Shown: positions 1 to 64,000 of the stretch, in pieces
How the letters are laid out: each line of letters starts with the position of its first letter
Numbering within the stretch: the stretch's first letter is position 1
From: Deltaproteobacteria bacterium
GTDB lineage: Bacteria; Bdellovibrionota; FAC87; UBA2466
Reading direction: 5' to 3'
Assembly: GCA_900299195.1 (NCBI GenBank)
Contig: OMIX01000089.1
Span: 2,892-66,891 of the forward strand
Length of the DNA stretch: 64,000 nucleotides
The notes under the pieces: generated by a model
What the model was told of the DNA's origin: nothing
What the model saw: the letters and a program-made list of their open reading frames with translations, nothing else
Databases searched by the model: none
Made by a program: the position numbers and the translations under genes

Positions 1-309
1 GAAGGACAATATTTCAAAGCTGATCACTTAGGCTATGCCGATGCTAAAAATTTAGACGGAAAATTTTATCCTCACTGCGATAAAATTTTGCTGTACGATC
101 TAAAAGAACCCGCCACAGTCAATTTTTTCAATGAATTCCTAGGAACCCTCGCCGACCCTGAAATTTCTGATCGCGAAGACATTCAAGACGTGAAAGTGCT
201 TGCTCATGTTTACGTTGGAGTTCCCGTATTAGGGGCTGTTAAAGTCGATGTTTCTGGAATTTATCAAGGAATGGCAGTTAAAGCCGGCGGCGATTACATG
301 GCCCGCTGA
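1..309 (+). CDS. C-terminal fragment of a hypothetical protein (runs off the window start)
   Basis: Open frame from nt 1 to the stop at 307-309; frame is continuous upstream of the listed ORF (88..309); no recognisable motif. Confidence 0.35.
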   Translation, partial: EGQYFKADHLGYADAKNLDGKFYPHCDKILLYDLKEPATVNFFNEFLGTLADPEISDREDIQDVKVLAHVYVGVPVLGAVKVDVSGIYQGMAVKAGGDYMAR

Positions 310-355
310 TATTTGAGCGGTGTTGTTTGAGAACTTCTCAAGCAACACCATTTTT

Positions 356-1885
356 TTATCCGATAGCTTCTGCTTGAATCCACTGCTTAGAAGCAGGTAA
401 AGGCTCTAAAAACTTGCCTCGACAATTGTCACACTTGCGACAGATTTCCCCATGTTTTTCCCCGAAGTAATCTCTAAAAAAAGTTGCCCGACACTCGGTA
501 GTCTGACCATATTTCATAATCTGTTGAATCCTATCTCTATCCTGACCCAAACGTTCCTCATAATGAGTCAAAAACCGATCCAGATCGTTTCCTTCTAAAA
601 AAATCTTCTTAAGTGAAATTCCCTTTCGGCTTTGAATAATCTTTTCTTTCTCCAAATAAGCTATCAAAACTTGAGCTTTTCTTTTCACAATTCCAGAAAT
701 GGAAACCACTTCTTCCAAAGAAGTTTTTTTAGCACCCACCTCGGTGCATTTAATCAGCGCTGAATAAAGTTGAGAGGCATCAGAACGAGTGGGATATTTT
801 CCACCGAGAAAAAACGAATGAACCCTTTTGTCTTCTAAACGATAAAGCAAAGCGACAATCGCCTTTTTCCCATCGCGACCGGCTCTTCCTGCCTCTTGGT
901 AGTAGCTTTCTACCGAATCTGGAAAAGTATAATGAATCACAAATCTCACATCGGGTTTATCAATGCCCAGTCCAAAAGCCTTAGTCGCTACGATCACTCG
1001 ATATCGGTTAGCCATAAAATCTTCTTGAACAGCATCGCGATCCTTCATTTTCATTTTGCCATGATATTTCCCAGCTATAATTCCTGCTTTAAGAAGTTGA
1101 GCGTGAAGTTCATTGGCTAATCTAACCGTGCTCACATAAACAATTCCAGTTCCTTCAATATCGTGAATTAAAGTAGTCAACCGTTGGAATTTCATTTCTG
1201 CATTCACCGTTCGGTAAACTTCAAAAACTAAATTTTTTCGATCCACTCCCGTATGACAAACTTTTACCTCTTTGAGATTTAATTGTTCTAAAATATCACG
1301 CTCTACTTCCGGAGTAGCCGTTGCAGTCAACGCCAGCACGGGTGGATTACCAAAAGCTTCAATGGCCTTACGAATCGAAAGATAGGCGGGACGAAAATCA
1401 TGTCCCCATTGGGAAACACAATGAGCTTCATCTACCACTAGAAGGGACACTCCGCCCTTTTTAAGAATTTCTAAATACTCTGGGTTCTCTAATCTTTCAG
1501 GAGTGACATAAACAAGCGCATTTTGCCCATTTTTGACATCCCTCACGGCCTGTTTTTCCTCCCGACTTGAAAGAGTGGAATCCAAGTGGGTCGCATCAAC
1601 CCCCACCTCTTCCAACTTGTGGGTTTGGTCATGCATTAATGAAATTAGAGGAGTCACTACAATAGTAGCTTTAGGTAAAAACAGTGCAGGCAATTGATAA
1701 CAAAGGGATTTTCCGGCTCCAGTAGGCATAACACCCAACGCATTTTTCCCGTTCATGACCGCTTCGATCAATTCTTTTTGGCCGGGACGGAGCTCTTCAA
1801 TACCAAAATACTCAAAAGCCTTTTGCCGTAATTTGGCCCAGTTCCACTTAGAAGACACACTTCGATGTTTCTGCCCACGCACCAC
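356..1885 (-). CDS. recQ: ATP-dependent DNA helicase RecQ
   Basis: Walker A 'PTGAGKS', DEAH box 'VVDEAH', helicase C motifs, RecQ C-terminal zinc motif 'CRKCDNC'; 509 aa. Confidence 0.9.
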   Translation of the reverse strand: MVRGQKHRSVSSKWNWAKLRQKAFEYFGIEELRPGQKELIEAVMNGKNALGVMPTGAGKSLCYQLPALFLPKATIVVTPLISLMHDQTHKLEEVGVDATHLDSTLSSREEKQAVRDVKNGQNALVYVTPERLENPEYLEILKKGGVSLLVVDEAHCVSQWGHDFRPAYLSIRKAIEAFGNPPVLALTATATPEVERDILEQLNLKEVKVCHTGVDRKNLVFEVYRTVNAEMKFQRLTTLIHDIEGTGIVYVSTVRLANELHAQLLKAGIIAGKYHGKMKMKDRDAVQEDFMANRYRVIVATKAFGLGIDKPDVRFVIHYTFPDSVESYYQEAGRAGRDGKKAIVALLYRLEDKRVHSFFLGGKYPTRSDASQLYSALIKCTEVGAKKTSLEEVVSISGIVKRKAQVLIAYLEKEKIIQSRKGISLKKIFLEGNDLDRFLTHYEERLGQDRDRIQQIMKYGQTTECRATFFRDYFGEKHGEICRKCDNCRGKFLEPLPASKQWIQAEAIG

Positions 1886-1919
1886 GGCCGGGGAGTGTGC
1901 AACTCATGTGCCCGACAAT

Positions 1920-2384
1920 CTAGCGAGAGTGGAGAGGGACTGTTAAGTTTGAACGGGCTACAAAAATTTGTTCCATTCGATCAAGGTCGGCCTCAAGATG
2001 GTCGGCCAAATGTTCCCAATCAGAATCGCCTGCTAATCTCAAATCCCTTAACTCTTTCCGCACCAATTGATGATCAGCTCTAAGCTCCCGAAAAACTTTT
2101 CTTAAATAACTTCTCCGCGTGGATAATAATCGAGAAGCATGGATCTCCGCTTTCAACACCTCAAACTTGGTTCTCCAACTTTCAATCTCCTCCGCCAGTT
2201 TTTTTTCCCGCTCTATCCGAGTTGAGTCAATGGGAGTTTCCTGTACCGGCTCATCCACTGATCGTTCACTCTCAAGATGAGAAACTTTACCCGTCACTAC
2301 GGCTAAACTAAGCAAAAATAGCCCCCCCATCACAAAAAACCACTTTACCCTTTTACGGAGTTCCGGCTTAAGCTCCATGGGCAC
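1920..2384 (-). CDS. hypothetical membrane-anchored coiled-coil protein
   Basis: N-terminal hydrophobic segment followed by a charged heptad-like region; overlaps the upstream gene by 17 nt. Confidence 0.4.
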   Translation of the reverse strand: MPMELKPELRKRVKWFFVMGGLFLLSLAVVTGKVSHLESERSVDEPVQETPIDSTRIEREKKLAEEIESWRTKFEVLKAEIHASRLLSTRRSYLRKVFRELRADHQLVRKELRDLRLAGDSDWEHLADHLEADLDRMEQIFVARSNLTVPLHSR

Positions 2385-3003
2385 TCTCAGAAGGTGTTAT
2401 GTAACCAAATGCTCCAATTTTTGGGGGCATCATTCTGAGTTTGAATTTACTTCGACCACTTAACCACTGAATGAGTCTCTCTTTCACTTGAATTTCAGAA
2501 AGCCAATGAAAATCTTTTTCCCATCTCTTGACTATTTTTTCTTGTGACTTTTTGCTGAACTGATTCTTAAGAGTCCCCATCAATTTAGGTTCAGCCACAA
2601 AAACTAAATCAAGATTACCTTCTCTCTTTCTCCCTTTTTCCACCCAATCCACAACTTTCTTGCAGGAAACAACAGCTAAATGCCTCTGCGGTTTTTCTTT
2701 ATTGCTATAACTGTGTCGAGGCGTTGCAGTTTGATGTCCCCCTCGGGCAAATGTTTTTGAATCAAACACTCTACCGGGCCGATCCGAAATTAGATCAGAC
2801 CCTTTCGCCTTACCCATGGGAAATTTCCAAGTTTTAATCGAGTTGAGTGTTTGCCCTTGGGCACTCCACTCGTAAACTTTCCCTTGAGTTCTATCCATAA
2901 TGACCACCCAAGTTTTGTTCTCTTGTTTTCTATTCATTCCAAAAGTGCTGCGCAATTCAACGCCCTGATGAGTTTTCTTCCTCGACATATTCACCTCGCT
3001 CAA
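2368..3003 (-). CDS. hypothetical protein, host-attachment (baeRF1-like) family candidate; true start possibly 2937 ('MNRKQENKTWVVIMD')
   Basis: N-terminal 'KTWVVIMDRTQGKVYEW' resembles the conserved start of Host_attach family proteins; otherwise no catalytic motif. Confidence 0.4.
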   Translation of the reverse strand: MSEVNMSRKKTHQGVELRSTFGMNRKQENKTWVVIMDRTQGKVYEWSAQGQTLNSIKTWKFPMGKAKGSDLISDRPGRVFDSKTFARGGHQTATPRHSYSNKEKPQRHLAVVSCKKVVDWVEKGRKREGNLDLVFVAEPKLMGTLKNQFSKKSQEKIVKRWEKDFHWLSEIQVKERLIQWLSGRSKFKLRMMPPKIGAFGYITPSESAHGA

Positions 3004-3025
3004 TAGCTTATCCTTCTTTAAGGAA

Positions 3026-3307
3026 TTGACTGCACTTCTGATGCCGACGTTGGCACCACCTATGCACTACTTAGGATCAAACTGGGAGGAGTCCATGAAA
3101 ATGAAAACAAGTTATTTTTTAAAAATGACCTCGATGATTTTGGGACTAGGTCTGATGTTTTGGGGTATTTACGGCAAAGTCTGGTGGGGAGCCCTGGGAG
3201 TGCCTTTGTTTATTTATGGTATTTCACCCAGAAGATCGGAAGACGAATACACCGTGACTCTACGAGAAGAGGAATCCCGAGAGAAATCTCCCAAAAAAGT
3301 GGCTTAA
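3026..3307 (+). CDS. possible small membrane protein (93 aa)
   Basis: Two hydrophobic helices; lies between minus-strand genes on the opposite strand, so it may be spurious. Confidence 0.2.
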   Translation: MTALLMPTLAPPMHYLGSNWEESMKMKTSYFLKMTSMILGLGLMFWGIYGKVWWGALGVPLFIYGISPRRSEDEYTVTLREEESREKSPKKVA

Positions 3308-5256
3308 TTGCCCAGTAGCTTATTTTTAGCTACTTCAAGCTCGCTAGATAGACGTTCCCATTCCACCATAGCTTGATGAAGTTTGCTCTCAAGTTGCGAA
3401 ATTTGCGACATTAAGGCTTGTTGTTCCTGTGCGGGCCGGCTGGTGAAGCTGCTGTTGGAGGCTATCGCTTGAAGCTCAGATTTTTGAGTTCCTAGTTTCT
3501 CCATTTCAGATTCAAGGGTGCTAACTTTTTTATCCAGCGAATTCACCTGGTTTTTAAGTTTTTTTCGCTCTTCGAAAGAAAGCTTGGGATTAACTGAAGG
3601 GCTCGCTTTGGGAGCTTCCATCACAGGAGCCTGGGAGGGTTTAGCTTTGCCCTCAAAGTGACGAACCAATTCAGGATATTTTTCAAAGAAGGAATTAAGG
3701 TCTCCAATATGATCGGTTAGCACATGATTGCTCGAAAGATAGAGAATTCTCTCGGCAACATCAGACAAAAAGTCTCTGTCATGGGACACAATTAACGTGG
3801 TTCCCTCAAAATCTTTGATCGCCTGTTTGAGCAGCGCTTTGGTTTCAATATCCAAATGGTTAGTGGGCTCATCGAGAAGAATCAAGTTCACCCGAGTGAC
3901 CAAAATCCTAAGCAGAGCTAACCTTGCTTTTTCACCTCCGCTCAATACTTTGGCTTTTTTCTCAATTTCATCATTGCCACTAAACCCAAAGGCTCCCAGC
4001 CATCCGCGAAGCTCCTCTAAGCTCACTCCATGGGCTTTAGCCCTTAAATTGTCCACGACAGTTTGGTCTAAGCTCAATTCAGCGAGCTGATGTTGACCGA
4101 AGTAACCGGTCTCTACCGCATGACCTTTTAAAAGATCCCCTTCTGTCAGTTTTAATCTCTCCCCTAAAACATTCAGCAACGTGGTCTTACCTGCTCCGTT
4201 ATCGCCGATAATAGCCACTCTTTGACCTCGTTTGATGTCTAAAGAAATATTTTTTAGTATCCAGGGTTGTTCTTCTTTGTATTTGAATGACGTATTTTTT
4301 AAGGATAAGGGAAATTTGGCTCCCGTTCCGGAAAGTCGAAATTTAAAATTCAAATTGTAGTTAAAGCCTTCAATACGCTGCAGCCGATCTTTAAGTTCCT
4401 TCTTTTCTACCTCGAGTGTCTCCGCCATTTTCAGTCGATGCTGCGCGCGAGCTGCTGTTTGAGCTTTAGCACGAAACTTGTAAACAAATTCCATGCACTC
4501 ATCGATTTTTTTCTGAATGCCTTCAATGTTTTTTTCTAAGTGACGTTTTTCATCTCCGAGAGAATCTCGAAAAGTTAAATAATCTCGCTGATGGGTTCTA
4601 AAATAGAATTTTCCACCGTGTAGTATGGCCAAAGAATCGGTTACTCTTTTTTGTAAAGCAACGTCGTGAGTGACTAAAATTAAACTGCCTTCGTACTCTT
4701 TTTCTAAAAACTCCTCAAGCCATTGAATCGAAGAAATGTCTAAATGGTTGGTGGGTTCGTCCAACAGCAATACTTCGGGTTTGTCTAACAAAGCCTTGGC
4801 AATAAAAATTCGTAAGAGCCAGCCCCCACTCAACTGACTCATGGGACCTTCCATCCATTCCTTGCTGAACCCTAAACCACTTAAAATTTTTCTAATCTCC
4901 CACTCTTGTTCGGCGGGATCGACAAATTCATCCTCATCCACTGTCATGTGACTCTGGATATATTTTAAAGGAGATTGGCTTTTCTCTTTGTGATGCTGAA
5001 TTTCGGTTACGGCATTCTCTAAGAGAGTTTGATCTAAAAAGCCTATACGTAGTTTCTTTCCGCCCACTACATTTCTTTTGCCTTCAGTGGACTCCGCTTT
5101 ACCTGCTAAGATTCTTAATAGGGTGGATTTACCCGAGCCATTTCTTCCGGCTAAAGCGACTCGCATTCCCTCATAAAGCGTCCAATTCACATCTTGAAAA
5201 AGTAATCGATTGGGTAATCGTACTCCGACATTTTCTAAAACTAGCTGAGCATTCAT
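3304..5256 (-). CDS. ABC-F family ATPase (Uup/EttA-like, two ABC domains plus C-terminal coiled coil)
   Basis: Two Walker A motifs ('GRNGSGKST', 'GDNGAGKTT'), two 'LSGGE'-type signature motifs, two 'LLLDEPTNHLD' segments, no membrane domain, coiled-coil C-terminal tail. Confidence 0.85.
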   Translation of the reverse strand: MNAQLVLENVGVRLPNRLLFQDVNWTLYEGMRVALAGRNGSGKSTLLRILAGKAESTEGKRNVVGGKKLRIGFLDQTLLENAVTEIQHHKEKSQSPLKYIQSHMTVDEDEFVDPAEQEWEIRKILSGLGFSKEWMEGPMSQLSGGWLLRIFIAKALLDKPEVLLLDEPTNHLDISSIQWLEEFLEKEYEGSLILVTHDVALQKRVTDSLAILHGGKFYFRTHQRDYLTFRDSLGDEKRHLEKNIEGIQKKIDECMEFVYKFRAKAQTAARAQHRLKMAETLEVEKKELKDRLQRIEGFNYNLNFKFRLSGTGAKFPLSLKNTSFKYKEEQPWILKNISLDIKRGQRVAIIGDNGAGKTTLLNVLGERLKLTEGDLLKGHAVETGYFGQHQLAELSLDQTVVDNLRAKAHGVSLEELRGWLGAFGFSGNDEIEKKAKVLSGGEKARLALLRILVTRVNLILLDEPTNHLDIETKALLKQAIKDFEGTTLIVSHDRDFLSDVAERILYLSSNHVLTDHIGDLNSFFEKYPELVRHFEGKAKPSQAPVMEAPKASPSVNPKLSFEERKKLKNQVNSLDKKVSTLESEMEKLGTQKSELQAIASNSSFTSRPAQEQQALMSQISQLESKLHQAMVEWERLSSELEVAKNKLLGN

Positions 5257-5258
5257 GG

Positions 5259-5744
5259 TTAAATCAGATTCTTGGTTTTTAGTTCTTCTAAAGCCTTAAA
5301 AATATCTTCAGAAGTTCTACGAGTGATAGCCAGAGGCTCCACATAACGATAAAGTAACTTTTGATCTCTTCCTACGATACAAATGGCTCGGCTCGCTTTT
5401 CCCAACAAAAATGCTGAAGTGCAACGGTAGGCCTTAGCTACTTCATTTTTTACATCTGTGACTAGAGGAAAAGAAAAACCAAATTTCTGAGAAAACTTTT
5501 GATGCTTTTCAGAGCTATCTTTGCTGAGTCCCAGAAGTTGAACATCCCATTTTTCAAAACCACTAAAATTATCCTGATAATCACACAGTTGTTGGGTGCA
5601 AACCGGAGTAAAATCGCCTGGATAAAATATCAAAACGACCGGTCGCTGTTTGCAGGCCTCGGCCAAGTGAAATTGCGTTCCATCGGCTTTCACCAGTTTA
5701 AAATCAGGGGCCATGCTTCCAATGACGGGTTGAGTCTCTTTCAT
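5259..5744 (-). CDS. bcp: peroxiredoxin (Bcp/PrxQ-type thiol peroxidase)
   Basis: AhpC/TSA fold with peroxidatic Cys motif 'FTPVCTQQ'; 161 aa. Confidence 0.8.
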   Translation of the reverse strand: MKETQPVIGSMAPDFKLVKADGTQFHLAEACKQRPVVLIFYPGDFTPVCTQQLCDYQDNFSGFEKWDVQLLGLSKDSSEKHQKFSQKFGFSFPLVTDVKNEVAKAYRCTSAFLLGKASRAICIVGRDQKLLYRYVEPLAITRRTSEDIFKALEELKTKNLI

Positions 5745-5875
5745 AAGGTTTGAGAATAAATCAAAAATTACTCCTAAAGGAAAGGGCTAAATTGTGATCT
5801 AAACCGATAAAATCATTTGGGGAATCGCAACGTGCAACCTATCGTAATCTGTGAGAAACTAAGGTTATCGTCATC

Positions 5876-6811
5876 ATGAACCCTTTCTCCTACAGTCACC
5901 GGCTAAAACTGGGGTTGTCCCTGCTACTACTGATTTTATGGCCTCTCTCCGCTCTGGCTGAGCCTTACGAGCCCCCAGAAGATCGAGAACTTGAACTTAG
6001 ACCTTATTTCGAACCCCCCAATAAAGACCTCACCCCTAGAAACTTTCTTTTGCCCCCTCTCATGTCTTTTCTTATTCCCGGATCTGACCAGTGGGTAGAA
6101 GGTCAAATGAAGCCAGCCGCACTTTATACTGGCGGTGGGGCTTTAGGAGCTTTACTTCTCACACAGGCAAAGAAAACAACTCTGGATAATCGTTATAGAG
6201 ACTTTGCTTGGAGTATCTATTTTACCGCTGGAGGGTTAAGTCTTTATCACAGCTTCCACACGGCTTTAACGACGAGAATGCCAGGGGGCGAGTTTACTTT
6301 TATGGGCTCGGTCCCAGAAAAACCGACTGAGCTATTAGAAGCTCCTATTAACTTTAGCTACTTGGGCCGTTGGACCACGTTACTCCCTCTCAGTCTAGCA
6401 GCTGGCGTCTTTTTTTTCGTAACTCCTAATACCACTGCTGAAAGCACCCCAGCTAATCTCGACGATGCCTTTTATGCAGGCTCGGTAGGTTACATGACCG
6501 GGATAGGCGAAGAGGCTGTTTTTCGAGGTTTTGTCCTTCCAGTGCTTTATCACTACACTTCGGATCAACGGCTTACCCTAGGTCTTTCCAGCATTCTTTT
6601 TGCTTTGGGCCATGGATTGAAAGTGAGCCACTTTGTGACCGCTTTTTTCTTTGGGTTGTACTCGGGCTGGTTAACTCAGGAAAACAACTGGTCCATCGGT
6701 GAGGTCACCTTCATCCACACTTGGTGGGATATCATGGCATTTATGGCCGATTACACTAACCACCGCAAACACGCCTTTTTGAAGTTACCTACCATAGCAA
6801 TCAGCTTCTAA
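5876..6811 (+). CDS. CPBP-family (CAAX-protease-like) intramembrane metalloprotease with signal peptide
   Basis: Multi-TM protein with 'EEAVFRGF' (EExxxR) motif and downstream 'FALGH'/'H' motifs typical of Abi/CPBP proteins. Confidence 0.6.
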   Translation: MNPFSYSHRLKLGLSLLLLILWPLSALAEPYEPPEDRELELRPYFEPPNKDLTPRNFLLPPLMSFLIPGSDQWVEGQMKPAALYTGGGALGALLLTQAKKTTLDNRYRDFAWSIYFTAGGLSLYHSFHTALTTRMPGGEFTFMGSVPEKPTELLEAPINFSYLGRWTTLLPLSLAAGVFFFVTPNTTAESTPANLDDAFYAGSVGYMTGIGEEAVFRGFVLPVLYHYTSDQRLTLGLSSILFALGHGLKVSHFVTAFFFGLYSGWLTQENNWSIGEVTFIHTWWDIMAFMADYTNHRKHAFLKLPTIAISF

Positions 6812-6922
6812 AACGCTATGCGTTACCCCGAAGATTCCCATCCATTCAACCGATTCCATCTTTCCAAGCTGAGAAAACCTCAGTAGAGTGCGCTCAAACC
6901 TTAACTTTTCGGAGGGCAACCC

Positions 6923-7648
6923 ATGTCAGCCAAAACCCCTTATTCGGGACGAATAAAAATTTTCTCTGATGGTGCAGATAAACAAGCCATGTTGGAAATG
7001 AATCAAAACCCTTTGGTTCAAGGGCTTACCACTAATCCAACTCTGATGAAAAAATCTGGCGTGACCGATTATGTTCGCTTTTGCAAAGAGATTTTGAATG
7101 AAATCAAAGTAAAGCCCATCTCTTTTGAAGTGTTTGCAGATGACTTTAAAGAAATGAAAAGACAGGCACTCGAAATCGCAAGTTGGGGTGAAAATGTTTA
7201 TGTCAAAATTCCTATCACCAATTCTGAAGGAGAATCTTCTTTAGGTCTTATCAATGATTTGAGCCAGTCGGGAGTTAAACTTAACGTGACGGCCGTTTTA
7301 ACTTTGGAGCAGTCTTGGGGAGCTTGCCAAGCCCTTAAGGGTGGCGCCCCTTCCATTCTATCTGTGTTTGCAGGTCGAATCGCAGATACTGGCCGTGATC
7401 CTCTCCCTCTCATGCAAGCTTCTTTAGAAATGTGTTTATCGACCGATAAAAACATCGAGCTTTTGTGGGCTAGCTCACGAGAAGTCTTAAATATTGTTCA
7501 AGCCGATCAGATGGGTTGCCACATTATAACCGCCACTAATGATCTGATTAAAAAAATGGCCCAGTTTAACAAGGATCTTTCTCAGCTCAGTTTAGAAACA
7601 GTTCGAATGTTTAAATCAGATGCAGAAAGTGCAGGATTTTCTCTATGA
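6923..7648 (+). CDS. transaldolase-family enzyme (Fsa/TalC-like short form)
   Basis: 'GLTTNP' motif, Schiff-base lysine context 'VYVKIP', 'FAGRIADTGRD' motif; translationally coupled (ATGA) to the downstream SIS gene. Confidence 0.75.
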   Translation: MSAKTPYSGRIKIFSDGADKQAMLEMNQNPLVQGLTTNPTLMKKSGVTDYVRFCKEILNEIKVKPISFEVFADDFKEMKRQALEIASWGENVYVKIPITNSEGESSLGLINDLSQSGVKLNVTAVLTLEQSWGACQALKGGAPSILSVFAGRIADTGRDPLPLMQASLEMCLSTDKNIELLWASSREVLNIVQADQMGCHIITATNDLIKKMAQFNKDLSQLSLETVRMFKSDAESAGFSL

Positions 7649-8244
7649 CCTCATTTTCTGAAAGTTACATTCAAGAAAGTATTTCTATTTTAAAAGATCT
7701 TAACTCGCGTGAGATCGAAAATATGGCCCAGGGTTTAGGAAGAGTGAGAGATCAAGGTGGACGTCTTTTTATTCTTGGAGTCGGCGGTTCTGCCGGTCAC
7801 GCAAGTCATGCAGTCAACGACTTTAGGAAAATATGCGGTTTTGAATCCTATTCCCCTACCGACAATGTTTCAGAACTCACAGCAAGAGTGAATGACGAAG
7901 GTTGGGACACCTCGTTTTCGGAGTGGCTTAAGGTATCAAGACTCTCTTCTAAAGATGCTGTGTTGGTTTTTTCAGTTGGCGGTGGAAACCGAGAAAAAAA
8001 TGTATCTGTCAACTTAGTGAAGGCTCTAGAGCTTTCTCAACAAGTAGGTGCTAGTATTTTTGGGATTGTAGGAAAGGATGGCGGATTTACTAAAACCGTA
8101 TCTGAAAGTTGTGTCATTATTCCCTCTGTTTCCTCAGAAAGAATCACGCCTCACACAGAAGGATTTTGCGCTTTAGTATGGCACCTCTTAGTAAGCCATC
8201 CCGCACTGAAGAAGACGGCAACCAAATGGGAATCGGTCAAGTAG
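7645..8244 (+). CDS. SIS-domain sugar-phosphate isomerase, phosphoheptose isomerase (GmhA)-like
   Basis: 'LGVGGSAGHASHAVNDF' matches the GmhA 'GNGGSAADAQH' region; 199 aa. Confidence 0.7.
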   Translation: MTSFSESYIQESISILKDLNSREIENMAQGLGRVRDQGGRLFILGVGGSAGHASHAVNDFRKICGFESYSPTDNVSELTARVNDEGWDTSFSEWLKVSRLSSKDAVLVFSVGGGNREKNVSVNLVKALELSQQVGASIFGIVGKDGGFTKTVSESCVIIPSVSSERITPHTEGFCALVWHLLVSHPALKKTATKWESVK

Positions 8245-8251
8245 TCGTTCC

Positions 8252-9241
8252 ATGGGGTATCGAGTAGGCATTATCGGAGCTGGCCTTATCGGAAACAAAA
8301 GGGCTAAAGCTCTTCGTTCTGAAGATAGGTTAGTAGCTGTTGCGGATCTCTCTCTTGAAAGAGCCCAATCCCTAGCTGAAACCCACCAAGCCCAGGTGGA
8401 ATCCTCATGGGAAAATCTCATTGAAAGAGCTGACATTGATGTTGTCATCGTGGCCACCTCAAATAATGCTATCCCCCTTTGTGCCGCCAGGGCTCTAAAA
8501 AACAAAAAAGCTATTTTGATTGAAAAACCCGGGGGAAGAAATCCTCAGGAGTTAAAAGGACTACTTGAGCTAGAAAAAGAAACTCAACAAGTGGCTAGAG
8601 TAGGCTTCAATCATCGGTTTCACCCGGCCCTACTCAAAGCCAAAAACATGATCGAAGAAGGTGCCATCGGAGAGATCATGTACTTAAGAGCTCGTTACGG
8701 ACATGGAGGGAGAATCGGCTACGACCAGGAATGGCGAGCTAATCCAGAAATCTCAGGTGGGGGAGAACTTTTAGATCAAGGGGTTCACTTGATCGATCTT
8801 TGTCGATGGCTGGGGGGTGAATTTCATTTGGAGTACGGTCGAGTTCACACTTTTTTTTGGAACATGCCCGTTGAAGACAATGGATTTCTTCTTTTAAAAT
8901 CTCCAGATCAAAAAAGGTTTGCGCATCTTCATGCAAGCTGTACCGAATGGAAAAACATTTTCGATTTTGAGGTTTTTGGTAAGAAAGGGAAACTCCAAGT
9001 GTGGGGGTTAGGTCGAAGTTATGGAACTGAGGAACTTCGTTTTTACAAAGTAAAACCTGAAATGGGAGTTCCTGACTTCTTCGTAGACTCGTTTCCTGAA
9101 GAAGATCATTCTTGGGAACTAGAATGGAAAGCTTTTATTGATTCTCTAGAAGGGAAACCCTCTTCAATCAGCACCCTTCAAGATGCTTATCAAGCCTTAG
9201 ACATCGTCTATAAAGCCTATCAACAATCAGGGAATCGCTAG
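8252..9241 (+). CDS. Gfo/Idh/MocA family NAD(P)-dependent oxidoreductase
   Basis: N-terminal Rossmann motif 'GIIGAGLIGNKRAKAL', 'IEKP' motif, C-terminal dimerisation domain. Confidence 0.8.
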   Translation: MGYRVGIIGAGLIGNKRAKALRSEDRLVAVADLSLERAQSLAETHQAQVESSWENLIERADIDVVIVATSNNAIPLCAARALKNKKAILIEKPGGRNPQELKGLLELEKETQQVARVGFNHRFHPALLKAKNMIEEGAIGEIMYLRARYGHGGRIGYDQEWRANPEISGGGELLDQGVHLIDLCRWLGGEFHLEYGRVHTFFWNMPVEDNGFLLLKSPDQKRFAHLHASCTEWKNIFDFEVFGKKGKLQVWGLGRSYGTEELRFYKVKPEMGVPDFFVDSFPEEDHSWELEWKAFIDSLEGKPSSISTLQDAYQALDIVYKAYQQSGNR

Positions 9242-10996
9242 TTCCTGAATTTGCTCAAAAAACTTTTCGTCCCACAAGTAATTAGGATCGTAGGGATAAC
9301 TTACCATGGACATTATTCGACGATAATAATCTTCTTCTTCTCGTGTTCCTCTGATTTGAGCTTTTATCGGCTGACTATCTTGAGGAAGACTTTCTAAAAT
9401 ATCTTCTAACCCATCATAAATTTTGGGCACTTTGAAAAGTTGCGGAGACCGGAAAAGTGGAAAGAAAGATACTTCCGAAGAGATAGCGCTTTCAATCACG
9501 GCTGAGGAATCATTACAAATACCGACATAGGCATAACCATCTGAGGGATAATCCTTAGCATAAAGCTGGGCCTCTTTGCGAATTCGTCTTAAGTAAAGTT
9601 CAGCGTATCGAGTTGCCTTTTTGATGATGGCTCTATTTTGAGGAGAATTATCAAAAATCTGAAACCGATGGGCTAGGCCGGTCCATTGAGGCCTTTCCTC
9701 GTCAAATTTCGGGAAAAACCCTACCCCGCTAATACCCAAGAAAAAATTCACCCGAGCATTAACGACAGGTCCCGTCACTTGCCAAACAAATTGGGAATGA
9801 GGGGCGGGTAAAAGCAATTCATCACCTGACATCGATTGGATTTGAGTTTTAAACCAAACGGGCCATCGAATATATTTTTCCCCTCTTGCGTAAGATAGAA
9901 AATTCGCAAAGGTTCTCTCATCTCGTAATTCAATGTGATGCCCCGTAGCCCACAAGAGTTCCAAAAACTCGTTCAACTGGGTCACTTTCATTCGTTCGTT
10001 GCCTTCAAAAGGAAAAGATAGCTCATACCCTTTTTGCTCAGCTAGAGCGGTCATAACTGAACTTAAAGCTAAATTTTGAGCCATCATCTTTAAAGGGACC
10101 GATTCTGAGACAAAATGGCCGTAACCGATATTGGGTAATTTGGGATCAACAGCCTGCAATTTTGGATAAGAAGTAAACTCATTACTTGCAATGACATCTT
10201 CCCACTGAGCAGGTAAGAGACTGTTTTCAGAACCTGCTTTCTTCTTTCCGATAAACTTAGATAAATAGGGTCTTAGGAGATTCAATTGATTGACCGAAGG
10301 TAATGTTGGAAATCGGGCTAGAGCTTTTCCATCTTTTTTTGAGAGAACTTGGGTGACTTGACTCACCAGCTTTTGCATTTCCTCTCCAGGAACTGTGTTC
10401 AGCTTCAAAAACTGTGTGAGTTTTTCTGAAAAAACTCTAAGTTCCTCAGGCTGGAGCCCTCGAATAAACTCAGCAAGAGATAATTCAGGACGACCACACC
10501 CCGCTACGCACTCCACGTTCCATAAATCATGGCTCTTAGGAACCACTAAAAGGTAGTTACCGCTCTTTTCAAGTTCGACATGATAAATGAGCTGCTTTTT
10601 AGAGGAACTGGCTCCAGGAGATACCTCTTTAAAAAACCTCTCTTTGTGGTCCGATTCTTTTTTGATTAAAATGTGAGACGTTTTGCTTTCATCGATAAAA
10701 TCTTTGGAAGGCACCACCTTGATTTTTAGTCGGGTATTGCCGAACGAATGATATCGATAGGAGACTTGGATATCTTCAGGAAAATTCTTTTGATTGAGAA
10801 CTAAATTAAAATCTAGAGGGAATTGAAGCTTTGGTTCACCTCTATCTAAGCTATCGGCCCACAGAAGGGAACCACTCAAAACGAAAGTGAATGCGAAAAT
10901 AAAAAGACGATACGCCTTAGGTATCCCAAGCCTCAAAAACACGACTGACCTCCTGAAAAGCAAACGCAAATTAAGGCATTTGCTGCATCGGGTCAA
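9227..10996 (-). CDS. hypothetical exported/membrane-anchored protein (589 aa); downstream partner of the Cys/Arg-rich peptide gene
   Basis: N-terminal hydrophobic anchor; no recognisable catalytic motif; 13-nt gap to the upstream small gene. Confidence 0.5.
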   Translation of the reverse strand: MTRCSKCLNLRLLFRRSVVFLRLGIPKAYRLFIFAFTFVLSGSLLWADSLDRGEPKLQFPLDFNLVLNQKNFPEDIQVSYRYHSFGNTRLKIKVVPSKDFIDESKTSHILIKKESDHKERFFKEVSPGASSSKKQLIYHVELEKSGNYLLVVPKSHDLWNVECVAGCGRPELSLAEFIRGLQPEELRVFSEKLTQFLKLNTVPGEEMQKLVSQVTQVLSKKDGKALARFPTLPSVNQLNLLRPYLSKFIGKKKAGSENSLLPAQWEDVIASNEFTSYPKLQAVDPKLPNIGYGHFVSESVPLKMMAQNLALSSVMTALAEQKGYELSFPFEGNERMKVTQLNEFLELLWATGHHIELRDERTFANFLSYARGEKYIRWPVWFKTQIQSMSGDELLLPAPHSQFVWQVTGPVVNARVNFFLGISGVGFFPKFDEERPQWTGLAHRFQIFDNSPQNRAIIKKATRYAELYLRRIRKEAQLYAKDYPSDGYAYVGICNDSSAVIESAISSEVSFFPLFRSPQLFKVPKIYDGLEDILESLPQDSQPIKAQIRGTREEEDYYRRIMSMVSYPYDPNYLWDEKFFEQIQELAIP

Positions 10997-11009
10997 TACA
11001 CTATTTTAG

Positions 11010-11246
11010 CTAGCAGATACGACGACAGCGGGTTCGGCATCGAACTCTAGCTACCGAGTAACATCGCACCCGTTTCACGCATCTAGAAACCGGCCGAACG
11101 CACCTTCGAGCACAAGGTCTAGCCCTAACAACGGGCGCACAGCCATGGCTTCCACATCTAGCTTCTGCCGGTGTAGGCGCTAATGTAGCTAAAGTTACTC
11201 CGACTAAAAACAACCCTTTAATCGTATTTTTACCAATACTTAACAC
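11010..11246 (-). CDS. secreted cysteine- and arginine-rich cationic peptide precursor (78 aa, GTG start)
   Basis: Signal peptide ending 'PAEA'; mature 49 aa with 10 Cys and about 14 Arg; strong SD 'AGAGGGG' 7 nt upstream of GTG; locally GC-rich. Confidence 0.45.
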   Translation of the reverse strand: MLSIGKNTIKGLFLVGVTLATLAPTPAEARCGSHGCAPVVRARPCARRCVRPVSRCVKRVRCYSVARVRCRTRCRRIC

Positions 11247-11519
11247 AGTTTTACCCCTCTATTAATTCCAACTCCTAGGTGAGAACTGATTGAAAGTTCT
11301 CACTAGGTTCCGTCTGGGCTAAGAGCAATGAATGTACCAAACTAAAAATAGGTTATCTTCGAAGGTTACAATTGTCCTATAGGTGGGCAAACGAAAACTT
11401 GTTAAACAATTTCATTAAAAGCGACAAAATTTGTTACTTTGTGGAACCCAATGGGACCGGACCGTAGCGTTCAGATTTGGATTACCTAGCTACTTCGAAA
11501 AGTGCTTTCCTTCCGCTGA

Positions 11520-12356
11520 TTAGGTTTCAATTTCGATTTCAAGCGCACATTTCAAAATAAAATCAATTTCGGATTCATCCAACGAAAGCAAGACTGAAGC
11601 AAGATCTTCTTCCATGTGTTTAGGCTGGGTAGTTCCAGTCAGAGGCAACATTCCTACTTGTCGAGCAAAAGCAAAAATAATTTGTGCGGGAGTAGCTCCT
11701 CGTTTTTTTGCCATGTCTATCACTTGAGGAAATTGCATCACAAACGGATTGGCTGTGAGAAGAGAAAAACCCTGGTAAGTTATCCTGTGGGCTGCACATA
11801 TTTTTCTCACATGAAAATCCCATCCGGTTTGAGCAAAACATCGATTTTGAACCACTTGAGGTTTGATCCGTGACTTTTCTACCAACTCTGTCAATTGGAG
11901 ATGATTAACATTACTTACTCCAATTTGTTTTGCTTTTCCTTTGTCGTAAACTTTCTCTAAAGCTTCCCAAACTTGCCAATCTTCTTCCCCCAAGTTCGGA
12001 TGATGATAAGGGCCGTGAAGCAAATAAGAATCTAGGTACTCGACTTTTAAATGGTCTAGAGACTTTTCAATCGATTGCTCGACTTGAGTTTTGATTGGCG
12101 CTGTTGGATCGTAAGGAACGCGATGATCTTGCCCCCCGATTGGAGTAAATTTCGTTTGAATAAAAATACTTTCTCTACGATGCCCCTCTTTAAAATAATG
12201 TGCTAAGGCTTCTCCCACTAGAGGTTCGGTGTAGTGCTTAGACTGATTGGCAGTGTCTATTGCGACGAACCCTTTTTTAAGCGCTAATGCTACCAAGTCT
12301 TGGGTTCGTTCCTTTTTCCATGCTGTTCCGTACATTAAAGAAAATTTCACAAACAT
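11520..12356 (-). CDS. aldo/keto reductase family oxidoreductase
   Basis: AKR fold with 'GFVAIDTAN', catalytic Tyr/Lys/His context, 278 aa. Confidence 0.8.
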   Translation of the reverse strand: MFVKFSLMYGTAWKKERTQDLVALALKKGFVAIDTANQSKHYTEPLVGEALAHYFKEGHRRESIFIQTKFTPIGGQDHRVPYDPTAPIKTQVEQSIEKSLDHLKVEYLDSYLLHGPYHHPNLGEEDWQVWEALEKVYDKGKAKQIGVSNVNHLQLTELVEKSRIKPQVVQNRCFAQTGWDFHVRKICAAHRITYQGFSLLTANPFVMQFPQVIDMAKKRGATPAQIIFAFARQVGMLPLTGTTQPKHMEEDLASVLLSLDESEIDFILKCALEIEIET

Positions 12357-13597
12357 TGTCCTTTCAATTCATGCCATTCTTTTTGAAGTCGATCTCTGTC
12401 TTCTGGATGAGCCAAAGAAATCATCGCTTTGACCCGTTGAGAAATATTTTTTCCAAAAAGGTTTACAGCTCCAAATTCAGTCACAACATGGTGAACGTGG
12501 GCACGAGTCGTCACTACCCCGGCACCTCGTTTTAAAGAAGATACAATTCGGGATTGCCCCGATTTCGCTCGAGAAGTAAGTGCAATAATAGCCTTGCCAC
12601 CTTCGGACAAAGATGCCCCTCGGACGAAATCCATTTGCCCCCCGACTCCAGAAATGATTTTGGGGCCTATCGAATCGGCACACACTTGACCGGTAAGATC
12701 AATCTCAACGGCACTATTCACTGCGACCATTTTAGGGTTTTTCAAAATCACACTCGGGTTGTTAACATAACTGGATTCCACTTGAATCACTGAAGGATTG
12801 TCATGAACAAACTGATACAGTCGGCGGGTTCCCATCATGAAAGATGAAACCGTTTTTCCAGGATGCTTCCTCTTTTTTGAATTATCGACTGCTCCGCATT
12901 CGATTAAATCTAAAACTCCATCTGACCACATCTCGGTATGAATGCCTAAGTGTTTGTGGTTTTTTAGAAAACTTGCAACCGCATCCGGAATCGCACCAAT
13001 TCCAAACTGAAGAGTCGAACCATCCTCAATGAGATCCGCGACATTTTTTCCGATTAATGTTTCGTTTTCTTTCAACTGTACTCGTGGGAACTCAGGCAAT
13101 TTTTCATCCACTTCGATGGTCGCATGAAATCGACTTTGGTGAATGAATCCATCCCCATGAACCCTGGGCATCTGGGGGTTGATTTGAGCAATCATACAAC
13201 GAGCGGTCTCAACCGCAGATTTAGCCACATCGACACTCACCCCAAGTGAACACCACCCCTTGCTATCAGGGGGTGAGACATGAATCAGTGCCACATCGAT
13301 CGGCAGTATCCCCGTTCGAAACAGGCTGGGTATTTCTGATAAAAAACAAGGAAGGTAATCGAACCGTTCACAATCCTGCTTTTTTCTTAAGTTAGAGCCC
13401 AAAAAGAGACTATTCACTCTAGTGTTATCTTTAAAGGAATCTTCCGCGTAGGAAAGAGCCCCTTCCGTGTGGAGATGAATAAATTCTAAGTTTTTGTGAC
13501 TACTCCAAACTGGATGAAGTCGCTTTAGTAGCGCTTGAGGAGTCGCTGCCCCCCCGTGAACAAAAATGCGTTGGTTAGAATGAAACAAAGATTCCAT
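12347..13597 (-). CDS. acetyl-CoA hydrolase/transferase family protein (4-hydroxybutyrate CoA-transferase-like)
   Basis: Two-domain CoA-transferase architecture, 416 aa, conserved 'GGQ' and 'SEGG' C-terminal motifs. Confidence 0.75.
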   Translation of the reverse strand: MESLFHSNQRIFVHGGAATPQALLKRLHPVWSSHKNLEFIHLHTEGALSYAEDSFKDNTRVNSLFLGSNLRKKQDCERFDYLPCFLSEIPSLFRTGILPIDVALIHVSPPDSKGWCSLGVSVDVAKSAVETARCMIAQINPQMPRVHGDGFIHQSRFHATIEVDEKLPEFPRVQLKENETLIGKNVADLIEDGSTLQFGIGAIPDAVASFLKNHKHLGIHTEMWSDGVLDLIECGAVDNSKKRKHPGKTVSSFMMGTRRLYQFVHDNPSVIQVESSYVNNPSVILKNPKMVAVNSAVEIDLTGQVCADSIGPKIISGVGGQMDFVRGASLSEGGKAIIALTSRAKSGQSRIVSSLKRGAGVVTTRAHVHHVVTEFGAVNLFGKNISQRVKAMISLAHPEDRDRLQKEWHELKGQCL

Positions 13598-13650
13598 GCA
13601 AACAATATATCGAACGGGGTCTTAACTGGAAAGTTAAGACCCCAAACTTT

Positions 13651-14988
13651 TTACTGTTTCTGAATGGGTGGACCCGATTTCTCTGGAACATCCTTCAATT
13701 CAAAACTGTCGGTCTGAGGAATTTCCTCCGACTTCTGCTGTTTCAGTTGAGATTTCGAAGGTACCTGAGTTTCAGGAATGACTTTCTCCGATGCCTTCAC
13801 CGAAGTGATTGGAGCCGCAGGGGCACTTCCCCATCCCAATGCTAACGAGGCCAAATATCTTCGGCTCTCTCTTCGATTGCCTTCACTAGTCTCCTCACCG
13901 TAAGTCGCTAAATCTAGCCTTAAAGCATAGAGATTGATTCCAAGTCCGGCCGAGAGATATCCCTGATTAAGACCAGCTCTCACTGAGAATCTCCCCATGG
14001 GAACCTCGACCCCCAAGTGAAGTTTCTTAACAAAATCTCCGGTTCTAGCCCCAAAGTCTGCCCGGTTTTCTCCCCCTAAAGAAATATCAGAAATGTCGGC
14101 TAGCACATGGAAGTTATCAATGAAGGAAAATCCTTCAAAAGCGGTATACCAACCCAAGTTAACCGTTCGAACAAGACCTGGAGCCCCGGCGTTTTGTTTA
14201 GCAATCGCAAACTGAGTTGCTAACAAATTACTCAAAACAATCGAAGCTCGACTTAACACCCCAAAAGGAAGTTGTTTTATCTCGTAAGTCGCTCCTAAAT
14301 CAAGATCGACTCCCATCCCACTTCCCCCGATTTTAGCCGGATCAAAATCGATGGCAGAACTATTGTTATATTCGGCAAGAGTAAAGGGTTTTCTGCCAGC
14401 CCCTCGCAACAAACCTTTCAGATTTGCGCCTAGATGTAAGTTGGAATCGAAAAATGATTGGGCATATCCAATGAGCAGTCCCGAATCGCTGATGAAAGAC
14501 ATCTCGGCCACTTCAGTATTCACATCAGCCAAACTAGCGATGTCTGAACTGGATTTCAGAATATTAAAATTGAGTTTGGTATCGGCTAATAAAAGTCCCA
14601 CCGCAAGATTTTTGGTTAGAAAATAGGGTAAAAGCCCCACACTTCCAAACATAGGTTTTTCTTTATGTTTGTCTAATCGATTGATGGCCTGATTAATGTT
14701 GAGATCTCCCAGATCTTTGAAATCATTAAAACCAGAAATGGCATTGGAAGACACATTCCCATTCACTCTCAACATCACTTCAGTGCCACTGCGTCTTAAA
14801 CTTAAACCAGCCGGATTCGAAAAGAGTGCGTATTCATCCTCTGAAATTCCATAGAAGGCTCCGCCCATTCCCATGGACCTTGGGCTGCGTGAAAGACTGT
14901 AAAATTCTTTCACTGCAAATAAGGGGTAAGAAAAAAAAGTTAAACCTAATAGGATAACAAAAAGGTGTTTCATGGAGATCTCTCTCAA
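13651..14988 (-). CDS. FadL/OmpP1/TodX-family outer-membrane transport protein with disordered C-terminal tail (paralog of 37702..39144)
   Basis: Signal peptide; N-terminal hatch motif 'RSMGMGGAFYGISEDEYALFSNPAG' resembling FadL '[26 protein letters not shown]'; Pro/Glu/Lys/Ser-rich C-terminus lacking a terminal aromatic residue. Confidence 0.55.
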   Translation of the reverse strand: MREISMKHLFVILLGLTFFSYPLFAVKEFYSLSRSPRSMGMGGAFYGISEDEYALFSNPAGLSLRRSGTEVMLRVNGNVSSNAISGFNDFKDLGDLNINQAINRLDKHKEKPMFGSVGLLPYFLTKNLAVGLLLADTKLNFNILKSSSDIASLADVNTEVAEMSFISDSGLLIGYAQSFFDSNLHLGANLKGLLRGAGRKPFTLAEYNNSSAIDFDPAKIGGSGMGVDLDLGATYEIKQLPFGVLSRASIVLSNLLATQFAIAKQNAGAPGLVRTVNLGWYTAFEGFSFIDNFHVLADISDISLGGENRADFGARTGDFVKKLHLGVEVPMGRFSVRAGLNQGYLSAGLGINLYALRLDLATYGEETSEGNRRESRRYLASLALGWGSAPAAPITSVKASEKVIPETQVPSKSQLKQQKSEEIPQTDSFELKDVPEKSGPPIQKQ

Positions 14989-15087
14989 AGTGTCTCTGGG
15001 TTAGTGTAAAAGGCATATTATGCCACAGACTAAACCCAAAGAAAAAAACAATACTGAAAAGTTACCACCTTAATACGTTAAGCTCTT

Positions 15088-16038
15088 TTAAAAATCTTTG
15101 GATAACTCGAGGCTATGAGAAAAAGCGATGTCAGACCACTTGAAGATCTCTGGACGATTGGATCGATGAGTCAGAAAAAGCAAACCGGTTTTTTGGTTTG
15201 GATTTTCATGAAATAGGGCACAGATTTCTTTTCCCGTTTTATCTTTGATGATTTGAACATTTTCTGGCAATTGTCCGGTTTGGAAGTATTGATTCAAAAT
15301 TTGGTTTCTCTTTAAAGTGTAACCTTCAGGGGGATTCCATGCGCTTCCGATTAAACGAGTAAAAGCATCGACGGAATCGGGTCGATACTCTTCAGGTAAC
15401 TCTTTCCGAGCAAAGGAGTAAAGCGCTTGAATCTCCTCCATGATAGCTTTTGAGGCCTCAGTGGAAGGCTCCATCCCGATCGCTCTTTTGTAGAGCATCA
15501 CCACACCGAAATGCTGCTGACTATCCGTGACCATTCTGCGATATCCGCCAGCTTTTAGCATCTCGATCATTTGATTTTTTACATGGAGAAAAACTTCAAT
15601 TGGAAGTCCTTTTCTAAGTTGATCGGCATTCAATTTATTGGGGGCCTGGGGCGCTAAGGGGTTTTCTAAGACTAGTCCATCGACCGAAATAGATTCAGGT
15701 TTGGTTTCATCGGGAATTAAAGTAACGTGAACGTAAACTCGTCCCGCAACTTCCCCATTAATTCGTAATCGACCTGTGGGTAAATATTCCAGCCTCAGAG
15801 AAAAAGGGCCTTTCTTACTTTCCACTTCCTTCACGAACGCTTCTGGGAACAACTGAGCCGTCGAAAGTTTTAGATTTCTTTCCTTAAATTGCCAAGGTTC
15901 AAAAGCATTGGGCTTAGAATCAGAAGAGCTAAGCGCAACTTTAGAAAAAATATAGTCACAGTCAGCATAGGAAGGCTCTCCCCCCACCCATGCAATCCCT
16001 AAAAGAAAAATCAAATGGTAAAGCTTCGCCTTTTGCAC
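15088..16038 (-). CDS. hypothetical secreted protein (316 aa)
   Basis: Signal peptide; no recognisable motif. Confidence 0.45.
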   Translation of the reverse strand: MQKAKLYHLIFLLGIAWVGGEPSYADCDYIFSKVALSSSDSKPNAFEPWQFKERNLKLSTAQLFPEAFVKEVESKKGPFSLRLEYLPTGRLRINGEVAGRVYVHVTLIPDETKPESISVDGLVLENPLAPQAPNKLNADQLRKGLPIEVFLHVKNQMIEMLKAGGYRRMVTDSQQHFGVVMLYKRAIGMEPSTEASKAIMEEIQALYSFARKELPEEYRPDSVDAFTRLIGSAWNPPEGYTLKRNQILNQYFQTGQLPENVQIIKDKTGKEICALFHENPNQKTGLLFLTHRSNRPEIFKWSDIAFSHSLELSKDF

Positions 16039-16183
16039 CCGGACAACCCTTTCTAAAGCTCAGTAGCTTTAAGAAGTCTCGAGCGGAATGCAAAATTCGA
16101 TACCAAGTCACATAGGCACTTAAAGGTAAGGCAACCATGACTGTGGTTTCCACAGTCTGACAAAAAAGGTCAGCAGAAATAAA

Positions 16184-16804
16184 TCATTGGAAAGCTAAGG
16201 GCTCATAGTGGACTGATTTTTTAGGGAAAGGCCTATCTTTCAGTTTTTTAGCCGGAACCCCACCCCAAACCTCAAATGGACCCACATCTTTAGTCACTAC
16301 ACTCCCAGCAGCAATGACGGCACCAGACCCGATCGTTACGCCTGGCAAAATCACACAACGGGCACCAATCCAAACGTCAGAACCGATACTGACAGGGGCA
16401 GATGAAAAACCTTGCTGATACATGGGAATATCTGAGCGTTCAAAAGAATGGTTAGCCGTTGTGATATAGGAATAAGCTCCAATCATCACGAAATCACCCA
16501 TTGATAAAGAATCATAAACTCCTAAATGGGTATTTCTTCCGATAAAAAAATTCTTTCCTATCTTTAATTTCGGTTTTGCGTCAACTTCGGATGCAATCCA
16601 AATATTAACTTGTTTTTCAATTCTTCCTGGGCCTTCAATCGAAATATAAGGATAGGGAGATTTTTTGCCAATAAACTCTATGTCTCTCTCAGCGTTAATT
16701 TTAGCTAAGTCGAGTTGTTTGAACCAACGTTTGCGATCGTAATAATAGTTCCACTTGTGAAAACCAGCTCGTAATAGGTCTAAAGGATTAAAATAGGCTA
16801 ACAT
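16184..16804 (-). CDS. hexapeptide-repeat acyl/acetyltransferase (LbH family, maltose/galactoside O-acetyltransferase-like)
   Basis: Repeated [LIV]-G-x-x-x-x hexapeptides ('IGSDVWIGARCVILPGVTIGSGAVIAAGSVV'). Confidence 0.75.
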   Translation of the reverse strand: MLAYFNPLDLLRAGFHKWNYYYDRKRWFKQLDLAKINAERDIEFIGKKSPYPYISIEGPGRIEKQVNIWIASEVDAKPKLKIGKNFFIGRNTHLGVYDSLSMGDFVMIGAYSYITTANHSFERSDIPMYQQGFSSAPVSIGSDVWIGARCVILPGVTIGSGAVIAAGSVVTKDVGPFEVWGGVPAKKLKDRPFPKKSVHYEPLAFQ

Positions 16805-17039
16805 ATTTGATCAATTTTAAGTTTAGATCATAGTATCAGATGGAATCGGTATTTCCATAAAACTTCTAGAACTCGGAGAAAAAAGTGAGACGTGATGAAT
16901 AGAATCGGATTAGGCTTCGCAATGCGCCGTGCGCCCTGACTTGATATTTTTCTCAATCTAAGGGGTGTCATTTTTTTTGACAGTCAACTTTAACTTAGAC
17001 GGTCCCTAAACACGTTTTACAAATCACATATTTCTATGG

Positions 17040-17753
17040 GTGTATTCTAGGCTTAAAATCACTGGATTTTATTTTGCAGCTTCCTCTAAGTGGGGGGGCG
17101 CTGTATCTGTTCAGCGCGATTCAATCATGTATAGCCTTTCGATTCCGCTGCCATTCACACTGTTTTTTCTTTTTCAGTTTTTGTTCTATTCCAACACCCG
17201 TGGGAATGATCACGGTCCCGATTCGAAACAATCGAACCCATCTTTTAGTGCCAGCGATTTTGAATGTGTGAAATCTGAAAATGGATTTCGTCCCCGACAC
17301 AAAGAGATAAAAAAGCCCCTGGGTGCGGGAACTTTTAAAACTCTAGAAACCTGTAAACAAGCAATCAAGGTTTCAAAAAACGATATCGTTTGTGCGTCTA
17401 CCGGGCTCCCAGGAGGATTCAAACCTACTTTCAAAGCTGGGGTCACTCCATCCCGGCCAGATTGGGGATATGTCGGTGGTTCATCAATGACGCTTGAAGC
17501 CTGTCTTTTTGCCACAGAACAATCTCTGCCATCATCTATTTGTTTCTTTGGAGGAAAAGACGGCGTAACTGTCGGAGGTCCCGAAACCCCAGGTTGGTAT
17601 GCAACCCATCCCTCGGGCAATAAAAGCCGAAAAGGTGGCCCCTATGAATCTCTCCAAAAATGTGTCGAAGCGACTCATATAAAGTTCGAAGAGGACAAAA
17701 AACAGTTGAGGGGACTTTTTGAAAGTCTGCCCGATTCTGAAATCGCCCAATAG
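17040..17753 (+). CDS. hypothetical secreted Cys-containing protein (start possibly at internal Met, about 17127)
   Basis: Hydrophobic N-terminal segment; no motif; same strand as and just upstream of the diheme protein. Confidence 0.35.
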   Translation: MYSRLKITGFYFAASSKWGGAVSVQRDSIMYSLSIPLPFTLFFLFQFLFYSNTRGNDHGPDSKQSNPSFSASDFECVKSENGFRPRHKEIKKPLGAGTFKTLETCKQAIKVSKNDIVCASTGLPGGFKPTFKAGVTPSRPDWGYVGGSSMTLEACLFATEQSLPSSICFFGGKDGVTVGGPETPGWYATHPSGNKSRKGGPYESLQKCVEATHIKFEEDKKQLRGLFESLPDSEIAQ

Positions 17754-17777
17754 TTTTGCAAAAGGAGATTTACAGCT

Positions 17778-19562
17778 ATGAACTCAAAAACACCCTTTTT
17801 GGTCTTTTACATGGGATTAATGACTCTGGCCCCGACTGGAACTTTGATTGCAGACCGCAGCTCTTCTCGCTGGGATAGACTAGAAAAGCAACTTAAAGAA
17901 GATTCCCATGACCCTGATTTCCCACAAAGAGTCAAAGAGCTTTCAGACTTTCTTAAGAAAACCCAGCGCCCTTCCTCGAAACAAAAAAACTCAAAAGATG
18001 CCCAAGATTGCGATTGCGAGCCAGAGTCTCTAAAGTCTCCGTTTCACAACCCAAAAACAGCAGATTTGAAACCTCACAACTCTTTAATTACGAATGCCTG
18101 CTTCGATTGTCACTCTTCCCCCAACAGTGGTTTTAAGCTAACTCCATGGATTGATGATAAACAGGAATGGGAGCGAAGACTCAAATCTACGACTGCAGAG
18201 GAAAAACTTGAAGCGGAGAAATTATTAGGTCAGCTTTATCGAACTTTGGTTGATGGAAACAACATGCCTCCTGCTAGCGAATCCACCCTTCGACAACAAT
18301 TTAAAAAACATCCGAACCATGCAACTTTTGTTTCATTTATCAAAGAAAAATTTGAACAACTGCCGCAAAATGCAGTCAATACTCAAACAAGAAAAGCTGC
18401 TTCCAATCGGGTATCAGTCATGGAAGAAAAACTTGAAAACCACTACCGCAGTCTATTACCGAAAGTATCAAGTCAAACGCTGAACAACTTGTTTTCCGAC
18501 CCTAACCTTATTTTTATGGATGAAACTCACTTGGTGGCTGGTTATCAAGATCCAAGCCCCAAGGCAATGGGAGAAAGAACGACAACTTTAGGTTTTAAGG
18601 GTGCGGGTTTTGCCAAAGATGCACCCTATTTGGATAGCAAGGGACATTTAAAATTATGGACGACAGGGTTTGGAGTGGATCAAAGCCCCAACCTTAAACG
18701 GTTCCACTTTTTACAACTTCCCCAAAATGAAATGGGCGAACTTCAAAAGATCAAGGTCTCAAGCCGAAGATCAGCGTCTCCAGATGACGGTATTGTTTAC
18801 GATTGGAAATTTCCCTTGGGAACCGTTTCTGGAGAAGTGATCGCTAGTGTAGACTCTGAAGGCAAAGAGCATGTTCTGGAAGTTAGATTACGAACGAAAG
18901 ATAATTCAGAAGGCCCCTGGGGTGCAGATATTTTCAGACCTTATCCCACCAAAACTATTTTAATGGATGAACTCCTGAAAATCTCTCAAAGCAATAGTCC
19001 GCTTGCATCCGAAGCGGACAGGGTGATGAAAGAGCTTAAACTTCCAGGAAGATTAACGCCACAAAGCTCCGGAATGCACGGCTACCAGAGAGGCGAACTC
19101 AATTCCGATGGTGGCACAGAAGTCTTGCCTGAAATGTCTGAAGCCTTAACAAAAAGATTACTTCAAGTCCCCTTTCAATCCTCACTCGGATCTGAATGGG
19201 ACAGAAATGAAAAAGTTAAAGCCTTTGGGGCAACTTCCGACCAACCTTTTAGTATCGTGCCTCAAAATAACACTGAGGGAAGTGTGCAAGTGGGGCGTGA
19301 AAGTTGCGGACGCTGTCATAAAAACAGTAACACACCCATCAGAGATTTTTTCAATCCCAACCACCCCAAATATTACTCTTCAATTGTGGCTTATGGAAAT
19401 ACCCCAGGCAGCGATCAGCAATTACGTTTCCACCCGTTTGACCAGGAATTGTTTAAATGGTTTGGAAATGACACCTACGAAAAAAAAATCGGAAAAGCGG
19501 ATAACCGAGAGTTTAATCCAGCACTCAAACCTATTTTGGAAATACTTCCGTCCAAAAAATAG
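17778..19562 (+). CDS. secreted protein with two c-type heme-binding motifs (putative diheme cytochrome/peroxidase-like)
   Basis: Signal peptide; two CxxCH motifs ('CFDCH' and 'CGRCH') about 400 residues apart. Confidence 0.5.
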   Translation: MNSKTPFLVFYMGLMTLAPTGTLIADRSSSRWDRLEKQLKEDSHDPDFPQRVKELSDFLKKTQRPSSKQKNSKDAQDCDCEPESLKSPFHNPKTADLKPHNSLITNACFDCHSSPNSGFKLTPWIDDKQEWERRLKSTTAEEKLEAEKLLGQLYRTLVDGNNMPPASESTLRQQFKKHPNHATFVSFIKEKFEQLPQNAVNTQTRKAASNRVSVMEEKLENHYRSLLPKVSSQTLNNLFSDPNLIFMDETHLVAGYQDPSPKAMGERTTTLGFKGAGFAKDAPYLDSKGHLKLWTTGFGVDQSPNLKRFHFLQLPQNEMGELQKIKVSSRRSASPDDGIVYDWKFPLGTVSGEVIASVDSEGKEHVLEVRLRTKDNSEGPWGADIFRPYPTKTILMDELLKISQSNSPLASEADRVMKELKLPGRLTPQSSGMHGYQRGELNSDGGTEVLPEMSEALTKRLLQVPFQSSLGSEWDRNEKVKAFGATSDQPFSIVPQNNTEGSVQVGRESCGRCHKNSNTPIRDFFNPNHPKYYSSIVAYGNTPGSDQQLRFHPFDQELFKWFGNDTYEKKIGKADNREFNPALKPILEILPSKK

Positions 19563-19600
19563 CTCAGTGTTTTTTGAGTTCTTTTTTTTAACTCAGGCTT

Positions 19601-20941
19601 TTAAAGTTCTGTAGCTTTTTCAAGCCGTTGAATCCGTTTCAAGAATGCCCCAGCTTGAAAGCGTAGCTTAGGAATCCAATAATAGGGTTTAAATTCTAAA
19701 AATCGTCTCTGATAGATCGATAGATATCTTTGTACTTGTTCTTGCGAATAAGCCAGTCCATTATCGGCATATTTACCCACATAAATCGAAAAGTCAGAAT
19801 TGAGATCTTGAGTCGTCCACTTCCCATTCAGAGTAACTTTCATAAAATTGCCAATTAATAAATCCTCAAAAATTCCAAGCTGAATCGAAAGCATGAGCGA
19901 ATTTCTTGGAACTTCAAAAGTGATTCCTCTTTGAAATTGTCTAGTTTTCCAAGTCACACGATTATCTACACCGCCAACCCGCACATTGATAAAATCTAAA
20001 TAGTTTCCAAGATGTTCAATCCGCTTAAAATACTTTTCGATCTGTTCAAAATCACCCTTGTGAAGGGGCTCATCCCAATCATCCCCAAATTCTTTACAAT
20101 TTCTAATTTTTATCGGCATAGATTCGGGACGAATTTCAATCCAGCTTTCACTATTAAAATCATACCGAATAAACGCCGGTAAAATCTGACTTATTTCTGA
20201 CTGATACCCTTCGTATAGGTCCTGCATCCTCCTGGAGTAATCATTGGCCCAAGCACTATCATTTCTTTGGAACGCATGGAAGGAACTACTAGGAACAAAA
20301 TACCGGGCTCCAAATCGCTCTGCCTTTTTTGCATTTTCGATACCCGCGGGCGGCCGATTCAAATACTCCTTTGGGACAATGAATTGTCCGTTCTCATCAT
20401 AGTAATTAAGCATATCGGCGATACCTAGCGATGAGATCGAGAAAAGAAATGAATTTTGATATTTTTTGCCTAAATTTTTGATGTAATGGTTTCTGCCAAA
20501 ATCAACAGCATCATTGCAGTTAATTAACAAATTATTTTTTACTTCAATAAGTAAAATCGAGTCCTGATACTGGTCTGACCAACATAAAACTCTGACATTC
20601 TCCGAAAGGGAATACCACTTTCTATCTTTGAGAACTGTAACATCATATCCTTCTGCTCTTAGACCAGAAGCAATGCGCCCTCCCACATGGTCTGCTAACA
20701 ATATCTTTCTGTCCTTGAATTTAGGAAGTGAGTCTGGGTTTAAGTGGTCTGGATGCCCATGCGAAAACCAAACATATTTTGCATTTAGGATCGATTCCAT
20801 CTGAACTTGGGGAATTTGGTAGTTACAAATCCAGCTACCAAAATAAGCGTCTGGAGTGATCCAAGGATCGGTCACTAAGATCGGGGCTTCATCGTGAACA
20901 ATGATGGTTGCATTACCAATCGTTTCAAATCCCAGCTTCAT
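19601..20941 (-). CDS. MBL-fold metallo-hydrolase
   Basis: 'HGHPDH' (HxHxDH) motif near N-terminus; 446 aa. Confidence 0.7.
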   Translation of the reverse strand: MKLGFETIGNATIIVHDEAPILVTDPWITPDAYFGSWICNYQIPQVQMESILNAKYVWFSHGHPDHLNPDSLPKFKDRKILLADHVGGRIASGLRAEGYDVTVLKDRKWYSLSENVRVLCWSDQYQDSILLIEVKNNLLINCNDAVDFGRNHYIKNLGKKYQNSFLFSISSLGIADMLNYYDENGQFIVPKEYLNRPPAGIENAKKAERFGARYFVPSSSFHAFQRNDSAWANDYSRRMQDLYEGYQSEISQILPAFIRYDFNSESWIEIRPESMPIKIRNCKEFGDDWDEPLHKGDFEQIEKYFKRIEHLGNYLDFINVRVGGVDNRVTWKTRQFQRGITFEVPRNSLMLSIQLGIFEDLLIGNFMKVTLNGKWTTQDLNSDFSIYVGKYADNGLAYSQEQVQRYLSIYQRRFLEFKPYYWIPKLRFQAGAFLKRIQRLEKATEL

Positions 20942-21013
20942 GAAGCCCCCTCAGAAAGTGAACATGAAACTCTATTATATTAGCTACGTTAGGGGCTCTC
21001 AAGTAGCCATTTC

Positions 21014-22471
21014 TTAAAGGTTCAAATCCTCAACGCGGGACGAGAGACTGCGAAGAAAATCTTCTAACGCAGCTATTTCATGTTCACTCAAATTCAATGG
21101 CTTTAGCGTTTCCTCTCTAAAACCTACTCCAGAATGAGTCTCCATTTTGTTGTAGTGCTCCAGGACTTCCCTTAAAGTCTTCAATCTACCATCTCTCATG
21201 TATGGAGCAGTCTCTGCTACATTTCTTAGAGTCGGGGTTTTGAACGAACCAATCGCCTCTGGAGTTTCACTGTCCAAGAAATTGAGATCCCGACAGCTTT
21301 CGCTTTTTTGTCTTGAAGAATCTTTCAAAAATATTCCTTGGCAATTAAATCGGTCTTTTTTGACGGTCAACACACCTAAACTTCTCCCTAAATCAAACGG
21401 AGCCTGGCTTTGCGGAAGTCCAATATTGTGAAATTGATTGTCTTTAAAGTAGGGACCACTGTGACAAACATGGCAGGCCCCTTTTCCTAAAAAGATTTGA
21501 AACCCTAGAAACTCAGAGAAATTGAATTTCTCACTAAAATGAACTCTGGGGTCCGGATTTGAACTCTGCATCCACCTGCGGATAAATTGATCGAAAGCAG
21601 AATCTCTGGCAACAATGCCCTTTTCAAAGGCTTCAAAAGCCAGTCCAACGTTTGAGAAAACCCTATCTAACTCAAATCTTTGTTCACGATTCATTCTCCA
21701 GTAGTTAACTGATAATACATCTCCTTTTTGTGGAGATTGATTTCTTAATTTCTGGCGGAACTGTCGGATTTGCTGGGGTGAAAGTGTCAATTCATTCGAG
21801 CCGATTTCAGAGAGCAACTTTGGATTATCTGCTGAAACCATCGTATTTCTCACTACCCCATCAGAAAATTGAGGGCGTTCCCGCAAGGGACGCGCTTTAA
21901 AAGGGAGTGCCTTTTCCAATATTTTTGGAAAGGGGCCAAAAAGATTTTCGTAATCACTACGGGAGTTGTTTAAAATCCAGAAAGCTAATTCGGAACGAGT
22001 CAACCCCTGTTCACCCTCATCCTCAATGGGATTCAACGATTGTGCCGCCAACGAATCGGTGCGACCATCCCAGTAAAACCAAAAACTTGAAAAACTATTG
22101 ATGATAGTTGGGGTATTACGATCTCGTTGAGTTAAACCCTGTGCAGTAGTTTTACCATCCGTAAAGGATAGTTCTGGTTTATGACATGTCGCGCACGAAA
22201 TTTTCCCATTCTTGGATAAGCCAGTCTCGAAAAATAATTTTCTACCCCAATGAGCTAGTTCCCGATCTCTAGGGGTCAACTCGGGATCTTGGAAAACAAA
22301 AAACTGAGCCAACTTCCTAAGTTCGTTATCTGCCAATGGCTTGTTACCCATGGCGTCCCTTAACAATCTAGCCTGCTCTTTGGGAATCATGATGTACCGC
22401 CTGATGCCCACCATCCCAAGGACAATCAAAATCCATAAAAATAAAGTCAGCGAAAGTTTTTTAGAAATCAT
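21014..22471 (-). CDS. diheme cytochrome c peroxidase (CCP/MauG family)
   Basis: Signal anchor; two CxxCH motifs ('CATCH', 'CHVCH'); length and spacing typical of bacterial CCP. Confidence 0.85.
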   Translation of the reverse strand: MISKKLSLTLFLWILIVLGMVGIRRYIMIPKEQARLLRDAMGNKPLADNELRKLAQFFVFQDPELTPRDRELAHWGRKLFFETGLSKNGKISCATCHKPELSFTDGKTTAQGLTQRDRNTPTIINSFSSFWFYWDGRTDSLAAQSLNPIEDEGEQGLTRSELAFWILNNSRSDYENLFGPFPKILEKALPFKARPLRERPQFSDGVVRNTMVSADNPKLLSEIGSNELTLSPQQIRQFRQKLRNQSPQKGDVLSVNYWRMNREQRFELDRVFSNVGLAFEAFEKGIVARDSAFDQFIRRWMQSSNPDPRVHFSEKFNFSEFLGFQIFLGKGACHVCHSGPYFKDNQFHNIGLPQSQAPFDLGRSLGVLTVKKDRFNCQGIFLKDSSRQKSESCRDLNFLDSETPEAIGSFKTPTLRNVAETAPYMRDGRLKTLREVLEHYNKMETHSGVGFREETLKPLNLSEHEIAALEDFLRSLSSRVEDLNL

Positions 22472-22887
22472 TTGTTATCAATGTTTAAAGGAGTTTCAAT
22501 TCGAGTGGTCCCTGTTTTATCCTTAATCAAAAACTGCAGTAACCAATTTCCCGGCATGTGAAACCTGACACCCTCCACCCGATACTCCAGCCTCGAAATT
22601 TTAATCACTTTGGCCTTAGTTACCATTCCATGGTTATGCTGGGGCATTCTGGCATCAAAGGTAAAATCGAGCACCTCCCCCGCCTGTTTCTCAATAGGAA
22701 GCAATGAAACTATCCATGTCGTATGCCGATTTAATTGAAATAGTTCAGCACCTTTTTCAGCTGCCTTGATAGATATTTGAAAGTTGGGAGTCCTCCATTC
22801 ATAAGCCAACCCCAGAGACGAAAAAAAACCAAAACTCATTATCCAAAGGCAACTGTAGCGGAAACAATTCAAAGATTTTTTCATCAT
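22468..22887 (-). CDS. small periplasmic His/Met-rich protein, putative metal-binding partner of the peroxidase
   Basis: Signal peptide; 'MPQHNHGM' and 'FHMPGNW' motifs; stop overlaps the CCP start (ATGA coupling). Confidence 0.5.
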   Translation of the reverse strand: MMKKSLNCFRYSCLWIMSFGFFSSLGLAYEWRTPNFQISIKAAEKGAELFQLNRHTTWIVSLLPIEKQAGEVLDFTFDARMPQHNHGMVTKAKVIKISRLEYRVEGVRFHMPGNWLLQFLIKDKTGTTRIETPLNIDNK

Positions 22888-22919
22888 AGTAATGATAATA
22901 TATCAGTCAGGATCTTAAG

Positions 22920-23978
22920 ATGACAATTCTACAAAAGAACAATTACCTGATTCGGTTTATTTGTTTTATATTCACATCGCTCTTTGCCTCATCAGCCCTT
23001 TCCAGTGATGGGCCTCAAAATAGTGGCCGTCTTCAATTGAAGGCCTCTCAGAACCACCAAGTCGAAGCTATCCTCCAAGTAGATCGGAAAGCGCTTCAAG
23101 AACTTTTTTCAACAGCTAATACAGAAAAAGCGGCTGAGTTTCTGAATTTCTTTTGGGTCAGTTCGCAAGAAGCTATCTGTCCAATGGCCTCCCCGTCTTC
23201 GTTGGCTAATGAAAATACTATCTCAACTACATTTATTCTGAATTGTCCTAAAGCTCCAGAACAACTTAAAATTCAACTCACCCAACTTGAATCACTGCCT
23301 AAGGGGTTCTCCCTAGGAGTAAGAACAAACTTTGAGCATTTTGTTTTGGATATTGATAATACCCAAAAAGAAACTTTTTTAAGTCCTTTTCAAATATTTT
23401 TTCGATCAGGTCTTTCGATATTTAGCTTTTTGGGAGCCCATTCCCAAGGATCACCGTTGGCTCTCTCACAACTTGGACGCCCGTTTCCGCTCTATTTTGG
23501 TGGGCTCAGTATTTTACCAGTGGGAATTTGGTGGCTTTTATTAGTGGCCGCGATTGGTGTATCAAATTTGAAATTTAAGCAAAAAGTATTAGCGGTAGGA
23601 ATGGCTATTTTTTTCTCGGGTTGGGTAGCTTACTTCATTTTGTTTTCTCAAATGTCACTCAGACTTCTTTCTGTTAACCAAATTAGTTTTAGTTACTTGG
23701 CCTGCATTTCCTATCTCACCTTTTTGAGTTTTCGAACCCCAACTGAGCAACAAAAGAAGGGGTGCCTGTTTTTGTTGATCGTACTTTCAATTTTTAGTGG
23801 ATTTGAATTTAGCCTGATGTTGAGATGGCTTGAAGGAAACCGGACAGTTCCTCTGGGAATTTGCATCTCGAGTTTTTTTGCTGGGCTCACACTCAACACC
23901 GCTATTCTCATGACTGCTTTTCTTATTTTAGGGTTTAGTCTTTATTCAGCGATAGCCTTGGCTTTTAAACTCATGTGA
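22920..23978 (+). CDS. hypothetical polytopic membrane protein with N-terminal periplasmic domain
   Basis: Signal peptide followed by a soluble domain of about 150 aa and at least 6 predicted TM helices. Confidence 0.45.
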   Translation: MTILQKNNYLIRFICFIFTSLFASSALSSDGPQNSGRLQLKASQNHQVEAILQVDRKALQELFSTANTEKAAEFLNFFWVSSQEAICPMASPSSLANENTISTTFILNCPKAPEQLKIQLTQLESLPKGFSLGVRTNFEHFVLDIDNTQKETFLSPFQIFFRSGLSIFSFLGAHSQGSPLALSQLGRPFPLYFGGLSILPVGIWWLLLVAAIGVSNLKFKQKVLAVGMAIFFSGWVAYFILFSQMSLRLLSVNQISFSYLACISYLTFLSFRTPTEQQKKGCLFLLIVLSIFSGFEFSLMLRWLEGNRTVPLGICISSFFAGLTLNTAILMTAFLILGFSLYSAIALAFKLM

Positions 23979-24057
23979 GCTCAGCCACTGTTTCTTTCTT
24001 TCGACCAGTAATAGGGATTAATACTTGGTTACTTTTGGTTTCAAAATAAAGAAAGTA

Positions 24058-25665
24058 TCAGGGGGTAGTGCTGCTCTTCTTAAAAATTAAGGAACGACTG
24101 CTGTTGTTTTTTATAAAATGATTCCCCTCAAAAGGTAATAAAGGTGATAATAAATTGAACGGACTAAGTCTTAACTCAATGGAATTGGCGGTCTCTCTGT
24201 TGCCAACGAGATAACGGTCTTTTTGATCTAAAAATAGAGCAATTCTTCCCGTATAAAAATCATAACTACCGCCTCGAAAGTCTTTGGCTGGCCAAAAGGA
24301 TTCGGTATGAATCATTCGTCCCACAAAATTCAATGGAGAAAATGGATTTTCCAAGTTGGAAGGTATTTTCTCAGCTGCGACTCCCACGTTAATTAACAAA
24401 TTATCAAAAGTATATGTACCGGAGAGAGACCCCACTGTAATTTTGTCGGTTGGAAGTTGAGGAAGTTTTGATTTCTGAAAGTAAAAAGTTCCCACCCTCC
24501 CAAAAAGTAGTGAATACCAAACCCCCTCGATAAAATCCTCATTAGCATTCGTAATTTCTAAGACCGCATCCATCTCGTTCACTTCAGTTAATGTGGGTTT
24601 GGCTAAGACAAAATGATTTGAATCTTCGGATAAAAAAACGGGGTCGTAGCGGTAAGTGAGAGCTTCTTGAGATTTAAAATCTCCAAAATAAAGTCTAAAC
24701 AAAGTTGAAAGCCCTATGGGTCCACCTTCGGTTTTTGGAGGCACTATAAAAAAATCTAAGTCAGCTGCTTGATACTCATTAAGCAACTCGTGATGAACAT
24801 ACCCTATGTAAGCGCCCTCCAACTTTCGAGGCTCGATAGTTCTTCTTTGGGAATGCTGGGGAAATTCAGAAGCGGTTGCGAAAAGTTGGGTATGAACCGA
24901 TGCATCCTCACTGGAAGTTTTTTTGTACTGACACGAACCACAGGTCATCCCAGATTCATTAATCAGACAATGCTGATTTTCATACCTACCAAAGAGATCT
25001 AGATTTTGGGTGTAGAAATTATAGGCTCCTGAGAAAAACAAGTTACGAACACAGTAATTGGTTTCCGTACATTGATTTGGGTTTTCAACTCCTATCTCGC
25101 CCACAATTTCATAGTCTGAAAAGGGATGGCCCGTTTTAGTCGTTTCTTGAATACTTCGATAAGTATAGAGCTGAAGCTTTTCTTTTTTGCCTGAGCAAAC
25201 TCCTTCATATTCTCCCCAAAGGGCATCTATCAGGGGATATTTCAGAGCCACTTTTCCATCTTTTCTTAAAATAAGTTCAGGGTGATCCGTAGTGAAGCTC
25301 GTTCGCAAAGTTCCTTTGAGCTCTTCTTCAGAAAACTTAGGAAAGGAAACACTAACCTCTTGATTGATTTGGTCAAAGACTAGCCAATCTCCATGAAGAT
25401 GAGCTGTATCAAAGTGAAAAGAAACATACTCCCGGCTTTTTAAATCACCAAAATAGAACTTGAGAAGCCCTAACCAACTGGAAGGCACTTCAGATTGCGG
25501 ATTAGCTACCAAATCCAAAGTGACATATTGGTCCCTCTGAATCGAATGATGACGAAGGACTCCAGTATATCGAAGTGAAGGAAGAGACGCTCCGGGAGAG
25601 GCAATAGTGAGCAACAATCCTAAAATAAATGATAGTTTGAATTGTTTTTGGAACGTCATTCTCAA
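24058..25665 (-). CDS. hypothetical secreted protein with internally duplicated domain (535 aa)
   Basis: Signal peptide; two homologous halves ('LLKFYFGDLKSREYVSFHFD' / 'LFRLYFGDFKSQEALTYRYD'). Confidence 0.5.
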   Translation of the reverse strand: MRMTFQKQFKLSFILGLLLTIASPGASLPSLRYTGVLRHHSIQRDQYVTLDLVANPQSEVPSSWLGLLKFYFGDLKSREYVSFHFDTAHLHGDWLVFDQINQEVSVSFPKFSEEELKGTLRTSFTTDHPELILRKDGKVALKYPLIDALWGEYEGVCSGKKEKLQLYTYRSIQETTKTGHPFSDYEIVGEIGVENPNQCTETNYCVRNLFFSGAYNFYTQNLDLFGRYENQHCLINESGMTCGSCQYKKTSSEDASVHTQLFATASEFPQHSQRRTIEPRKLEGAYIGYVHHELLNEYQAADLDFFIVPPKTEGGPIGLSTLFRLYFGDFKSQEALTYRYDPVFLSEDSNHFVLAKPTLTEVNEMDAVLEITNANEDFIEGVWYSLLFGRVGTFYFQKSKLPQLPTDKITVGSLSGTYTFDNLLINVGVAAEKIPSNLENPFSPLNFVGRMIHTESFWPAKDFRGGSYDFYTGRIALFLDQKDRYLVGNRETANSIELRLSPFNLLSPLLPFEGNHFIKNNSSRSLIFKKSSTTP

Positions 25666-25748
25666 GCTCCCAAAGGTCTCGGACAGAGTTCTAAAACATT
25701 TTGGGATTTAGATTCAACTTTAAAAAACTGAATAACAAGTTCTTAAAG

Positions 25749-26123
25749 CTAATGTGAGTTAGCTGCGCCTACACACTTGAGATCGGCTAATTCTCTAGGT
25801 CCTGCAAAAGTGGTTTCAGATAATTTTCCGTTCATATCCACTCCTGGAAGCTCCAGCTTAATCGTTGCAAAAAATCCTGCATCAGCCACACGTTGAGCTG
25901 TTCGACAATTTAAGAAGGCTTTTAACGTGTGGTCGGAGGGTTTGGGATATACAACGTTACATTTCATGTTTCCAAACTCGATATCCTCACCATTCACAGT
26001 AAGTTTAGCAGTTTGATGATTAGAGCTAACCTTGAGGTTCCATTTTCCACCACTGCAAAAAATAGGGGCTCCGAAAGAAAATTGAGATACGACCATGAAT
26101 CCCATTAACAAGTAAGTTTTCAT
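25749..26123 (-). CDS. small secreted Cys-containing protein (124 aa)
   Basis: Signal peptide, 6 Cys, no motif. Confidence 0.4.
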   Translation of the reverse strand: MKTYLLMGFMVVSQFSFGAPIFCSGGKWNLKVSSNHQTAKLTVNGEDIEFGNMKCNVVYPKPSDHTLKAFLNCRTAQRVADAGFFATIKLELPGVDMNGKLSETTFAGPRELADLKCVGAANSH

Positions 26124-26400
26124 AAGTACTCCTTAAAAAAGTTACCCCTTTCTAACAGAAAATAACACATTGCGCAACCTGCGCTTTAAGGAATGCTGAC
26201 CTTCCCCCTTAATTAGTGTCAGTTTATGGCTTTAATTACAGCTTACAAGAGCACCACGGCTACTCTTCAACCTTGGTACTGTGAAGGAAATTTTTTGAGA
26301 GCCTCAGCGTAGGCAGGAGTAAGTCGTAAAAAATAATGTCCATTAATATTTTGCACTTCGCCCTACTCCAATGCTCAACATGACAAATTGTTTTTTGTAA

Positions 26401-27645
26401 TCAGTGCTGCGCTGAATGTTCTGTAGCGAGTCTAGCAAAAGATTTCAAACAACGTCGGCTGCCCAAATTAAAGACAAGACTTTCATCCCGAGTTGGCTCC
26501 CCACTGACAAATTCATTAAGATTCTCTTTGTCGAGTAAGCCGGTATTTTGATAAGCCTTGCCGAAGGTCTCGGGAAATGCTTTAGCCACGGCATGAACTC
26601 GTTTGACGGGATCTACTTTAAAAGCACTTTCTAAAAACCGTTCCTTTTCCTTATCCAACTCCGTAGTTGGCGGAAGGAGCTCCCTGAGTTTGGAATTGAC
26701 GAAAGATTCGAAGTCGGTTGCTGCCCGCTTGTTCGAAAGTAATAGCCGAGTGCCCCTTGAGAATAAATCATTAGAATCGACTGAAGAGTTTTTAAATTGA
26801 ATCTGGAAATACATTAACAATAGCGGTTTTCTAAAAAGTTCATGACTGATGGATTGCGCCTGTGAAAACAAATCCTCTGAAGGAACATTTGAGAGCCTTT
26901 GTTGGTAATGTAAACGCTCCGGTGCTGCATAGGACGGAGTAAACATGATGACCTTGGATGTTCCAGTCTCAGAGACACTATCAAGATCCCCAAGCCTTGC
27001 TTGGGCACCCATTATGTTATTACTTTTTAAAAGAAAGTAATTGGAAGGCTTAATGTCTCCATGAACAAGATTATTTGAGTGAAGCGCAAGAAGAGCCCCT
27101 TGACCAGCAAGAAATAAAAGATCAGAACGAATAATTCTTTGGTCTTCAGATAGCCTTTCTGGTTTTTTTGTCTCAAAGGTTCCTTTGGCAAGTGTGGAAC
27201 GGACGACGAATTCAGAACCTTCATATGCGTGCTGCTTCAACCACACTTCTTGAGTGGGTTCATAATTCAGAAAGAAACTCGGATTTGAATCCATTAACTT
27301 GCGATGTTGCGGGCTTCCGTAAAACTGTAAGCTATCTTTACCAGACAGTATTAAGTTGTTCTTTTGATCGCGTATCGGCCTGGCGAATTTCATCGCTTGG
27401 ATCTGTTTGGATCGAGCGCATCCCGAAAGGCACTCCACCTGGTAAACCTCGCCGGAACTACCCTTTCCTAGTATCTTAATAATTTTATACTCGCGATTAT
27501 CTTTATCCACCCAAACTTCCCCGGGTTGGACGGCGTGAATAGTTTTGTAGCACCCAACGAGAAAAAAGAATGTTAAAATAATCCCGAAGCCGAACTCTCG
27601 ACCTTTTTCTAGCGACCGTGCAGTCTTGTGGAGCTCAGGGCGCAT
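26401..27645 (-). CDS. Hanks-type Ser/Thr protein kinase with N-terminal signal anchor
   Basis: Gly-rich loop 'GKGSSGEV', 'AMK' lysine, catalytic loop 'HGDIKPSNY', 'DLD' in place of DFG, 'APE' motif; hydrophobic N-terminal segment after a basic stretch. Confidence 0.7.
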   Translation of the reverse strand: MRPELHKTARSLEKGREFGFGIILTFFFLVGCYKTIHAVQPGEVWVDKDNREYKIIKILGKGSSGEVYQVECLSGCARSKQIQAMKFARPIRDQKNNLILSGKDSLQFYGSPQHRKLMDSNPSFFLNYEPTQEVWLKQHAYEGSEFVVRSTLAKGTFETKKPERLSEDQRIIRSDLLFLAGQGALLALHSNNLVHGDIKPSNYFLLKSNNIMGAQARLGDLDSVSETGTSKVIMFTPSYAAPERLHYQQRLSNVPSEDLFSQAQSISHELFRKPLLLMYFQIQFKNSSVDSNDLFSRGTRLLLSNKRAATDFESFVNSKLRELLPPTTELDKEKERFLESAFKVDPVKRVHAVAKAFPETFGKAYQNTGLLDKENLNEFVSGEPTRDESLVFNLGSRRCLKSFARLATEHSAQH

Positions 27646-28411
27646 AATATCCCAGTACGGCTCTTGTCATATCAAAGTCACGTTCATTTTCGATAAATAA
27701 TATTTTGCGATATTCCGTAGCATCCTCAATCATATTATTCATGGGATCTGCGATAAGATTGCTTTTTGGAAGATAAACAAAGACATGGGAAAATGTTGGT
27801 TCGTTTTTTTCTTCTCGAGCATCTGCAACTCTTAGCTCTGCTTCGATCCCAAGTTGTTTAAGAATTTTATATAAAATGGTGGCCTTGTGGCGGCAAACTC
27901 CTCTATCTTTGACACGGGAATCAAGAAAACTCGAGGCAAAACGAACTGTGTTGGGATGGAGAACCAAAGTAGACCACACGATTTGACCACCTTTTCCATC
28001 ATCACTGGGATCTCCTCCGTAGAGTTTGCTAATAAACATCTTCAATATTTGTTTTAGGTTTTGACCTGAATACTTCAGTAACTCTCTTTCTTCCGCTGTT
28101 AAGTGAGAAACAATATTGTCCCAATCAAAGTAAATACCAAACCCGATGTGAGGTGCCTGACGAGTAAACGACTGGATTTGGTGTATCAAAATGGGAATAG
28201 CTCCAACAGCGGTTAAAGTACCGCCTAATCCGACAATTCTTGTTAAAGTTTGCCGACAGGAGTAGCGAGTAGCAGTTGACTGGATCGAATCCGAAAGGAA
28301 TACAGTTCTCTCGCCTTTTATTTTTTCGATATCTGAAATTTCCAAGCCTAGGGCGCCGATATTTGTTAGACAGATACAAATAAATACGATACTTCCACGG
28401 TATCTCAGCAT
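27635..28411 (-). CDS. transglutaminase-like (TGL) cysteine protease superfamily protein, exported
   Basis: Cys-His-Asp core 'GVCRHKA ... SHVFVYL ... LIADP' with canonical spacing; N-terminal signal sequence; 3' end overlaps the kinase start by 11 nt. Confidence 0.55.
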   Translation of the reverse strand: MLRYRGSIVFICICLTNIGALGLEISDIEKIKGERTVFLSDSIQSTATRYSCRQTLTRIVGLGGTLTAVGAIPILIHQIQSFTRQAPHIGFGIYFDWDNIVSHLTAEERELLKYSGQNLKQILKMFISKLYGGDPSDDGKGGQIVWSTLVLHPNTVRFASSFLDSRVKDRGVCRHKATILYKILKQLGIEAELRVADAREEKNEPTFSHVFVYLPKSNLIADPMNNMIEDATEYRKILFIENERDFDMTRAVLGYYAP

Positions 28412-28556
28412 ACCAAAGCCTTTCTTTGCCCCATTTCTTCTTGGTTAATGCAAATGGGATTCCATGAAAGAGAGATTAAAAAAGCTTTTTTTTCATAGTT
28501 TGAGTTGATCGGGGATAAGACAGAGATTTTTACCAAAGCATTAAAATCGAAAGAGT

Positions 28557-29303
28557 TTACTTTGATGGGACAGATCCGCTTTGTTGGATTGGAATAAGAT
28601 AGACATGGGTATAACCTAGTTCTTGAAGTTGCTTTTTAAACGAGCGGGAAGTTTCTGAGTCGCGAATAAGAATAATTTTATCCCGGTGGGTAATCATTCC
28701 ATGGGTAGCAGTACTGATAGCTTTTTTTAATTGGGTTCGACTCCAATTTTCACTCTTTGCCTTTTCTATCATTTCGCTATGGATCGATTGGGCTCGTTTA
28801 AAATCGGGAGGATTTGATACTTCAATTTCGATCGATTCTTTTAGGGTGATTAAGCTTGGAATTTCTTGGGAAATAGGAAATCCGCTCGCCTTCGAAATAG
28901 GGATGAGATGATTGTTGAGTACGTCCGAACGATCCAGAAGAACTAAGGGGCTAGGGGGGTTCTTAAAAAAGAACATGACATCTAAATCGCTTTTTTGTTC
29001 GGGAGAGTATCCGTAACTGAAATGGGTTCTGCTTCCAAAAAGCACCATCGCCTCAACATCACTAAAGTCTGGGTTGTTTTTGAAGATATCTATGAGCTCA
29101 TTGAGTTGGTTTTGGCTCATACCCATCGGGGTGGGAATGCCCTGATATCGCTTGGCTTCGAAGTTAAGAAGCTCACGGCAGTTAGTTTTGGGAATGGCAA
29201 GAGAGTAATGGCACACAAGCCCAAATGTCATAATAATAGACAGAGCTATATGTTTTTTTACAGTATTCATCGTTTTCTGACTCAATTCCAAATGCCAAAA
29301 CAT
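28557..29303 (-). CDS. Pol-beta-fold nucleotidyltransferase with Sec signal peptide (start probably at 29270, 'MNTVKKH')
   Basis: 'LFGSRTHF...SDLDVMFF' (G-S-x14-D-x-D) minimal nucleotidyltransferase signature; n-h-c signal peptide 'MNTVKKHIALSIIMTFGLVCHYSLA'. Confidence 0.5.
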   Translation of the reverse strand: MFWHLELSQKTMNTVKKHIALSIIMTFGLVCHYSLAIPKTNCRELLNFEAKRYQGIPTPMGMSQNQLNELIDIFKNNPDFSDVEAMVLFGSRTHFSYGYSPEQKSDLDVMFFFKNPPSPLVLLDRSDVLNNHLIPISKASGFPISQEIPSLITLKESIEIEVSNPPDFKRAQSIHSEMIEKAKSENWSRTQLKKAISTATHGMITHRDKIILIRDSETSRSFKKQLQELGYTHVYLIPIQQSGSVPSK

Positions 29304-29362
29304 TTAGGCTGCAATAGAAAGGCCGATTTTTGAGGAAAGGATGTCTCCGGAATGTACCCGGA

Positions 29363-29439
29363 TGGTGGGCGCCACAGGACTCGAACCTGTGACCTCTGCC
29401 GTGTGAAGGCAGCGCTCTAACCAGCTGAGCTAGGCGCCC
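29363..29439 (-). tRNA. tRNA-Val (anticodon CAC) with encoded CCA
   Basis: Reverse complement GGGCGCCTAGCTCAGCTGGTTAGAGCGCTGCCTTCACACGGCAGAGGTCACAGGTTCGAGTCCTGTGGCGCCCACCA folds as a cloverleaf; anticodon loop TTCACAC. Confidence 0.85.
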
Positions 29440-29471
29440 TCGATAAGTTCCATATTAGAAATTTTAATTTT

Positions 29472-29557
29472 TGGTGCGACGGGGGGGACTTGAACCCCCA
29501 CGCCTTTCAGCACATGCACCTCAAACATGCGTGTCTGCCATTCCACCACCGTCGCAC
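29472..29557 (-). tRNA. tRNA-Leu (anticodon GAG), long variable arm, encoded CCA
   Basis: Reverse complement GTGCGACGG...GTCGCACCA; anticodon stem CATGT/GCATG with loop TTGAGGT; type II variable arm; GTTCAAGTC T-loop. Confidence 0.8.
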
Positions 29558-29575
29558 AGAAAATTTTCAAAGAAA

Positions 29576-29935
29576 CTACTTCTTAGCTGGCTCCGCAGGA
29601 GTTGTAGGCTGAGCCGCTTTATTTGCGGGAGCCCCCTCTTTTGCACCTTCAGTCTTTGGAGTCTGAGGAGCTTCGGAAACCGGTTCTTTTCCTATCACAC
29701 TCTTTGTGACATTCAAGCTTCTAGAGCGTGTCAGAAAGAAACTCGTCACTAAAAATAAAACAGCACAAACCGAAGTAGTTTTAGTTAAAAAGTTGCCCGC
29801 TCCTTTGCTACCAAAGATGCTTTGGCTCGAACTTCCACCAAAGGCTACTCCACCATCTGCCTTTCCAGGCTGAAGTAGAATCACAAAAACCAAAAAGGCA
29901 CAAATCGCAATGTGCAAAATAACTAATAGTGTCAC
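29576..29935 (-). CDS. secG: preprotein translocase subunit SecG
   Basis: Two TM helices flanking a Gly-rich loop 'LLQPGKADGGVAFGGSSSQSIFGSKGAGNFL'; located after tpiA as in many bacteria. Confidence 0.75.
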   Translation of the reverse strand: MTLLVILHIAICAFLVFVILLQPGKADGGVAFGGSSSQSIFGSKGAGNFLTKTTSVCAVLFLVTSFFLTRSRSLNVTKSVIGKEPVSEAPQTPKTEGAKEGAPANKAAQPTTPAEPAKK

Positions 29936-29944
29936 GTTTTCTCC

Positions 29945-30715
29945 TTAACTTTTCAAACCTCTATTAACAATTTCACCAAAAGAAAGCGGATCCAAACTCG
30001 CTCCCCCAACCAACAAACCATCAACATCTTCCATGCTCATCAGTTGAGCAGAGTTCTCAGCTTTTACACTCCCACCATACAGAATTCTAGTTCGGTTCGC
30101 AAAGGTTGATGAAATATTCTTAGAAAGCCACTGCCGAATAAATGCATGAACCTCTTGGGCTTGGTCCGGTGTTGCATTTTCTCCAGTTCCAATAGCCCAA
30201 ACTGGCTCATAAGCAATCACTAAAGGTTTTAGGATAGCTTCGCCTAAATCTTTTAACCCTGCTAACTGACCCTCAATGACCGAAAAAGTACGGTTAGCCT
30301 TGCGCTCTTCGAGCTTTTCCCCCACACAAAAAACTGGTGTCAGTCCCTCTTCTAGAGCCGCTTTAAGCCTCGCATTCACTAAAGCATTATCTTCTTTAAA
30401 CACATGGCGTCTCTCAGAGTGGCCCAAAATCACCCAACGAACCCCAAGATCCTTCAACATCACTGGAGAAATTTCTCCGGTAAAAGCGCCCGACTTCGCA
30501 GCTCCACAGTTTTGAGCCGCAACTTGAACGTGAGTGCCTTGAGTCATCTTCGTTAAATCCGATAAGTAAACTGCCACTGGAGCCAGCACCATTTCACCAC
30601 GAGAACTTTGTCTTTGAGTCGCTTCACAAAAAGGCCCTACAAAAGCCTGAACCTCACGGCCCACCTTGTTCATTTTCCAATTTGCTATAAAAAGCGGAGT
30701 TCTTAAGTCCACCAT
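29945..30715 (-). CDS. tpiA: triose-phosphate isomerase (start at 30715 'MVDLRTPLFIANWKMN'; longer ORF to 30739 overlaps pgk)
   Basis: 'ANWKMN', 'ILGHSERR', 'VFCVGE', 'IAYEPVWAIGTG' motifs. Confidence 0.9.
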   Translation of the reverse strand: MVDLRTPLFIANWKMNKVGREVQAFVGPFCEATQRQSSRGEMVLAPVAVYLSDLTKMTQGTHVQVAAQNCGAAKSGAFTGEISPVMLKDLGVRWVILGHSERRHVFKEDNALVNARLKAALEEGLTPVFCVGEKLEERKANRTFSVIEGQLAGLKDLGEAILKPLVIAYEPVWAIGTGENATPDQAQEVHAFIRQWLSKNISSTFANRTRILYGGSVKAENSAQLMSMEDVDGLLVGGASLDPLSFGEIVNRGLKS

Positions 30716-30719
30716 GGAT

Positions 30720-31937
30720 TTATCCCTGCTCTCTTTCAATCCGCTCCAAAACCTTTAGGCCTGGAAGGGTCTTACCCTCTAAATATTCCAGGGTAGCTCC
30801 TCCCCCCGTGCTGATAAAATCAAACGAAGCTTCAAGTCCTGCTTTCATGATCGCAGCTGCAGAATCTCCACCCCCTACCAGTTTGACAGCTTTGGTTTGA
30901 GCCAGAAGTTTGGCCACTTCGAAAGTTCCCTTTGCAAAGGCCGGCTCTTCAAAAACACCCATCGGACCATTCCAAAAAATGGTCTCAGCCGTCTCAAGGG
31001 CAGTAGCAATCTTAGCCACAGTTTTGGGTCCTATATCTAAACCCAATTTATCGTCGGGAATATCAATTCCACTGGTAATTGAAACATTCTGAGTATCACC
31101 AAAAGCTAAGCTGACTACATGATCCTCAGGAAGTATCAATCTAACAGTTCGAGCATCTGCTCCCCGAATAATTTTCTTGGCTAACTGAACCTGTTTCTCT
31201 TCACACAAGCTCTTACCAACTTGAAAACCTTTGGCAGCCAGAAAAGAATAAGCCATGGCACCACCAATGACCACCGTATCAACTTTAGGAAGAAAATATT
31301 CGAGGACCCCAATTTTATCCGAAACTTTGGATCCTCCCATCAGCAGCAGAAAAGGCCGCTTGGGATGATCTTTCAACGGAGCTAAGAATTTCAGTTCTTT
31401 CTCAACCAAAAAACCGATCGCTCGGTTTTTAATGATCTTAGGAAGACCTTCAGTTGAAGCATGGGCTCGATGTAAAGTTCCAAACGCATCACTAATATAA
31501 ACATCACAAAGTTCAGCTAATCGATTGACGAATTCCGGTGAGTTTTCTTCTTCGCCAGGATGGAACCTTAGGTTTTCCAAAAGCATCACATCGCCAGCTC
31601 GCATTTGATGAGAAAGCCCTCGCGGAGCATCTCCTACGCAATCTTCAGTCAATAAAACGTCTTTCCCCAAAACCCGACTTAAATAACTTCCCACAGGCTC
31701 GAGACTGTATTTGGGATTAGGCTGCCCTTTGGGTCGCCCCAAATGAGATCCTAAAATAACCTTTCCCCCTTGTTCCATCACAAAACGAATCGTGGGAAGA
31801 GCTTCCTCAATTCGTCTAGGATCGGCAACTTCGTAAGAATCGCCCGCCTGTTTCAAGGGAACATTAAAATCCACTCGAATAAAAACTCTTTTGTTTTTTA
31901 ATTCAAGTTCAGTGAGTTTCGGATAAGAAATCTTCAT
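30720..31937 (-). CDS. pgk: phosphoglycerate kinase
   Basis: 'RVDFNVPL' N-terminal motif, hinge and ATP-binding motifs, 405 aa. Confidence 0.9.
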   Translation of the reverse strand: MKISYPKLTELELKNKRVFIRVDFNVPLKQAGDSYEVADPRRIEEALPTIRFVMEQGGKVILGSHLGRPKGQPNPKYSLEPVGSYLSRVLGKDVLLTEDCVGDAPRGLSHQMRAGDVMLLENLRFHPGEEENSPEFVNRLAELCDVYISDAFGTLHRAHASTEGLPKIIKNRAIGFLVEKELKFLAPLKDHPKRPFLLLMGGSKVSDKIGVLEYFLPKVDTVVIGGAMAYSFLAAKGFQVGKSLCEEKQVQLAKKIIRGADARTVRLILPEDHVVSLAFGDTQNVSITSGIDIPDDKLGLDIGPKTVAKIATALETAETIFWNGPMGVFEEPAFAKGTFEVAKLLAQTKAVKLVGGGDSAAAIMKAGLEASFDFISTGGGATLEYLEGKTLPGLKVLERIEREQG

Positions 31938-31949
31938 TAAAAAAACCGA

Positions 31950-32972
31950 TTAAAAATTGGATTTTTGCGAGATGAAACTTGCAAGATCCAACATGCGGGT
32001 TGAGAAACCCGTTTCGTTGTCATACCAGGACAATACTTTCACCATCGTTCCATCAACGACCATGGTAGATTCCATATCCACTGAAGAAGACCAAGAAGTC
32101 CCGTTAAAATCTGACGAAACTAAAGGTGCTTTCACAGCTTGTAAAACTCCCTTGAGAGGTCCTGATTTCGCAGCAGCTTCGAAAGCCGCATTCACTTGTT
32201 CCGCAGTGGTTGGCTTTTTCACGTCAGCCACAAAATCGACTAATGAAACATTAGGGGTTGGAACTCGAACCGCAAGTCCAGTTAACTTTCCTTTGAGCTC
32301 GGGCATAACCAATCCAACTGCTTTAGCAGCCCCCGTCGTAGTAGGAATCATATTCAAAGCGCCAGCTCTCATTCTTCTGTAATCGGAATGCCCAAGATCA
32401 AGAATTCGTTGATCATTGGTGTACGAATGGACCGTCGTCATCAATCCGCGCTCAATACCAAAATTCTCGTGAAGAACCTTAACTACCGGAGCTAAGCAAT
32501 TGGTCGTGCAAGAGGCGTTAGAAACAATGTGATCGACCGCGGGATTAAAGGTTTCATGGTTAATTCCGTAAACTAAAGTTTTAATCTTTTGCTCGTCTTT
32601 GCAAGGAGCTGAAATGATCACTTTTTTTGCTCCAGCATTCAAATGTTTGGAAGCTCCGTCAAACCCAGTGAAAATTCCTGTCGACTCAATCACAATATCT
32701 ACATTCAATTCTTTCCAAGGAATTTCACCAGGATCTTTTCTAGTGAAAACTCTAACCTCTTTTCCATCGATCGACAGAGTATCTTTGGTGGACGACACCG
32801 TGTGGTTCCAGACTCCATGCACCGAATCGTATTTCAACAGATGAGCGTTTTGTTCTGTGGGGGTTAAGTCGTTAATGGCCACCACCTCAAACTCAGGTCG
32901 GTCAGCCAAAAGTCGCATAGTCACTCGGCCAATACGGCCAAATCCGTTGATCCCGATTCGTGTTTTTTTCAT
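31950..32972 (-). CDS. gap: glyceraldehyde-3-phosphate dehydrogenase (start probably 32972 'MKKTRIGINGFGRIGR'; ORF extends to 32990)
   Basis: 'INGFGRIGR' NAD-binding motif, catalytic 'SNASCTTNCLAP', 346 aa. Confidence 0.9.
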   Translation of the reverse strand: MKKTRIGINGFGRIGRVTMRLLADRPEFEVVAINDLTPTEQNAHLLKYDSVHGVWNHTVSSTKDTLSIDGKEVRVFTRKDPGEIPWKELNVDIVIESTGIFTGFDGASKHLNAGAKKVIISAPCKDEQKIKTLVYGINHETFNPAVDHIVSNASCTTNCLAPVVKVLHENFGIERGLMTTVHSYTNDQRILDLGHSDYRRMRAGALNMIPTTTGAAKAVGLVMPELKGKLTGLAVRVPTPNVSLVDFVADVKKPTTAEQVNAAFEAAAKSGPLKGVLQAVKAPLVSSDFNGTSWSSSVDMESTMVVDGTMVKVLSWYDNETGFSTRMLDLASFISQKSNF

Positions 32973-33133
32973 AGAACCCTTTCTTCTCAAAAAGAAAAAA
33001 TTTGTTAGCTAGATGTATAGCGAAAAGGTACAGACTTCAACTATTTAGTAAGGATTGACATAATGCAATAAACCAAGTTAAGAGTTGCGCTGAGGAGACA
33101 AGTGGCTCTTAAAGTAGAAGCGATCATTGCCGA

Positions 33134-34117
33134 ATGGATTTTGAAATCTTAAAAGTAGAAAAGTCTTTATTTATCAAAGACTTAAAACCAAAAGAAACGG
33201 TAAGAACCTCGTTCTTGGTTAAATCTAAGGAAGTCTCTTATTCTAAAAACGGGAAACCTTACCTCTCACTTTTACTCAGTGACTCAACCGGGGACCTGGA
33301 GGGTCGTGTTTGGGACAATGCTGAAGATCTGAGTGCTACTTTTTCCGAAGGAAGTATCGTTGCTGTCGGAGGAAAATTAAATGTGTTTCAAAACCGTCAC
33401 CAATTGGTGATTGATCATTTAATTCCCCTGCCATCTGACAAAGCTAAAGTGGAAGATTACTTACCTCAAGGCCTAGAGGATACCGAGGCTCTTTTCGCAA
33501 AACTGATCCACTACTTTGAATCTCTAACTAACCCATGGGTGAAAGAACTAGGTCTTAAACTTCTTAACGATCCTGAAATAGCTCCACGGTATAAAGTTTG
33601 TCCAGCCGCAAAAACCATTCACCACGCTTTTATCGGGGGGCTCCTAACTCACTCGGTTCAACTCTGTGATTTGATCGAAGCTGTTCTTCCGCTTTATCGA
33701 GGGATTGACAGAAACCTCATGTTATTTGGAGCGGCATTTCACGATTTTGGAAAAATTTTCGAACTCAATTACCAAGGAAAATTGGGTTACACCGATGAAG
33801 GAAGACTGGTCGGCCACATCGCCATCGGTGTTGTACTCGTCGATAGAAAAATTCGAGAGATCGCTGATTTTCCTAAAGAACTTGAGTACCACTTAAAACA
33901 TCTTATCCTATCGCATCACGGAAAACTGGAACACGGCTCTCCAAAACGACCTCATACATTAGAATCAGAACTGTTGCACCAGTTGGATCATTTAGATTCC
34001 AGAATTAACAGTATTCAAACCTTCATGAACTCGGAAAAAAACAACTCACGTTGGTCGGGCTACCACAAAACCTTCGACCAATATTATTTCAAGCCCATTC
34101 AAATGCTGTTAGAATAA
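33134..34117 (+). CDS. OB-fold plus HD-domain protein, 3'-5' exoribonuclease YhaM-like
   Basis: N-terminal OB-fold region, HD motif 'HHAFIGGLLTHS ... FHDFGK ... SHHG'. Confidence 0.65.
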   Translation: MDFEILKVEKSLFIKDLKPKETVRTSFLVKSKEVSYSKNGKPYLSLLLSDSTGDLEGRVWDNAEDLSATFSEGSIVAVGGKLNVFQNRHQLVIDHLIPLPSDKAKVEDYLPQGLEDTEALFAKLIHYFESLTNPWVKELGLKLLNDPEIAPRYKVCPAAKTIHHAFIGGLLTHSVQLCDLIEAVLPLYRGIDRNLMLFGAAFHDFGKIFELNYQGKLGYTDEGRLVGHIAIGVVLVDRKIREIADFPKELEYHLKHLILSHHGKLEHGSPKRPHTLESELLHQLDHLDSRINSIQTFMNSEKNNSRWSGYHKTFDQYYFKPIQMLLE

Positions 34118-34122
34118 ACGGC

Positions 34123-34887
34123 ATGAATGAACTTGAATCTATTTTAAATACCGCTACTCAAATTGCAGAACAGGCCGCTGAAATTGCACAATCCTATTTC
34201 AGACAAGCGATTCTTATCGAGATGAAAGAAAACATGACACCGGTCACAGTCGCTGACAAGAAGACCGAAGAATTCATTCGAAAAGAGTTAGCCTCTGCAT
34301 TTCCCGGATTTGGTATTTGCGGAGAAGAATTTGGAGAAGAAGGAAAAGAGCAGGAATTGGTTTGGACCGTCGATCCTATCGATGGAACCAAAAGTTTTAT
34401 CAAAGGAATACCCTTATTCGGGACTCTCTTGGGCCTTTTGCAGCACGGGGAACCCATCATGGGTGTCATGGTGCTTCCGGCCTTAAAAGAAACCTACACC
34501 GCCGCTAAAGACCTTGGAACTTATTGCAACGGACATCAATTACACGTCTCCCAAAAAACCAGCCTGGAATCTTCTTTTGTTTCGATTGGAGACATAGATT
34601 GTTTTGAGGCCTCAAGACAAACTAAGGGATTACATCGATTGCTAGACAAAGCGGAATTTGTTCGAGGTTACACCGATTGTTTTGGGCACTCTTGTGTGAT
34701 GCGCGGAGGTATCGATGCCATGATCGATCCCGTAGTGTCCTTGTGGGACATTGCTCCCCTAGCCTGCTTAATTAAAGAAGCGGGTGGAGAGTATTTCAGC
34801 CTTGGTGGAAGTGAAACTATTCACGAAACGAGTTTCATCACCTGTGGCCCAGGGCTCAAAAAAGAAATACTTTCTATTCTCGGTTAA
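34123..34887 (+). CDS. inositol monophosphatase family protein (SuhB-like); ORF upstream extension to 34051 would overlap the preceding gene
   Basis: 'WTVDPIDGT' (DPIDGT) and 'GGIDAMID' motifs. Confidence 0.8.
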   Translation: MNELESILNTATQIAEQAAEIAQSYFRQAILIEMKENMTPVTVADKKTEEFIRKELASAFPGFGICGEEFGEEGKEQELVWTVDPIDGTKSFIKGIPLFGTLLGLLQHGEPIMGVMVLPALKETYTAAKDLGTYCNGHQLHVSQKTSLESSFVSIGDIDCFEASRQTKGLHRLLDKAEFVRGYTDCFGHSCVMRGGIDAMIDPVVSLWDIAPLACLIKEAGGEYFSLGGSETIHETSFITCGPGLKKEILSILG

Positions 34888-36308
34888 TTCACCAACTCAT
34901 CGGGAGTATAAACTTTAGAAATCGTTAATCGTTTTTCTTGTGGAATATCTTTTTGAAACTCTTCCAAATCCTTTGCAACCACATCTTTATCCGCCACCAA
35001 AGCGATCAACCAACTTTGAGTATTATGTTTTTCTTTTAACACTGATTTTAACTTCTTATTATTGATTCCACCGATTGTCTCAGAAAACTCCTCAGGACTT
35101 AAAATGGGAATGTTGTAGAGATAGCTCGTCAGTTTTTGAGAAACTCTTTTCTCTGCAGTTTCAAATTCAAAGGGATAGGAGTTAATCAAGCTATCTTTAG
35201 CCAAATCCAACTCATCTCCAGAAAGACCACTCTCTAAGTAGGACTTCCACATCTCTAGTGTTTTAAAAATAGTTTTAGATGTGTACTCAACACTAGGAGT
35301 TGAGGAAATACTAAACAGCCCTTGCTGATTCGATACCCCGCCCAACGATGCATAGGAACTGCCAATGGCATAGGTCCATCCCAATTCGCCTCGAATCGTT
35401 TTAAACAAACGAGAAACTAAAGGCTCACCCCCAAAGGAAAAATTTCCAGTTTTTAAGGTGTATCGATCGGGATCTTGAGCGGTAATTCCACCTTGTGCAA
35501 AAAAGAGAGAGCCCGTAGAGGTTTTTGGCTTGTGGATTACTATCAAAGTGGGCTTTTCAGGAATCTGTAACTTAACTGCCCGCTTAGGCGGCTTGGCCCC
35601 ATCGGGAAACTGTCGCCAAATCCGAGCAAAATCGGAAATCATTTCAGATTCAGGAAAAGGTGAAGCTGCTGCAAAAATAATTTTGGGTCGATCAAAATAA
35701 TCATTATATTTTCTTAGAACATCAGAAAGGGAAATTTTCTCAATAGTAGACTGACTTCCTATGACTGGACGCTCTAGAGGAGTGCCTTTAAAAATTTCTC
35801 TCCTCGCCGCGAGTCCGCCCAGTCGATTATTTGAATTTTTCACATGAAGAATGTCATTCAGGATTTCCCTTTTCAACTCTTGGAAATCTTTTTCAGTGAA
35901 AGCGGGATGAAGCAATGCCTCCTCCAAAAGAGCGATAAATTTTTGAGTATTTTCTTTAATCACTCCACCAGAAAATTGAATGGTATCTTGGGTAACGACC
36001 GCCGATAAAGCCCCACCCATTCTTTCCAATTCACTCTGAAACTTTTGTCGACTTCTTTTTTTAGTTCCACGAAGAACCATTTCGGCAACGATATTACTCA
36101 AACCACTTTTTTCTACCGGATCATCTACGCTTCCCGTCATGACGATCACACTCAAAGTGGTGGTCAGCGCTGAGGGATTTTTCTCGTAAAAAACTTTAGG
36201 TGATACAGGAACCCCATTTTCGGTTGCCGGTTCAGCCCGAAATGAGGTTTTGGTTTTTGAAAAAACTGACGATGCAATCAATAAAAAACAAAAGATGATG
36301 CGTAACAT
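34884..36308 (-). CDS. M16-family peptidase, probably the non-catalytic subunit (no HxxEH)
   Basis: Signal peptide; M16 N- and C-domain architecture without the zinc motif; 4-nt overlap with the upstream gene. Confidence 0.65.
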   Translation of the reverse strand: MLRIIFCFLLIASSVFSKTKTSFRAEPATENGVPVSPKVFYEKNPSALTTTLSVIVMTGSVDDPVEKSGLSNIVAEMVLRGTKKRSRQKFQSELERMGGALSAVVTQDTIQFSGGVIKENTQKFIALLEEALLHPAFTEKDFQELKREILNDILHVKNSNNRLGGLAARREIFKGTPLERPVIGSQSTIEKISLSDVLRKYNDYFDRPKIIFAAASPFPESEMISDFARIWRQFPDGAKPPKRAVKLQIPEKPTLIVIHKPKTSTGSLFFAQGGITAQDPDRYTLKTGNFSFGGEPLVSRLFKTIRGELGWTYAIGSSYASLGGVSNQQGLFSISSTPSVEYTSKTIFKTLEMWKSYLESGLSGDELDLAKDSLINSYPFEFETAEKRVSQKLTSYLYNIPILSPEEFSETIGGINNKKLKSVLKEKHNTQSWLIALVADKDVVAKDLEEFQKDIPQEKRLTISKVYTPDELVN

Positions 36309-36313
36309 GGATG

Positions 36314-37687
36314 TTACCCTTTCGATGAAGTTTTAGATTGGGGTCGAACAATAACAACAGAACGAGATTCTTTTTTCAAAAAGTTTTTGGCAGCCTCTTT
36401 TAAATCCTGAGGTTTAAGTTTTTTAAACTCCTCAATAATTTCAAATCCCCTCAGGTAATTGCCACTCACCATTAAATAATCTCCCAACATATTTGCCATC
36501 GAAGAGTTGTCTTCAATCATACCGTAGAGAGACAAAAGTTCTTGGTTTAAAGCTCTTTCAAATTCTTCCTTTTTAATAGTTTGGCTTTTTAACAGGCTGA
36601 CTTCTCGATCAATGATCTCAATCGCCTCTTCTGCTCGATGTTTTTCCGCCAACGAAACAGAAAACTCGAGATAGTCCGGAACATTGCTCACCCCACAACT
36701 TGCTGAAACTGCAATTCCGGTATCTACCAATGTCTTTCTTAATCTTGACTCCATTCCTGTCGAAAGATGCGTACTTAGAAGCGATAATGGAACAATCGAA
36801 GGTGAGTTTACAGGTGGAATTCGATATCCTACCAAAAGAATGTCAGAAGTCGCTTGAGGGTGTTTTTTCTCAACTCGCCTTTCTTTCTTTTGGGAAGGTT
36901 CTTCCGGCATTTGATATCTCGGTATTTCCTGAGATTTCATATCGCCATAATACTTAACGATGAGAGGTAGTAATTCACTCTCCTCAGTATCGCCTACAAC
37001 AATAACGGTTGCATTATTGGGAGAGTAGAACGTTTTATAAAAATATTGGGCTTCTTCCAAAGTAAATCCTTTGATTTCTTCTTCAGTTCCTAAAACCGTG
37101 TACCTAAATGGAGCGACTTCAAAGACGGTGCGATTCAATTCATCCCAGGCTAATCGCCCCGGATTGTCCAAAGCCCGCCTCAACTCTCCAACGACTGCCC
37201 CCTTTTCTTTATCTAAAAGGGCGGCATCTAATTTAAGATTAGCCATTCGATCGGACTCAAGTTCGATTAATTTTTTTAATTGGTTTGAGGGAATACTCTC
37301 ATAGTAGTTGGTTCGGTAAAAATAGGTGGTTGCATTCTGTTTATCGCTTCCAATTCTGGAAGTGATTTCATCAAATTTACCGTCGGGATATTTGTCGGTT
37401 CCTCTAAACATCATATGTTCGAAAAGATGAGCCAATCCTGTCTTTTTAAGTTTTTGATCCATTTTTTCATCAAGAGATCCGATATCAAACCAAGTTTGGA
37501 AGGTCAGGACTTTAGCTTCATGCCTGGGGATCAATAAAACTTTCAACCCATTTGGAAGTTTGTACTCAGAAAGGGTCTCTCCATTGAAAAGTTTTTTATC
37601 GGACACTTTCTCAAAATCAGCTCCGAATACGCCTGAGAAAGTTAGAGCGGTTGCCAGAGTTAAAATATGCCACGATTTTTTATTCAT
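36314..37687 (-). CDS. M16-family zinc peptidase (insulinase/pitrilysin-like)
   Basis: Inverted zinc motif 'HLFEHMMFRGT' (HxxEH) and downstream Glu; signal peptide. Confidence 0.8.
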   Translation of the reverse strand: MNKKSWHILTLATALTFSGVFGADFEKVSDKKLFNGETLSEYKLPNGLKVLLIPRHEAKVLTFQTWFDIGSLDEKMDQKLKKTGLAHLFEHMMFRGTDKYPDGKFDEITSRIGSDKQNATTYFYRTNYYESIPSNQLKKLIELESDRMANLKLDAALLDKEKGAVVGELRRALDNPGRLAWDELNRTVFEVAPFRYTVLGTEEEIKGFTLEEAQYFYKTFYSPNNATVIVVGDTEESELLPLIVKYYGDMKSQEIPRYQMPEEPSQKKERRVEKKHPQATSDILLVGYRIPPVNSPSIVPLSLLSTHLSTGMESRLRKTLVDTGIAVSASCGVSNVPDYLEFSVSLAEKHRAEEAIEIIDREVSLLKSQTIKKEEFERALNQELLSLYGMIEDNSSMANMLGDYLMVSGNYLRGFEIIEEFKKLKPQDLKEAAKNFLKKESRSVVIVRPQSKTSSKG

Positions 37688-37701
37688 AAGATGTCAGATC
37701 C

Positions 37702-39144
37702 TTACTGTTTTGGAGTTTCAAGTTGATATAAAGACTCATCTTCAGAAAACGCAGGAGCCTTAGGCTCAGAGGCTCCTCCCTCTTTTGAAGAAGGCTCAGT
37801 AGAATTCATTTGATTGCTGTCGGATTCAGGCAATTGTTTTTTAACAGGTTCAGATATTTCAGATTCTTTTGGAATCTCAGTATGGGGATCTGATGGAGTT
37901 AATTCTAAAGAAGAATCAATTTTGGGATCGATAGGCGCCTTGGGCACCAATTTAATCTCAACCTCAGGGCTTCCCCCTTCAATCTTTTTCCCTTTGATTT
38001 TAGATTTGAAAGAGCCATTAGGAGCTCCTAACCCCAGAGCCAAAGTTAAAGCATATCTTCGACTGGGTAAACGACCCGGCCCACTTGACAACTCTTCTTG
38101 ATAAGTCGCGAAATCTAATTTGGCATAGGTCAGGTTAACACCTAATCCCACTGAAACATAACCTTGATGAATACCCGTTCTTACAGTCAACGCTCCTACG
38201 GGAACCTCAATCCCAAGATTTAGATGCTTTAAAATTTTTCCAGACCGAGCCCCCAAATGTGGATCGCTCTCTCCACCTAATTGAAACTCGGCAAGATCAG
38301 CCATCACATGATAGTGATCTACTAAATCACCTCCAGAGAAAACAGAATGCCAACCAATTGAAAAAGTACGGGTAAGACCAGGAGGTTGACCGGTGCTTTT
38401 GCTTCCCATAGAAAATGAGCTTGCAAGCAAATTACTCACTACAAATGAAATTCGATTAGCTTGTCCAAAGTCTAAATAGGGAATGTCGTACATGACTCCT
38501 AAATCAAAATCGATCCCAAATCCAGTTCCGCCAAGATCTTTGGGATTCAAATTCACTTTGTCGCCTTGAACCAAATCAGCCAAAGTTAAATTGACTCTGC
38601 CTCCGCTGCGAAGAATCCCTTTTGCCGTTAATCCGATGTGGGTATATTCATTACCCACGGTTCTTCCATAGCTAACCAGCAGTCCGGAATCGATAATTCC
38701 AGTGAAATCGACACTCGAATCGAGTTCTTTCCCAGAGAGCAAATAATCGGCTTTAACATCTCCTAGCAAAACTCCCACAGCTAAATGCTTCATTAAGAAA
38801 TAAGGTAGAACAGAGCCCCCTAAGTAAAGAGGATCTCCTTGATATTGAGCTAAAGCATCAATCGAATCGGCTAAGGATTTTGAAGACAGAGTCTTTTTAG
38901 TTTCAAAGGCAGCAAAAGTACGATTACCGACTTGACTACCGAAATTCACCATCGATTGTGTTTTACCTTGATAAAGGCTAACGCCGGCGGGATTGTAGAA
39001 CAGTGCGTACTCATCATCCGACCGCCCGTAGAACGCCCCCCCCATTCCCAAGGCGCGAATGCTTCGACTGATACCGTAGAACTCTCTCATCGCGAATGTT
39101 GGGACTACAAAAGATAGACATATGAGAAGGGTCAGTCTTTTCAT
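37702..39144 (-). CDS. FadL/OmpP1/TodX-family outer-membrane transport protein with long disordered C-terminal tail (paralog of 13651..14988)
   Basis: 'RSIRALGMGGAFYGRSDDEYALFYNPAG' hatch motif; about 100-aa Pro/Glu/Ser/Lys-rich C-terminus. Confidence 0.55.
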   Translation of the reverse strand: MKRLTLLICLSFVVPTFAMREFYGISRSIRALGMGGAFYGRSDDEYALFYNPAGVSLYQGKTQSMVNFGSQVGNRTFAAFETKKTLSSKSLADSIDALAQYQGDPLYLGGSVLPYFLMKHLAVGVLLGDVKADYLLSGKELDSSVDFTGIIDSGLLVSYGRTVGNEYTHIGLTAKGILRSGGRVNLTLADLVQGDKVNLNPKDLGGTGFGIDFDLGVMYDIPYLDFGQANRISFVVSNLLASSFSMGSKSTGQPPGLTRTFSIGWHSVFSGGDLVDHYHVMADLAEFQLGGESDPHLGARSGKILKHLNLGIEVPVGALTVRTGIHQGYVSVGLGVNLTYAKLDFATYQEELSSGPGRLPSRRYALTLALGLGAPNGSFKSKIKGKKIEGGSPEVEIKLVPKAPIDPKIDSSLELTPSDPHTEIPKESEISEPVKKQLPESDSNQMNSTEPSSKEGGASEPKAPAFSEDESLYQLETPKQ

Positions 39145-39905
39145 TAGTTGAATGTTTCCTTAAGCGCCCGTCTCACCGTATTCGTATTAGAATCGGTGAT
39201 TCCTGGGATGGATAATAATTTACTTAAGGCCCCTGCCAACTCGGTAAAACCAGCTGCGTTAAGGTCAGCGCTGGAGATCGCTTGGATGTCGGATGCACAA
39301 GCATCAACATCGGGTTTACACATTCCTGGACTTCCCGAAACCAATTCTCCATTGGAATCGCCTCCAATATCTACTGCACTCAAAACTCGATTGGCTTGAG
39401 CGTTAGGTGTTGTACAGTCATTGATATCTACATGAGTCGCTTGAAACATATCAGTCCTAGCCATTCGAATCGCACAATGGGAGAACAGAGCGATCGTTTT
39501 TAAAAGAACTGCCTCTTCTTTGTTACTTAAACTATTAAAATTCACACAATGGGTTTTTGCTAAATCTAAATCGGCCGACTTTCTCGAAGTCCACGGAACA
39601 AATTTTTGGGCGTAATTGGGTAACATTTTACTAGAGTTTTGATTCAAGCTATTAACTAAAACCGTTAAGGTGACTCCCCCTCGACTCAAATAGGTCTGAC
39701 AGAGTTTTTGTTGTTTGAGTGTGTTATCTTCCAATTTTTCATACTGCTCCAGGGCACAATCATAATTGGAATCCGATAAGCATTTTTGCGCCTCTTCAAG
39801 TTTATCCAGATCCGAACCGGTGGTATTAAAGGGCGTGTAAAGGTTGCAAGAAATAAGAGAGAGAATGATTAGCAATAAAATAAAGAAATGTAGGAATGGC
39901 TTCAT
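39144..39905 (-). CDS. hypothetical lipoprotein
   Basis: Signal peptide with lipobox-like 'LISC'; stop/start junction with the downstream FadL-like gene. Confidence 0.45.
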   Translation of the reverse strand: MKPFLHFFILLLIILSLISCNLYTPFNTTGSDLDKLEEAQKCLSDSNYDCALEQYEKLEDNTLKQQKLCQTYLSRGGVTLTVLVNSLNQNSSKMLPNYAQKFVPWTSRKSADLDLAKTHCVNFNSLSNKEEAVLLKTIALFSHCAIRMARTDMFQATHVDINDCTTPNAQANRVLSAVDIGGDSNGELVSGSPGMCKPDVDACASDIQAISSADLNAAGFTELAGALSKLLSIPGITDSNTNTVRRALKETFN

Positions 39906-40004
39906 AGCTTTTGTGCGGTATAAGAAAATTTACCACAAAAGCTTATCGAAAAGTATTCAAAGACTTAGAGTTTTATGATGTGGCGAGTTACTAAACGAGT
40001 TTTG

Positions 40005-40580
40005 TCAACAACCCAATCCAAACTGCACAGCCCCCGTACAAAAAGCCGGCCGAACCGGTTGGAGTGAGGGTTGTGTCAAAACATCTCTCTGAACTAATTG
40101 CCAACCCGCTTGTTGAAGTTTTTGAGCACGATCTGAGGTAATTTCAAATCCTCTCGCAACTAAATTAGAGCCGACTCGACTCACAATTCCGCCTAACTGT
40201 GAAATAAACCAAGGTCGGGTTTCAGGATAATTAGCATACTGACCATTCGACATAGTCGAATACATCATAATGAAATTAATTAAATTGTCAGAACACTGCC
40301 CTCCCAAAGAAGGGATTACGGGAAGTCCTCCCCCCATTCCAGCTTGAGGGTTGCTCATCATCATCATGACTGGAGCTAAGCTATTAGCGCCCGATTTTCC
40401 GCATTCTTCTTTTGTTTGTTGGGCTAAAGTAAACATAGTTTGAAGTTGGGCCTGATCGGTAGGGTTATTCAATTTAAGCCCAGGCGGCTGCGGTGGTGGA
40501 GCCGAACTGTCTCCGCATCCAATCATGAAAAGCAGTAAACTTTGAGAAAAGAGAATCAAAATGTGTTTCATAACTAACAC
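40005..40580 (-). CDS. hypothetical lipoprotein, Met/Gly-rich
   Basis: Lipobox 'MIGC'; low-complexity 'MMMMSNPQAGMGGG' region. Confidence 0.4.
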   Translation of the reverse strand: MLVMKHILILFSQSLLLFMIGCGDSSAPPPQPPGLKLNNPTDQAQLQTMFTLAQQTKEECGKSGANSLAPVMMMMSNPQAGMGGGLPVIPSLGGQCSDNLINFIMMYSTMSNGQYANYPETRPWFISQLGGIVSRVGSNLVARGFEITSDRAQKLQQAGWQLVQRDVLTQPSLQPVRPAFCTGAVQFGLGC

Positions 40581-40820
40581 TCCAAGCTAAACGGCTAATG
40601 GGACTCTTAATAAGTAAGGCTGCAACCCTGAGGCCACAAATAGACTACGAATAAACAGCTTACAAAGCTCTGAAGTCATTCACTTTTGTTAAGTTTTTAT
40701 GAGGCTGACTAGAACCTAGACAAAGAATATTTAATCGACAACGGCCCTAGAACTTAAAAAAAACATTGTTAAATCAGTATTTTAGGGTGGCTAGCTTTTT
40801 AGCAACCCAAACGACTAGCT

Positions 40821-41765
40821 TCAGTTCGCTTTAAGCTCTCTAGATAATCTTTCTCGAGTATATTCGACAAAGGACTTAATCCCCTCTTGGATAGAAATTC
40901 TAGGCTCCCAGCCAACTCTTTGCGTTTCTGAGATATCGGCCAAAGTTCTAAAAGCCTCTCCCGGCAACTCCGGCTTAAAAATTGGTTCAAGACCCGATTG
41001 GATTTCATTCTCAATCATTTGGAAAATTTCAAGAATGGAATAGTCTTTACCCGATCCCAAATTATAAATTCCCCCTTGAATGTTTTTCTCTCGTACAAGT
41101 TGGAGATGAAATCGATTGATATCATCGACATGAATAAAATCTCTTCTCTTTTCACCCGTTCCGTAAATGAAAGGTCTTTGTCCTTGTAAAAGCTTGATCG
41201 TAAAAGCACTCATGACCGGAGGAATCACTCTCCGCCAATCTTGGGCTGGACCATAAACATTAAAATAACGAACCGTAGAGATATTTAATCCGTAATAGTT
41301 TTTAAAGCCCTCTGCAATTAAAGCCCCGCTTCTTTTACTGCAAGCATAGATCGACATAGGCTTAACCCGATCAGTTTTAGAGGGAAAAGAGTCAATGCCT
41401 TCGTATTCAGCTGAAGTGTCCGAGTAGATCACATGAGGCACTCGATATTCGACACAAGCCTGCAAAACATTCGCTGTTCCCATCACGTTAATTCGAGCGG
41501 TGTCGACTGGATTTTTAGCACAGTCATCCAAACAATTTCTGGCAGCTAAATGAAAAACGGCCGAAGCCCCCTCTACATACCGGCCAAAATCGGAATCGCA
41601 AACGTCGATTTTCTTAAAATCGACTCCCTCTGGTAAATTTTCTAATGTTCCCGCCAAAAGATTATCGATAGCCACTACGAAATAACCTTCCTGCAATAAC
41701 ATCTTACAAAGATTACTTCCGATAAACCCGGCAGCCCCGGTCACGACTATTTTTTCACGCACCAT
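40821..41765 (-). CDS. NAD-dependent sugar epimerase/dehydratase (extended SDR, GalE/RmlB-like)
   Basis: 'VTGAAGFIGSNL' Rossmann motif, 'YACSK' catalytic YxxxK. Confidence 0.8.
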   Translation of the reverse strand: MVREKIVVTGAAGFIGSNLCKMLLQEGYFVVAIDNLLAGTLENLPEGVDFKKIDVCDSDFGRYVEGASAVFHLAARNCLDDCAKNPVDTARINVMGTANVLQACVEYRVPHVIYSDTSAEYEGIDSFPSKTDRVKPMSIYACSKRSGALIAEGFKNYYGLNISTVRYFNVYGPAQDWRRVIPPVMSAFTIKLLQGQRPFIYGTGEKRRDFIHVDDINRFHLQLVREKNIQGGIYNLGSGKDYSILEIFQMIENEIQSGLEPIFKPELPGEAFRTLADISETQRVGWEPRISIQEGIKSFVEYTRERLSRELKAN

Positions 41766-42483
41766 CGACGAAACTCCTCATTCGGATCAAACTGAGCTCT
41801 CTAAAGTTTTTTAAGGTTCCCCAGATGGGATGGTACCGAGTATCGCTGTCATTAGACCATTCCACAGGGAATTCAGCATGTTTCAGTTTCAGCTTTTTGG
41901 CGACAAGAAGGGCCTCAATATCAAACATGAAACCATCCGTTTTAACCCGTTCAAAAATCGATAGAGCCGCTTTTTTAGAATAAATTTTAAATCCACACTG
42001 AGTATCAGAGACCTGAACCCCCATAAACCCTTTCACAACCCACCAAAAAACTTTAGAACCCACTTTACGGTAAGTGGGTTGCTCCCGCTTGATTTTTGTG
42101 TCTTTTAATCGACGTGAAGCCAACGCAAAATCGGCCCCACCCTCGATTTGCTCAATCCCTTTGATCAAATAAGAAAAAGGAACACAAAGCCCGCTGTCAG
42201 CAAAAGCTATTAAATCCCCTTGAGCGTTCTTGACCCCATAGCGAATTGCATACCCCTTGCCTCGATTACCCCCATAACTCAAAACACGAAATTGCACTTG
42301 GGGCGTAGAAAACTTTTTACTGAGTTCTTCGGCCACTTTTTGGGTTTCATCTTGGCTCCCATCATTAATTATCAAAACCTCAGATGAAAAAGGCTGGGAC
42401 TCCAAAAAAAGACTCGCCGCATTAAAATCAGCATGGATTTTTTTGGCTTCGTTATAAGCAGGAATAATGAGACTTAATTTCAT
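41755..42483 (-). CDS. family 2 glycosyltransferase (polyprenyl-phosphate sugar transferase-like)
   Basis: 'LSLIIPAYNE', 'DGSQDET' (DxD region), GT-A fold length. Confidence 0.8.
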   Translation of the reverse strand: MKLSLIIPAYNEAKKIHADFNAASLFLESQPFSSEVLIINDGSQDETQKVAEELSKKFSTPQVQFRVLSYGGNRGKGYAIRYGVKNAQGDLIAFADSGLCVPFSYLIKGIEQIEGGADFALASRRLKDTKIKREQPTYRKVGSKVFWWVVKGFMGVQVSDTQCGFKIYSKKAALSIFERVKTDGFMFDIEALLVAKKLKLKHAEFPVEWSNDSDTRYHPIWGTLKNFRELSLIRMRSFVDGA

Positions 42484-42586
42484 AAGGTTTTGATAACCAA
42501 ATATCCTTGAAAGGGCAACCCTAAGCTAAGTTTCCGGCCTTTTACCTTTGACACCCTAATCCCCCTCTATCTATAGTGCAAAGCTT

Positions 42587-43660
42587 ATGATTATCACTCG
42601 AACGCCTTTTAGATTTACCTTGGGTGGTGGAGGTACAGACCTACCTTCTTATTATAGTAAATACGGGGGTTTAGTGTTCAGTGCTGCGATTGATAAATAC
42701 ATGTTCATTTCAGTGAATCGCCCTATTGTAGATGATTTGGTAAGAGTCAAATACTCCAAATCGGAGTGTGTGGCTTCAGTGAAAGAACTCCAACATGAAT
42801 TAGCTAAAGCGGCTCTTGAATTCACTGGAATCGAAAACGCTATCGAAATCTTGTCGATGGCCGATATTCCCGCTGGGACTGGACTGGGCTCTTCGAGCTG
42901 TTATGTCGTAGGCCTATTGAATGCTCTTCAATGTTTAAAAAGAGATATTCCTACCCAACCCCAACTCGCTGAGACAGCCTGTTACCTAGAAATGGATGTT
43001 CTCAAAAAACCGGTAGGAAAACAGGATCAATATGTAGCAGCCGTAGGCGGGCTTCCCATTCTAGAAATTGAGAAATCCGGAAAAGTGAATGTTCGCCAAG
43101 CTCACGTCTCCTATGAAGTCATGGACGAATTAAACCGAAACACTCTCATCTTTTACACGGGGATGACTCGATCGGCAGACGATATTTTAAAGCACCAAAA
43201 TTCTTCCGTAAAAAAAGATGATAAAGCAGTTACCGAAAGTTTGCACAGGATTAAGGAAATTGGTTATGAAATTATCGAAGCTATCGAATCGGGGAATTTG
43301 GATAGGTTCGGGCTTTTGATGGATGAACATTGGGAAAATAAGAAACGCTTATCCTCAAAAATTGCAGATTCTAGACTTGATAAAATTTATGCTACCGCCA
43401 AAGCCAACGGAGCACTGGGTGGAAAAGTCACCGGAGCTGGTGGAGGTGGTTTTTTTGTTTTTTATACCAGCCATCGGCACCAGCAACTTCGACGAGCTAT
43501 GCAACGAGAGGGGTTAAGAGAACTTCGTTATCGATTTGATACCGAGGGAAGTAAAGTACTGGTCAATTTATCAGATAGTCGAGGTCGTTATGACAACACT
43601 ACCCCGCAATGGAACGCAGTTCCCCATTACACTGATATCGGGATATCGGGGACTTGCTGA
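42587..43660 (+). CDS. GHMP-family sugar kinase (HddA-like heptose 7-phosphate kinase candidate)
   Basis: GHMP motif 'PAGTGLGSSSCYVVG', C-terminal 'GGKVTGAGGGGFF'. Confidence 0.7.
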   Translation: MIITRTPFRFTLGGGGTDLPSYYSKYGGLVFSAAIDKYMFISVNRPIVDDLVRVKYSKSECVASVKELQHELAKAALEFTGIENAIEILSMADIPAGTGLGSSSCYVVGLLNALQCLKRDIPTQPQLAETACYLEMDVLKKPVGKQDQYVAAVGGLPILEIEKSGKVNVRQAHVSYEVMDELNRNTLIFYTGMTRSADDILKHQNSSVKKDDKAVTESLHRIKEIGYEIIEAIESGNLDRFGLLMDEHWENKKRLSSKIADSRLDKIYATAKANGALGGKVTGAGGGGFFVFYTSHRHQQLRRAMQREGLRELRYRFDTEGSKVLVNLSDSRGRYDNTTPQWNAVPHYTDIGISGTC

Positions 43661-44450
43661 AACAATCCTAGAACAAGCCACTCAAGAAGGCCATCAATTG
43701 TCCGTCTTGGTTAGAAATCAAGGGGCTTTGTCTGAACTTAAAGTAAAATTTCCTGAAGCTTTTTTTTGCATCGGGGATATCAAAAACAAAGTCGACTGTG
43801 AGCGGTGGGTGAACGAGACTCTCAAACGATGGAATCGAATTGATAATCTCATTAACAACGCGGCAATGACTGGCCCCACCGGGAAATTGGAGGAGTTGAA
43901 CTTTTCAGATTTTGAAGAAACCCTTCAAGTTAATTTTTTGGCTCCTATTTTTTTAACTCAATTGGTTCTTCCTTGCTTTCAATTACAAAAAAAAGGCACT
44001 GTCATTAACTTGTCCGGCGGAGGAGCCACGGCTCCGCGACCTTTCTTTGGACCTTACGGGGCAAGTAAATGTGCCCTAGTCAGATTTACTGAATCTTTGG
44101 CTTTGGAGTATCCCGAATTTAATTTTTACTCGATAGCTCCAGGAGCACTGAAGACCCCTATGATGGAGGGCATTTCAAAAACTTCTGCCGATAAAATTGG
44201 GAAAGAACAAGACGAAGCCATTCACCGTATGAAATACGGAGGAGATGATCCTAAGAAGGCTGCACAGCTCATCTTATGGCTATGCCAAAACCAACCTCGA
44301 ATCCTCAGTGGAAAATTAATCAGCGCGAAATGGGATAACTACCTTGAGTACTCATTGAATAACCCTAACATTCCTTATTGGACTTTAAGAAGGGTAGATG
44401 AAGCTTTGATTAAAACTTTGTCAAAAACTGATGGACCCCACTCATGTTAG
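43590..44450 (+). CDS. classical short-chain dehydrogenase/reductase (start chosen at 'MTTLPRNG'; ORF opens at 43536)
   Basis: 'NNAAM' and catalytic 'YGASK' motifs; Rossmann N-terminus. Confidence 0.7.
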   Translation: MTTLPRNGTQFPITLISGYRGLAETILEQATQEGHQLSVLVRNQGALSELKVKFPEAFFCIGDIKNKVDCERWVNETLKRWNRIDNLINNAAMTGPTGKLEELNFSDFEETLQVNFLAPIFLTQLVLPCFQLQKKGTVINLSGGGATAPRPFFGPYGASKCALVRFTESLALEYPEFNFYSIAPGALKTPMMEGISKTSADKIGKEQDEAIHRMKYGGDDPKKAAQLILWLCQNQPRILSGKLISAKWDNYLEYSLNNPNIPYWTLRRVDEALIKTLSKTDGPHSC

Positions 44451-44974
44451 GGAAAGCTCTATTTTTAGATCGAGACGGTATTTTTAATGAATTGGTCTTG
44501 AGAGATGGGACCTACCATTCACCAAGAAACTGGAATGAAGTAACCCATTACAACCTTGAGGGATTAGGACACTTTAAATCTTTAGGTTTTCAGTTGATCA
44601 TGGTCACCAATCAACCCGATATCGAAAGAAAAATCATAGATTCTACTTTTATCGACGAATTGCACCGTTATTACCAAGAACGCTACAGTTTAGATAAAAT
44701 CTATGTCTGCCCCTTTTCTTCAAATGACCACCCTTTAAAAAAACCCAATCCAGGAATGTTTTTCTTAGCTCAAAAAGAATTCCAGTTAGATCTATCTCAC
44801 TGTTTTATTTTGGGAGACACCGAAAAGGATACGTTAGCAGCCCGTCGATGTGGCATGAAAAGTATTTTATGGAACCGAAATTACAATCAAGGTGTTAAGG
44901 CTGACTTTACCGTGGATTCAATCAGTTCTTTACAACAGCTTTTTTGCCGTCTCATCGACCCCGCTTCCATTTAA
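44444..44974 (+). CDS. HAD-IIIA family phosphatase (GmhB/histidinol-phosphatase-like)
   Basis: 'FLDRDGIFN' DxD nucleophile motif, 'KPNPGM' and 'GDTEKD' HAD motifs. Confidence 0.7.
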   Translation: MLGKALFLDRDGIFNELVLRDGTYHSPRNWNEVTHYNLEGLGHFKSLGFQLIMVTNQPDIERKIIDSTFIDELHRYYQERYSLDKIYVCPFSSNDHPLKKPNPGMFFLAQKEFQLDLSHCFILGDTEKDTLAARRCGMKSILWNRNYNQGVKADFTVDSISSLQQLFCRLIDPASI

Positions 44975-45731
44975 ACGAGTCGCCTTTAAGCAGAATTTTA
45001 AAAGTTCCAGGTTCTAAACTGAGATTGTGTTCAGGATTCAAACATCCTACCCAATCCAGATAGGGTTCTTGGGTTTGGGGCTGGGTGTAATCGACTAAGA
45101 CTTCGGTCTTAAGTTGGCTACAGCCAAGCGACCTTATCCCTCCCCCTATCGCTGAGGAGTCTCCAAGACCCGCCGCTAGACTATTTTTGCCGTGAATGAG
45201 TCTTAAAATTAAAGAATCTTTGGCTAGAGCCATGACCTTAAGTTGGGTTTGGGATTGAGAAAAAAGAAAACTTTCTAAGCTCAGACTTTGAAGTGAAATC
45301 CCTCTCTTTAAAAAGATTTCCTTAATGGCTAACCAATCAGCGGTTTCGAGAGAAAGTGGATTTGTTTTGACCTCTTTAATTCTTATTCCGCTGGCCAACA
45401 TATCTTTTAACGCTGAAATCGAATCCGGCCCAAAAGAACTTAATATTAATTGGTCTATATCTTTGATTTTCTGTTTTTTTAGATAAAGCAAAAGACTCCC
45501 GGCTGCCTTTCCTGCATTAATTAAAAAAACCTGTCCGTCTGGCATTTTGACCAATTGAGCCTGAGCGGCATGTGTTTGGGAGTCGGATTTGATTAAGGTC
45601 CATTCAACAAAAGGTCTTTTATCGATCAAGAAGGTAAAGGCTAACAGGTATAAAACAATCCATCCCAAAGCGATGGAGCCCCATTTCAAAAAAAATCTGG
45701 CCCTCTTTTGTTCAGAATGAATTTCTGACAC
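44952..45731 (-). CDS. membrane-anchored protein with degenerate ComEC-like MBL-fold domain
   Basis: 'DGQVFLINAG ... IDQLILSSFGPDSISAL' aligns to the ComEC/MBL 'ILID.G ... LSHxDxDHxGG' region, but the metal-binding His/Asp residues are replaced. Confidence 0.4.
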   Translation of the reverse strand: MSEIHSEQKRARFFLKWGSIALGWIVLYLLAFTFLIDKRPFVEWTLIKSDSQTHAAQAQLVKMPDGQVFLINAGKAAGSLLLYLKKQKIKDIDQLILSSFGPDSISALKDMLASGIRIKEVKTNPLSLETADWLAIKEIFLKRGISLQSLSLESFLFSQSQTQLKVMALAKDSLILRLIHGKNSLAAGLGDSSAIGGGIRSLGCSQLKTEVLVDYTQPQTQEPYLDWVGCLNPEHNLSLEPGTFKILLKGDSFKWKRGR

Positions 45732-45822
45732 TAACTTACCTCCAGCGTCATTTGATATCTGTGGTACACTAAAAACGTCCCAATCGTAAGTGAAATAAAA
45801 CTTTAAAAATAACCATTCGAAT

Positions 45823-46818
45823 ATGAATCTTAAAGACAGGATTTACATCGCTGGTCATCAAGGCTTGGTAGGATCCGCTATCGTAAGGAACTTAAAAGCT
45901 AAGGGTTTTAAAAACATCATCACAGCCGAACGATCGCAACTCAATTTACTCGATCAAACTGACGTACAAGAGTTTTTCAAAGAAAATAACTTTGACTATG
46001 TCCTTGTAGCGGCTGCTAAAGTAGGAGGAATTCTCGCCAATAGCTCCTACCCCGCAGATTTTATTTACGAAAATTTAACGATAGCGACTCATGTCATTCA
46101 TTCCGCTTACCAAAGCAAAGTAAAGAAGCTTTTATACTTAGGAAGTAGCTGTATTTATCCTAAAGATTGTCCTCAACCCATGAAAGAGGAACATCTGCTC
46201 ACAGGACCTTTGGAGCCGACTAACGAAGCCTATGCGATTGCAAAAATTGCGGGGCTAAAACTGTGTGAATTTTATCGTTCTCAATACGGACAAAATTTTA
46301 TAGCCGCCATGCCCACTAATCTGTATGGCCCTTTCGATAATTTTCATCCTCAAAACAGCCACGTTTTACCCGCTCTTATCAGAAGGTTTCATGAAGCTAA
46401 GGAAACAGGGGCTAAACAGGTTACCGTTTGGGGAAGCGGAAGACCCATTCGGGAACTGCTCTTCGTTGATGATTTAGCAGAAGCCCTTGTTCTTCTCATG
46501 GAGAAATATGAATCCGGGGAGGTCATCAACGTAGGAACCGGACAAGGGTACACTATTGCGGAAATTGCTAATCAAGTGCGAGAGGTTGTGGGTTTTGAAG
46601 GTGCGATTGTGTTTGATAAGACAAAACCCGACGGCACACCTAAAAAAGTTCTCAACATAGAAAAAATCTCAAGTCTGGGGTGGAAACCCTCAACGCCTCT
46701 CAAAGAGGGTATTTTGACCACTTATCAATGGGCACTAAAAAATGGAGTCTTCAACCTACCCTCCTCAAAACAAGCACTTCCCACTAACTCAAAGCCTATC
46801 ACAGTAGGGCGCTGCTAA
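45823..46818 (+). CDS. fcl: GDP-L-fucose synthase family (Fcl-like NDP-4-keto-6-deoxy-sugar epimerase/reductase)
   Basis: 'RIYIAGHQGLVGSAIVR', 'YAIAK' catalytic motif, 331 aa, overall Fcl-like. Confidence 0.85.
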   Translation: MNLKDRIYIAGHQGLVGSAIVRNLKAKGFKNIITAERSQLNLLDQTDVQEFFKENNFDYVLVAAAKVGGILANSSYPADFIYENLTIATHVIHSAYQSKVKKLLYLGSSCIYPKDCPQPMKEEHLLTGPLEPTNEAYAIAKIAGLKLCEFYRSQYGQNFIAAMPTNLYGPFDNFHPQNSHVLPALIRRFHEAKETGAKQVTVWGSGRPIRELLFVDDLAEALVLLMEKYESGEVINVGTGQGYTIAEIANQVREVVGFEGAIVFDKTKPDGTPKKVLNIEKISSLGWKPSTPLKEGILTTYQWALKNGVFNLPSSKQALPTNSKPITVGRC

Positions 46819-46876
46819 TCACATTCCCAAAAAACCTTTGTTGTCAGTATTTCAAAAATAGGCGATAAAACCTGAT

Positions 46877-48751
46877 ATGTGTGGAATCATCGGTTATATA
46901 GGTTTTCAAGATCCTAAAGGGATTCTTTTGGATGGACTTAAACGGTTGGAATACCGAGGATACGATTCTGCCGGAATTGCTATTCTTGAGGGAAATAAAA
47001 CTCTCTTATTCCGTTCTGAAGGTAGAATACAAAAATTGGAAAGTAAGCTGACTCAAGAGCACTTTCAAGGGCATTTGGGAATAGGGCATACTCGTTGGGC
47101 TACTCATGGAGCCCCTACTGAAAACAATGCTCACCCCCATCAAGCTGGCCCCATCACTTTAGTCCACAATGGAATATTGGAAAACTACTTAGACCACAAA
47201 CTTAATCTACAAAAAAACAAAGTTTCTTTCTCGAGTGATACCGACACTGAAGTGATTGCCCACCTCTTTCACCAAGAAATTCAATCGGGAATATCTCTCA
47301 AAGATGCGACCTTCAAAATTTTGCCTACCCTGAAGGGATCTTATGCTTTTGTTGTTATTCATGAAAATGAGCCTGATGTAGTAATAGGCACTGCTCAAGG
47401 AGCTCCGCTAATTATTGGACTAGGAGAGAAAGAGACTTTTCTAGCTTCTGACGTGCAAGCTATTTTGCATCGAACCAATAAAGTCATTTATCTCGAAGAG
47501 GGTCAAGTCGCCGTTTGCAAAAATAATCAAGTCGAGCTTTTTTCTCGAGAGGGTAAAAAACTCGTCCCTCAAATAAAAACTCTACAATGGTCAGCGGAAC
47601 AAATGGAAAAAGCTGGCTATCGACACTACATGCTCAAGGAAATCCACGAGCAATCCCAGGCCATTGCCAACACCATCTCGGGCCACATGGAATCCGTAAG
47701 TGGCACTATTCAAATTCCTGAGATCCTGAAAATCAAAGACAAGCTTAAGACCCTTAACAGAATCTCTATTGTTGCCTGTGGAACTGCAAGACATGCAGGA
47801 CTTGTAGGAAAATATTATTTTGAAAAACTTTCAAGAATCTCAACCGACGTCGATTTTGGATCCGAGTTTAGATATCGACAACCCATCTTAGATAAAAACT
47901 CGTTAACTATTTTAATTTCTCAATCAGGCGAAACAGCAGACACTTTGGCTGGACTTAGAGAGTCAAAATCTCAAGGAGTAGCCACCTTATCCATCTGTAA
48001 TGTGAGAGAAAGTTCTCTGGCTCGAGAATCGGATTTGGTTCTTTACACCAATGCAGGCCCCGAAATTGGAGTAGCTTCCACGAAAGCCTTCACCACGCAA
48101 TTAACCATGCTTTACATGTTGGCGGTTCAGCTAGGAGAAATTCGAGGCACCATTACCAAGGAATATGCCAAAGAATTAGCAACCGATTTGATGCATCTCC
48201 CCCACCTGGTAGACCAAACTTTAAGGCTCGAAAATAAAGTTGAAGAGATTGCACAAAGTTTTCAAGACCATCCGTTTTTCTTCTACATGGGGAGAGATTG
48301 CTTGTACCCCATTGCTCTAGAAGGAGCGCTAAAACTTAAAGAGATCAGTTACGCACATGCAGAGGGGTATCCAGCTGGCGAATTAAAACATGGACCTATT
48401 GCTTTGATTGATCGGCAAGCTGCTGTGATTGTTCTTGCGCCTCGAAATAAAGCGCCGGAAACCCAAACGGATCTGAATGATTTTGATCACAATATTCTGT
48501 TTGATAAAATTTTAAGTAATCTTCAACAAGTAAAAGCTCGAGGGGGACAAATTTTGACAGTGGGAAGTGAAGAAGACTCTCTTTTTCCGAAAGAATCTAA
48601 ATATTTTATAGGTCTACCGAAATGTTCTTGGGCACTTAATCCTATTTTGACCACCCTGCCACTTCAGTTGTTGGCTTATCACATTGCCTCTCTAAGAGGA
48701 ACTGACGTCGATAAACCCAGAAACCTAGCCAAAAGTGTTACGGTAGAATAA
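46877..48751 (+). CDS. glmS: glutamine--fructose-6-phosphate aminotransferase
   Basis: 'MCGIIGYIG' N-terminal nucleophile, two SIS domains, C-terminal 'KSVTVE'. Confidence 0.9.
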   Translation: MCGIIGYIGFQDPKGILLDGLKRLEYRGYDSAGIAILEGNKTLLFRSEGRIQKLESKLTQEHFQGHLGIGHTRWATHGAPTENNAHPHQAGPITLVHNGILENYLDHKLNLQKNKVSFSSDTDTEVIAHLFHQEIQSGISLKDATFKILPTLKGSYAFVVIHENEPDVVIGTAQGAPLIIGLGEKETFLASDVQAILHRTNKVIYLEEGQVAVCKNNQVELFSREGKKLVPQIKTLQWSAEQMEKAGYRHYMLKEIHEQSQAIANTISGHMESVSGTIQIPEILKIKDKLKTLNRISIVACGTARHAGLVGKYYFEKLSRISTDVDFGSEFRYRQPILDKNSLTILISQSGETADTLAGLRESKSQGVATLSICNVRESSLARESDLVLYTNAGPEIGVASTKAFTTQLTMLYMLAVQLGEIRGTITKEYAKELATDLMHLPHLVDQTLRLENKVEEIAQSFQDHPFFFYMGRDCLYPIALEGALKLKEISYAHAEGYPAGELKHGPIALIDRQAAVIVLAPRNKAPETQTDLNDFDHNILFDKILSNLQQVKARGGQILTVGSEEDSLFPKESKYFIGLPKCSWALNPILTTLPLQLLAYHIASLRGTDVDKPRNLAKSVTVE

Positions 48752-48800
48752 GAGGCTTTGCTTTTATTTAGCGTTCAGCTTTTCCTGAATATACTAAAAG

Positions 48801-49922
48801 TTACTCATAACCCAGACTTTTTAGTTTTAAAGTAACCCTCTGGATAAACCAGTTTCCCAACTTAATCCCTGGTTCTTCAATTAAAACATGGATGAAACTT
48901 GCCACACTGAAAGACACTGCTACCAACAAAATAAAATGAACCAAACTTCCAAAGTTAGACCCAGTTAAGTACTGGGTAAGACCTATTTTTTGAAACAAAT
49001 AGATAATGGCAAAATGAAATAAATATATTCCATAGCTCTGCCTGCCTAGTTTCACAGTTACAAAATTTACGAAAATAACGACTTGATGTAGGGACAGGAA
49101 CATTACGAATATTGAGATAGCTATAGCATCAACAACCCATTGAGGCATAAACAATGGTGATCCAAAGGGTAAGTAAGACCGGAAAACAGTGATTATAAAG
49201 ATGAATCCACCAATCCAGTAAAATCTAACCTTTCTGATCCCGTTTTTTAAAAAACAAAAAGTGATAATTCCGATTAGAAATACCGGAAACTGCGCCAGGA
49301 AATTTAAATAACAAAAATCTCTAACCAGATATTGCTGATTAACAGGATAATTAAATAAACCCATGATGAAAGGCTCACTCATCTTAAGTATCCATAGACT
49401 TGAGAAGAACATTAAAATTGCAAACACGGGAGACCTAACTTCTGATAACAAAAAGGGCACAAGCAAATAGAAAAAAGCTTCATTTGCTATCGACCATCCT
49501 CCAGGTACCAACGAGTTTATTGTTAAAGGATTAAATCCGTGCAAAAATGTTGCGGTAAGAAAAATGTCCCATCTATTTACTCCCATAGGAGCTGAATATC
49601 TAGGTTTCAATCCATTCAAAATAAGAAAAATCACTATCGCTAGATAAAACAGCGGGGCAATCCTAAAAACCCTTTTTAGATAAAAGTTTAATTTGGGGAA
49701 TCTTTCACTAGCCATTTTTGAATACCAGGACATGCAAATAGCAATAGCAGATACAATGAAAAACAATTGGACTCCTAGCATTCCTTTTTTCATTATTCGA
49801 TTTAATAATTCATTTGTGGGAACAGCATATTGACTAGAATGGACAAGAACGACAGCCAAAATGGCTAATCCCTTAAGAGCATCAAGATAGGGATACTTTT
49901 TTATATCCATTGAATAACCCAT
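48801..49922 (-). CDS. acyltransferase family 3 membrane O-acyltransferase (OafA/NolL-like)
   Basis: 10 or more TM helices; acyltransferase-3 N-terminal pattern 'LDALKGLAILAVVLVHS'; flanked by a 35-bp direct repeat. Confidence 0.75.
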   Translation of the reverse strand: MGYSMDIKKYPYLDALKGLAILAVVLVHSSQYAVPTNELLNRIMKKGMLGVQLFFIVSAIAICMSWYSKMASERFPKLNFYLKRVFRIAPLFYLAIVIFLILNGLKPRYSAPMGVNRWDIFLTATFLHGFNPLTINSLVPGGWSIANEAFFYLLVPFLLSEVRSPVFAILMFFSSLWILKMSEPFIMGLFNYPVNQQYLVRDFCYLNFLAQFPVFLIGIITFCFLKNGIRKVRFYWIGGFIFIITVFRSYLPFGSPLFMPQWVVDAIAISIFVMFLSLHQVVIFVNFVTVKLGRQSYGIYLFHFAIIYLFQKIGLTQYLTGSNFGSLVHFILLVAVSFSVASFIHVLIEEPGIKLGNWFIQRVTLKLKSLGYE

Positions 49923-50002
49923 TCTTACTTAGAGTTGCTGTAGCTAAAGTAGATAGGAAGTAGCGCCAGAAACCTAGCCAAAAGTGTTACGGTGGAATAA
50001 CT

Positions 50003-50800
50003 TTAAGCGACTTGAGGGAGGTCTTTTTCCTTGCTGTAAAGATCTAACATCTCACTTGCAGATCCCAAGGCAATTACTTTGCCTTGCTTCATGTAAACTC
50101 CTCGATTACAAAGCTTGTTAACGGCTTTTTCATCGTGACTCACAAACAAAATGGTACGACCGCTATTAGCTACAGAACGCATTTTATTTATGCATTTGTT
50201 TTGAAAGGCTGTATCTCCAACTGCTAACACTTCATCTACAAACAAAATAGGTTGATCCAAATGAGCTGCGACAGAAAACGCCAATCGAACGTACATCCCT
50301 GAGGAGTAATGCTTAATTGGAGTATCGATAAATTTTTCGACTTCAGAAAAATCTACAATGGCATCAAACTTAGCTTGAATTTCTCTTCTTCTCATTCCTA
50401 AGATCGCACCATTGAGAAAAATATTTTCTCTTCCTGAAAGCTCAGCATGAAATCCGGTTCCCACTTCCAACAAAGCCGAAGATTTTCCCCTGATGACAGC
50501 TCTACCCTCAGTAGGAAAAGTGATTCGAGAGAGAATTTTTAAAAGGGTCGATTTGCCACATCCGTTGCGACCAATCAATCCTACAATCTCACCCGGCTGC
50601 ACAGAGAAAGAGACATCTTTTAACGCCCAAATATAATCGTTGGAATTTTCGTTTTGCTTATTCCCTTTTAACATTCCTATCGGTCCATTCTCTCTAAGAT
50701 TTTTAGAAAACCTATTAAGAACTTCTCTGATTGAAGTCGTACCGATGACACCCAGGCGATACTGTTTGGAAATATTTTGAACTTCAATTATTGGCTTCAT
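50003..50800 (-). CDS. polysaccharide/teichoic-acid-type ABC exporter ATP-binding protein (Wzt/TagH-like)
   Basis: Walker A 'GRNGCGKST', signature 'YSSGM', Walker B 'LFVDE'. Confidence 0.8.
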   Translation of the reverse strand: MKPIIEVQNISKQYRLGVIGTTSIREVLNRFSKNLRENGPIGMLKGNKQNENSNDYIWALKDVSFSVQPGEIVGLIGRNGCGKSTLLKILSRITFPTEGRAVIRGKSSALLEVGTGFHAELSGRENIFLNGAILGMRRREIQAKFDAIVDFSEVEKFIDTPIKHYSSGMYVRLAFSVAAHLDQPILFVDEVLAVGDTAFQNKCINKMRSVANSGRTILFVSHDEKAVNKLCNRGVYMKQGKVIALGSASEMLDLYSKEKDLPQVA

Positions 50801-50803
50801 AAA

Positions 50804-51691
50804 TTAAATAATATCAACAAAGTCTCTTTCTACTCGGTTAAACATCATCAACCCCAACACCACAGAAACCATAGAAACGATTAAGGATACGAATAAATAT
50901 GACACTTCCAAGGCAGAGGTCCCTAAAAAAACATGACGAAACGTATCTACCACTGCAATGAGGGGGTTAAAAACCGTTAAATAATAGAAACGTTCTGGAA
51001 TTTTACTTACAGGATAAACCACTGGGGTCGCATAAAACCATAACTGAATAAAAAACCCTAAGACATGAGTTAGGTCTTTATATTTCACCGTAATAGCTGC
51101 AAACATCAGCCCTAAACCTAAACACATCGCAGAAGTAATGAGGAGAAGCAAGGGAGTCAAAGCCACGATCTTAATGAGATCGGGATGAATGATATTTCCT
51201 GCCGCAGTAAATAATTTATAAAAAATAAGCAACCCCATAAAAACTAGGAGTTGAGTAAAAAAAATCAATGATTTTGAAATCACCACAGAAAGAGGCATTA
51301 CAAGTCTAGGAAAGTAAACCTTTTGAAAAATATAAGCATTGGCAATTAACACATCCGCAGTTTGTTGAAAGGCAACTGAGAAATAGCCCCAAATGACTAA
51401 CCCGCTAAAATAAAAAAGAAGGTGAGGAATTTCATCCGTTGACATCCCTCCTAGTTTTCCAAAAACGGCAGTTAAAACTCCTGACATCATAATAGGTTGT
51501 ACGATGTACCAAATGGGTCCAAGAATGGTTTGGCGATAACGAGCTATAAACTCTTTTTGTACAAAGAGAGTAATCAAATCTCTAAATTGCCACAACTCTA
51601 CCCAATCGATTCTGAACCACTGATAATTGGCGTCAATTACCGTAGTTGAATTGAGACGGTCCGAGTAGACCTTTTTCAAATATGCGCGCAT
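50804..51691 (-). CDS. ABC-2 type polysaccharide exporter permease (Wzm-like)
   Basis: 6-TM ABC-2 permease; 4-nt spacing to the ATPase gene. Confidence 0.75.
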   Translation of the reverse strand: MRAYLKKVYSDRLNSTTVIDANYQWFRIDWVELWQFRDLITLFVQKEFIARYRQTILGPIWYIVQPIMMSGVLTAVFGKLGGMSTDEIPHLLFYFSGLVIWGYFSVAFQQTADVLIANAYIFQKVYFPRLVMPLSVVISKSLIFFTQLLVFMGLLIFYKLFTAAGNIIHPDLIKIVALTPLLLLITSAMCLGLGLMFAAITVKYKDLTHVLGFFIQLWFYATPVVYPVSKIPERFYYLTVFNPLIAVVDTFRHVFLGTSALEVSYLFVSLIVSMVSVVLGLMMFNRVERDFVDII

Positions 51692-51802
51692 GAGCCAAGT
51701 TTGTTGTTATTAGGAAATTAAGAAGATTCATTTATTATCCTACATTTAGCGAGATTGTATAAGCTAAAATTTGATTTGCAGCGAGGCAACGTGCCTAACA
51801 CA

Positions 51803-54034
51803 CTAAGGCCACAAACGCGCCATGGCCTGAGAAGCCCCAGCTATTCCGCTGAGAACAAGTTGGATGCCATCTAAAATAATGCGGTTGGCCGCAGAGTTCC
51901 CTTGAGTAAAACTGACTGTTTTTAGATGGTTTCCATCATTAATAAAATTACCATTAGATTGATACCTTTTGATCAACATTTGATTGGATGCAGTTCCAAC
52001 TATCAAAATCTGACCAGCTGAATCAACTTCAATATCTTTGGCTTCTGTACTTATAGTATCGGTGATGAGACCTGAGCTTCCAAACGTAGTGTCCAAACCC
52101 AGGTTGGTATTCAGCCTGATCACCGCTAGTTGGGAACCGTTAGTTCCAGCGAGTAAAATTTTTCCAGAAGCATTAAAGGCGATTGGATTGACTGTACCTT
52201 GACCAAATTGAGACAGAGTCAAAGTAGGTGGCAAATTAGCCGGATCAAATCGGGTCACTGACATTTTTGAATCAGAAGAAGTGCCCCCTATCACAATATT
52301 TCCAGAGCCGTCCTTCTTAATGCGGGTGGCCAAAGCAGAAAAGGTAGGGTTCACCAGGTTATTAGGATCCATGGCCCCGGTGACTTTCGGCACAAAGATA
52401 AAATTAAATTTGTTCCCTACCAGAACCAAGTTTCCAACATTAGTAGTTTCAATTCCAATGAGCTCGTCATCTAATGCCATCAGATCTCGGGTTTGTACTG
52501 GAAAATCAGAATTGAGTACCAGATCATTACCCATCAAATTAAGTTTTCCATATAACCAATCCTTCCCCGAACTTCCTCCAAAATCGGCCCAGCCAGCAAA
52601 ATAAACATCGGACCCCTCAATCACCATGGAGTTAATACGCGAGGAGTTACCTATGGTATCACTCACATTGAACTCAGACTTAACGGCACCCGTATCTCTG
52701 TCTACCAAAGCTAAATAGCCCCTCTCAACTGAAGAAACGATTTTGTATCCAGCAATCAAATAGCCCTCAGAAATTTTAATGATCGACAAGATTTCTCCAG
52801 GTGAAAGAGCCAACTTGCCATCACTACTAAAAGCAGTGTCCAACACTAAGTGAGTGACGTTAAGGGTAGCCGTAGCGTTAGTTAATCCAGTCGAGCTTCC
52901 AGTGAGAGTCACGCTAGTTACTGCGATAGAGGTGACTTTAAAGAACAGTGCCGCTGAAGGCGACGCACTGCTGATCCCCACCGAAGTTCTAATGTTACTT
53001 CCACTTTGACAATCACTTAAGCTTGTAAAAAACTGACCGTTCCCGCCTGAAGATAAGCTCACGGTCTTATTGTTCTCACTAAACGCATTCCCCAACCCAT
53101 CTCTCGATGTGATAGTGAACGAGCCACTACACACACCGACGTTTAAGGTGGCGGGTGCGGAATCAAAAGTTAACGCGGTAGCCGTTCGGGTCACAGCGAT
53201 AGTGGCTGTTCCATTTGAAACTATCGGATCACTTACTGCCAAAGAAGAAGTGATGACTCTCGAATTGGTATTTATGCTTGTGACTTTAAAAGAAAGATTA
53301 CCCGTTGTGGTATTATTCTCAGGAATGCTGACTGAGGTCGTTTCATTAACACAATCATTCCCAGTATAAAATTTGGCTTCGAAATTAACTCCTAAGCTAA
53401 TCTGGGTTTCAGTTCCTCGGGTAAATGGGTTACCCAGTCCATCGATACTTGTCACCGTAAGTCCACTCGCACAAACACCAACATTAGCCGAATTGGGATT
53501 CCCATTAAACCTAAGGGCCGTAACTACCCTCTTAACCTCCGAGCGGCCTATCTCGCTCGAAAATCCACGACTGCTAGCAGAAAAAGCGACAGGATTGCTG
53601 GTAGCTTGATTGTAATCGTAATTAGTTGGCTTATAGTAAATCAGTTTTCGACTTTCCCCAGCGTTCATGGGAATTGAAGTCATACTCGCGCCAGAACAAT
53701 TGGAAGTAGTATAAAAATTCCCCCCTTGCCCCGTGGCTTCGAGATTCACAACTATAGAACTTTTAAGTCGAACTTCAATAGAGCTTCCTCGATTCACTGC
53801 AGTTGCCACGCTCACATCCACGGGCTCACAGAGGGTCAGTCCGAGTTCCGCTTTTCTTGATTTGATAAGAATACGACTGGGTAACAATGCCGGATCCTCT
53901 GAAAAATTGAGTGCCTGCTTTTGGGGAGCTTTTTCCTCATCAAAAGACATGAAACCAAACTGACAAGAGGTTAAGACAAAGGTAAGAAGAAGAGCTAAAA
54001 GACGATTTAGGAATGTTAAAAACGTGCTTTTCAT
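51803..54034 (-). CDS. large secreted protein with tandem Ig-like repeats and a C-terminal beta-propeller-like region
   Basis: Signal peptide; repeated ~100-aa units ('ALRFNGNPNSANVGVCASGLTVTSIDGLGNPF' / 'ALTFDSAPATLNVGVCSGSFTITSRDGLGNAF'); Gly/Ser/Thr/Asn-rich. Confidence 0.55.
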   Translation of the reverse strand: MKSTFLTFLNRLLALLLTFVLTSCQFGFMSFDEEKAPQKQALNFSEDPALLPSRILIKSRKAELGLTLCEPVDVSVATAVNRGSSIEVRLKSSIVVNLEATGQGGNFYTTSNCSGASMTSIPMNAGESRKLIYYKPTNYDYNQATSNPVAFSASSRGFSSEIGRSEVKRVVTALRFNGNPNSANVGVCASGLTVTSIDGLGNPFTRGTETQISLGVNFEAKFYTGNDCVNETTSVSIPENNTTTGNLSFKVTSINTNSRVITSSLAVSDPIVSNGTATIAVTRTATALTFDSAPATLNVGVCSGSFTITSRDGLGNAFSENNKTVSLSSGGNGQFFTSLSDCQSGSNIRTSVGISSASPSAALFFKVTSIAVTSVTLTGSSTGLTNATATLNVTHLVLDTAFSSDGKLALSPGEILSIIKISEGYLIAGYKIVSSVERGYLALVDRDTGAVKSEFNVSDTIGNSSRINSMVIEGSDVYFAGWADFGGSSGKDWLYGKLNLMGNDLVLNSDFPVQTRDLMALDDELIGIETTNVGNLVLVGNKFNFIFVPKVTGAMDPNNLVNPTFSALATRIKKDGSGNIVIGGTSSDSKMSVTRFDPANLPPTLTLSQFGQGTVNPIAFNASGKILLAGTNGSQLAVIRLNTNLGLDTTFGSSGLITDTISTEAKDIEVDSAGQILIVGTASNQMLIKRYQSNGNFINDGNHLKTVSFTQGNSAANRIILDGIQLVLSGIAGASQAMARLWP

Positions 54035-54405
54035 CGACCGACTACGCCCCTCAATACACTATGATTCACGATTGAGAGGTCCAATTAACATGCCAACAAA
54101 ACTGACAACTGTCTCATCCTTAGTCAGCCAAGCAACTCTGAGTGATTTTGAAGTTCGGAAATTAAGCAACTAATTCAACAACTAAGAAATCACTAAAAAC
54201 AACTCGCAATTATGTCGAACAAATCACATTTATGACTTTTTGAAAATCGTCGAAGAACTATACATTCGGGTTTCGGAAAATGCTAAAACCCTGAAATGAC
54301 TTCACTTTAAACATCTACCCTTTAGACACTCTTATAAAAATAAACTCTACTCACAAAATGAGAATGAATTTCTGATACTTAACTAAAATCATCGAAGAAA
54401 GTGTC

Positions 54406-55182
54406 CTAAAAATTGACACCAAAATCGACAAGAACTAAAGGTTTAAAACCGGTTCCTTTCAAATTCAAACTAGAAAATTCTGGATCACCTAGATACTGAA
54501 ATCCAGCCGCCAACCCCACAACCACTCCAATGTCCAATTTGAATCGGTAGCCCCCGGTCAATAATACCTGTAACTCGGTGGACTGTTGCTCGATACTCCC
54601 AGTCGAACTTGACATAAAAGCAAGTCCACCTGCGACCATAATCCAAAGTTCTTTAAAAAATCCTTTGGGATAGAAATTGCCCGTAAGAAGAATAGAGATC
54701 GAATTCAAAGATTTGGTTGAAGAATTAATATTCAAATAACTTGGCATCACACCCAGAGCAAATTCAGGCTCAACAATTCTTTGAAAGTGCAGGGAAGGAT
54801 ACAAAAATGATAAGCCAACAGTACCACTCAAAGTCAAAAGATGGAAAGGCTCTTTGGTAATCGGTAAACTACTAGTGACGATTTCGGGTTCCACCAATAT
54901 CGCAGGTTTTTTAATAGGCGTGCTGGCGATGACTTTATCTCCACGAGCAATTGATTCACTGCCCTCTTTAAGTCTTAAAATGCAAAAATTCTCTTTGACT
55001 CGAATGACATTTCCACAAGCAAACTCTTTTCCATCTTTAACAACACACAACTTGTCATTAAGTTGCCATCTTCGGGTCACATCGTGAGAAACAGCGACCA
55101 TTCGACTATCACTGCCCACTTTGATAACTTCAGCCCCCCACACAACTCCAGAGACTAATGAAATAAGAAAAATGAGTTTCAT
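54406..55182 (-). CDS. small outer-membrane beta-barrel protein with N-terminal Cys-containing domain
   Basis: Signal peptide; alternating hydrophobic beta pattern; C-terminal 'VDFGVNF' beta-signal ending in Phe; ATGA overlap with gmhB. Confidence 0.45.
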   Translation of the reverse strand: MKLIFLISLVSGVVWGAEVIKVGSDSRMVAVSHDVTRRWQLNDKLCVVKDGKEFACGNVIRVKENFCILRLKEGSESIARGDKVIASTPIKKPAILVEPEIVTSSLPITKEPFHLLTLSGTVGLSFLYPSLHFQRIVEPEFALGVMPSYLNINSSTKSLNSISILLTGNFYPKGFFKELWIMVAGGLAFMSSSTGSIEQQSTELQVLLTGGYRFKLDIGVVVGLAAGFQYLGDPEFSSLNLKGTGFKPLVLVDFGVNF

Positions 55183-55742
55183 GAGACTTTTATTTTTCTA
55201 TCAGGTACCGTTTGGGCCATCGCTAGCAAATCCGAAAAAATCTGATACTTATTATAACCCATTTTGCGTTGGAGTTCAGATAAGGTTTCACTCCCCTTTC
55301 CCGTCAGGACTAAACAACCCTTGCCCCCTAAATTATCAGCCAATTCCAAATCACACATTTTATCCCCTACAGTAAAACTGTCCTCCCAAGAAATCGAATG
55401 TTCACCAAACGTTTTAGGAATGAGCTCAATTCCTGGTTTGCGACAAAAACACTTATCTTCAGGAGTGTGAAAGCAATAAGCAAAGCCATCTACTCGGCAT
55501 TGAAAATCGGAAAGATGAGCACAGAACTTCTCATGAACTTTTTTAAATTCGAGGTCCGAGATCAAACCTCGCCCAACCCCCGATTGATTACTCACCACAA
55601 AAAGTAGATACCCTTTTTCTCTTAAGAGCCTCAACCCTTCGACGGCATTGGGAAGTAATTTTACCTTGTCCGGATCTTTCGGATAGTGTTGGTCCTCAAT
55701 CAGAGTCCCGTCTCGATCCAGAAAAATAGCTGCTAACTTCAA
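55179..55742 (-). CDS. gmhB: D-glycero-D-manno-heptose 1,7-bisphosphate phosphatase
   Basis: 'IFLDRDGTLIED', zinc-binding Cys cluster 'CFHTPEDKCFCRKP', 'GDKMCDLE'. Confidence 0.8.
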   Translation of the reverse strand: MKLAAIFLDRDGTLIEDQHYPKDPDKVKLLPNAVEGLRLLREKGYLLFVVSNQSGVGRGLISDLEFKKVHEKFCAHLSDFQCRVDGFAYCFHTPEDKCFCRKPGIELIPKTFGEHSISWEDSFTVGDKMCDLELADNLGGKGCLVLTGKGSETLSELQRKMGYNKYQIFSDLLAMAQTVPDRKIKVS

Positions 55743-55766
55743 AAGACTTACCCCTTACCGGTACGC

Positions 55767-56657
55767 TTAATTGAGACTTTCTGAGAACTGTTCCACTTTT
55801 TGAGAAACTTCTGCGATTCGCTGACACCCTACCATTAAGTTTTCCAAATGCTTAAGCGGCCAGGCATTAGTAGCATCTGATAAAGCTTGAGAAGGATTGG
55901 GATGAGTTTCAGCAAAAAAACCGGTGACACCCACCGCGGCCCCGGCTCTCGCCAAATGGGGAATAGCCTCTCGTAGCCCAGCCGTAGATTCTCCAAGTCC
56001 CCCAGGAAGTTGAACCGAGTGAGTAATATCAAGTATCAGTTCCGCACCCAATTTTTCCATCTCAGAAAAGCCTGAGAAATCTACTACCAATCGTTGGTAA
56101 CCAAAAGAAACGCCTCGCTCGGTTATCCAAAACCCCTGGGCTTTAAATTCCTCTAATTTATTTAAAATTTGTTTAACGTTGGCAGGACTTAAAAACTGCC
56201 CTTTCTTTACATTGACACATTTGCCAGTCTTGCTGGCAGCCTCTAGGAGGTCGGTTTGTCGACATAGAAAAGCTGGGATCTGCAAAACGTCCGCTACTTC
56301 CGCTACTGGTTTGGCCTGATGGGTCTCATGAATATCGGTAACAATGGGAAGTCCAAATTCTTTTTTTACCCAAGATAATTCTTTAAGCCCCTCTTCAATC
56401 CCCAAACCTCGATAGCTTTTGTGAGAGGTTCGGTTGGCTTTATCAAAAGACGCTTTAAAAACTACCGGAATTTTATGTTTTTCAGAGATTGTCTTCACGC
56501 TCTCAGCAATGGTCCTTAAAACTTCTCGACTCTCGATAACGCAAGGTCCAACGAACCAGAAGGGATTCCTTTGACCTCCCTCTTGTAGCTTATTTTTGAA
56601 GTCAAACATGAAGGTTAACCTACCTTGCCATTCCCGTTCTATCAAGCCTCTAAGCAA
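55767..56657 (-). CDS. kdsA: 3-deoxy-8-phosphooctulonate (KDO-8-P) synthase
   Basis: 'FKASFDKANRTSHKSYRGLGIEEGLK', 'IPAFLCRQTDLLEA' closely match E. coli KdsA. Confidence 0.85.
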   Translation of the reverse strand: MLRGLIEREWQGRLTFMFDFKNKLQEGGQRNPFWFVGPCVIESREVLRTIAESVKTISEKHKIPVVFKASFDKANRTSHKSYRGLGIEEGLKELSWVKKEFGLPIVTDIHETHQAKPVAEVADVLQIPAFLCRQTDLLEAASKTGKCVNVKKGQFLSPANVKQILNKLEEFKAQGFWITERGVSFGYQRLVVDFSGFSEMEKLGAELILDITHSVQLPGGLGESTAGLREAIPHLARAGAAVGVTGFFAETHPNPSQALSDATNAWPLKHLENLMVGCQRIAEVSQKVEQFSESLN

Positions 56658-56715
56658 TCACAGATAAATTAGCTCGTTTTTGCAGTTTTTTTAACTTTAG
56701 GAAGAGCCATTTTTA

Positions 56716-57642
56716 ATGGTAAAACTACGGGGTTTTCGTATGGCACATTCTGAAAAATTTGAATTCAAAAAGCTCACTCCAAGAGCCCGCCCTGTTCTAA
56801 AATGGGCGGGTGGGAAGTCGCAACTACTCCCCCAACTTATTCCCTTTTTCCCTACCCAATTTAATCGTTATATTGAGCCTTTTCTGGGGGCTGGTTCCGT
56901 CTACTTTTCTTTAGATCCCAAATGCCCCGCCTTAATTAATGATGCCAATCCCGAACTTTATGAACTTTACCTTGTTTTGAGAGATCATCCGGCAGCTCTC
57001 TGCCGATTATTAGATAAATACTCAAGGAAATACTCAGAACAATTTTATTATGACCTTAGAGCTTCTCAACCCAGAAACCCCATCTCAAAAGCAGCACGTT
57101 TTATTTTTCTCAACAAGACAGGTTTTAATGGACTCTATCGCTTAAATTCAAAAGGCCACTTTAATGTTCCTTTTGGAAAGAGGGAAAAATGTCCCTTACT
57201 TTACGATGAGGAAAATATTAAACGAGTGTCGGAGCGTTTAAAAAAAAGTCAGATCAAAAATATGGATTTTGAAAAAGTCATTCGCTTAGCCAAAAAGGGA
57301 GATTTTGTTTATTGCGATCCCCCCTATTCCCCACTATCGAGAACTTCATCTTTCAACAGCTACACAGCAGGTGGTTTTTCTGACCAAGAGCAAAATCGCC
57401 TAAAAGAGGCCTGCGCAGAAGCAGCTCACCGAGGAGCTTTTGTGGCTGTTTCCAACTCTTCGGCCCCAATTATTTTAGAACTTTTTAAAGATTGGAAGAT
57501 ACACCTGATTAAAGCTCGACGAAGCATTAACTCTAAGAGCCATTTGCGCGGACCCATTCATGAGGTTTTGACGACCTCCTGGGACTTTAAAAAAAATCAC
57601 TTTAATTCAAATCATCCGGGCCGACCACTTTTCCATCTGTGA
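56716..57642 (+). CDS. dam: Dam-family DNA N6-adenine methyltransferase (orphan)
   Basis: 'LKWAGGKSQLLPQL' SAM-binding N-terminus, catalytic 'DPPY' ('YCDPPYSP'); no adjacent restriction endonuclease. Confidence 0.85.
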   Translation: MVKLRGFRMAHSEKFEFKKLTPRARPVLKWAGGKSQLLPQLIPFFPTQFNRYIEPFLGAGSVYFSLDPKCPALINDANPELYELYLVLRDHPAALCRLLDKYSRKYSEQFYYDLRASQPRNPISKAARFIFLNKTGFNGLYRLNSKGHFNVPFGKREKCPLLYDEENIKRVSERLKKSQIKNMDFEKVIRLAKKGDFVYCDPPYSPLSRTSSFNSYTAGGFSDQEQNRLKEACAEAAHRGAFVAVSNSSAPIILELFKDWKIHLIKARRSINSKSHLRGPIHEVLTTSWDFKKNHFNSNHPGRPLFHL

Positions 57643-58279
57643 GAGTAATCACTCTGTCAGCAAACTTAATCACCCTGGGATCGTGGGATGAAAAAATAAA
57701 AGTAGTCCCATTAATTTCGTTAAGCCTTTGAAAAAGCTGTAAAAGCATTTCTGCAGTGGCAGCATCTAGATTAGCGGTAGGTTCATCAGCAAAGACGATT
57801 TTAGGTTCAGTCACCATGGCACGAGCCACTGCGACCCTTTGTTGTTGGCCTCCAGAAAGCTCCGCAGGCTTTCTATGTTCTAGACCTTGCAACCCAACCT
57901 CCTTGATCCACTCTTTGGCTTTTTGGAGTCGTTCATTACGTTTCATTCCCTTTAAGGCCAAAGGATATTCCACATTTTCTAAAACTGTCAGCACGGGAAA
58001 TAAATTATAGGATTGAAAAATAAAACCGACTTGTCCGCGTCTTAACTCCAGAACTTCATCCGAATTCAAATACTTCAGGGATTGCTCTAATAACTTCACC
58101 TCTCCAAGACTAAAGTCATCGAGCCCAGCCGCAATATTTAATGCTGTAGTTTTTCCCGAGCCTGAGGGACCCGCTAAAGCGATCAACTCCCCTTTTTGTA
58201 TCGAAAAACTCACATTGTGGATTCCAGCTTTATCCTGACCATAAACTTTACTCACTTCATTAAACTCAAGAATATTCAT
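57602..58279 (-). CDS. lolD: lipoprotein-releasing ABC ATPase LolD (start at 'MNILEF'; the longer ORF to 58384 overlaps lolC/E)
   Basis: Walker A 'GPSGSGKTT', signature 'LSGGQQQRVAVARA', Walker B 'VFADEPT'; ATG overlaps the lolC/E stop by 1 nt. Confidence 0.8.
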   Translation of the reverse strand: MNILEFNEVSKVYGQDKAGIHNVSFSIQKGELIALAGPSGSGKTTALNIAAGLDDFSLGEVKLLEQSLKYLNSDEVLELRRGQVGFIFQSYNLFPVLTVLENVEYPLALKGMKRNERLQKAKEWIKEVGLQGLEHRKPAELSGGQQQRVAVARAMVTEPKIVFADEPTANLDAATAEMLLQLFQRLNEINGTTFIFSSHDPRVIKFADRVITLTDGKVVGPDDLN

Positions 58280-59523
58280 TAATGACTCCTTAGCGCTTTC
58301 ATGGGCGTTAAATTTCCTGCGTGTTTGGCTGGAAAATACGAAACTAAAAGAGCTAAACACAGGATGACACTGGTCACTACCCAACTGTTGTATAACCTCA
58401 CGGTGGGGTAACTGATCGTTTGAACTACGGCCCCTTGAATCACAAAGTCTTTAGAAGTGAGCCATCTCAAATCAAAGCCAATCTGGTTAAAAAAGCCCGT
58501 CACAAACCACCCAAATACATTTCCCACTAGCACACCCACTAAGGTGAGTAACATCGTCTCAACAACTACCATTTTAATGACCTCGTCCCTAGCGGTTCCT
58601 ATCGCCAACATCACACCAAATTCCCGAGTTCTTTCCATAATGCTCATGAGAATAGAGTTAGCAATTCCAAGAGCCGCCACACAGAGAATCAAAATCATCA
58701 GAAGTCGATTCACTGCCCTATCCAGTTCGATCATGGCTACCACTGGCCGTTGTAGTTCCTTCCATGAAAAAATTTCTATTTGCGAACCCACAGAGAACCC
58801 CTTTTCAAACAACTCTTTAAACCCTGCGGTTTTTTCTTCTTGTTTCAGAATAACCGCAATCTGATGAAAACTTTGTTCTCCCAAACTGAGAATAGATCGT
58901 GCGTCCTCTAAAGAAATAAACCCCACCGATTTGTCAGCATCAGATTCGGTCTCAAAAATTCCGCTCACAAAAAACAGCTCATTTCCTACGGAGCCATCTA
59001 CACCTTGGGTGAGCACTACAAGTTTTGAACCGATATCGGCCGATAAAGTTTCGGCTGTTTTACTCCCAATCACAATGGAATGACTTTTAGGCGCTATCAA
59101 AAATTCACCCTTAATCATTTTTTGGGAAAAAGCGGTGACTCTGGCTTCGTTTTTTGAATTAACCCCCATCACCCATAAATTGCTTGAGCCACGAGCTGAA
59201 GATAACATCGCAGAAAGAACAACCCGCTCGCTATGAGCTTCCACATCTGAACGCGATTGAATCCACTGGTTCACTGCCGAGCCATCTTTAATGAAAATTT
59301 GGGTTGAGTTGTTCTTTTCAAATCCTTGAGCTGAAATAGCCAAGTGGCCACTGTGATATCGGATCACGTTATGTATGACCTGCTCATGAAAGGTATCATA
59401 ATAATTACGGAGAAAAACAAGAGCCATGACCCCAAGTCCGATAGCATTGATCGTAATAAACGTTCTTCGTTTATTTCTCCAAATGTTCTTCCAGCATAAC
59501 TTTAAGAAATAAGTATTCATCAT
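58279..59523 (-). CDS. lolC: lipoprotein-releasing system permease LolC/LolE (FtsX-like)
   Basis: N-terminal TM helix, large periplasmic domain, C-terminal 3-TM FtsX domain; 414 aa. Confidence 0.8.
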   Translation of the reverse strand: MMNTYFLKLCWKNIWRNKRRTFITINAIGLGVMALVFLRNYYDTFHEQVIHNVIRYHSGHLAISAQGFEKNNSTQIFIKDGSAVNQWIQSRSDVEAHSERVVLSAMLSSARGSSNLWVMGVNSKNEARVTAFSQKMIKGEFLIAPKSHSIVIGSKTAETLSADIGSKLVVLTQGVDGSVGNELFFVSGIFETESDADKSVGFISLEDARSILSLGEQSFHQIAVILKQEEKTAGFKELFEKGFSVGSQIEIFSWKELQRPVVAMIELDRAVNRLLMILILCVAALGIANSILMSIMERTREFGVMLAIGTARDEVIKMVVVETMLLTLVGVLVGNVFGWFVTGFFNQIGFDLRWLTSKDFVIQGAVVQTISYPTVRLYNSWVVTSVILCLALLVSYFPAKHAGNLTPMKALRSH

Positions 59524-59530
59524 GTAACCT

Positions 59531-60334
59531 TTAGAGCTTATCGGAATCCATCGATTCTTTTGACCATCCCGAATCTAAATTGAGAGCGTTGTGAGCTGAT
59601 TCTCTGAGCTTTTCCCGCTCAAACCATTGAGGATGGACTTTCTTATCAAAAATCATCTTTTCGTAGGTCACAATCGTTTGATCCTTAGGAGAACTCGTAT
59701 TTCGAATTTTCAAAACCGTCGGAACAACTCGATCATCCATTTTTCTAAACGAAGATAAAGTCAACGTTCTCACTAATTGGCCTTTTTCATCGTAATAATC
59801 TTCTTTAACCGGCAAATGGTCACTCACTCTTGCCCAATAATTAATTTTTCCCCAAACAACCGGGGCATTAGTCTTAGGTAAACACTCAATCAAATGAACT
59901 TTTTCATTTCCGATTTTTTCGGTTCTGACCCAACGGTGAGTGTAGTCTACCGATAATGAACTCAGTTTCATCAAGTCATCATTGGTGAAATCACTTCCCA
60001 TCCAAGATTGCAGCATGACTGAAGTAGGAATTCGAACCGTTTGATCTGTTTTAGGAAAGAAATTCCACATTTGGTTATCTACTCTCAGAGAGGCAATCCC
60101 TTTCTCTTTGGCAGGAGCAAGAATGGATACCATCGACCGATTTTTTCCTACCGTCCAGGATCTCAGTCTCAACTCTCTTTGATAACTTTCATGTTCAATG
60201 TTCATTTTCATGAGGGTTTGTGTTGAGCGTCCTCTAAGAAGGGATTCCCCTCTTTCTACTATTTCAGTCGGATTGGGTGCCGAAAAAAGCCCCCCACTGA
60301 ATAATACGGTTAATAATAAAACGGTGTTTTTCAT
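59531..60334 (-). CDS. outer-membrane lipoprotein-sorting protein (LolA-like family)
   Basis: Signal peptide, about 260 aa, position immediately downstream of lolC-lolD. Confidence 0.55.
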   Translation of the reverse strand: MKNTVLLLTVLFSGGLFSAPNPTEIVERGESLLRGRSTQTLMKMNIEHESYQRELRLRSWTVGKNRSMVSILAPAKEKGIASLRVDNQMWNFFPKTDQTVRIPTSVMLQSWMGSDFTNDDLMKLSSLSVDYTHRWVRTEKIGNEKVHLIECLPKTNAPVVWGKINYWARVSDHLPVKEDYYDEKGQLVRTLTLSSFRKMDDRVVPTVLKIRNTSSPKDQTIVTYEKMIFDKKVHPQWFEREKLRESAHNALNLDSGWSKESMDSDKL

Positions 60335-60554
60335 AGAATCCCCCCCTAATACCCCAAATGATTAATCTAAAAGTTTTAGACCGTGATTAGGGGACGGTGT
60401 GCTTTTTGTTAATGTGACAACATTTAATTAAAAACAGCATAACTAATTGAAATAATGAAATAATTTAAACTATCATCCTTATTGAAAAAACCATTATTAT
60501 GCGTTGCATAAATATGTTTATTTTGTTACAACGCGGGGCATTCAGGAGGGGCGA

Positions 60555-62711
60555 ATGGCTTTATTTCGAGCTGCGAAAGTAGGTTTTCTCTTTCTCACTT
60601 GTTTTTCGATAGGGGCCATCGCCAAAGAGACTCTTTACTCCAAACTTCCTATTCCCGCTAATTGCGAATCTGACTATCAAAAAGGAAATGAAAAAATCGC
60701 TCATCTGGTAAGCCAAGGCTTTGACCTAGGCAAAAGAGGCGAAACTATTGCAGAGTTAGACAACGCCCTTGAAACCTATCCCCAAGAAAGTCCCTGTCGT
60801 TTTTATTTCTCTGTGGGAATGTTTGATGCTCAGGCCCTTCTTCAGCAAATGGCTTCGCTTGAGTATTTTCTCGAGTTAGATCAAATCAAAATAAATCAAC
60901 AAACTCACACTTTGATTGGAGTTCAAAGTCTTTATCGAGAACGATTTCAAAAACTAGGACTGGATCCGAAATCCCTTCTTAGCCTCCAAAAAGATGAAAA
61001 ACTTAGGACAGAAGCCGTTCGAAATATTTCTGACAATTTAAACAAACTAGCCGACGAAAAATCAGAAGCTATTTTTTTAGGTCGGTTTGTTTTTGTGGGC
61101 CACTCAATGCCCGTTTTCACCCTTTTTGACTACGATTTCGAACCTTCGGGCAAAATAAAGGTCGGGGATAACCATCAAGAGCTGATTCTAGAAGGTTCCT
61201 ATCCCAGAATTGCAAAAATAAACTTCGAAAAAGCTATTGCAGTAGCTAAAGAATATTTAGAATGGCGACCGAGTTTGTTTTTTGGAGAAGACTCATTCTG
61301 GCGAGGGGCTTGGTGGAGATATTTTGGTTCCCCGTATGAAAAATCATTAAGAGAAGTTAAGCAGGAAGGGTACGATCGACTTTTTTTAAGCCACATTAGC
61401 TTTGCTAGAAAACTTCGTTTGGGCACGGATGAATATTTAAAAATCTACCAGCTCATGCTCAACAAAGAGAAAGCGGTTCTAGCTCGAGAATTAAACACTT
61501 ACGAAAAAATGTACAAATACCGCTGGGCTCCAGTCCTTATCCCTGTAGGTATGTACGTCGGCTCGGCTTTATTGGTTAAAAGCACTTTGTTTGCGGCCTT
61601 ACCTTCGGGAACTACTTCTTTCAGTTTCGTGGGGGGCAGCTTAGGTTTGGCTACTAACGCTTCAGCAGCTGTGAGTCTTCTGACTCTTAGTACTTACTCA
61701 GGCCTGGGGGCGAGAGCCGCCTACATGGATTACCAAACGCGCAAAGCTCAAGGACTTCCTTTTAAGACGTCTGATGTTTTCGACTATGTGGTAGGAGCGA
61801 CTTATCAAGCGTTTCCCTTGGCGGCGATTATGCCAGTCATTGTGGGAGGAGCTGTCTACAGTGCTCATGAAGCTTTTATTGCCGCCAAAAGTTTGTTAAG
61901 TAGCACCATCTCCATGGGGAAATCGATCCAAACCTTAGGTTATCAAGGCTCCCTACAGGCCGCTAAAAGCTATTTAATCCAACTCCCTGGAAAACTGGTA
62001 ACTCTTCCCCAGTTTGTGGCTCAAAAGTGGCTTGAATCCTGGTACAAAAATCCCAAAATACTCCTTAGCAATTATGGAGCTGATATCCTAATGACTCTCA
62101 TCTTTGATTGCGGTTATCGACAAGTGAATTTGGAGGGACAGGATGTTTGTGTTTGGAAAGATGAAAACGGAACCCACGTTAACTCTCAATTTCTCTACTC
62201 TCTCTCCTCTACAGTGATTGTGGGTGGAATTTCCAAGCCCGTTACGCTCATTCCCTCGTTTGGTGCTCGCTGGATGACCTACCGGGGAGTAACTTTGCTC
62301 AGTGGTATTGTCAGTCAGCTCATCGTGAGCGGCCATTTAGATGAAAAAAGATTGCTGTTCGATCAAGTGTACGGTGCTGGTCCTTCAAGCGCTAAAGGCG
62401 AGTTTGAGCGTTACATTAGAATGAGTGACTGGGTTCAAAGTCGTTCTACGGTTGAGCAAACTATTCTGCTCATCGCACTGAGAGCCCTGGTACTCTCGCC
62501 CATTGAATCGCCCATCAAAATTTATTTCTTAGATCGGTTTGTCAAAGGACAACTGAGACCTGTTCAAGAGCTCAAAAACTTAATGAAAGATGTAGTTCAG
62601 ATCAGCATCGATGATCTTGATGATGTCGCTGTGGAGCAAGCTATTGAGGCCCTAAGAAATGAAAAAGAGGTTATTGAAGCAATAACCTCTTCTTACAAAC
62701 CTTCTAACTAA
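60555..62711 (+). CDS. large hypothetical protein with central hydrophobic/Gly-Ala-rich membrane region (start at 'MALFRAAK' preceded by a GGAGG SD)
   Basis: SD 'CAGGAGGGG' 5 nt upstream of ATG 60555; signal-like N-terminus; no known motif. Confidence 0.5.
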   Translation: MALFRAAKVGFLFLTCFSIGAIAKETLYSKLPIPANCESDYQKGNEKIAHLVSQGFDLGKRGETIAELDNALETYPQESPCRFYFSVGMFDAQALLQQMASLEYFLELDQIKINQQTHTLIGVQSLYRERFQKLGLDPKSLLSLQKDEKLRTEAVRNISDNLNKLADEKSEAIFLGRFVFVGHSMPVFTLFDYDFEPSGKIKVGDNHQELILEGSYPRIAKINFEKAIAVAKEYLEWRPSLFFGEDSFWRGAWWRYFGSPYEKSLREVKQEGYDRLFLSHISFARKLRLGTDEYLKIYQLMLNKEKAVLARELNTYEKMYKYRWAPVLIPVGMYVGSALLVKSTLFAALPSGTTSFSFVGGSLGLATNASAAVSLLTLSTYSGLGARAAYMDYQTRKAQGLPFKTSDVFDYVVGATYQAFPLAAIMPVIVGGAVYSAHEAFIAAKSLLSSTISMGKSIQTLGYQGSLQAAKSYLIQLPGKLVTLPQFVAQKWLESWYKNPKILLSNYGADILMTLIFDCGYRQVNLEGQDVCVWKDENGTHVNSQFLYSLSSTVIVGGISKPVTLIPSFGARWMTYRGVTLLSGIVSQLIVSGHLDEKRLLFDQVYGAGPSSAKGEFERYIRMSDWVQSRSTVEQTILLIALRALVLSPIESPIKIYFLDRFVKGQLRPVQELKNLMKDVVQISIDDLDDVAVEQAIEALRNEKEVIEAITSSYKPSN

Positions 62712-62745
62712 ATAGAGGGGCTGACCCACCGCCTCTCTTTCAGTT

Positions 62746-63198
62746 TTAGTAATCCTCAACTTCAATGAGTTCTTCGTCTTCTCGCAAACGATACACTAAA
62801 GCAGTTTCGATAGTCTTAGGTTTAAACGCTTTCTTGAGTTCGTTGTAAACCAAATCGGGATCAAAATCTTTACAGCTATAACAGTCAAAAGTGAAGAAGG
62901 GCTTAAAAATACGCCGCTGAATTCCCCTGGGTTTCGGCTTACCGTCTTTTTGACCTTTGGGGAAAGTATGAATGCTGATGTGACTGGTAGCGATGATGGC
63001 TGTTCCAGTGATACCAATATCAGGATGATCTTCTGGACGAACCTTGTAAACGATCGGTAAACCCATACGCTGCATTCCAATTTTGTCAGGTAAAGTCTTA
63101 AGAAAAGAATAAACAACATCAAAAGACATCAATGATTTTTTATCACAATCAAACCCGGAACACATTAAGTGGGGCCATCCTCGATAATTTTGGTCCAT
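62746..63198 (-). CDS. speH: pyruvoyl-dependent S-adenosylmethionine decarboxylase proenzyme (SpeH-type, small class)
   Basis: About 150 aa; 'ATSHISIHTFPK' matches the self-cleavage/pyruvoyl region of class 1 AdoMetDC. Confidence 0.65.
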   Translation of the reverse strand: MDQNYRGWPHLMCSGFDCDKKSLMSFDVVYSFLKTLPDKIGMQRMGLPIVYKVRPEDHPDIGITGTAIIATSHISIHTFPKGQKDGKPKPRGIQRRIFKPFFTFDCYSCKDFDPDLVYNELKKAFKPKTIETALVYRLREDEELIEVEDY

Positions 63199-63355
63199 CC
63201 ATTCATCTCCTTATAAAGCCAGACAGTGCCTGGATTTTTACGAATCAATGATTTTCTTTTTACTCTCTTATTTTGAATTTGCAATTATCAACTTACAGAA
63301 ATTTGAATTTTTTTTAAATTGTCATTTCAAGGTGGGTTAAGAGATAAATTCCTCT

Positions 63356-64000
63356 ATGAATCAGCTTGTAAAGGCCGAGGAGAGTTTACTCTATTTTAAC
63401 TCGGCCAATCTTTCCATTTGCCCACCTACCATTTTGGAAGCCACCGAGAGATATCGTCGAGAATTTGAAAAAAACCCCACTCAAGGACTTAAAAATGCTT
63501 GGAAACAACTGTGGCAAGTTCAAACCTCCCTCGCAGAGTTTTTTGGCGCTAGGCCTAAAGATCTTATTTTGAGAACTAACGTCACTGAAGTCCTTAATAC
63601 GTTCATTTTAGGTTACCCGTTACAGCCAAAAGATGAAATTTTGATAGGAGAACTCGAATACGGCGCGATTGGCAATATCTGTCAATTTAGGGCTCAACGA
63701 GACAACTTGAATTTAAGAGTATTAAAAATTCCACAAAGCCAGGCTGCTTTAGCATCGATGACCGAAGACAGCCTAGTGGATCTCATTTGCTCTCAATTCT
63801 CCCCCCAAACTCGGGTGTTAGTCATAAGTCATGTCATTGCGAGCCTAGGGTTAAAAATTCCCATTGAAAAGTTGGGTAAGACAACCCGGAAGTTAGGTAT
63901 CGCGCTCATTATTGATGGAGCCTATGCCCCAGGCGCCATCCCAATCAATTTTGAATGCTTGGATGAAATCGACTTTTATGGCTGCAGTCTTTACAAATGG
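63356..64000 (+). CDS. class V aminotransferase family protein (cysteine desulfurase / isopenicillin-N-epimerase-like), N-terminal part; runs off the window end
   Basis: Open frame from ATG 63356 to the window end; 'LIIDGAYAPG' and 'SLYKW' (PLP-lysine region) motifs. Confidence 0.6.
   Translation, partial: MNQLVKAEESLLYFNSANLSICPPTILEATERYRREFEKNPTQGLKNAWKQLWQVQTSLAEFFGARPKDLILRTNVTEVLNTFILGYPLQPKDEILIGELEYGAIGNICQFRAQRDNLNLRVLKIPQSQAALASMTEDSLVDLICSQFSPQTRVLVISHVIASLGLKIPIEKLGKTTRKLGIALIIDGAYAPGAIPINFECLDEIDFYGCSLYKW

What the first reader, a model, noticed from the sequence alone, without database searches (positions are those of the whole stretch)
9227..11519. Secreted Cys/Arg-rich 49-aa cationic peptide encoded upstream of a 589-aa exported protein
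The 78-aa ORF has a strong SD (AGAGGGG) 7 nt before a GTG start and a textbook signal peptide ending PAEA. The mature part has about 10 Cys and 14 Arg with internal repeats such as RCVRPVSRCVKRVRC, a defensin- or protamine-like composition that is very unusual for bacteria. The gene is a GC-rich patch in an AT-rich genome, with CTAG recurring about every 40 nt. It is followed after 13 nt by a large exported protein with no known domain. A 273-nt leader with a 13-bp stem-loop precedes it. The pair could be an antimicrobial or prey-directed peptide with its maturation or delivery partner, or a metal- or nucleic-acid-binding peptide.
Basis: partly seen in the sequence, partly recalled or inferred. 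Interest (0 to 1): 0.6.

Follow-up and report, generated by a model that had tools for sequence, protein, structure and literature searches.

The report
Orphan secreted arginine/cysteine-rich peptide gene
An uncultured freshwater Bdellovibrio-like bacterium has a real, conserved gene for an exported 49-residue peptide that is one-third arginine and one-fifth cysteine; it has its own sigma-54-type promoter, no detectable relatives outside its clade, and is most plausibly a polyanion-binding or antimicrobial peptide, though its function is untested.

Summary
The 78-codon ORF (window 11246..11010, minus strand) is a real gene. Orthologues lie at the same position in 8 distinct lineages (13 loci) of one clade of uncultured Bdellovibrionota. 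Purifying selection is specific to this frame: pN/pS is 0.2-0.4, against 1-3 in the shifted frames. The invariant residues include Pro-6, Ala-3 and Ala-1 of a Sec signal peptide, a GSH motif, and a C-terminal Cys/Arg frame that always ends in Cys. The mature peptide has 49 aa, 15 Arg, 9 Cys, no acidic residue and a net charge near +16. Pfam, NCBIfam, PADLOC, PHROGs, PDB sequences and an exhaustive profile search of 1.84 billion proteins gave no relatives beyond the clade.

Two new points. The "273-nt leader" holds a conserved sigma-54 -24/-12 promoter (TGGTAC-N5-TTGCT), with a conserved palindrome about 80 nt upstream. The large gene starts at GTG 10942 (571 aa, 67-nt gap) behind its own conserved promoter-like block. 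Its family occurs widely without the peptide and folds as a PPC-like beta-sandwich plus a possible permuted NlpC/P60-like Cys-His domain. So the "peptide plus maturation partner" reading is not supported. The CTAG periodicity is incidental. Function is inferred only. It is best described as a new variant of the secreted cationic Cys-rich peptides.

The parts
11421..11437 (-). Conserved palindrome GTAACAA-ATT-TTGTCGC; candidate upstream activator site for a sigma-54 enhancer-binding protein
   Evidence: It is aligned in the orthologous leaders and lies 74-87 nt upstream of the -24 element in 6 of 8 lineages. The pattern GTRRCAA-N3-TTGKCRC is found only in peptide-bearing loci, 8 of 71 loci, always at this position. 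Its role as an activator site is inferred.
11388..11407 (-). Second conserved leader box (window GTTTAACAAGTTTTCGTTTG; orthologues GTCCAACAGATTTCCGTCTG), between the palindrome and the promoter
   Evidence: It forms a conserved block in the 8-lineage leader alignment. An IHF-like or second activator site is only a guess.
11324..11339 (-). Sigma-54-type -24/-12 promoter TGGTACATTCATTGCT (GG 11338-11337, GC 11326-11325); predicted transcription start near 11313
   Evidence: It is the only match to TGGYAY-N5-TTGCW in the 64 kb window, where 0.16 are expected. The pattern occurs exactly once, on the same strand and 76-95 nt before the start codon, in all 13 peptide-bearing loci, and in only 1 of the 56 other loci then held.
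11274..11307 (-). Stem-loop (13 pairs, one bulge) near the 5' end of the predicted 5' UTR
   Evidence: The fold is shown (MFE -17.6 kcal/mol, z -1.1, not exceptional). Hairpins of different sequence sit at the same place in the orthologous UTRs.
11254..11260 (-). Shine-Dalgarno-like AGAGGGG, 7 nt before the GTG
   Evidence: The sequence is. A GGGG(T) motif lies 6-9 nt before the start codon in 7 of 8 orthologues.
11160..11246 (-). Signal peptide, residues 1-29 (MLSIGKNTIKGLFLVGVTLATLAPTPAEA)
   Evidence: It has the n/h/c architecture of a signal peptide. Pro24 (-6), Ala27 (-3) and Ala29 (-1) are invariant in 8 lineages while the rest of the segment varies. Cleavage itself is inferred.
11010..11159 (-). 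Mature peptide (49 aa, RCGSHGC...RVRCRTRCRRIC) plus the TAG stop
   Evidence: Composition is. The invariant residues are G32, S33, H34, R43, C45, R51, R55, C56, R61, V65, R67, R69, C70 and C74. Selection is frame-specific and purifying.
10968..10996 (-). Conserved sigma-70-like promoter block for the large gene: TTGACC, 17-nt spacer, TAATTT
   Evidence: The block TTGACx-N17-TAAxTT-GCG is conserved in all 8 lineages between the peptide stop and the large gene. The consensus scanner flags it only in L067 and not in the window or L002, because the -10 hexamer is weak.
10949..10954 (-). Shine-Dalgarno AGGAGG of the large gene
   Evidence: The sequence is. It is conserved in orthologues.
9227..10942 (-). 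Exported 571-aa protein: signal peptide, PPC/collagen-binding-like beta-sandwich, helical linker, and an alpha/beta domain with invariant His335, His382 and Cys476

Best explanation
Shown:
- Window 11246..11010 (-) is a genuine protein-coding gene, kept under purifying selection in one clade of uncultured, mostly freshwater Bdellovibrionota.
- It encodes a pre-peptide with a classic Sec/SPase-I signal (invariant P-6, A-3, A-1).
- The passenger is 46-50 aa with 13-17 Arg, 8-10 Cys and no acidic residue. It has an invariant GSH motif near its N-terminus and a conserved C-terminal frame, C-x5-7-C-x3-C-x3-C, that ends at the C-terminus.
- The gene is preceded by a conserved -24/-12 element of sigma-54 type, a conserved palindrome about 80 nt further upstream, and a UTR of about 67 nt that carries a hairpin.

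Inferred:
- The gene is off by default. It is switched on by an unidentified enhancer-binding protein acting through sigma-54.
- The peptide is exported by Sec, cleaved after AEA, and oxidised to a disulfide-stapled polycation in the periplasm or outside the cell.
- There it binds phosphate-rich polyanions such as lipid A/LPS, phospholipids or nucleic acids. Most likely it is an antimicrobial, competitor- or prey-directed peptide.
- The strong preference for Arg over Lys (15:1, in a genome that prefers Lys) argues for binding of phosphate or other oxyanions.
- The neighbouring 571-aa exported protein is a separate unit with its own promoter-like block. It may be a permuted NlpC/P60-like Cys-His hydrolase or acyltransferase with a PPC-like binding domain. 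It is not a dedicated maturation partner.
For: - Orthologous ORFs sit at the same place in L001/L004, L002/L064, L003/L062/L063, L005, L065/L066, L067 and L068/L069.
- Synonymous sites are near saturation (pS 0.53-0.90) while pN is 0.10-0.43.
- pN/pS is 0.20-0.42 in this frame and 0.8-3.2 in the shifted frames. Codon positions 1/2/3 differ at 0.35/0.24/0.62.
- The invariant residues fall on the SPase-I recognition positions and on Cys/Arg positions.
- Composition and charge are given.
- The Arg codon usage matches the rest of the window, so the gene looks native.
- The sigma-54 element is unique in the window. It is present once and correctly placed in 13 of 13 peptide loci, against 1 of 56 other loci.
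- The spacing to the start codon and to the palindrome is conserved. The palindrome is specific to these loci.
- The large gene has its own conserved TTGACx-N17-TAAxTT block and AGGAGG site.
- The large-protein family occurs without the peptide in unrelated contexts.
- Background knowledge, not tested here: Arg-rich disulfide peptides and protamines are generally antimicrobial, and Bdellovibrio bacteriovorus has an uncharged lipid A that could give a producer intrinsic tolerance.
Against: - There is no functional, expression or localisation data of any kind.
- AlphaFold gives no confident fold for the peptide (pLDDT 48).
- Beta-strand amphipathicity of the C-terminal 24 residues is only weakly above shuffles, and it is absent in 3 of 8 orthologues.
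- The Cys number varies (8, 9 or 10) and is odd in the window's peptide. That fits a rigid defensin-like scaffold poorly.
- The mature region is more conserved than the signal peptide. Many fast-evolving antimicrobial peptides show the opposite.
- A passenger with a charge of +16 is an awkward Sec substrate.
- No rpoN or enhancer-binding-protein gene lies in the 64 kb window.
- No immunity or export gene is evident next to the peptide gene.
- Whether this clade is predatory is unknown.
Confidence: 0.4

Rival explanations
1. Periplasmic metal- or metalloid-handling peptide. Under sigma-54/activator control, as for ZraP with ZraSR in enterobacteria, the exported Cys/His-rich peptide would sequester a thiophilic metal. 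With its Arg residues it could instead capture an oxyanion such as arsenate/arsenite, selenite or tellurite.
For: - The peptide has 8-10 Cys, with repeated C-x3-C spacing, and an invariant His in the GSH motif near the mature N-terminus.
- In L002 and L003 the predicted mature N-terminus is G-S-H, an ATCUN-like X-X-His arrangement.
- The variable Cys count is tolerable for a metal cluster.
- Sigma-54-type control fits a stress-inducible periplasmic protein.
Against: - A net charge of +13 to +18 and no acidic residue is unlike known metallothioneins or periplasmic metal chaperones, and it would repel cations.
- No metallothionein or metal-chaperone family is hit in Pfam or NCBIfam.
- The His sits at position 3, 4, 5 or 6 of the predicted mature peptide in different orthologues, so the ATCUN reading is not conserved.
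- No metal transporter or sensor gene is adjacent.
Confidence: 0.15
2. Self-directed envelope component. The peptide would stay in the producer's periplasm or outer membrane and act structurally. It could form a disulfide-cross-linked, polyanion-binding staple for LPS, peptidoglycan or an extracellular matrix, loosely like the small Cys-rich envelope protein OmcA of Chlamydia. It might be made only in a particular cell state selected by sigma-54.
For: - The mature sequence is under strong purifying selection, more so than the signal peptide. This suits a structural ligand better than an arms-race toxin.
- The odd Cys number in the window's peptide and in P0047 would allow intermolecular disulfides.
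- There is no neighbouring immunity gene.
Against: - A lipobox-like sequence occurs in only one orthologue, L001 (AVAAC). The others have plain AxA sites.
- There is no similarity to OmcA or any envelope family.
- The distribution is very narrow for a core envelope part.
Confidence: 0.12
3. The peptide and the adjacent 571-aa exported protein would work together: the protein would process, modify, carry or be inhibited by the peptide.
For: - The two genes are adjacent, in the same orientation, in every peptide-bearing locus found (13 of 13).
- The peptide was never found away from the large gene.
- Both products carry signal peptides.
- The window has no detectable terminator between the two genes, so sigma-54 transcripts may read through.
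- The large protein has an invariant Cys/His set and weak fold similarity to permuted papain-like enzymes.
Against: - The large gene has its own conserved promoter-like block and SD in the 67-157-nt spacer.
- The large family is far wider than the peptide and lies in unrelated contexts without it.
- The whole region is syntenic in this clade, so adjacency carries little information.
- There is no radical-SAM, ABC-exporter or other RiPP-type gene nearby.
Confidence: 0.12
4. Uncleaved membrane anchor with a cytoplasmic tail. By the positive-inside rule the +16 tail would stay in the cytoplasm, tethered by the N-terminal hydrophobic segment. It would bind nucleic acid (protamine-like) or zinc there.
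For: - The extreme positive charge lies C-terminal to the hydrophobic segment.
- The composition resembles mammalian protamine P1 (own knowledge).
Against: - The hydrophobic core is only about 13 residues. It is followed by an invariant helix-breaking Pro at -6 and an invariant A-x-A, which is the signature of a cleaved signal peptide and not of a transmembrane helix.
- The 8-10 residues after the cleavage site are mostly uncharged, although the window peptide and L065 have Arg at +1.
- BLASTP against bull protamine (sequence recalled from memory) gives nothing significant (E 0.99, or no alignment).
Confidence: 0.06
5. Spurious ORF, or a non-coding element such as an RNA gene on either strand.
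For: - Gene callers skipped the ORF in most assemblies. Only 3 called proteins exist in 5.8 billion clusters, and one assembly called a different frame.
- The composition is biased.
Against: - Purifying selection is frame-specific.
- The start context, signal-peptide logic and stop position are conserved in 8 lineages.
- Rfam has no hit.
- No ORF of 40 aa or more overlaps it on the opposite strand.
Confidence: 0.02

Closest known systems
Cationic disulfide-rich host-defence peptides (defensins, protegrin, tachyplesin, theta-defensin, hepcidin; bacterial defensin-like peptides such as laterosporulin or myxobacterial cis-defensins)
   Same: It is ribosomally made, carries a cleavable N-terminal signal, has a mature part of about 50 aa, many Cys and a high net positive charge rich in Arg. 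Locally it alternates Arg with Val/Cys/Thr (RVRCYTVTRVRCRTRC).
   Different: - No sequence or profile similarity to any of them.
- The Cys number is not fixed (8-10).
- The charge density is much higher: 31 % Arg and no acidic residue.
- It is produced by a Gram-negative bacterium from a sigma-54-type promoter.
- No fold could be predicted, and activity is untested.
Mammalian protamine P1
   Same: It has the same length (about 50 aa) and the same Arg- and Cys-dominated composition with intermolecular-disulfide potential. It would be expected to bind polyanions very strongly.
   Different: - Protamines are nuclear and have no signal peptide, whereas this peptide has a conserved cleavable one.
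- Arg is interspersed (R-x-C, R-x-x-R) rather than in long runs.
- BLASTP against the bull sequence is not significant.
Sigma-54/enhancer-binding-protein-controlled small periplasmic stress proteins (e.g. ZraP under ZraSR; own knowledge)
   Same: It is a small exported protein whose gene is preceded by a -24/-12 promoter and an upstream palindromic site.
   Different: - No sequence similarity.
- ZraP is larger and not Arg/Cys-rich.
- The regulator here is unidentified and is not encoded in the 64 kb window.
Cys-Xaa-Xaa-Xaa repeat radical-SAM target peptides (TIGR04117) and other Cys-rich RiPP precursors (SCIFF)
   Same: It is a small peptide with repeated C-x3-C spacing. This family is its only, very weak, HMM hit.
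   Different: - It scores 13.1 bits against a cut-off of 50.
- No radical-SAM maturase lies nearby.
- It has a Sec signal peptide instead of a RiPP leader.
For the neighbouring 571-aa protein: permuted papain-like/NlpC-P60 superfamily enzymes (YiiX/DUF1105 2if6, B. cereus cysteine peptidase 3kw0, CLN5, PLAAT/LRAT), together with PPC/collagen-binding domains
   Same: - The invariant His335 and His382 lie on strands ahead of the invariant Cys476, which sits at the N-terminus of a helix. This is the permuted His-before-Cys order.
   Different: - No Pfam, NCBIfam or PDB sequence match.
- The protein is much larger, with extra helical regions.
- The geometry of the catalytic residues was not checked.

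Membership tests
Secreted cationic disulfide-rich antimicrobial peptides (a functional kind, not a homology family) | Cleavable N-terminal signal peptide | tested here: met
   The n/h/c architecture is present. Pro-6, Ala-3 and Ala-1 are invariant in 8 lineages. Cleavage itself was not shown.
Secreted cationic disulfide-rich antimicrobial peptides (a functional kind, not a homology family) | Small mature peptide with a high net positive charge | tested here: met
   The mature peptides are 46-50 aa with charge +12.8 to +17.8 and pI 11.4-11.7.
Secreted cationic disulfide-rich antimicrobial peptides (a functional kind, not a homology family) | Fixed, even-numbered Cys framework forming a defined disulfide fold | tested here: inconclusive
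   Only 4 Cys are invariant, and the total is 8, 9 or 10. The C-terminal C-x5-7-C-x3-C-x3-C frame is conserved. The AlphaFold model is unusable (pLDDT 48).
Secreted cationic disulfide-rich antimicrobial peptides (a functional kind, not a homology family) | Amphipathic structure | tested here: inconclusive
   The beta hydrophobic moment of the last 24 residues exceeds shuffles only weakly (32-179 of 2000 shuffles reach it) in 5 orthologues, and not at all in L001, L065 and L067.
Secreted cationic disulfide-rich antimicrobial peptides (a functional kind, not a homology family) | Antimicrobial activity | not testable with these tools
   This needs synthetic or recombinant peptide and MIC or killing assays.
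Any described defensin, bacteriocin or other peptide family (homology) | Significant HMM, profile or sequence match | tested here: not met
   Pfam gave 0 hits. NCBIfam gave only TIGR04117 at 13.1 bits against a cut-off of 50. PADLOC and PHROGs gave 0. PDB sequences gave only a spurious hit on the signal peptide. The search of 1.84 billion representatives returned only the three input orthologues.
Protamine P1 | Arg/Cys-dominated composition in about 50 aa | tested here: met
   The peptide has 15 Arg and 9 Cys in 49 aa.
Protamine P1 | Sequence relatedness and an intracellular (DNA-bound) location | tested here: not met
   BLASTP gave E 0.99 or no alignment against bull P1, whose sequence was recalled from memory. 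The conserved cleavable signal peptide argues for export.
Radical-SAM-modified Cys-rich RiPP precursors (TIGR04117 / SCIFF) | HMM score above cut-off and an adjacent radical-SAM maturase | tested here: not met
   The score is 13.1 bits against 50. The neighbours are an aldo-keto reductase, an acetyl-CoA hydrolase, a GFO/IDH/MocA oxidoreductase, a SIS protein and a transaldolase.
Sigma-54-dependent promoter | -24 GG and -12 GC elements with exact spacing, close to TGGCAC-N5-TTGCW | tested here: met
   TGGTACATTCATTGCT lies at 11339..11324 and is the only match in the window, where 0.16 are expected.
Sigma-54-dependent promoter | Conservation of the element and of its position in orthologous loci | tested here: met
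   It occurs in 13 of 13 peptide loci, once each, on the same strand, 76-95 nt before the start codon. It occurs in 1 of 56 other loci.
Sigma-54-dependent promoter | Upstream activator site about 70-150 bp upstream | tested here: inconclusive
   A conserved palindrome lies 74-87 nt upstream of -24 and is specific to these loci. Neither binding nor the activator is known.
Sigma-54-dependent promoter | rpoN and a cognate enhancer-binding protein in the genome; rpoN-dependent transcription | not testable with these tools
   Only 64 kb of the genome is available, and none of the 34 window ORFs of 199 aa or more that were scanned hits a sigma-54 activator or factor domain. Transcription needs an experiment.
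Operon / dedicated two-gene system with the 571-aa protein | Co-transcription without internal promoter or terminator | tested here: inconclusive
   A conserved promoter-like block and SD lie in the spacer. The scanner found no terminator in the window, L002 or L067. L067 has a GC hairpin without a T-run.
Operon / dedicated two-gene system with the 571-aa protein | Co-occurrence of the two genes across the range of either family | tested here: not met
   The peptide is always found with the large gene. The large gene occurs in 40 or more loci without the peptide.
Permuted NlpC/P60 (YiiX/LRAT-like) Cys hydrolases (large protein) | Invariant His on beta-strands preceding an invariant nucleophile Cys at a helix N-terminus | tested here: met
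   H335, H382 and C476 are invariant in 30 sequences. Strands 336-345 and 381-390 and helix 476-488 are in the model. The three-dimensional proximity of these residues was not measured.
Permuted NlpC/P60 (YiiX/LRAT-like) Cys hydrolases (large protein) | Clear fold or HMM match | tested here: inconclusive
   [not shown]

The most novel reading that the evidence does not exclude
A lineage of Bdellovibrio-like bacteria makes a Sec-exported peptide of protamine-like composition: a disulfide-stapled polycation with about 16 positive charges in 49 residues. It would be released only on a sigma-54/activator signal, such as contact with prey or competitors. It would act as a weapon that permeabilises foreign envelopes or neutralises and condenses foreign polyanions (LPS, DNA, RNA). 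The producer would be protected by its own low-charge envelope. That would be a previously undescribed class of bacterial ribosomal antimicrobial with no homology to any known peptide.
Probability: 0.25. Interest if true: 0.75.

Novelty: new variant of a known kind. Interest (0 to 1): 0.5.

Why it matters
If the peptide is an exported polycationic effector, it would add a homology-free family to the few ribosomal, disulfide-rich cationic peptides known from Gram-negative bacteria. It comes from a phylum of predators whose small secreted effectors are largely unexplored. A 5.7-kDa sequence is easy to synthesise and test.

The case also shows that gene callers miss such genes. Only 3 called copies exist among 5.8 billion protein clusters, although the ORF is present in every sampled member of the clade.

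The conserved sigma-54 promoter and palindrome give a concrete handle for finding the inducing signal and its regulator.

Separately, the neighbouring 571-aa family is an uncharacterised exported protein with an invariant Cys/His set. Every named hit in the genome scan was a Bdellovibrionota, Myxococcota or Bradymonadia assembly.

Tried and rejected
- RNA gene on either strand: Rfam at gathering thresholds and ARAGORN found nothing in the region.
- Exact-sequence look-ups of the window's proteins failed, so the window's own contig could not be retrieved.
- A word-based search with the single peptide found nothing. A profile of 8 peptides found only 3 called orthologues. The exhaustive profile search found the same 3.
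- The metagenome pattern scan with the peptide alignment returned only 3 loci, all from lineages already seen.
- AlphaFold on the peptide gave pLDDT 48, which is unusable.
- afdb50 was unavailable for the large protein.
- CTAG periodicity as a signal was rejected. It is a codon-pair by-product and is not conserved.
- Horizontal transfer as the cause of the GC patch was rejected. Arg codon usage matches the genome, and the orthologues show the same patch.
- The 589-aa start was rejected in favour of GTG 10942.
- Homology to protamine was rejected.
- RiPP/radical-SAM, OmcA-like and metallothionein memberships were rejected. There are no HMM hits and no partner genes.
- Defence-system and phage families gave no hits.
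- A regulator was looked for in the window. No sigma-54 activator or rpoN was found among the 34 ORFs of 199 aa or more that were scanned.
- Three literature searches found no description of such a peptide.
- The 5' UTR hairpin is present, but its energy is not significant against shuffles.

Full report
**Observation**

The region was read on both strands. On the minus strand a 78-codon ORF runs 11246..11010. It has a GTG start, and AGAGGGG lies 7 nt upstream.

The product begins with a signal-peptide-like segment, MLSIGKNTIKGLFLVGVTLATLAPTPAEA. The remaining 49 residues are RCGSHGCAPVVRARPCARRCVRPVSRCVKRVRCYSVARVRCRTRCRRIC. They contain 15 Arg, 1 Lys, 9 Cys and no acidic residue. Net charge is about +15.8 and pI is 11.6.

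This is the most Cys+Arg-rich 49-residue stretch in any of the six frames of the window: 24 of 49, with the runner-up at 16. In 45 large ORFs of the window, Arg is 4.8 %, Lys 6.9 % and Cys 0.9 %.

The local GC rise (0.53 against about 0.41) follows from the Arg, Cys, Ala, Pro and Gly codons. The Arg codon usage of the ORF matches that of the genome, so the patch is not evidence of foreign DNA.

The five CTAG sites, 36-39 nt apart, are four GCT-AGA or TCT-AGA codon pairs plus the TGC-TAG stop. Orthologues have only 1-3 CTAG sites, mostly at other positions. The periodicity is therefore incidental.

**Is it a gene?**

No Rfam family or tRNA/tmRNA lies there. No ORF of 40 aa or more overlaps it on the plus strand.

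The neighbouring large protein has 46 homologues. Fetching their contigs showed that the whole neighbourhood is syntenic in a clade of uncultured bacteria. That neighbourhood comprises an aldo-keto reductase, then the small ORF, the large gene, and a convergent GFO/IDH/MocA-SIS-transaldolase-Rce1-like block. The bacteria are labelled Bdellovibrionales, Bdellovibrionaceae or "Deltaproteobacteria" MAGs.

In every member of this clade whose contig reaches upstream of the large gene, an ORF of the same kind sits at the same place. The loci are L001/L004, L002/L064, L003/L062/L063, L005, L065/L066, L067 and L068/L069.

The eight distinct peptides are 48-69 % identical to the window's peptide. The invariant positions are:
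- Pro24, Ala27 and Ala29, which are the -6, -3 and -1 positions of a type-I signal-peptidase site;
- Gly32-Ser33-His34;
- a set of Arg and Cys residues: R43, C45, R51, R55, C56, R61, R67, R69, C70, C74.

All of the peptides end in Cys. The C-terminal frame C-x5-7-C-x3-C-x3-C is conserved in 7 of the 8 lineages, and L001 lacks the last unit.

At the codon level, synonymous sites are close to saturation (pS 0.53-0.90) while pN is 0.10-0.43. The signal is specific to this frame. pN/pS is 0.20-0.42 here, against 0.8-1.7 and 1.7-3.2 in the two shifted frames. Codon positions 1, 2 and 3 differ at 0.35, 0.24 and 0.62.

**How far does the family reach?**

Not far.
- The single-sequence word search found nothing.
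- A profile of eight peptides found three called proteins among 5.8 billion clusters.
- An exhaustive HMMER search of 1.84 billion representatives returned only those same three.
- A back-translated pattern scan of 241 million metagenome records found three loci, all from lineages already seen.
- Pfam, NCBIfam, PADLOC, PHROGs and PDB sequences give nothing. The best hit is TIGR04117 at 13 bits against a cut-off of 50.
- AlphaFold yields no confident model (pLDDT 48).
- A relative with a 39 %-identical large protein (L008) has no such ORF.

The peptide is thus an orphan family confined to one clade. It is also mostly unannotated: gene callers skipped it or called another frame.

**The "leader"**

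Aligning the eight orthologous upstream regions shows that the 273 nt between the aldo-keto-reductase stop and the GTG is not one long leader. It contains four features.
1. A palindrome, GTAACAA-N3-TTGTCAC (window 11437..11421).
2. A second conserved box (11407..11388).
3. A perfect sigma-54-type -24/-12 element, TGGTAC-N5-TTGCT (11339..11324).
4. A UTR of about 67 nt that starts with a hairpin (11307..11274) and ends with the Shine-Dalgarno site.

The -24/-12 pattern TGGYAY-N5-TTGCW occurs once in the 64 kb window, where 0.16 are expected. It occurs exactly once in each of the 13 peptide-bearing loci, on the same strand and 76-95 nt before the start codon. It occurs in only 1 of the 56 other loci held at that time.

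The palindrome lies 74-87 nt upstream of the -24 element. In its strict form it is found only in peptide-bearing loci. This is the classic geometry of an enhancer-dependent sigma-54 promoter.

The activator is unknown. None of the 34 window ORFs of 199 aa or more that were scanned has a sigma-54 activator or factor domain.

Its energy is unremarkable (z -1.1). Hairpins of unrelated sequence occupy the same UTR position in orthologues. It may stabilise the mRNA, but I did not test covariation.

**The large gene**

The mechanical 589-aa ORF starts at a TTG (10996). That TTG is the first half of a conserved TTGACC hexamer.

All orthologues share the same block between the peptide stop and the large gene: TTGACx, a 17-nt spacer, TAAxTT, GCG, about 15 nt, then AGGAGG and a start codon. 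The database protein identical to the window's gene has 571 aa, which matches GTG 10942. The true gap is therefore 67 nt in the window and up to about 157 nt in relatives, and it holds a promoter-like element.

The simple sigma-70 scanner accepts this block only in L067, because the -10 hexamer is weak. The argument rests on conservation. No convincing terminator separates the genes, so read-through from the sigma-54 promoter remains possible.

The protein has a signal peptide and no Pfam or NCBIfam domain in any of 30 members. A confident AlphaFold model (pLDDT 85, pTM 0.86) shows:

The invariant His335 and His382 lie on strands, and the invariant Cys476 lies at the N-terminus of a helix. This fits the permuted His-before-Cys order of that superfamily. 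I did not check the geometry, so this assignment is tentative.

The family is much wider than the peptide. It appears in Kofleriaceae, Haliangiales, other Myxococcota, Bradymonadia, Bacteriovorax-like and other Bdellovibrionota MAGs. There it is often a lipoprotein, in unrelated neighbourhoods and with no upstream Cys/Arg ORF.

**Interpretation**

Shown:
- a conserved coding gene;
- the signal-peptide logic;
- extreme Arg/Cys composition with Arg strongly preferred over Lys (15:1, in a genome with R/(R+K) = 0.41);
- a conserved sigma-54-type promoter with an upstream palindrome;
- a separate promoter-like block for the large gene.

Inferred:
- export by Sec, cleavage after AEA, and disulfide formation outside the cytoplasm;
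- tight, signal-dependent expression through an enhancer-binding protein;
- binding of phosphate-rich polyanions.

I consider an antimicrobial or prey/competitor-directed role the most likely single function (overall confidence 0.4). Every well-studied peptide of this size, charge and Cys content binds and perturbs anionic envelopes or nucleic acids. Bdellovibrio-type envelopes can also be poor in negative charge (own knowledge; not tested for this clade).

Several points count against this reading.
- There is no predicted fold.
- The amphipathicity signal is weak and inconsistent.
- The Cys count is variable and sometimes odd.
- The mature region is more conserved than the signal peptide.
- No immunity gene is evident.
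- The lifestyle of the clade is unknown.

The rivals are a metal- or metalloid-binding periplasmic peptide, a self-directed envelope staple, a true functional pair with the neighbouring enzyme, an uncleaved membrane-anchored cytoplasmic polycation, and a spurious ORF. They are listed with their tests. The last is effectively excluded.

**Comparison with known systems**

The peptide works most like the secreted cationic, disulfide-rich host-defence peptides, and its composition is like protamine P1. It is a member of neither. No homology is detectable, and the signal peptide contradicts a protamine-like location. It fails the membership tests for radical-SAM Cys-repeat peptides, metallothioneins and chlamydial OmcA. 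The promoter meets the sequence-level definition of a sigma-54 promoter, but dependence on rpoN cannot be tested here.

**Verdict**

The "partner" interpretation is not supported. The object is a new, homology-free variant of a known kind, the secreted cationic Cys-rich peptides, with an unexpected sigma-54 regulatory design. It is moderately interesting and cheap to test experimentally.

Noticed in passing
window 9227..10942 (-) and loci L003-L061: The 571-aa exported protein belongs to an uncharacterised family with no Pfam domain and with invariant H335, H382, C476 and D478. In the genome scan it was found only in Bdellovibrionota, Myxococcota (Kofleriaceae, Haliangiales, Sandaracinaceae), Bradymonadia/Microvenator and a few unclassified MAGs. 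These groups are known for predatory members. It is often a lipoprotein.
   Followed up: partly
L008 699..2039 (+): L008 is the relative that lacks the peptide gene (large protein 39 % identical). In it, an NtrC-type response regulator / sigma-54 activator (receiver domain, GESGTGKE Walker A, C-terminal HTH) lies two genes upstream of the large gene. No -24/-12 match was found in that locus.
   Followed up: partly
window 9227..9241: The large gene and the convergent GFO/IDH/MocA oxidoreductase gene (8252..9241, +) overlap by 15 nt at their 3' ends.
   Followed up: no
window 5876..6811 (+): An Rce1-like/CPBP intramembrane protease gene lies about 4 kb from the peptide gene and is syntenic in all relatives. 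Members of this family sometimes act in bacteriocin immunity or processing. Three metabolic genes lie between it and the large gene.
   Followed up: no
window 1957..1974 (-): GGAACAAATTTTTGTAGC resembles the leader palindrome. It was found with a four-base-spacer pattern at 2 mismatches. It sits about 70 nt upstream of the RecQ-like helicase ORF (356..1885). No sigma-54 element accompanies it.
   Followed up: partly
L007 3535..3550 (+): This is the only sigma-54-pattern match outside the peptide leaders among the 69 loci. It lies in a close relative whose contig is cut inside the large gene, so its own peptide region is missing.
   Followed up: no
window 13651..14988, 15088..16038, 17040..17753, 17778..19562, 19601..20941, 22920..23978, 24058..25665, 37702..39144, 60504..62711: Nine sizeable ORFs (237-735 aa) have no Pfam match at E <= 1e-5 or 1e-6. 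The window is rich in uncharacterised proteins.
   Followed up: no
window 29363..29555 (-) and 56716..57642 (+): tRNA-Val(CAC) and tRNA-Leu(GAG) genes lie in tandem. A D12-class N6-adenine DNA methyltransferase has no restriction partner among the ORFs that were scanned.
   Followed up: no
L001 756..926 (+); L002 3671..3808 (+); L068 1153..1392 (+): A second open frame overlaps the peptide ORF on the same strand in several orthologues, and one assembly's gene caller chose it. It is not open in the window, and the shifted frames show pN/pS >= 0.8. It looks like a by-product of the biased composition.
   Followed up: yes

Follow-up and report, generated by a model that had tools for sequence, protein, structure and literature searches.

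A gene pair in the 64-kb window (the whole stretch of DNA analyzed) encodes a small secreted protein and a MauG-type diheme enzyme, and most likely represents a protein for copper trafficking in the periplasm together with a dedicated enzyme that oxidizes it. The best specific explanation, to which we assign a probability of roughly 40%, is that the enzyme oxidatively matures the metal site of a copper-carrier partner by modifying a side chain and that the partner then delivers copper.

The small gene lies on the minus strand at 22468..22887 and encodes 139 amino acids, of which ~111, about residues 29-139, make up the mature part; its N terminus, MMKKSLNCFRYSCLWIMSFGFFSSLGLA/YE, looks like a Sec signal peptide. 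The enzyme gene (21014..22471, minus strand) encodes a 485-aa member of the CCP_MauG superfamily with an N-terminal hydrophobic anchor or signal. The two reading frames share a 4-nt stop/start overlap, ATGA (22468..22471, minus strand; context AAC AAA TGA / ATG A), which implies that the small gene and the enzyme gene are translationally coupled. Both frames and their overlap are exactly as an earlier note on this DNA had described them, and the two motifs that it had picked out in the small protein are also present. The public gene call for the small protein starts at M17 and gives 123 aa; we favor the 139-aa start because a homologue that is 58% identical (P0002) likewise begins MKK. In the NCBI annotation the enzyme is a “cytochrome-c peroxidase” and the small protein a “hypothetical protein” only. 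That the small ORF is a genuine gene, not one arising by chance, is shown by an exhaustive HMMER search with its product, which recovered 1289 cluster representatives at E ≤ 1e-3 (58 of them at E ≤ 1e-10), and by the retention of both motifs across relatives. The exhaustive search was needed, as a word-index protein search had yielded only two relatives.

Both motifs occur in 137 of the best 150 of these 1289 representatives, and in 116 of the 137 their spacing is exactly 29 residues. The first, M81-P-Q-H84-N-H86-G-M88 (22624..22647, minus strand), forms a predicted metal-binding loop after the strand at residues 74-81; 101 sequences show no variation at M81, H84, H86 or G87, and conservation of P82 and M88 reaches 90% or more. 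The second, H110-M-P-G-N-W115 (22543..22560, minus strand), provides a second predicted ligand loop and a Trp, with M111, G113 and W115 invariant and H110 at least 90% conserved in the same number of sequences. We infer that the copper site is built from M81-x2-H84-x-H86-G-M88 and the H110-M111 loop, beside W115. Where Trp115 lies with respect to the His/Met loops is predicted from strand periodicity only, and because it alternates with hydrophobic residues (WxLxF), Trp115 may simply be a core residue. There is no cupredoxin-type Cys, and 60 of the best 150 family members lack Cys altogether.

Against the YtkA-like profile PF13115, the small protein scores 18.8 bits (E 0.0026; gathering score 25.9), and 56 of the 58 aligned relatives match the profile at E ≤ 0.01, the best at E 5.5e-10. 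It has the Ig-like beta-sandwich fold common to solved YtkA-domain members and falls within the YtkA/CtaK/CrdA Ig-like copper-protein fold as a member of its HxH subfamily. In Bacillus subtilis, CtaK (YtkA), a His/Met protein outside the cytoplasm, has been linked to the provision of copper for the CuA center of caa3 oxidase (PMC13344008; PMC9145763). It and the YtkA domain of B. subtilis YcnJ belong to the Pfam superfamily PF13115, into which the small protein probably also falls, and relatives of the small protein lie within or beside caa3 operons. The small protein nonetheless differs from CtaK in forming a distinct subfamily with MPxHxHGM and HMPGxW motifs, below the Pfam cut-off, and in carrying an SPase I-type signal, whereas CtaK is a lipoprotein; neither PMC13344008 nor PMC9145763 mentions a diheme partner for CtaK (the word “peroxidase” occurs 0 times in PMC9145763). 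In Helicobacter pylori CrdA (PDB 9ll2), the Met-rich loop MMPEMPGM, proposed as a Cu(I) site (PMC9182242), aligns with the MPQHNHGM loop of the small protein. CrdA relies on Met only and has no His (PMC9182242), whereas the small protein has three His positions (H84 and H86 invariant, H110 at least 90% conserved). CrdA is listed with CrdB, HP1328 and HP1329, not with a diheme enzyme, and it too has a counterpart of Trp115, although it is described without a diheme partner (PMC9182242).

The enzyme scores 119.1 bits against PF03150 (CCP_MauG; gathering score 25.6). Of its two c-type heme-binding motifs, CATCH (C93-H97; 22181..22195, minus strand) has C93, C96 and H97 invariant in 72/72 partner-linked enzymes, and CHVCH (C333-H337; 21461..21475, minus strand) is kept in 70 of the 72, the remaining ones being truncated sequences. 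In a sequence alignment to MauG residues 256-300 and 6e1c, Tyr440 (21152..21154, minus strand) falls at the position of MauG Tyr294 (LEHYNKM versus ILFY294NKY) and is predicted to ligate the second heme axially; this position is Tyr in 68/68 partner-linked enzymes and in 116 of 118 homologues. MauG-type Tyr/His heme ligation, a point on which the earlier note had asked for a check, is accordingly predicted from sequence. Tyr440 takes the place of the Met in the N. europaea sequence AVETMG, which is the canonical His/Met ligand of bacterial cytochrome c peroxidases (the Met of the high-potential heme, Met275 in P. aeruginosa numbering). The N. europaea distal His (in SIGH) aligns with Leu113 of the enzyme, and most partner-linked enzymes have Leu, Ile, Met or Val in that column. 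With Tyr at the ligand position and no distal His, we rejected the enzyme as a canonical bacterial cytochrome c peroxidase.

The best PDB sequence match of the enzyme is 6e1c (E 8e-23), which we take to be MbnH. Scores against the NCBIfam models are, however, far below the cut-offs for both MauG (TIGR03791, 134.7 bits; cut-off 443.85) and MbnH (TIGR04039, 131.8 bits; cut-off 362.85), and other partner-linked enzymes behave in the same way, with 143-174 bits for ten of them against the MauG model and 118-181 bits against the MbnH model. These cut-offs rule out true MauG or MbnH orthology, and the enzyme therefore belongs to a separate, unnamed MauG/MbnH-like clade.

As in MbnP/MbnH, and in MopE or CorA with their diheme partners in methanotrophs, a MauG-type enzyme is encoded here next to a secreted protein of copper-binding type. 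MbnH turns a Trp of MbnP, located in a conserved WxW motif, into kynurenine beside a His/Met copper site (PMC11951088). The window enzyme has the same ligand-position Tyr, and its partner has conserved His, Met and Trp. The partner is nevertheless of unrelated fold and sequence (YtkA/CrdA-like, 139 aa), a WxW motif is absent from it and present in only 1 of the best 150 family members, methanobactin genes are absent from its surroundings, and the linkage of the module is to cox and Sco instead. We rejected MbnP as the identity of the small protein on the grounds of no sequence or fold match, no WxW and the wrong size. Of the MbnP/MbnH-like pairing that had been suggested, the MauG/MbnH-like character of the enzyme is upheld and the likeness of the partner to MbnP is not. 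The enzyme also resembles MauG, a His/Tyr diheme enzyme whose Tyr294 corresponds to Tyr440 within a conserved YNK motif and which acts on a partner protein from its own cluster, but the window partner, a small protein of Ig fold, is no quinoprotein precursor such as that of methylamine dehydrogenase. No recognizable mau or methylamine dehydrogenase (MADH) genes were found among the neighbors scanned with Pfam and NCBIfam or among those called on the near-identical contig L006.

We surveyed the neighborhoods of the best-scoring 80 of at least 576 loci, drawn from 80 species-representative genomes that span at least seven phyla, and found that the diheme gene was directly adjacent to the small gene in 75 of the 80, so that the co-occurrence on which the earlier note had made its pairing depend is amply documented among these loci. 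In 63 of the 75 adjacent pairs the diheme gene lies downstream on the same strand, in 9 the genes are divergent and in 3 they are fused. Among the 63 same-strand pairs, 28 have the identical 4-nt overlap and 10 more have a 1-nt overlap, making 38 stop/start overlaps. Carriers include Reyranella sp. CPCC 100927, which is cultivable, and MAG-derived Ferrovibrio and Oligoflexus loci. caa3 oxidase operons adjoin 14 of the same 80 loci, and in nine Oligoflexales-type loci the small gene heads a same-strand run of cox genes with the enzyme divergent. One relative of the small protein is fused to the CuA chaperone Sco, at a locus with no diheme enzyme within 6 kb, and in a cultured Pseudobacteriovorax the enzyme lies next to cox and the gap contains no small gene; each partner is thus able to occur without the other. 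Because the pair recurs in many phyla and in some cases is fused or has cytochrome oxidase genes as neighbors, it looks like an uncharacterized copper-handling module. We found no description of it in the literature searched, which covered YtkA-like proteins (PF13115) and CtaK, MauG-like enzymes with copper, and MauG with CuA chaperones.

A divergent gene on the plus strand (22920..23978) encodes a 352-aa membrane protein with a signal peptide, a periplasmic beta-sandwich domain and ~6 transmembrane helices, which makes the pair a triad, though solely in this clade. The membrane protein had no match in Pfam or NCBIfam, and a fold search alone was informative: the periplasmic domain is anglerase/ZrgA-like, and its closest structural matches include the zinc proteins PA4063 and ZrgA. 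It differs from the Anglerase-HupE/UreJ-2 permeases in lacking a Pfam PF13795 match, a conserved His in the transmembrane region and an N-terminal His after the signal peptide, its mature end being S/A-D-G-P-x-N-x-G. Two downstream genes were rejected as members of the unit, one of 446 aa (weakly metallo-beta-lactamase-like) and one of 594 aa with two CxxCH motifs, as both are conserved only in near-identical contigs. A promoter-like site (11/12 matches) lies between the enzyme gene and the 446-aa gene, and such sites are no commoner in the region than in shuffled sequences. No cox genes, second YtkA-like gene or second CCP were found within the 64-kb window.

We propose a two-gene periplasmic module, of three genes in this clade, in which the small protein would serve as a copper-binding carrier. 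By analogy with MauG, MbnH and BthA, reaction of the diheme enzyme with H2O2 would yield a bis-Fe(IV)-type oxidant, to be spent on the partner protein and not on peroxide detoxification. The enzyme would modify a side chain that belongs to, or lies next to, the His/Met/Trp cluster of the partner and so mature its metal site, following on an unrelated fold the logic by which MbnH converts a Trp of MbnP to kynurenine beside its copper site. The matured partner would hand copper to periplasmic cuproenzymes, chiefly the CuA center of caa3 oxidase where the genes adjoin cox operons, and the divergent membrane protein would probably capture metal or move it across the inner membrane. Several observations sit less easily with such maturation. 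Trp115, shared with CrdA, may be a mere core residue; a permanent redox partner would account for the fusion to the enzyme better than would a substrate that is modified once; in the nine Oligoflexales-type loci the small gene travels with the cox run and the enzyme does not; the Sco-fusion and Pseudobacteriovorax loci each have one partner without the other; and the adjacency figure covers the best 80 of at least 576 loci, while the window itself has no cox genes.

The fusions and the tight coupling would fit a permanent partnership, in which the two proteins form a redox pair without covalent modification: the enzyme with H2O2 would oxidize partner-bound Cu(I), or the copper protein would be a dedicated electron donor, the pair acting as a peroxide-driven cuprous oxidase or peroxidase that sets the Cu(I)/Cu(II) state for CuA assembly or clears periplasmic Cu(I) and H2O2. 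With its His3/Met3 ligand set the partner could hold copper in either oxidation state (PCuAC has a His2Met2 Cu(I) site), and the genomic linkage to cox operons, Sco and DsbD-like genes also agrees with such a role, but the family lacks a cupredoxin-type Cys, with the Cys-free members counted above, and we know of no precedent for a diheme enzyme that oxidizes protein-bound copper. The Tyr-ligated relative BthA combines peroxidase activity with formation of bis-Fe(IV) (PMC6405878), and CuA assembly requires copper from both Sco and a second chaperone, according to PMC6669012; against this, poor peroxidase activity is general among MauG-type members (PMC11892367). We consider a redox pair of this kind rather unlikely, if still a serious contender.

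It is much less probable that the two are independent periplasmic proteins that are merely coregulated, for example under oxidative or copper stress, as an ordinary H2O2-scavenging peroxidase and a CrdA-like copper buffer. Either protein does occur alone in some genomes, and the NCBI labels would suit such an arrangement, but adjacency across at least seven phyla in 75 of the best 80 of at least 576 loci, the 38 stop/start overlaps and the three single-polypeptide fusions argue against it, as do the Tyr (116/118) in place of the canonical peroxidase Met ligand and the lack of a distal His. We give similarly little credence to a partner that binds Zn, Ni or Fe, or that is a non-metal adaptor docking the enzyme onto CoxB or the membrane protein. 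A His-rich HxH...H site would also suit Zn or Ni, the membrane protein domain has zinc proteins among its structural matches, and the Pseudobacteriovorax enzyme stands beside cox without a small gene. The characterized homologues CrdA, CtaK and the YcnJ YtkA domain, however, all handle copper (PMC9182242; PMC13344008; PMC9145763), the invariant Met residues favor Cu(I), and the domain also occurs in fusion with Sco, a copper chaperone.

The value of MauG-type diheme enzymes lies in their ability to oxidize proteins over long range via a bis-Fe(IV) state. Protein substrates have been assigned for MauG and MbnH only, and BthA and many clades are orphans (PMC6405878; PMC11892367). One large orphan diheme clade now gains an obvious candidate partner, in at least 576 species-level genomes. 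Because this candidate, a soluble domain of 110 residues, should express easily, the enzyme-substrate question is directly testable. The pair also extends the YtkA/CtaK family, whose copper chemistry and role in CuA assembly have so far been defined only genetically, by a new subfamily that has its own redox enzyme and a conserved His3/Met3/Trp constellation. Linkage to cox and Sco hints at an unrecognized step in the supply of periplasmic copper to respiratory oxidases. Tentatively, we envisage widespread, unrecognized MauG-type enzyme-substrate pairs in which a protein-derived cofactor (for example, a kynurenine or hydroxy-Trp at Trp115, or a His/Tyr/Met cross-link) would be made in a YtkA-fold chaperone and be needed for loading CuA and possibly other periplasmic copper sites. 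If true, this would be the third independent fold, after MbnP and MopE/CorA, to have a copper site made by a diheme peroxidase, and it would tie MauG chemistry to respiratory oxidase biogenesis.

The pair lies on the minus strand of the window, with the open reading frame (ORF) of the small secreted protein (139 aa) at 22468..22887 and that of the diheme enzyme (485 aa) at 21014..22471, and the tetranucleotide ATGA at 22468..22471 supplies both the stop codon of the small gene and the start codon of the enzyme gene. The positions and the overlap are exactly those read by the earlier note, and the His/Met motifs and signal peptide that it described in the small protein were both seen: MPQHNHGM is encoded at 22624..22647 and HMPGNW at 22543..22560 (both minus), and the N terminus is a plausible Sec signal peptide (MMKKSLNCFRYSCLWIMSFGFFSSLGLA followed by YE). 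Public gene calls begin the small gene at Met17 (123 aa, P0001); the charged n-region is present in the longer form only, and a homologue with 58% identity (P0002) likewise starts MKK. The enzyme has a signal-anchor-like N terminus (MISKKLSLTLFLWILIVLGMVGIRRY) and two c-type heme motifs (CATCH, residues 93-97, and CHVCH, 333-337) and scores 119 bits against Pfam CCP_MauG (cut-off, 25.6). The nearest genome-resolved relatives are in Oligoflexales and Bdellovibrionota. In a ‘Deltaproteobacteria bacterium’ MAG, NCBI labels this small protein ‘hypothetical protein’ and the enzyme ‘cytochrome-c peroxidase’. Sigma-70-like sites just 5′ of the small gene (22897..22926, minus; 10/12 matches, extended -10) and in the gap separating the enzyme from the gene that follows (20974..21002, minus; 11/12 matches) fit a bicistronic unit, yet the regional count of such sites is not above that in shuffles.

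A word-indexed search returned two relatives of the small protein, and an exhaustive HMMER search with a two-sequence profile returned 1289 cluster representatives at E<=1e-3 (58 at E<=1e-10), most of them 120-190 aa long. Alignments of 58 and of 101 members show M81, H84, H86, G87, M111, G113 and W115 to be invariant, with conservation of 90% or more at A79, P82, M88, G106 and H110; both MxxHxHG[ML] and HMxGxW occur in 137 of the 150 best representatives, 116 of which have the exact 29-residue spacing. The small protein itself matches YtkA (PF13115) weakly (18.8 bits; cut-off, 25.9), and 56 of the 58 relatives match this family, with a best E of 5.5e-10. An AlphaFold2 model from the 101-sequence alignment is a confident eight-strand beta sandwich (pLDDT 87.6). 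CrdA was the only PDB sequence matched by the family profile at E<=10, with the MPxHxHGM loop aligned over the MMPEMPGM loop of CrdA and HMPGxW over SMNGTW. CtaK (formerly YtkA), the founding member, is a lipoprotein in which His and Met residues are conserved. When CtaK is lost or carries an H118Y substitution, the CuA-dependent activity of caa3 oxidase is impaired, except where copper is supplied, and YcnJ, a copper importer, has a YtkA domain that is partially redundant with CtaK (PMC9145763; PMC13344008). CrdA has no histidine, and its Met-rich loop has been proposed to bind Cu(I) (PMC9182242). The small protein can therefore be placed in the YtkA/CtaK/CrdA copper-protein superfamily, where it falls into a separate subfamily marked by invariant histidines at three ligand positions.

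The earlier note had suggested an MbnP/MbnH-like pairing, and the part that stood was the presence of a MauG-type enzyme beside a partner. We rejected the identification of the partner as MbnP: it had no NCBIfam match at E<=1, the family profile found no PDB sequence besides CrdA at E<=10, and the WxW motif, which in MbnP holds the kynurenine-forming Trp (PMC11951088), is absent from it and is found in 1/150 family members. Separately, a 923-aa NHL-repeat/SGL-like beta-propeller protein (P0256) carries a C-terminal HxH YtkA-like domain at residues 857-922, and the domain is therefore also attached to other periplasmic proteins.

With each GTDB species represented by one genome, a pattern scan gave at least 576 loci that carry a gene for a relative of the small protein, and adjacency was scored with HMMs of both families in the 80 best-scoring of them. 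Co-occurrence, which the earlier note had proposed as a check, proved strikingly high: a diheme gene is directly adjacent in 75 of these 80 loci. The enzyme is immediately 3′ on the same strand in 63/80, and among these 63, a candidate enzyme start lies within 30 nt in 55, with a 4-nt overlap in 28 and a 1-nt overlap in 10. The two genes are divergent in 9/80, a single ORF encodes both domains in 3/80, and the enzyme was not found in 5/80 (two of the five at contig ends). The fusions, namely, a 500-aa lipoprotein of a Verrucomicrobiales MAG (L022) and two Burkholderiales-type proteins (L062 and L087), run in the order signal, YtkA-like domain, Pro-rich linker, enzyme. Taxa represented among the loci include Oligoflexales, Myxococcota, Planctomycetota, Verrucomicrobiota, Alpha- and Betaproteobacteria, SAR324, Rokubacteria and Bacteroidota. 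Searching from the enzyme side, we found the partner adjacent for the window and for homologues P0004, P0007, P0008, P0017, P0023, P0027 and P0031 and absent beside P0093. We concluded that the pair is conserved, often translationally coupled and occasionally fused.

In a PDB sequence search, the enzyme matched 6e1c (‘di-heme enzyme’, which we take to be MbnH) at 84 bits, the Nitrosomonas peroxidase at 83.5 bits and MauG at ~66-69 bits, placing it about equidistant from the three as judged by sequence. Its NCBIfam scores were 134.7 for MauG (cut-off, 443.85), 131.8 for MbnH (cut-off, 362.85) and 92 bits for the His-Xaa-Ser-system MauG-like model (cut-off, 340), and ten further partner-linked enzymes from different phyla behaved in the same way; these scores indicate that the enzyme is in a separate, unnamed clade. 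Past the conserved PTLRN...PYM(H/R)DG segment, Tyr440 (LEHYNKM) aligns with the Met ligand of the Nitrosomonas enzyme (AVETMG) and also with MauG Tyr294 (ILFYNKY, chain numbering 256-300) and the Tyr of 6e1c (IDIYSE). Tyr occupies this position in 68/68 partner-linked enzymes and 116/118 homologues, a positive answer, at the level of sequence alignment, to the earlier note's question of MauG-type Tyr/His ligation. In the alignment, Leu113 takes the place of the distal His present in the Nitrosomonas enzyme. The Trp of WDG (W134), Q144, P148 and E154 are conserved and align with W, Q, P and E of 6e1c, with the spacing of MauG Trp93, Gln103, Pro107 and Glu113. Arg426 (21194..21196, minus), found in the enzyme and its five closest relatives only, replaces the His of PYMHDG, a position that is His in 111/118 homologues.

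The window contains neither cytochrome oxidase (cox) genes nor a second copy of either family. A caa3-type oxidase operon (CoxB fused to cytochrome c, CoxA, CoxC, CoxD and Caa3_CtaG; full set in 13/14) is present at 14/80 loci, of Oligoflexales and Myxococcota type. At one of them (L013), the small gene immediately precedes coxB in the same orientation, the other cox genes come after coxB, and the enzyme is divergent. In cultured Pseudobacteriovorax antillogorgiicola (L093; GCA_004346105.1, 1777..8449), the enzyme is divergent beside the caa3 cox operon and the 385-nt gap between them has no YtkA-like ORF; thus, enzyme-cox linkage occurs without an adjacent partner. At another locus (L092), P0156 (6001..6972) is a fusion of the HxH domain to the CuA chaperone SCO1/SenC, preceded by a HiPIP gene and followed by two small, weaker paralogues (7001..7372 and 7385..7885), and no diheme enzyme was found within 6 kb. 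Oligoflexia-type loci repeatedly have a gene for a DsbD-like thiol:disulfide transporter at a distance of 1-3 kb from the enzyme (L093, 9185..10978; L094, 9721..11634; L096, 5306..7153; also L015-L018, L080 and L091). Nine loci, most labeled Planctomycetota/Phycisphaerae (L021, L028, L033, L039, L048, L058, L070, L079 and L081), share a large secreted protein of ~759 aa, encoded in L079 at 7582..9861, directly downstream of the diheme enzyme.

In the closest clade (L001-L005 and L010-L012; two genes off in L095), the pair is flanked by a divergent membrane protein, in the window 352 aa at 22920..23978 (plus), with no Pfam or NCBIfam match. Its model, of moderate confidence (pLDDT 68; ~80 over the periplasmic domain), has a signal peptide, a beta-sandwich domain and about six helices. 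Compared with P0272 (371 aa, 93% identical), it lacks 19 residues near residue 340, where an in-frame deletion falls between two FLIL repeats within the final predicted helices. Downstream of the enzyme, the genes of 446 aa and 594 aa are not conserved neighbors of the pair. The 594-aa ORF (17778..19562, plus), seen in near-identical contigs only, has two CxxCH motifs with all cytochrome Pfam matches sub-threshold and may be a novel diheme protein. A 535-aa secreted ORF without a family match (24058..25665, minus) has an apparent internal duplication (..LLKFYFGDLKSREYVSFHFD.. and ..LFRLYFGDFKSQEALTYRYD..).

The pair is a periplasmic YtkA/CrdA-fold His/Met protein with a MauG-type diheme enzyme, in a copper/respiratory-oxidase context. 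MauG, MbnH and BthA all form a bis-Fe(IV) species, and their dye-linked peroxidase activity is generally poor (PMC11892367; PMC6405878). By analogy with the action of MbnH on MbnP, the enzyme might use H2O2 to oxidize its partner and so mature or switch the partner's predicted copper site; this is our preferred reading, to which we give a probability of roughly 0.4. The MbnP copper site consists of Met, His and kynurenine (PMC11951088); the small protein has invariant Met, His and Trp. Against modification of this Trp, however, an equivalent of Trp115 is also present in CrdA, described without a diheme partner, and Trp115 is possibly a core residue because it falls in the WxLxF periodicity of an inward-facing strand. 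The main rival reading, somewhat less probable, is that no covalent chemistry takes place and that the enzyme oxidizes partner-bound Cu(I) or takes electrons from it, which the fusions fit at least as well as they fit modification. In view of the fusions, the overlaps and the invariant Tyr, it is unlikely that these are unrelated proteins that are simply co-regulated.

The pairing is not described in the literature found on YtkA/CtaK, CrdA, MauG, MbnH, BthA and CuA assembly, with prior notice possible in MbnH bioinformatics, and the pair has no name in NCBIfam or the source annotations. We rate a MauG-type enzyme with a dedicated neighboring partner as a known kind of system and the partner fold and the link to oxidase copper supply as new. 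The module is a lead rather than a demonstrated mechanism; it is widespread and cheap to test, and it would give a large orphan enzyme clade a function.

What the first reader, a model, noticed from the sequence alone, without database searches (positions are those of the whole stretch)
26401..28411. Exported transglutaminase-like Cys-His-Asp protein translationally coupled to a signal-anchored Hanks-type kinase
The TGL-like gene overlaps the start of the kinase gene by 11 nt. TGL has an intact catalytic triad and a signal sequence. The kinase keeps the Lys, the catalytic Asp and APE but has HGD and DLD in place of HRD and DFG. Its N-terminus is a basic stretch followed by one hydrophobic helix, which would place the kinase domain outside the cytoplasm. 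Extracytoplasmic Hanks kinases are rare. A coupled pair consisting of a cysteine protease or crosslinker and a kinase looks like an effector module rather than housekeeping signalling.
Basis: partly seen in the sequence, partly recalled or inferred. Interest (0 to 1): 0.65.

Follow-up and report, generated by a model that had tools for sequence, protein, structure and literature searches.

The report
Strain-variable exported protease–kinase gene pair
A probable predatory bacterium (Bdellovibrionota) carries a two-gene cassette, absent from a sister strain, that encodes a transglutaminase-fold cysteine enzyme and an unusual lipoprotein-type Ser/Thr kinase; both look exported, but the pairing is found nowhere else and no function has been tested.

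Summary
Two minus-strand ORFs, 27635-28411 (258 aa) and 26401-27645 (414 aa), overlap by 11 nt (ATGCGCCCTGA).

- **ORF 2** is a real but atypical Hanks-type kinase: Pfam 49.8 bits, with HGD and DLD motifs and no identifiable alphaC Glu. Only one relative was found. Its N-terminus is a lipoprotein signal (lipobox LVGC, Cys32), not a plain signal anchor. There is no C-terminal transmembrane segment or sensor.
- **The pairing is not conserved.** None of 10 other loci of the ORF 1 family has a kinase nearby, and the one kinase relative has no such gene upstream.
- **The two genes are nonetheless present or absent together.** Window 26217-28538 is replaced by 29 nt in two independent datasets of a strain that is 94-97% identical.

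My best reading is an accessory, co-translated, envelope- or prey-directed module. The topology of ORF 1 is ambiguous and both activities are inferred. Interest is moderate.

The parts
26217..28538 (-). Two-gene presence/absence cassette: TGL gene, kinase gene, 127 nt upstream and about 184 nt downstream. The right boundary is uncertain by about 80 nt.
   Evidence: blastn of the sister-strain contig L020 (GCA_046089625.1) and of L026 (SRR9924802) against the window. Homology covers 29332-28539 and 26216-23290, with 29 nt in place of window 26217-28538. GC is 0.415, against 0.417 for the window.
27635..28411 (-). Gene for a 258-aa transglutaminase-fold Cys-His-Asp protein (TGL)
28349..28411 (-). 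TGL residues 1-21, signal-peptide-like segment (MLRYRGSIVFICICLTNIGAL)
   Evidence: Kyte-Doolittle 19-residue mean 2.02. Relative P0004 has a textbook signal peptide ending AWA.
28181..28237 (-). TGL residues 59-77, second hydrophobic helix just before the catalytic domain, preceded by conserved Cys52 (28256-28258)
   Evidence: Kyte-Doolittle mean 1.77. Modelled as part of an isolated long helix, residues 52-84. Across the family the N-flank has net charge +3.0 and the C-flank -0.2, in 49 of 56 members.
27893..27895 (-). Catalytic Cys173 codon (RGVCRHKA)
   Evidence: It sits at the N-terminus of helix 173-186 in the model.
27785..27787 (-). His209 codon
   Evidence: Invariant in 54 sequences. 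Lies on strand 207-214.
27746..27748 (-). Asp222 codon (ADP)
   Evidence: At least 90% conserved. Lies on strand 219-222.
27635..27645 (-). 11-nt overlap ATGCGCCCTGA: kinase start codon to TGL stop codon
   Evidence: The same overlap is kept in the variant L040.
26401..27645 (-). Gene for a 414-aa atypical Hanks-type Ser/Thr kinase with a lipoprotein signal
   Evidence: PF00069 at 49.8 bits against a cut-off of 31.7. hhalign probability 98.5% against a canonical kinase.
27550..27645 (-). Kinase residues 1-32: basic n-region, hydrophobic core, lipobox L-V-G-C (Cys32)
   Evidence: Matches the PROSITE PS51257-type pattern. Cys32 is conserved in the only relative.
26590..27489 (-). Kinase domain, residues 53-352
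   Evidence: Pfam envelope.
27388..27390 (-). Beta3 Lys86 (AMK)
   Evidence: Aligned to AMKF of a canonical kinase; checked by translation.
27040..27063 (-). Catalytic loop HGDIKPSN (non-RD; Asp197, Asn202)
   Evidence: Identical HGDIKP in relative L001.
26980..26988 (-). DLD in place of DFG (Mg-binding Asp220 kept)
   Evidence: GDLD is conserved in L001.
26917..26925 (-). APE motif

Best explanation
Window 26217-28538 is an accessory two-gene cassette in the chromosome of a probable Bdellovibrionota bacterium. It sits in a run of genes for secreted proteins just downstream of secG, tRNA-Leu and tRNA-Val.

Shown:
- The first gene encodes a member of a family that, as sampled, is restricted to Bdellovibrionota. 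Members are about 200-270 aa, have a transglutaminase/papain-like fold and keep a conserved Cys-His-Asp triad.
- The second gene encodes an orphan, non-RD eukaryotic-like Ser/Thr kinase. It keeps the ATP/Mg and phosphotransfer residues Lys86, Asp197, Asn202 and Asp220, and it starts with a lipoprotein signal peptide.
- The genes overlap by 11 nt.
- They are present or absent together between closely related strains.

Inferred:
- The pair is co-transcribed, and the kinase, which has a weak Shine-Dalgarno sequence, is translated by coupling to TGL.
- The kinase is exported by Sec, lipidated on Cys32 and held on a membrane facing the periplasm or the cell surface.
- The TGL catalytic domain is also extracytoplasmic, tethered by its basic-plus-hydrophobic helix.
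- TGL cleaves or cross-links a peptide or isopeptide bond, and the kinase phosphorylates Ser/Thr on envelope or prey proteins.
- The pair therefore acts as an optional envelope- or prey-directed enzyme module, not as core signalling.
- Because TGL relatives normally stand alone, TGL does not need the kinase. The pairing is a lineage-specific combination.
For: - Coordinates, overlap and motifs.
- Kinase domain: Pfam 49.8 bits; hhalign 98.5% to a canonical kinase. HGD and DLD are conserved in the 38%-identical relative.
- Kinase export signal: the lipobox pattern matches and Cys32 is conserved. The only other hydrophobic peak lies inside the kinase core, so there is no C-terminal transmembrane segment or sensor.
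- TGL family: 87 clusters, triad conserved. 42 of 54 members hit Transglut_core, and four distant members exceed the gathering score.
- Taxonomy: all 8 hits among 185,579 species genomes are Bdellovibrionota MAGs.
- Cassette: L020 and L026 lack exactly these two genes and share an identical junction. The pair is present in four other datasets.
- Selection: 10 synonymous against 3 non-synonymous codon changes versus L040.
- TGL topology: the helix before the domain has an N-flank of +3.0 and a C-flank of -0.2 in 49 of 56 members, and some members have this helix as their only signal.
- Neighbourhood: all five neighbouring genes carry N-terminal signals.
Against: - The pairing is not conserved: 0 of 10 other TGL loci have a kinase, and the kinase relative has no TGL upstream.
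- No dedicated signal or topology predictor was available.
- TGL has a signal peptide followed by a second hydrophobic helix. Read naively, that makes a type I membrane protein with a cytoplasmic catalytic domain.
- ATP is not known to be available in the periplasm, so an exported kinase needs an unusual ATP source such as prey cytoplasm or leakage.
- The alphaC Glu could not be identified (aligned positions Q113/H114). HGD and DLD are non-canonical, so activity is unproven.
- The kinase model was unusable (mean pLDDT 35).
- A lipid anchor argues for retention on the producer rather than injection into prey.
- The taxonomic assignment is indirect. The sister MAG is labelled only 'Deltaproteobacteria bacterium'.
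Confidence: 0.5

Rival explanations
1. Both enzymes work at the cytoplasmic face of the producer's own inner membrane. TGL would be a type I membrane protein: signal peptide cleaved, helix 59-77 acting as stop-transfer, catalytic domain inside. The kinase N-terminal helix would be an uncleaved anchor with the domain inside. The pair would then be an optional membrane-proximal signalling or modification module.
For: TGL has two hydrophobic segments, as do 43 of 56 family members. Kinases need ATP, which is cytoplasmic. For the window protein itself the charge bias around helix 59-77 is small, +2 against +1.
Against: The kinase n-region has 5 K/R and the flank after Cys32 is neutral to acidic. 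With a perfect lipobox, this predicts N-in/C-out or cleavage. Family-wide, the N-flank of the TGL helix is strongly positive (+3.0 against -0.2), and members lacking the first signal look like type II signal anchors. The nearest structural neighbours LapG, PeiW and the TgpA domain are extracytoplasmic.
Confidence: 0.15
2. The two genes are functionally unrelated accessory genes that merely lie next to each other. The 11-nt overlap reflects genome compaction, and the joint presence or absence reflects one deletion event.
For: No co-occurrence anywhere else. TGL relatives are stand-alone genes in unrelated contexts. A single indel event is enough to explain the polymorphism.
Against: The overlap, together with a weak Shine-Dalgarno sequence for the kinase, makes its expression depend on TGL. 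The indel boundaries enclose exactly the pair. Both carry export signals.
Confidence: 0.2
3. The kinase is a pseudokinase, or it catalyses a different reaction (AMPylation or glutamylation, or phosphorylation of a lipid or sugar) rather than protein Ser/Thr phosphorylation.
For: HGD and DLD replace HRD and DFG, and no alphaC Glu is found at the aligned position. The match to Pfam is weak (49.8 bits). The predicted location lacks ATP.
Against: Lys86, Asp197, Asn202, Asp220, GxGxxG and APE are all retained and are conserved at 38% identity. The D-x-K-x-x-N catalytic loop is of the Ser/Thr-kinase type. Seven synonymous against one non-synonymous change in the first 218 codons.
Confidence: 0.12
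4. The cassette is an anti-phage defence or other conflict system. This is suggested by its strain-variable location next to tRNA genes and by kinase similarity to defence kinases.
For: PADLOC matches of the kinase to mad6 (E 1e-12) and PD-T4-6. The region is a variable hotspot with a toxin-antitoxin-like pair in the sister strain.
Against: The PADLOC matches cover only the catalytic loop, about residues 184-249, and the partner genes are absent. TGL, NT248, p124 and p535 have no PADLOC hits. Both proteins carry export signals, which does not fit cytoplasmic phage sensing. There are no relatives on viral contigs beyond generic kinases.
Confidence: 0.05

Closest known systems
LapG, a bacterial transglutaminase-like cysteine proteinase (BTLCP, Pfam PF06035; PDB 4fgo/4u65)
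   Different: Only 15-19% identity and TM-score 0.34-0.45. None of 54 family members hits PF06035 at E <= 1. No LapD-like receptor, LapA-type adhesin or T1SS genes were found among the neighbours examined. The extra basic-plus-hydrophobic helix and the HIGxGIYLD motif are specific to this family.
Transglutaminase-like superfamily (Pfam PF01841/PF13471), including the TgpA periplasmic domain (6g49) and pseudomurein endo-isopeptidase PeiW (8jx4)
   Different: The window protein is below the Pfam threshold (13.1 against 23 bits). It belongs to a distinct short family restricted, as sampled, to Bdellovibrionota. Its substrate and reaction type (hydrolysis or cross-linking) are unknown.
Bacterial Hanks-type receptor kinases (PknB/Stk1 type)
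   Same: Pkinase fold and catalytic residues; membrane association through a single hydrophobic segment.
   Different: The architecture is inverted: an N-terminal lipoprotein signal followed directly by the kinase domain, with no C-terminal transmembrane segment or PASTA/sensor domain. It is a non-RD (HGD) kinase with DLD. NCBIfam PknB_PASTA scores 15.7 against 450 bits. The best PDB sequence matches are eukaryotic kinases (Nek7, S6K, TTK), not PknB.
Translocated effector kinases of pathogens (Legionella LegK1 and others)
   Same: A eukaryotic-like kinase with no sensor domain, encoded in an accessory region. There is a weak full-length alignment to the LegK1 model, residues 57-360.
   Different: LegK1 scores 15.3 against 550 bits. 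Those effectors use T3SS or T4SS signals and have no Sec or lipoprotein signal peptide (from general knowledge). No secretion-system genes were seen in the window regions examined.

Membership tests
Hanks-type (eukaryotic-like) protein kinase, Pfam PF00069 | Profile score above the curated threshold | tested here: met
   49.8 bits against 31.7, residues 53-352. Relative L001 scores 44.3 bits.
Hanks-type (eukaryotic-like) protein kinase, Pfam PF00069 | Gly-rich loop GxGxxG and beta3 Lys | tested here: met
   GKGSSG 60-65. Lys86 in AMK aligns to AMKF of a canonical kinase.
Hanks-type (eukaryotic-like) protein kinase, Pfam PF00069 | AlphaC Glu pairing with the beta3 Lys | tested here: inconclusive
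   The aligned positions are Q113/H114 in a low-confidence stretch. The structure model was unusable (pLDDT 35).
Hanks-type (eukaryotic-like) protein kinase, Pfam PF00069 | Catalytic loop HRDxKxxN and the DFG Mg-binding Asp | tested here: met
   Asp197, Lys199, Asn202 and Asp220 are present. The variants HGD (non-RD) and DLD are both conserved in the relative.
Hanks-type (eukaryotic-like) protein kinase, Pfam PF00069 | Phosphotransfer activity | not testable with these tools
   Needs a kinase assay.
PknB/Stk1-type receptor kinase | N-terminal cytoplasmic kinase, then a transmembrane segment, then an extracellular sensor (PASTA and similar) | tested here: not met
   The only membrane segment is N-terminal, and there is no domain after residue 352. 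NF033483 scores 15.7 against 450 bits.
Bacterial lipoprotein (Lgt/LspA substrate) | Basic n-region, uncharged h-region, lipobox [LVI][ASTVI][GAS]C with the Cys within residues 15-35 | tested here: met
   MRPELHKTARSLEKGREFGFGIILTFFFLVGC matches a PS51257-type pattern written from memory. Cys32 is invariant in the relative. SignalP and LipoP were not available.
Bacterial lipoprotein (Lgt/LspA substrate) | Actual lipidation and cleavage | not testable with these tools
   Needs globomycin treatment, palmitate labelling or mass spectrometry.
Transglutaminase-like superfamily (PF01841/PF13471) | Profile score above the curated threshold for this protein | tested here: not met
   13.1 against 23 bits, E 0.12. 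At family level 42 of 54 members hit at E <= 1 (best 2.9e-6), and P0048, P0080, P0081 and P0086 exceed 23 bits.
Transglutaminase-like superfamily (PF01841/PF13471) | Ordered, conserved Cys-His-Asp triad | tested here: met
   His209 is invariant; Cys173 and Asp222 are at least 90% conserved in 54 sequences and invariant in 13.
Transglutaminase-like superfamily (PF01841/PF13471) | Papain/transglutaminase core fold | tested here: met
LapG / BTLCP (PF06035) | Sequence-profile membership | tested here: not met
   No PF06035 hit at E <= 1 for the protein or for any of 54 relatives.
LapG / BTLCP (PF06035) | Genomic partnership with a LapD-type c-di-GMP receptor and a LapA-type adhesin with T1SS | tested here: not met
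   The neighbours scanned at 9227-44450 have no GGDEF, EAL, HAMP or T1SS domains. There is no conserved neighbourhood across 10 family loci.
Anti-phage defence kinases (PADLOC mad6, PD-T4-6) | Full-length match plus the system's partner genes | tested here: not met
   The matches cover only about residues 184-249, and the neighbours have no PADLOC hits.
LegK1-type T4SS effector kinase | NCBIfam equivalog score | tested here: not met
   15.3 against 550 bits.

The most novel reading that the evidence does not exclude
A predatory bacterium exports a Hanks-type Ser/Thr kinase through the Sec and lipoprotein pathway, co-translated with a membrane-tethered transglutaminase-fold enzyme. The two act together outside the producer's cytoplasm, on the predator surface or inside the invaded prey, using prey-derived ATP to phosphorylate prey or envelope proteins and to cleave or cross-link them. 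The cassette would be a strain-variable predation weapon. This would be a Sec-exported, lipid-anchored bacterial protein kinase with an extracytoplasmic site of action.
Probability: 0.18. Interest if true: 0.75.

Novelty: new variant of a known kind. Interest (0 to 1): 0.45.

Why it matters
If the kinase domain really lies outside the cytoplasm, it would be a rare case of a bacterial eukaryotic-like kinase delivered by the general secretory and lipoprotein route rather than by a T3SS or T4SS. That raises the question of where it obtains ATP and what it phosphorylates. A predator living inside prey is a setting where this question can be tested. The TGL protein also defines a family of about 87 clusters, largely unannotated and seen only in Bdellovibrionota as sampled. 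The family has a transglutaminase fold and an odd double-signal N-terminus, which makes its members candidate prey- or envelope-modifying enzymes. The natural cassette-plus and cassette-minus strains offer a ready-made comparison. Against this, everything functional is inferred, the kinase has only one relative and the pairing is unique, so general significance is uncertain.

Tried and rejected
- **Synteny of the pair elsewhere.** I looked up contigs for the close TGL relatives (L002, L003), for P0026 (L006/L007) and for 8 genome loci (L008-L015). tblastn with the kinase, a catalytic-loop regex and all-against-all ORF clustering found no kinase and no conserved neighbour.
- **Integration scars.** I found no tRNA-derived or target-site direct repeats at the cassette borders. 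Composition is indistinguishable from the host.
- **Kinase structure.** AlphaFold2 on a 2-sequence alignment gave pLDDT 35 and was not used for fold search.
- **afdb50 fold search.** The library was unavailable.
- **More kinase relatives.** The metagenome scan returned only about 28%-identical eukaryotic kinases on high-GC eukaryotic contigs. The viral scan returned only generic kinases.
- **Third homology search.** The word-index search with the 54-sequence profile was capped at 8000 candidates and returned only 5 proteins.
- **Apparent third allele.** L021-L023 are low-coverage chimeras carrying Illumina adapter sequence, so I discarded them.
- **Defence-system reading.** Rejected, because the PADLOC hits are partial.
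- **Rfam, promoter and terminator scans.** Nothing relevant.
- **Literature.** Searches for Bdellovibrio transglutaminase-like proteins or exported kinases found nothing pertinent.
Full report
**What is in the sequence**

Two minus-strand ORFs occupy the flagged interval: 27635-28411 (258 aa, 'TGL') and 26401-27645 (414 aa, kinase). The kinase ATG lies inside the end of the TGL gene, and the shared bases are ATGCGCCCTGA, 11 nt. This ATG is the only canonical start that keeps the conserved hydrophobic N-terminus, and the stretch before it is only weakly Shine-Dalgarno-like. By comparison, the next gene downstream (p124) has a strong AAGGAG. Translational coupling is therefore a reasonable inference, but it is an inference.

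**The TGL protein**

- **Sequence family.** Alone, the protein scores only 13.1 bits (E 0.12) against Pfam Transglut_core, below the 23-bit threshold. It has two close relatives at 42-46% identity.
- **Wider family.** A profile of these three, scored against 1.84 billion representative proteins, found 87 clusters, 65 of them at E <= 1e-10. Most are 200-270 aa.
- **Triad.** In a 54-sequence alignment His209 is invariant, and Cys173 and Asp222 are at least 90% conserved. In a 13-sequence subset R-G-[VI]-C-R-H, His209 and D-P are invariant.
- **Superfamily link.** 42 of 54 members hit Transglut_core at E <= 1 (best 2.9e-6) and 18 hit Transglut_core3. Four more distant members exceed the gathering score.
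- **Fold.** An AlphaFold2 model built on the 54-sequence alignment is confident over the catalytic domain: mean pLDDT 81, above 90 for residues 80-250. Cys173 sits at the N-terminus of a helix, and His209 and Asp222 sit on the following strands.
- **Not a LapG-family member.** No member hits PF06035, and no LapD, LapA or T1SS partners are nearby.

TGL is therefore a member of a new, compact family within the transglutaminase/papain-like thiol-enzyme superfamily. A pattern scan of one genome per 185,579 species found 8 loci, all in Bdellovibrionota MAGs (Pseudobdellovibrionaceae, Bacteriovoracaceae, Oligoflexia).

**TGL topology**

The protein starts with a signal-peptide-like segment (residues 1-21), and its relative P0004 has a textbook signal peptide ending AWA. 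A second hydrophobic helix follows at residues 59-77, which AlphaFold2 models as part of an isolated long helix spanning 52-84.

Across 56 family members, the helix before the domain has an N-flank net charge of +3.0 and a C-flank of -0.2 (49 of 56). A Cys lies just upstream of the helix in 37 of 56. In 43 of 56 there is also an upstream signal-like segment, while some members have only the basic-plus-hydrophobic segment and look like type II signal anchors.

By the positive-inside rule the catalytic domain should be outside. However, a signal peptide followed by a transmembrane helix would normally put the domain inside. I judge 'outside, membrane-tethered' more likely, but this remains unresolved.

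**The kinase**

- **Domain.** Pfam Pkinase scores 49.8 bits (cut-off 31.7) over residues 53-352.
- **Aligned motifs.** That alignment pairs GKGSSG with GEGSFG, AMKF with AMKF, HGDIKPSN with HRDMKPQN, GDLD with CDFG, and YAAPE with YMAPE.
- **Retained residues.** Lys86, Asp197, Asn202 and Asp220 are kept.
- **Deviations.** HGD (non-RD) and DLD are both conserved in the only relative at 38% identity. They are therefore family traits, not decay.
- **Uncertain residue.** The alphaC Glu could not be identified; the aligned positions are Q113/H114 in a low-confidence stretch.
- **Structure.** The AlphaFold2 model was unusable (pLDDT 35).
- **Nearest solved structures by sequence.** These are all eukaryotic kinases (Nek7, S6K, TTK, Myt1), not PknB.
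- **Named families.** Matches to LanL, MAD6, LegK1 and PknB-PASTA are far below their cut-offs.
- **N-terminus.** MRPELHKTARSLEKGREFGFGIILTFFFLVGC matches the lipoprotein pattern, with lipobox LVGC and Cys32. The Cys is conserved in the relative.
- **Architecture.** The kinase domain begins about 10 residues after Cys32. There is no later transmembrane segment and no sensor domain.

Simple rules therefore place the kinase domain outside the cytoplasm as a lipid-anchored protein.

**Is the pair a unit?**

Co-occurrence elsewhere fails:
- The close TGL relatives L002 and L003 are followed by convergent, unrelated genes.
- P0026 sits between an amine oxidase and a glycosyltransferase.
- None of the 8 genome loci has a kinase within 6 kb, by tblastn or by a catalytic-loop regex. 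No other neighbour is conserved either.
- The kinase relative (L001) has its own strong Shine-Dalgarno sequence. It has no TGL in the 414 nt available upstream.

The two genes do, however, behave as one unit at population level:
- A sister MAG (GCA_046089625.1, contig L020) and an independent Logan contig (L026, SRR9924802) are 94-97% identical to the window on both sides. Both have 29 nt in place of window 26217-28538, with identical junctions.
- The pair is present in the window. It is also present in two ENA assemblies at 99.9% identity.
- It is present as well in a 99%-identical Logan variant that keeps the 11-nt overlap.
- Against that variant there are 10 synonymous and 3 non-synonymous codon changes, and 7 to 1 in the kinase. 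This is consistent with purifying selection on a very small sample.
- No target-site duplication was found, and composition does not differ from the host. Insertion and deletion cannot be told apart.

**Context**

The cassette lies in a run of five same-strand genes, all with N-terminal signals:
- NT248, with a weak Polbeta-type nucleotidyltransferase match;
- TGL;
- the kinase;
- p124;
- p535.

The run sits immediately downstream of gap-pgk-tpiA-secG and of tRNA-Leu and tRNA-Val. In the sister strain, homology also breaks 30 nt from tRNA-Val, where RelE-like and HTH genes sit. This region is a variable hotspot. The rest of the window looks chromosomal, with many lineage-specific ORFs.

**Mechanism**

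My best reading (confidence about 0.5) is an accessory, co-transcribed and translationally coupled module. Both products act outside the producer's cytoplasm. One is a membrane-tethered thiol hydrolase or cross-linker. The other is a lipid-anchored Ser/Thr kinase. Both would act on the envelope or on prey.

The steps shown are gene structure, family and fold, conserved catalytic residues, signal motifs and the joint presence/absence. The steps inferred are export, lipidation, activity, substrates and cooperation.

The main difficulties are three: the ATP supply for an exported kinase, the ambiguous TGL topology and the lack of any conserved pairing. The rival explanations are a cytoplasm-facing membrane pair, unrelated neighbouring genes, a pseudokinase or alternative chemistry, and a defence system. 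The defence reading is weak, because the PADLOC hits cover only the catalytic loop.

**Novelty and verdict**

TGL is a new family within a known superfamily. The kinase is a known kind with an unusual lipoprotein-signal architecture and non-RD/DLD motifs. The cassette is a new combination. I found no literature on exported kinases or TGL proteins in Bdellovibrio-like organisms.

The pairing is unique to one lineage and every functional claim is inferred.

Noticed in passing
window 28557-29303 (-): The gene just upstream of the cassette (NT248) has a signal-like N-terminus and a weak Polbeta-type nucleotidyltransferase match (PF18765, E 5e-4; motif LFGSRTH...SDLDVMF). It looks like an exported NTase-fold protein. 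It is conserved in both cassette-plus and cassette-minus strains.
   Followed up: partly
window 24058-29303 (-): All five consecutive genes downstream of tRNA-Val (NT248, TGL, kinase, p124, p535) start with hydrophobic signal-like segments. p124 and p535 have no family matches at all.
   Followed up: partly
window about 29332, next to tRNA-Val 29363-29439; L020 1-2089: In the sister MAG, homology with the window stops 30 nt from tRNA-Val. A RelE-like ORF, an HTH (PF13560/PF01381) gene and a 99-aa ORF lie there instead. This is a second strain-variable point at the tRNA, suggesting an integration hotspot.
   Followed up: partly
TGL family, e.g. window 28181-28258 (-); proteins P0004-P0089: Most family members combine a cleavable-looking signal peptide with a conserved Cys, a K/R-rich stretch and a second hydrophobic helix. 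The charge bias of that helix contradicts a stop-transfer role. This double-signal N-terminus is unexplained.
   Followed up: partly
L001 415-600 and L003 130-297: The kinase relative and one TGL relative have conserved hydrophobic N-termini with no ATG, GTG or TTG upstream. L001 has AAGGAG followed by CTG, which suggests a non-canonical start or an assembly error.
   Followed up: no
kinase residues 72 and 399 (window 27430-27432 and 26449-26451, -): Two cysteines in the mature kinase (Cys72 in the N-lobe, Cys399 in the C-terminal tail) are conserved in the 38%-identical relative. A disulfide between them would fit an oxidising, extracytoplasmic location.
   Followed up: no
L021, L022, L023: Low-coverage ENA contigs seemed to show a third allele at this locus. 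They are chimeras: L023 ends in Illumina adapter sequence.
   Followed up: yes
L016-L019 (e.g. L018 4947-6068): The metagenome pattern scan with the kinase returned only high-GC eukaryotic contigs encoding canonical kinases at about 28% identity that share the peptide GQITAMKF. The kinase's nearest sequence matches in the PDB are also eukaryotic.
   Followed up: partly
window 21014-22887 (-): A di-haem cytochrome c peroxidase/MauG-like gene (PF03150, E 3e-34) overlaps by 4 nt a small gene for a YtkA-like exported protein.
   Followed up: no
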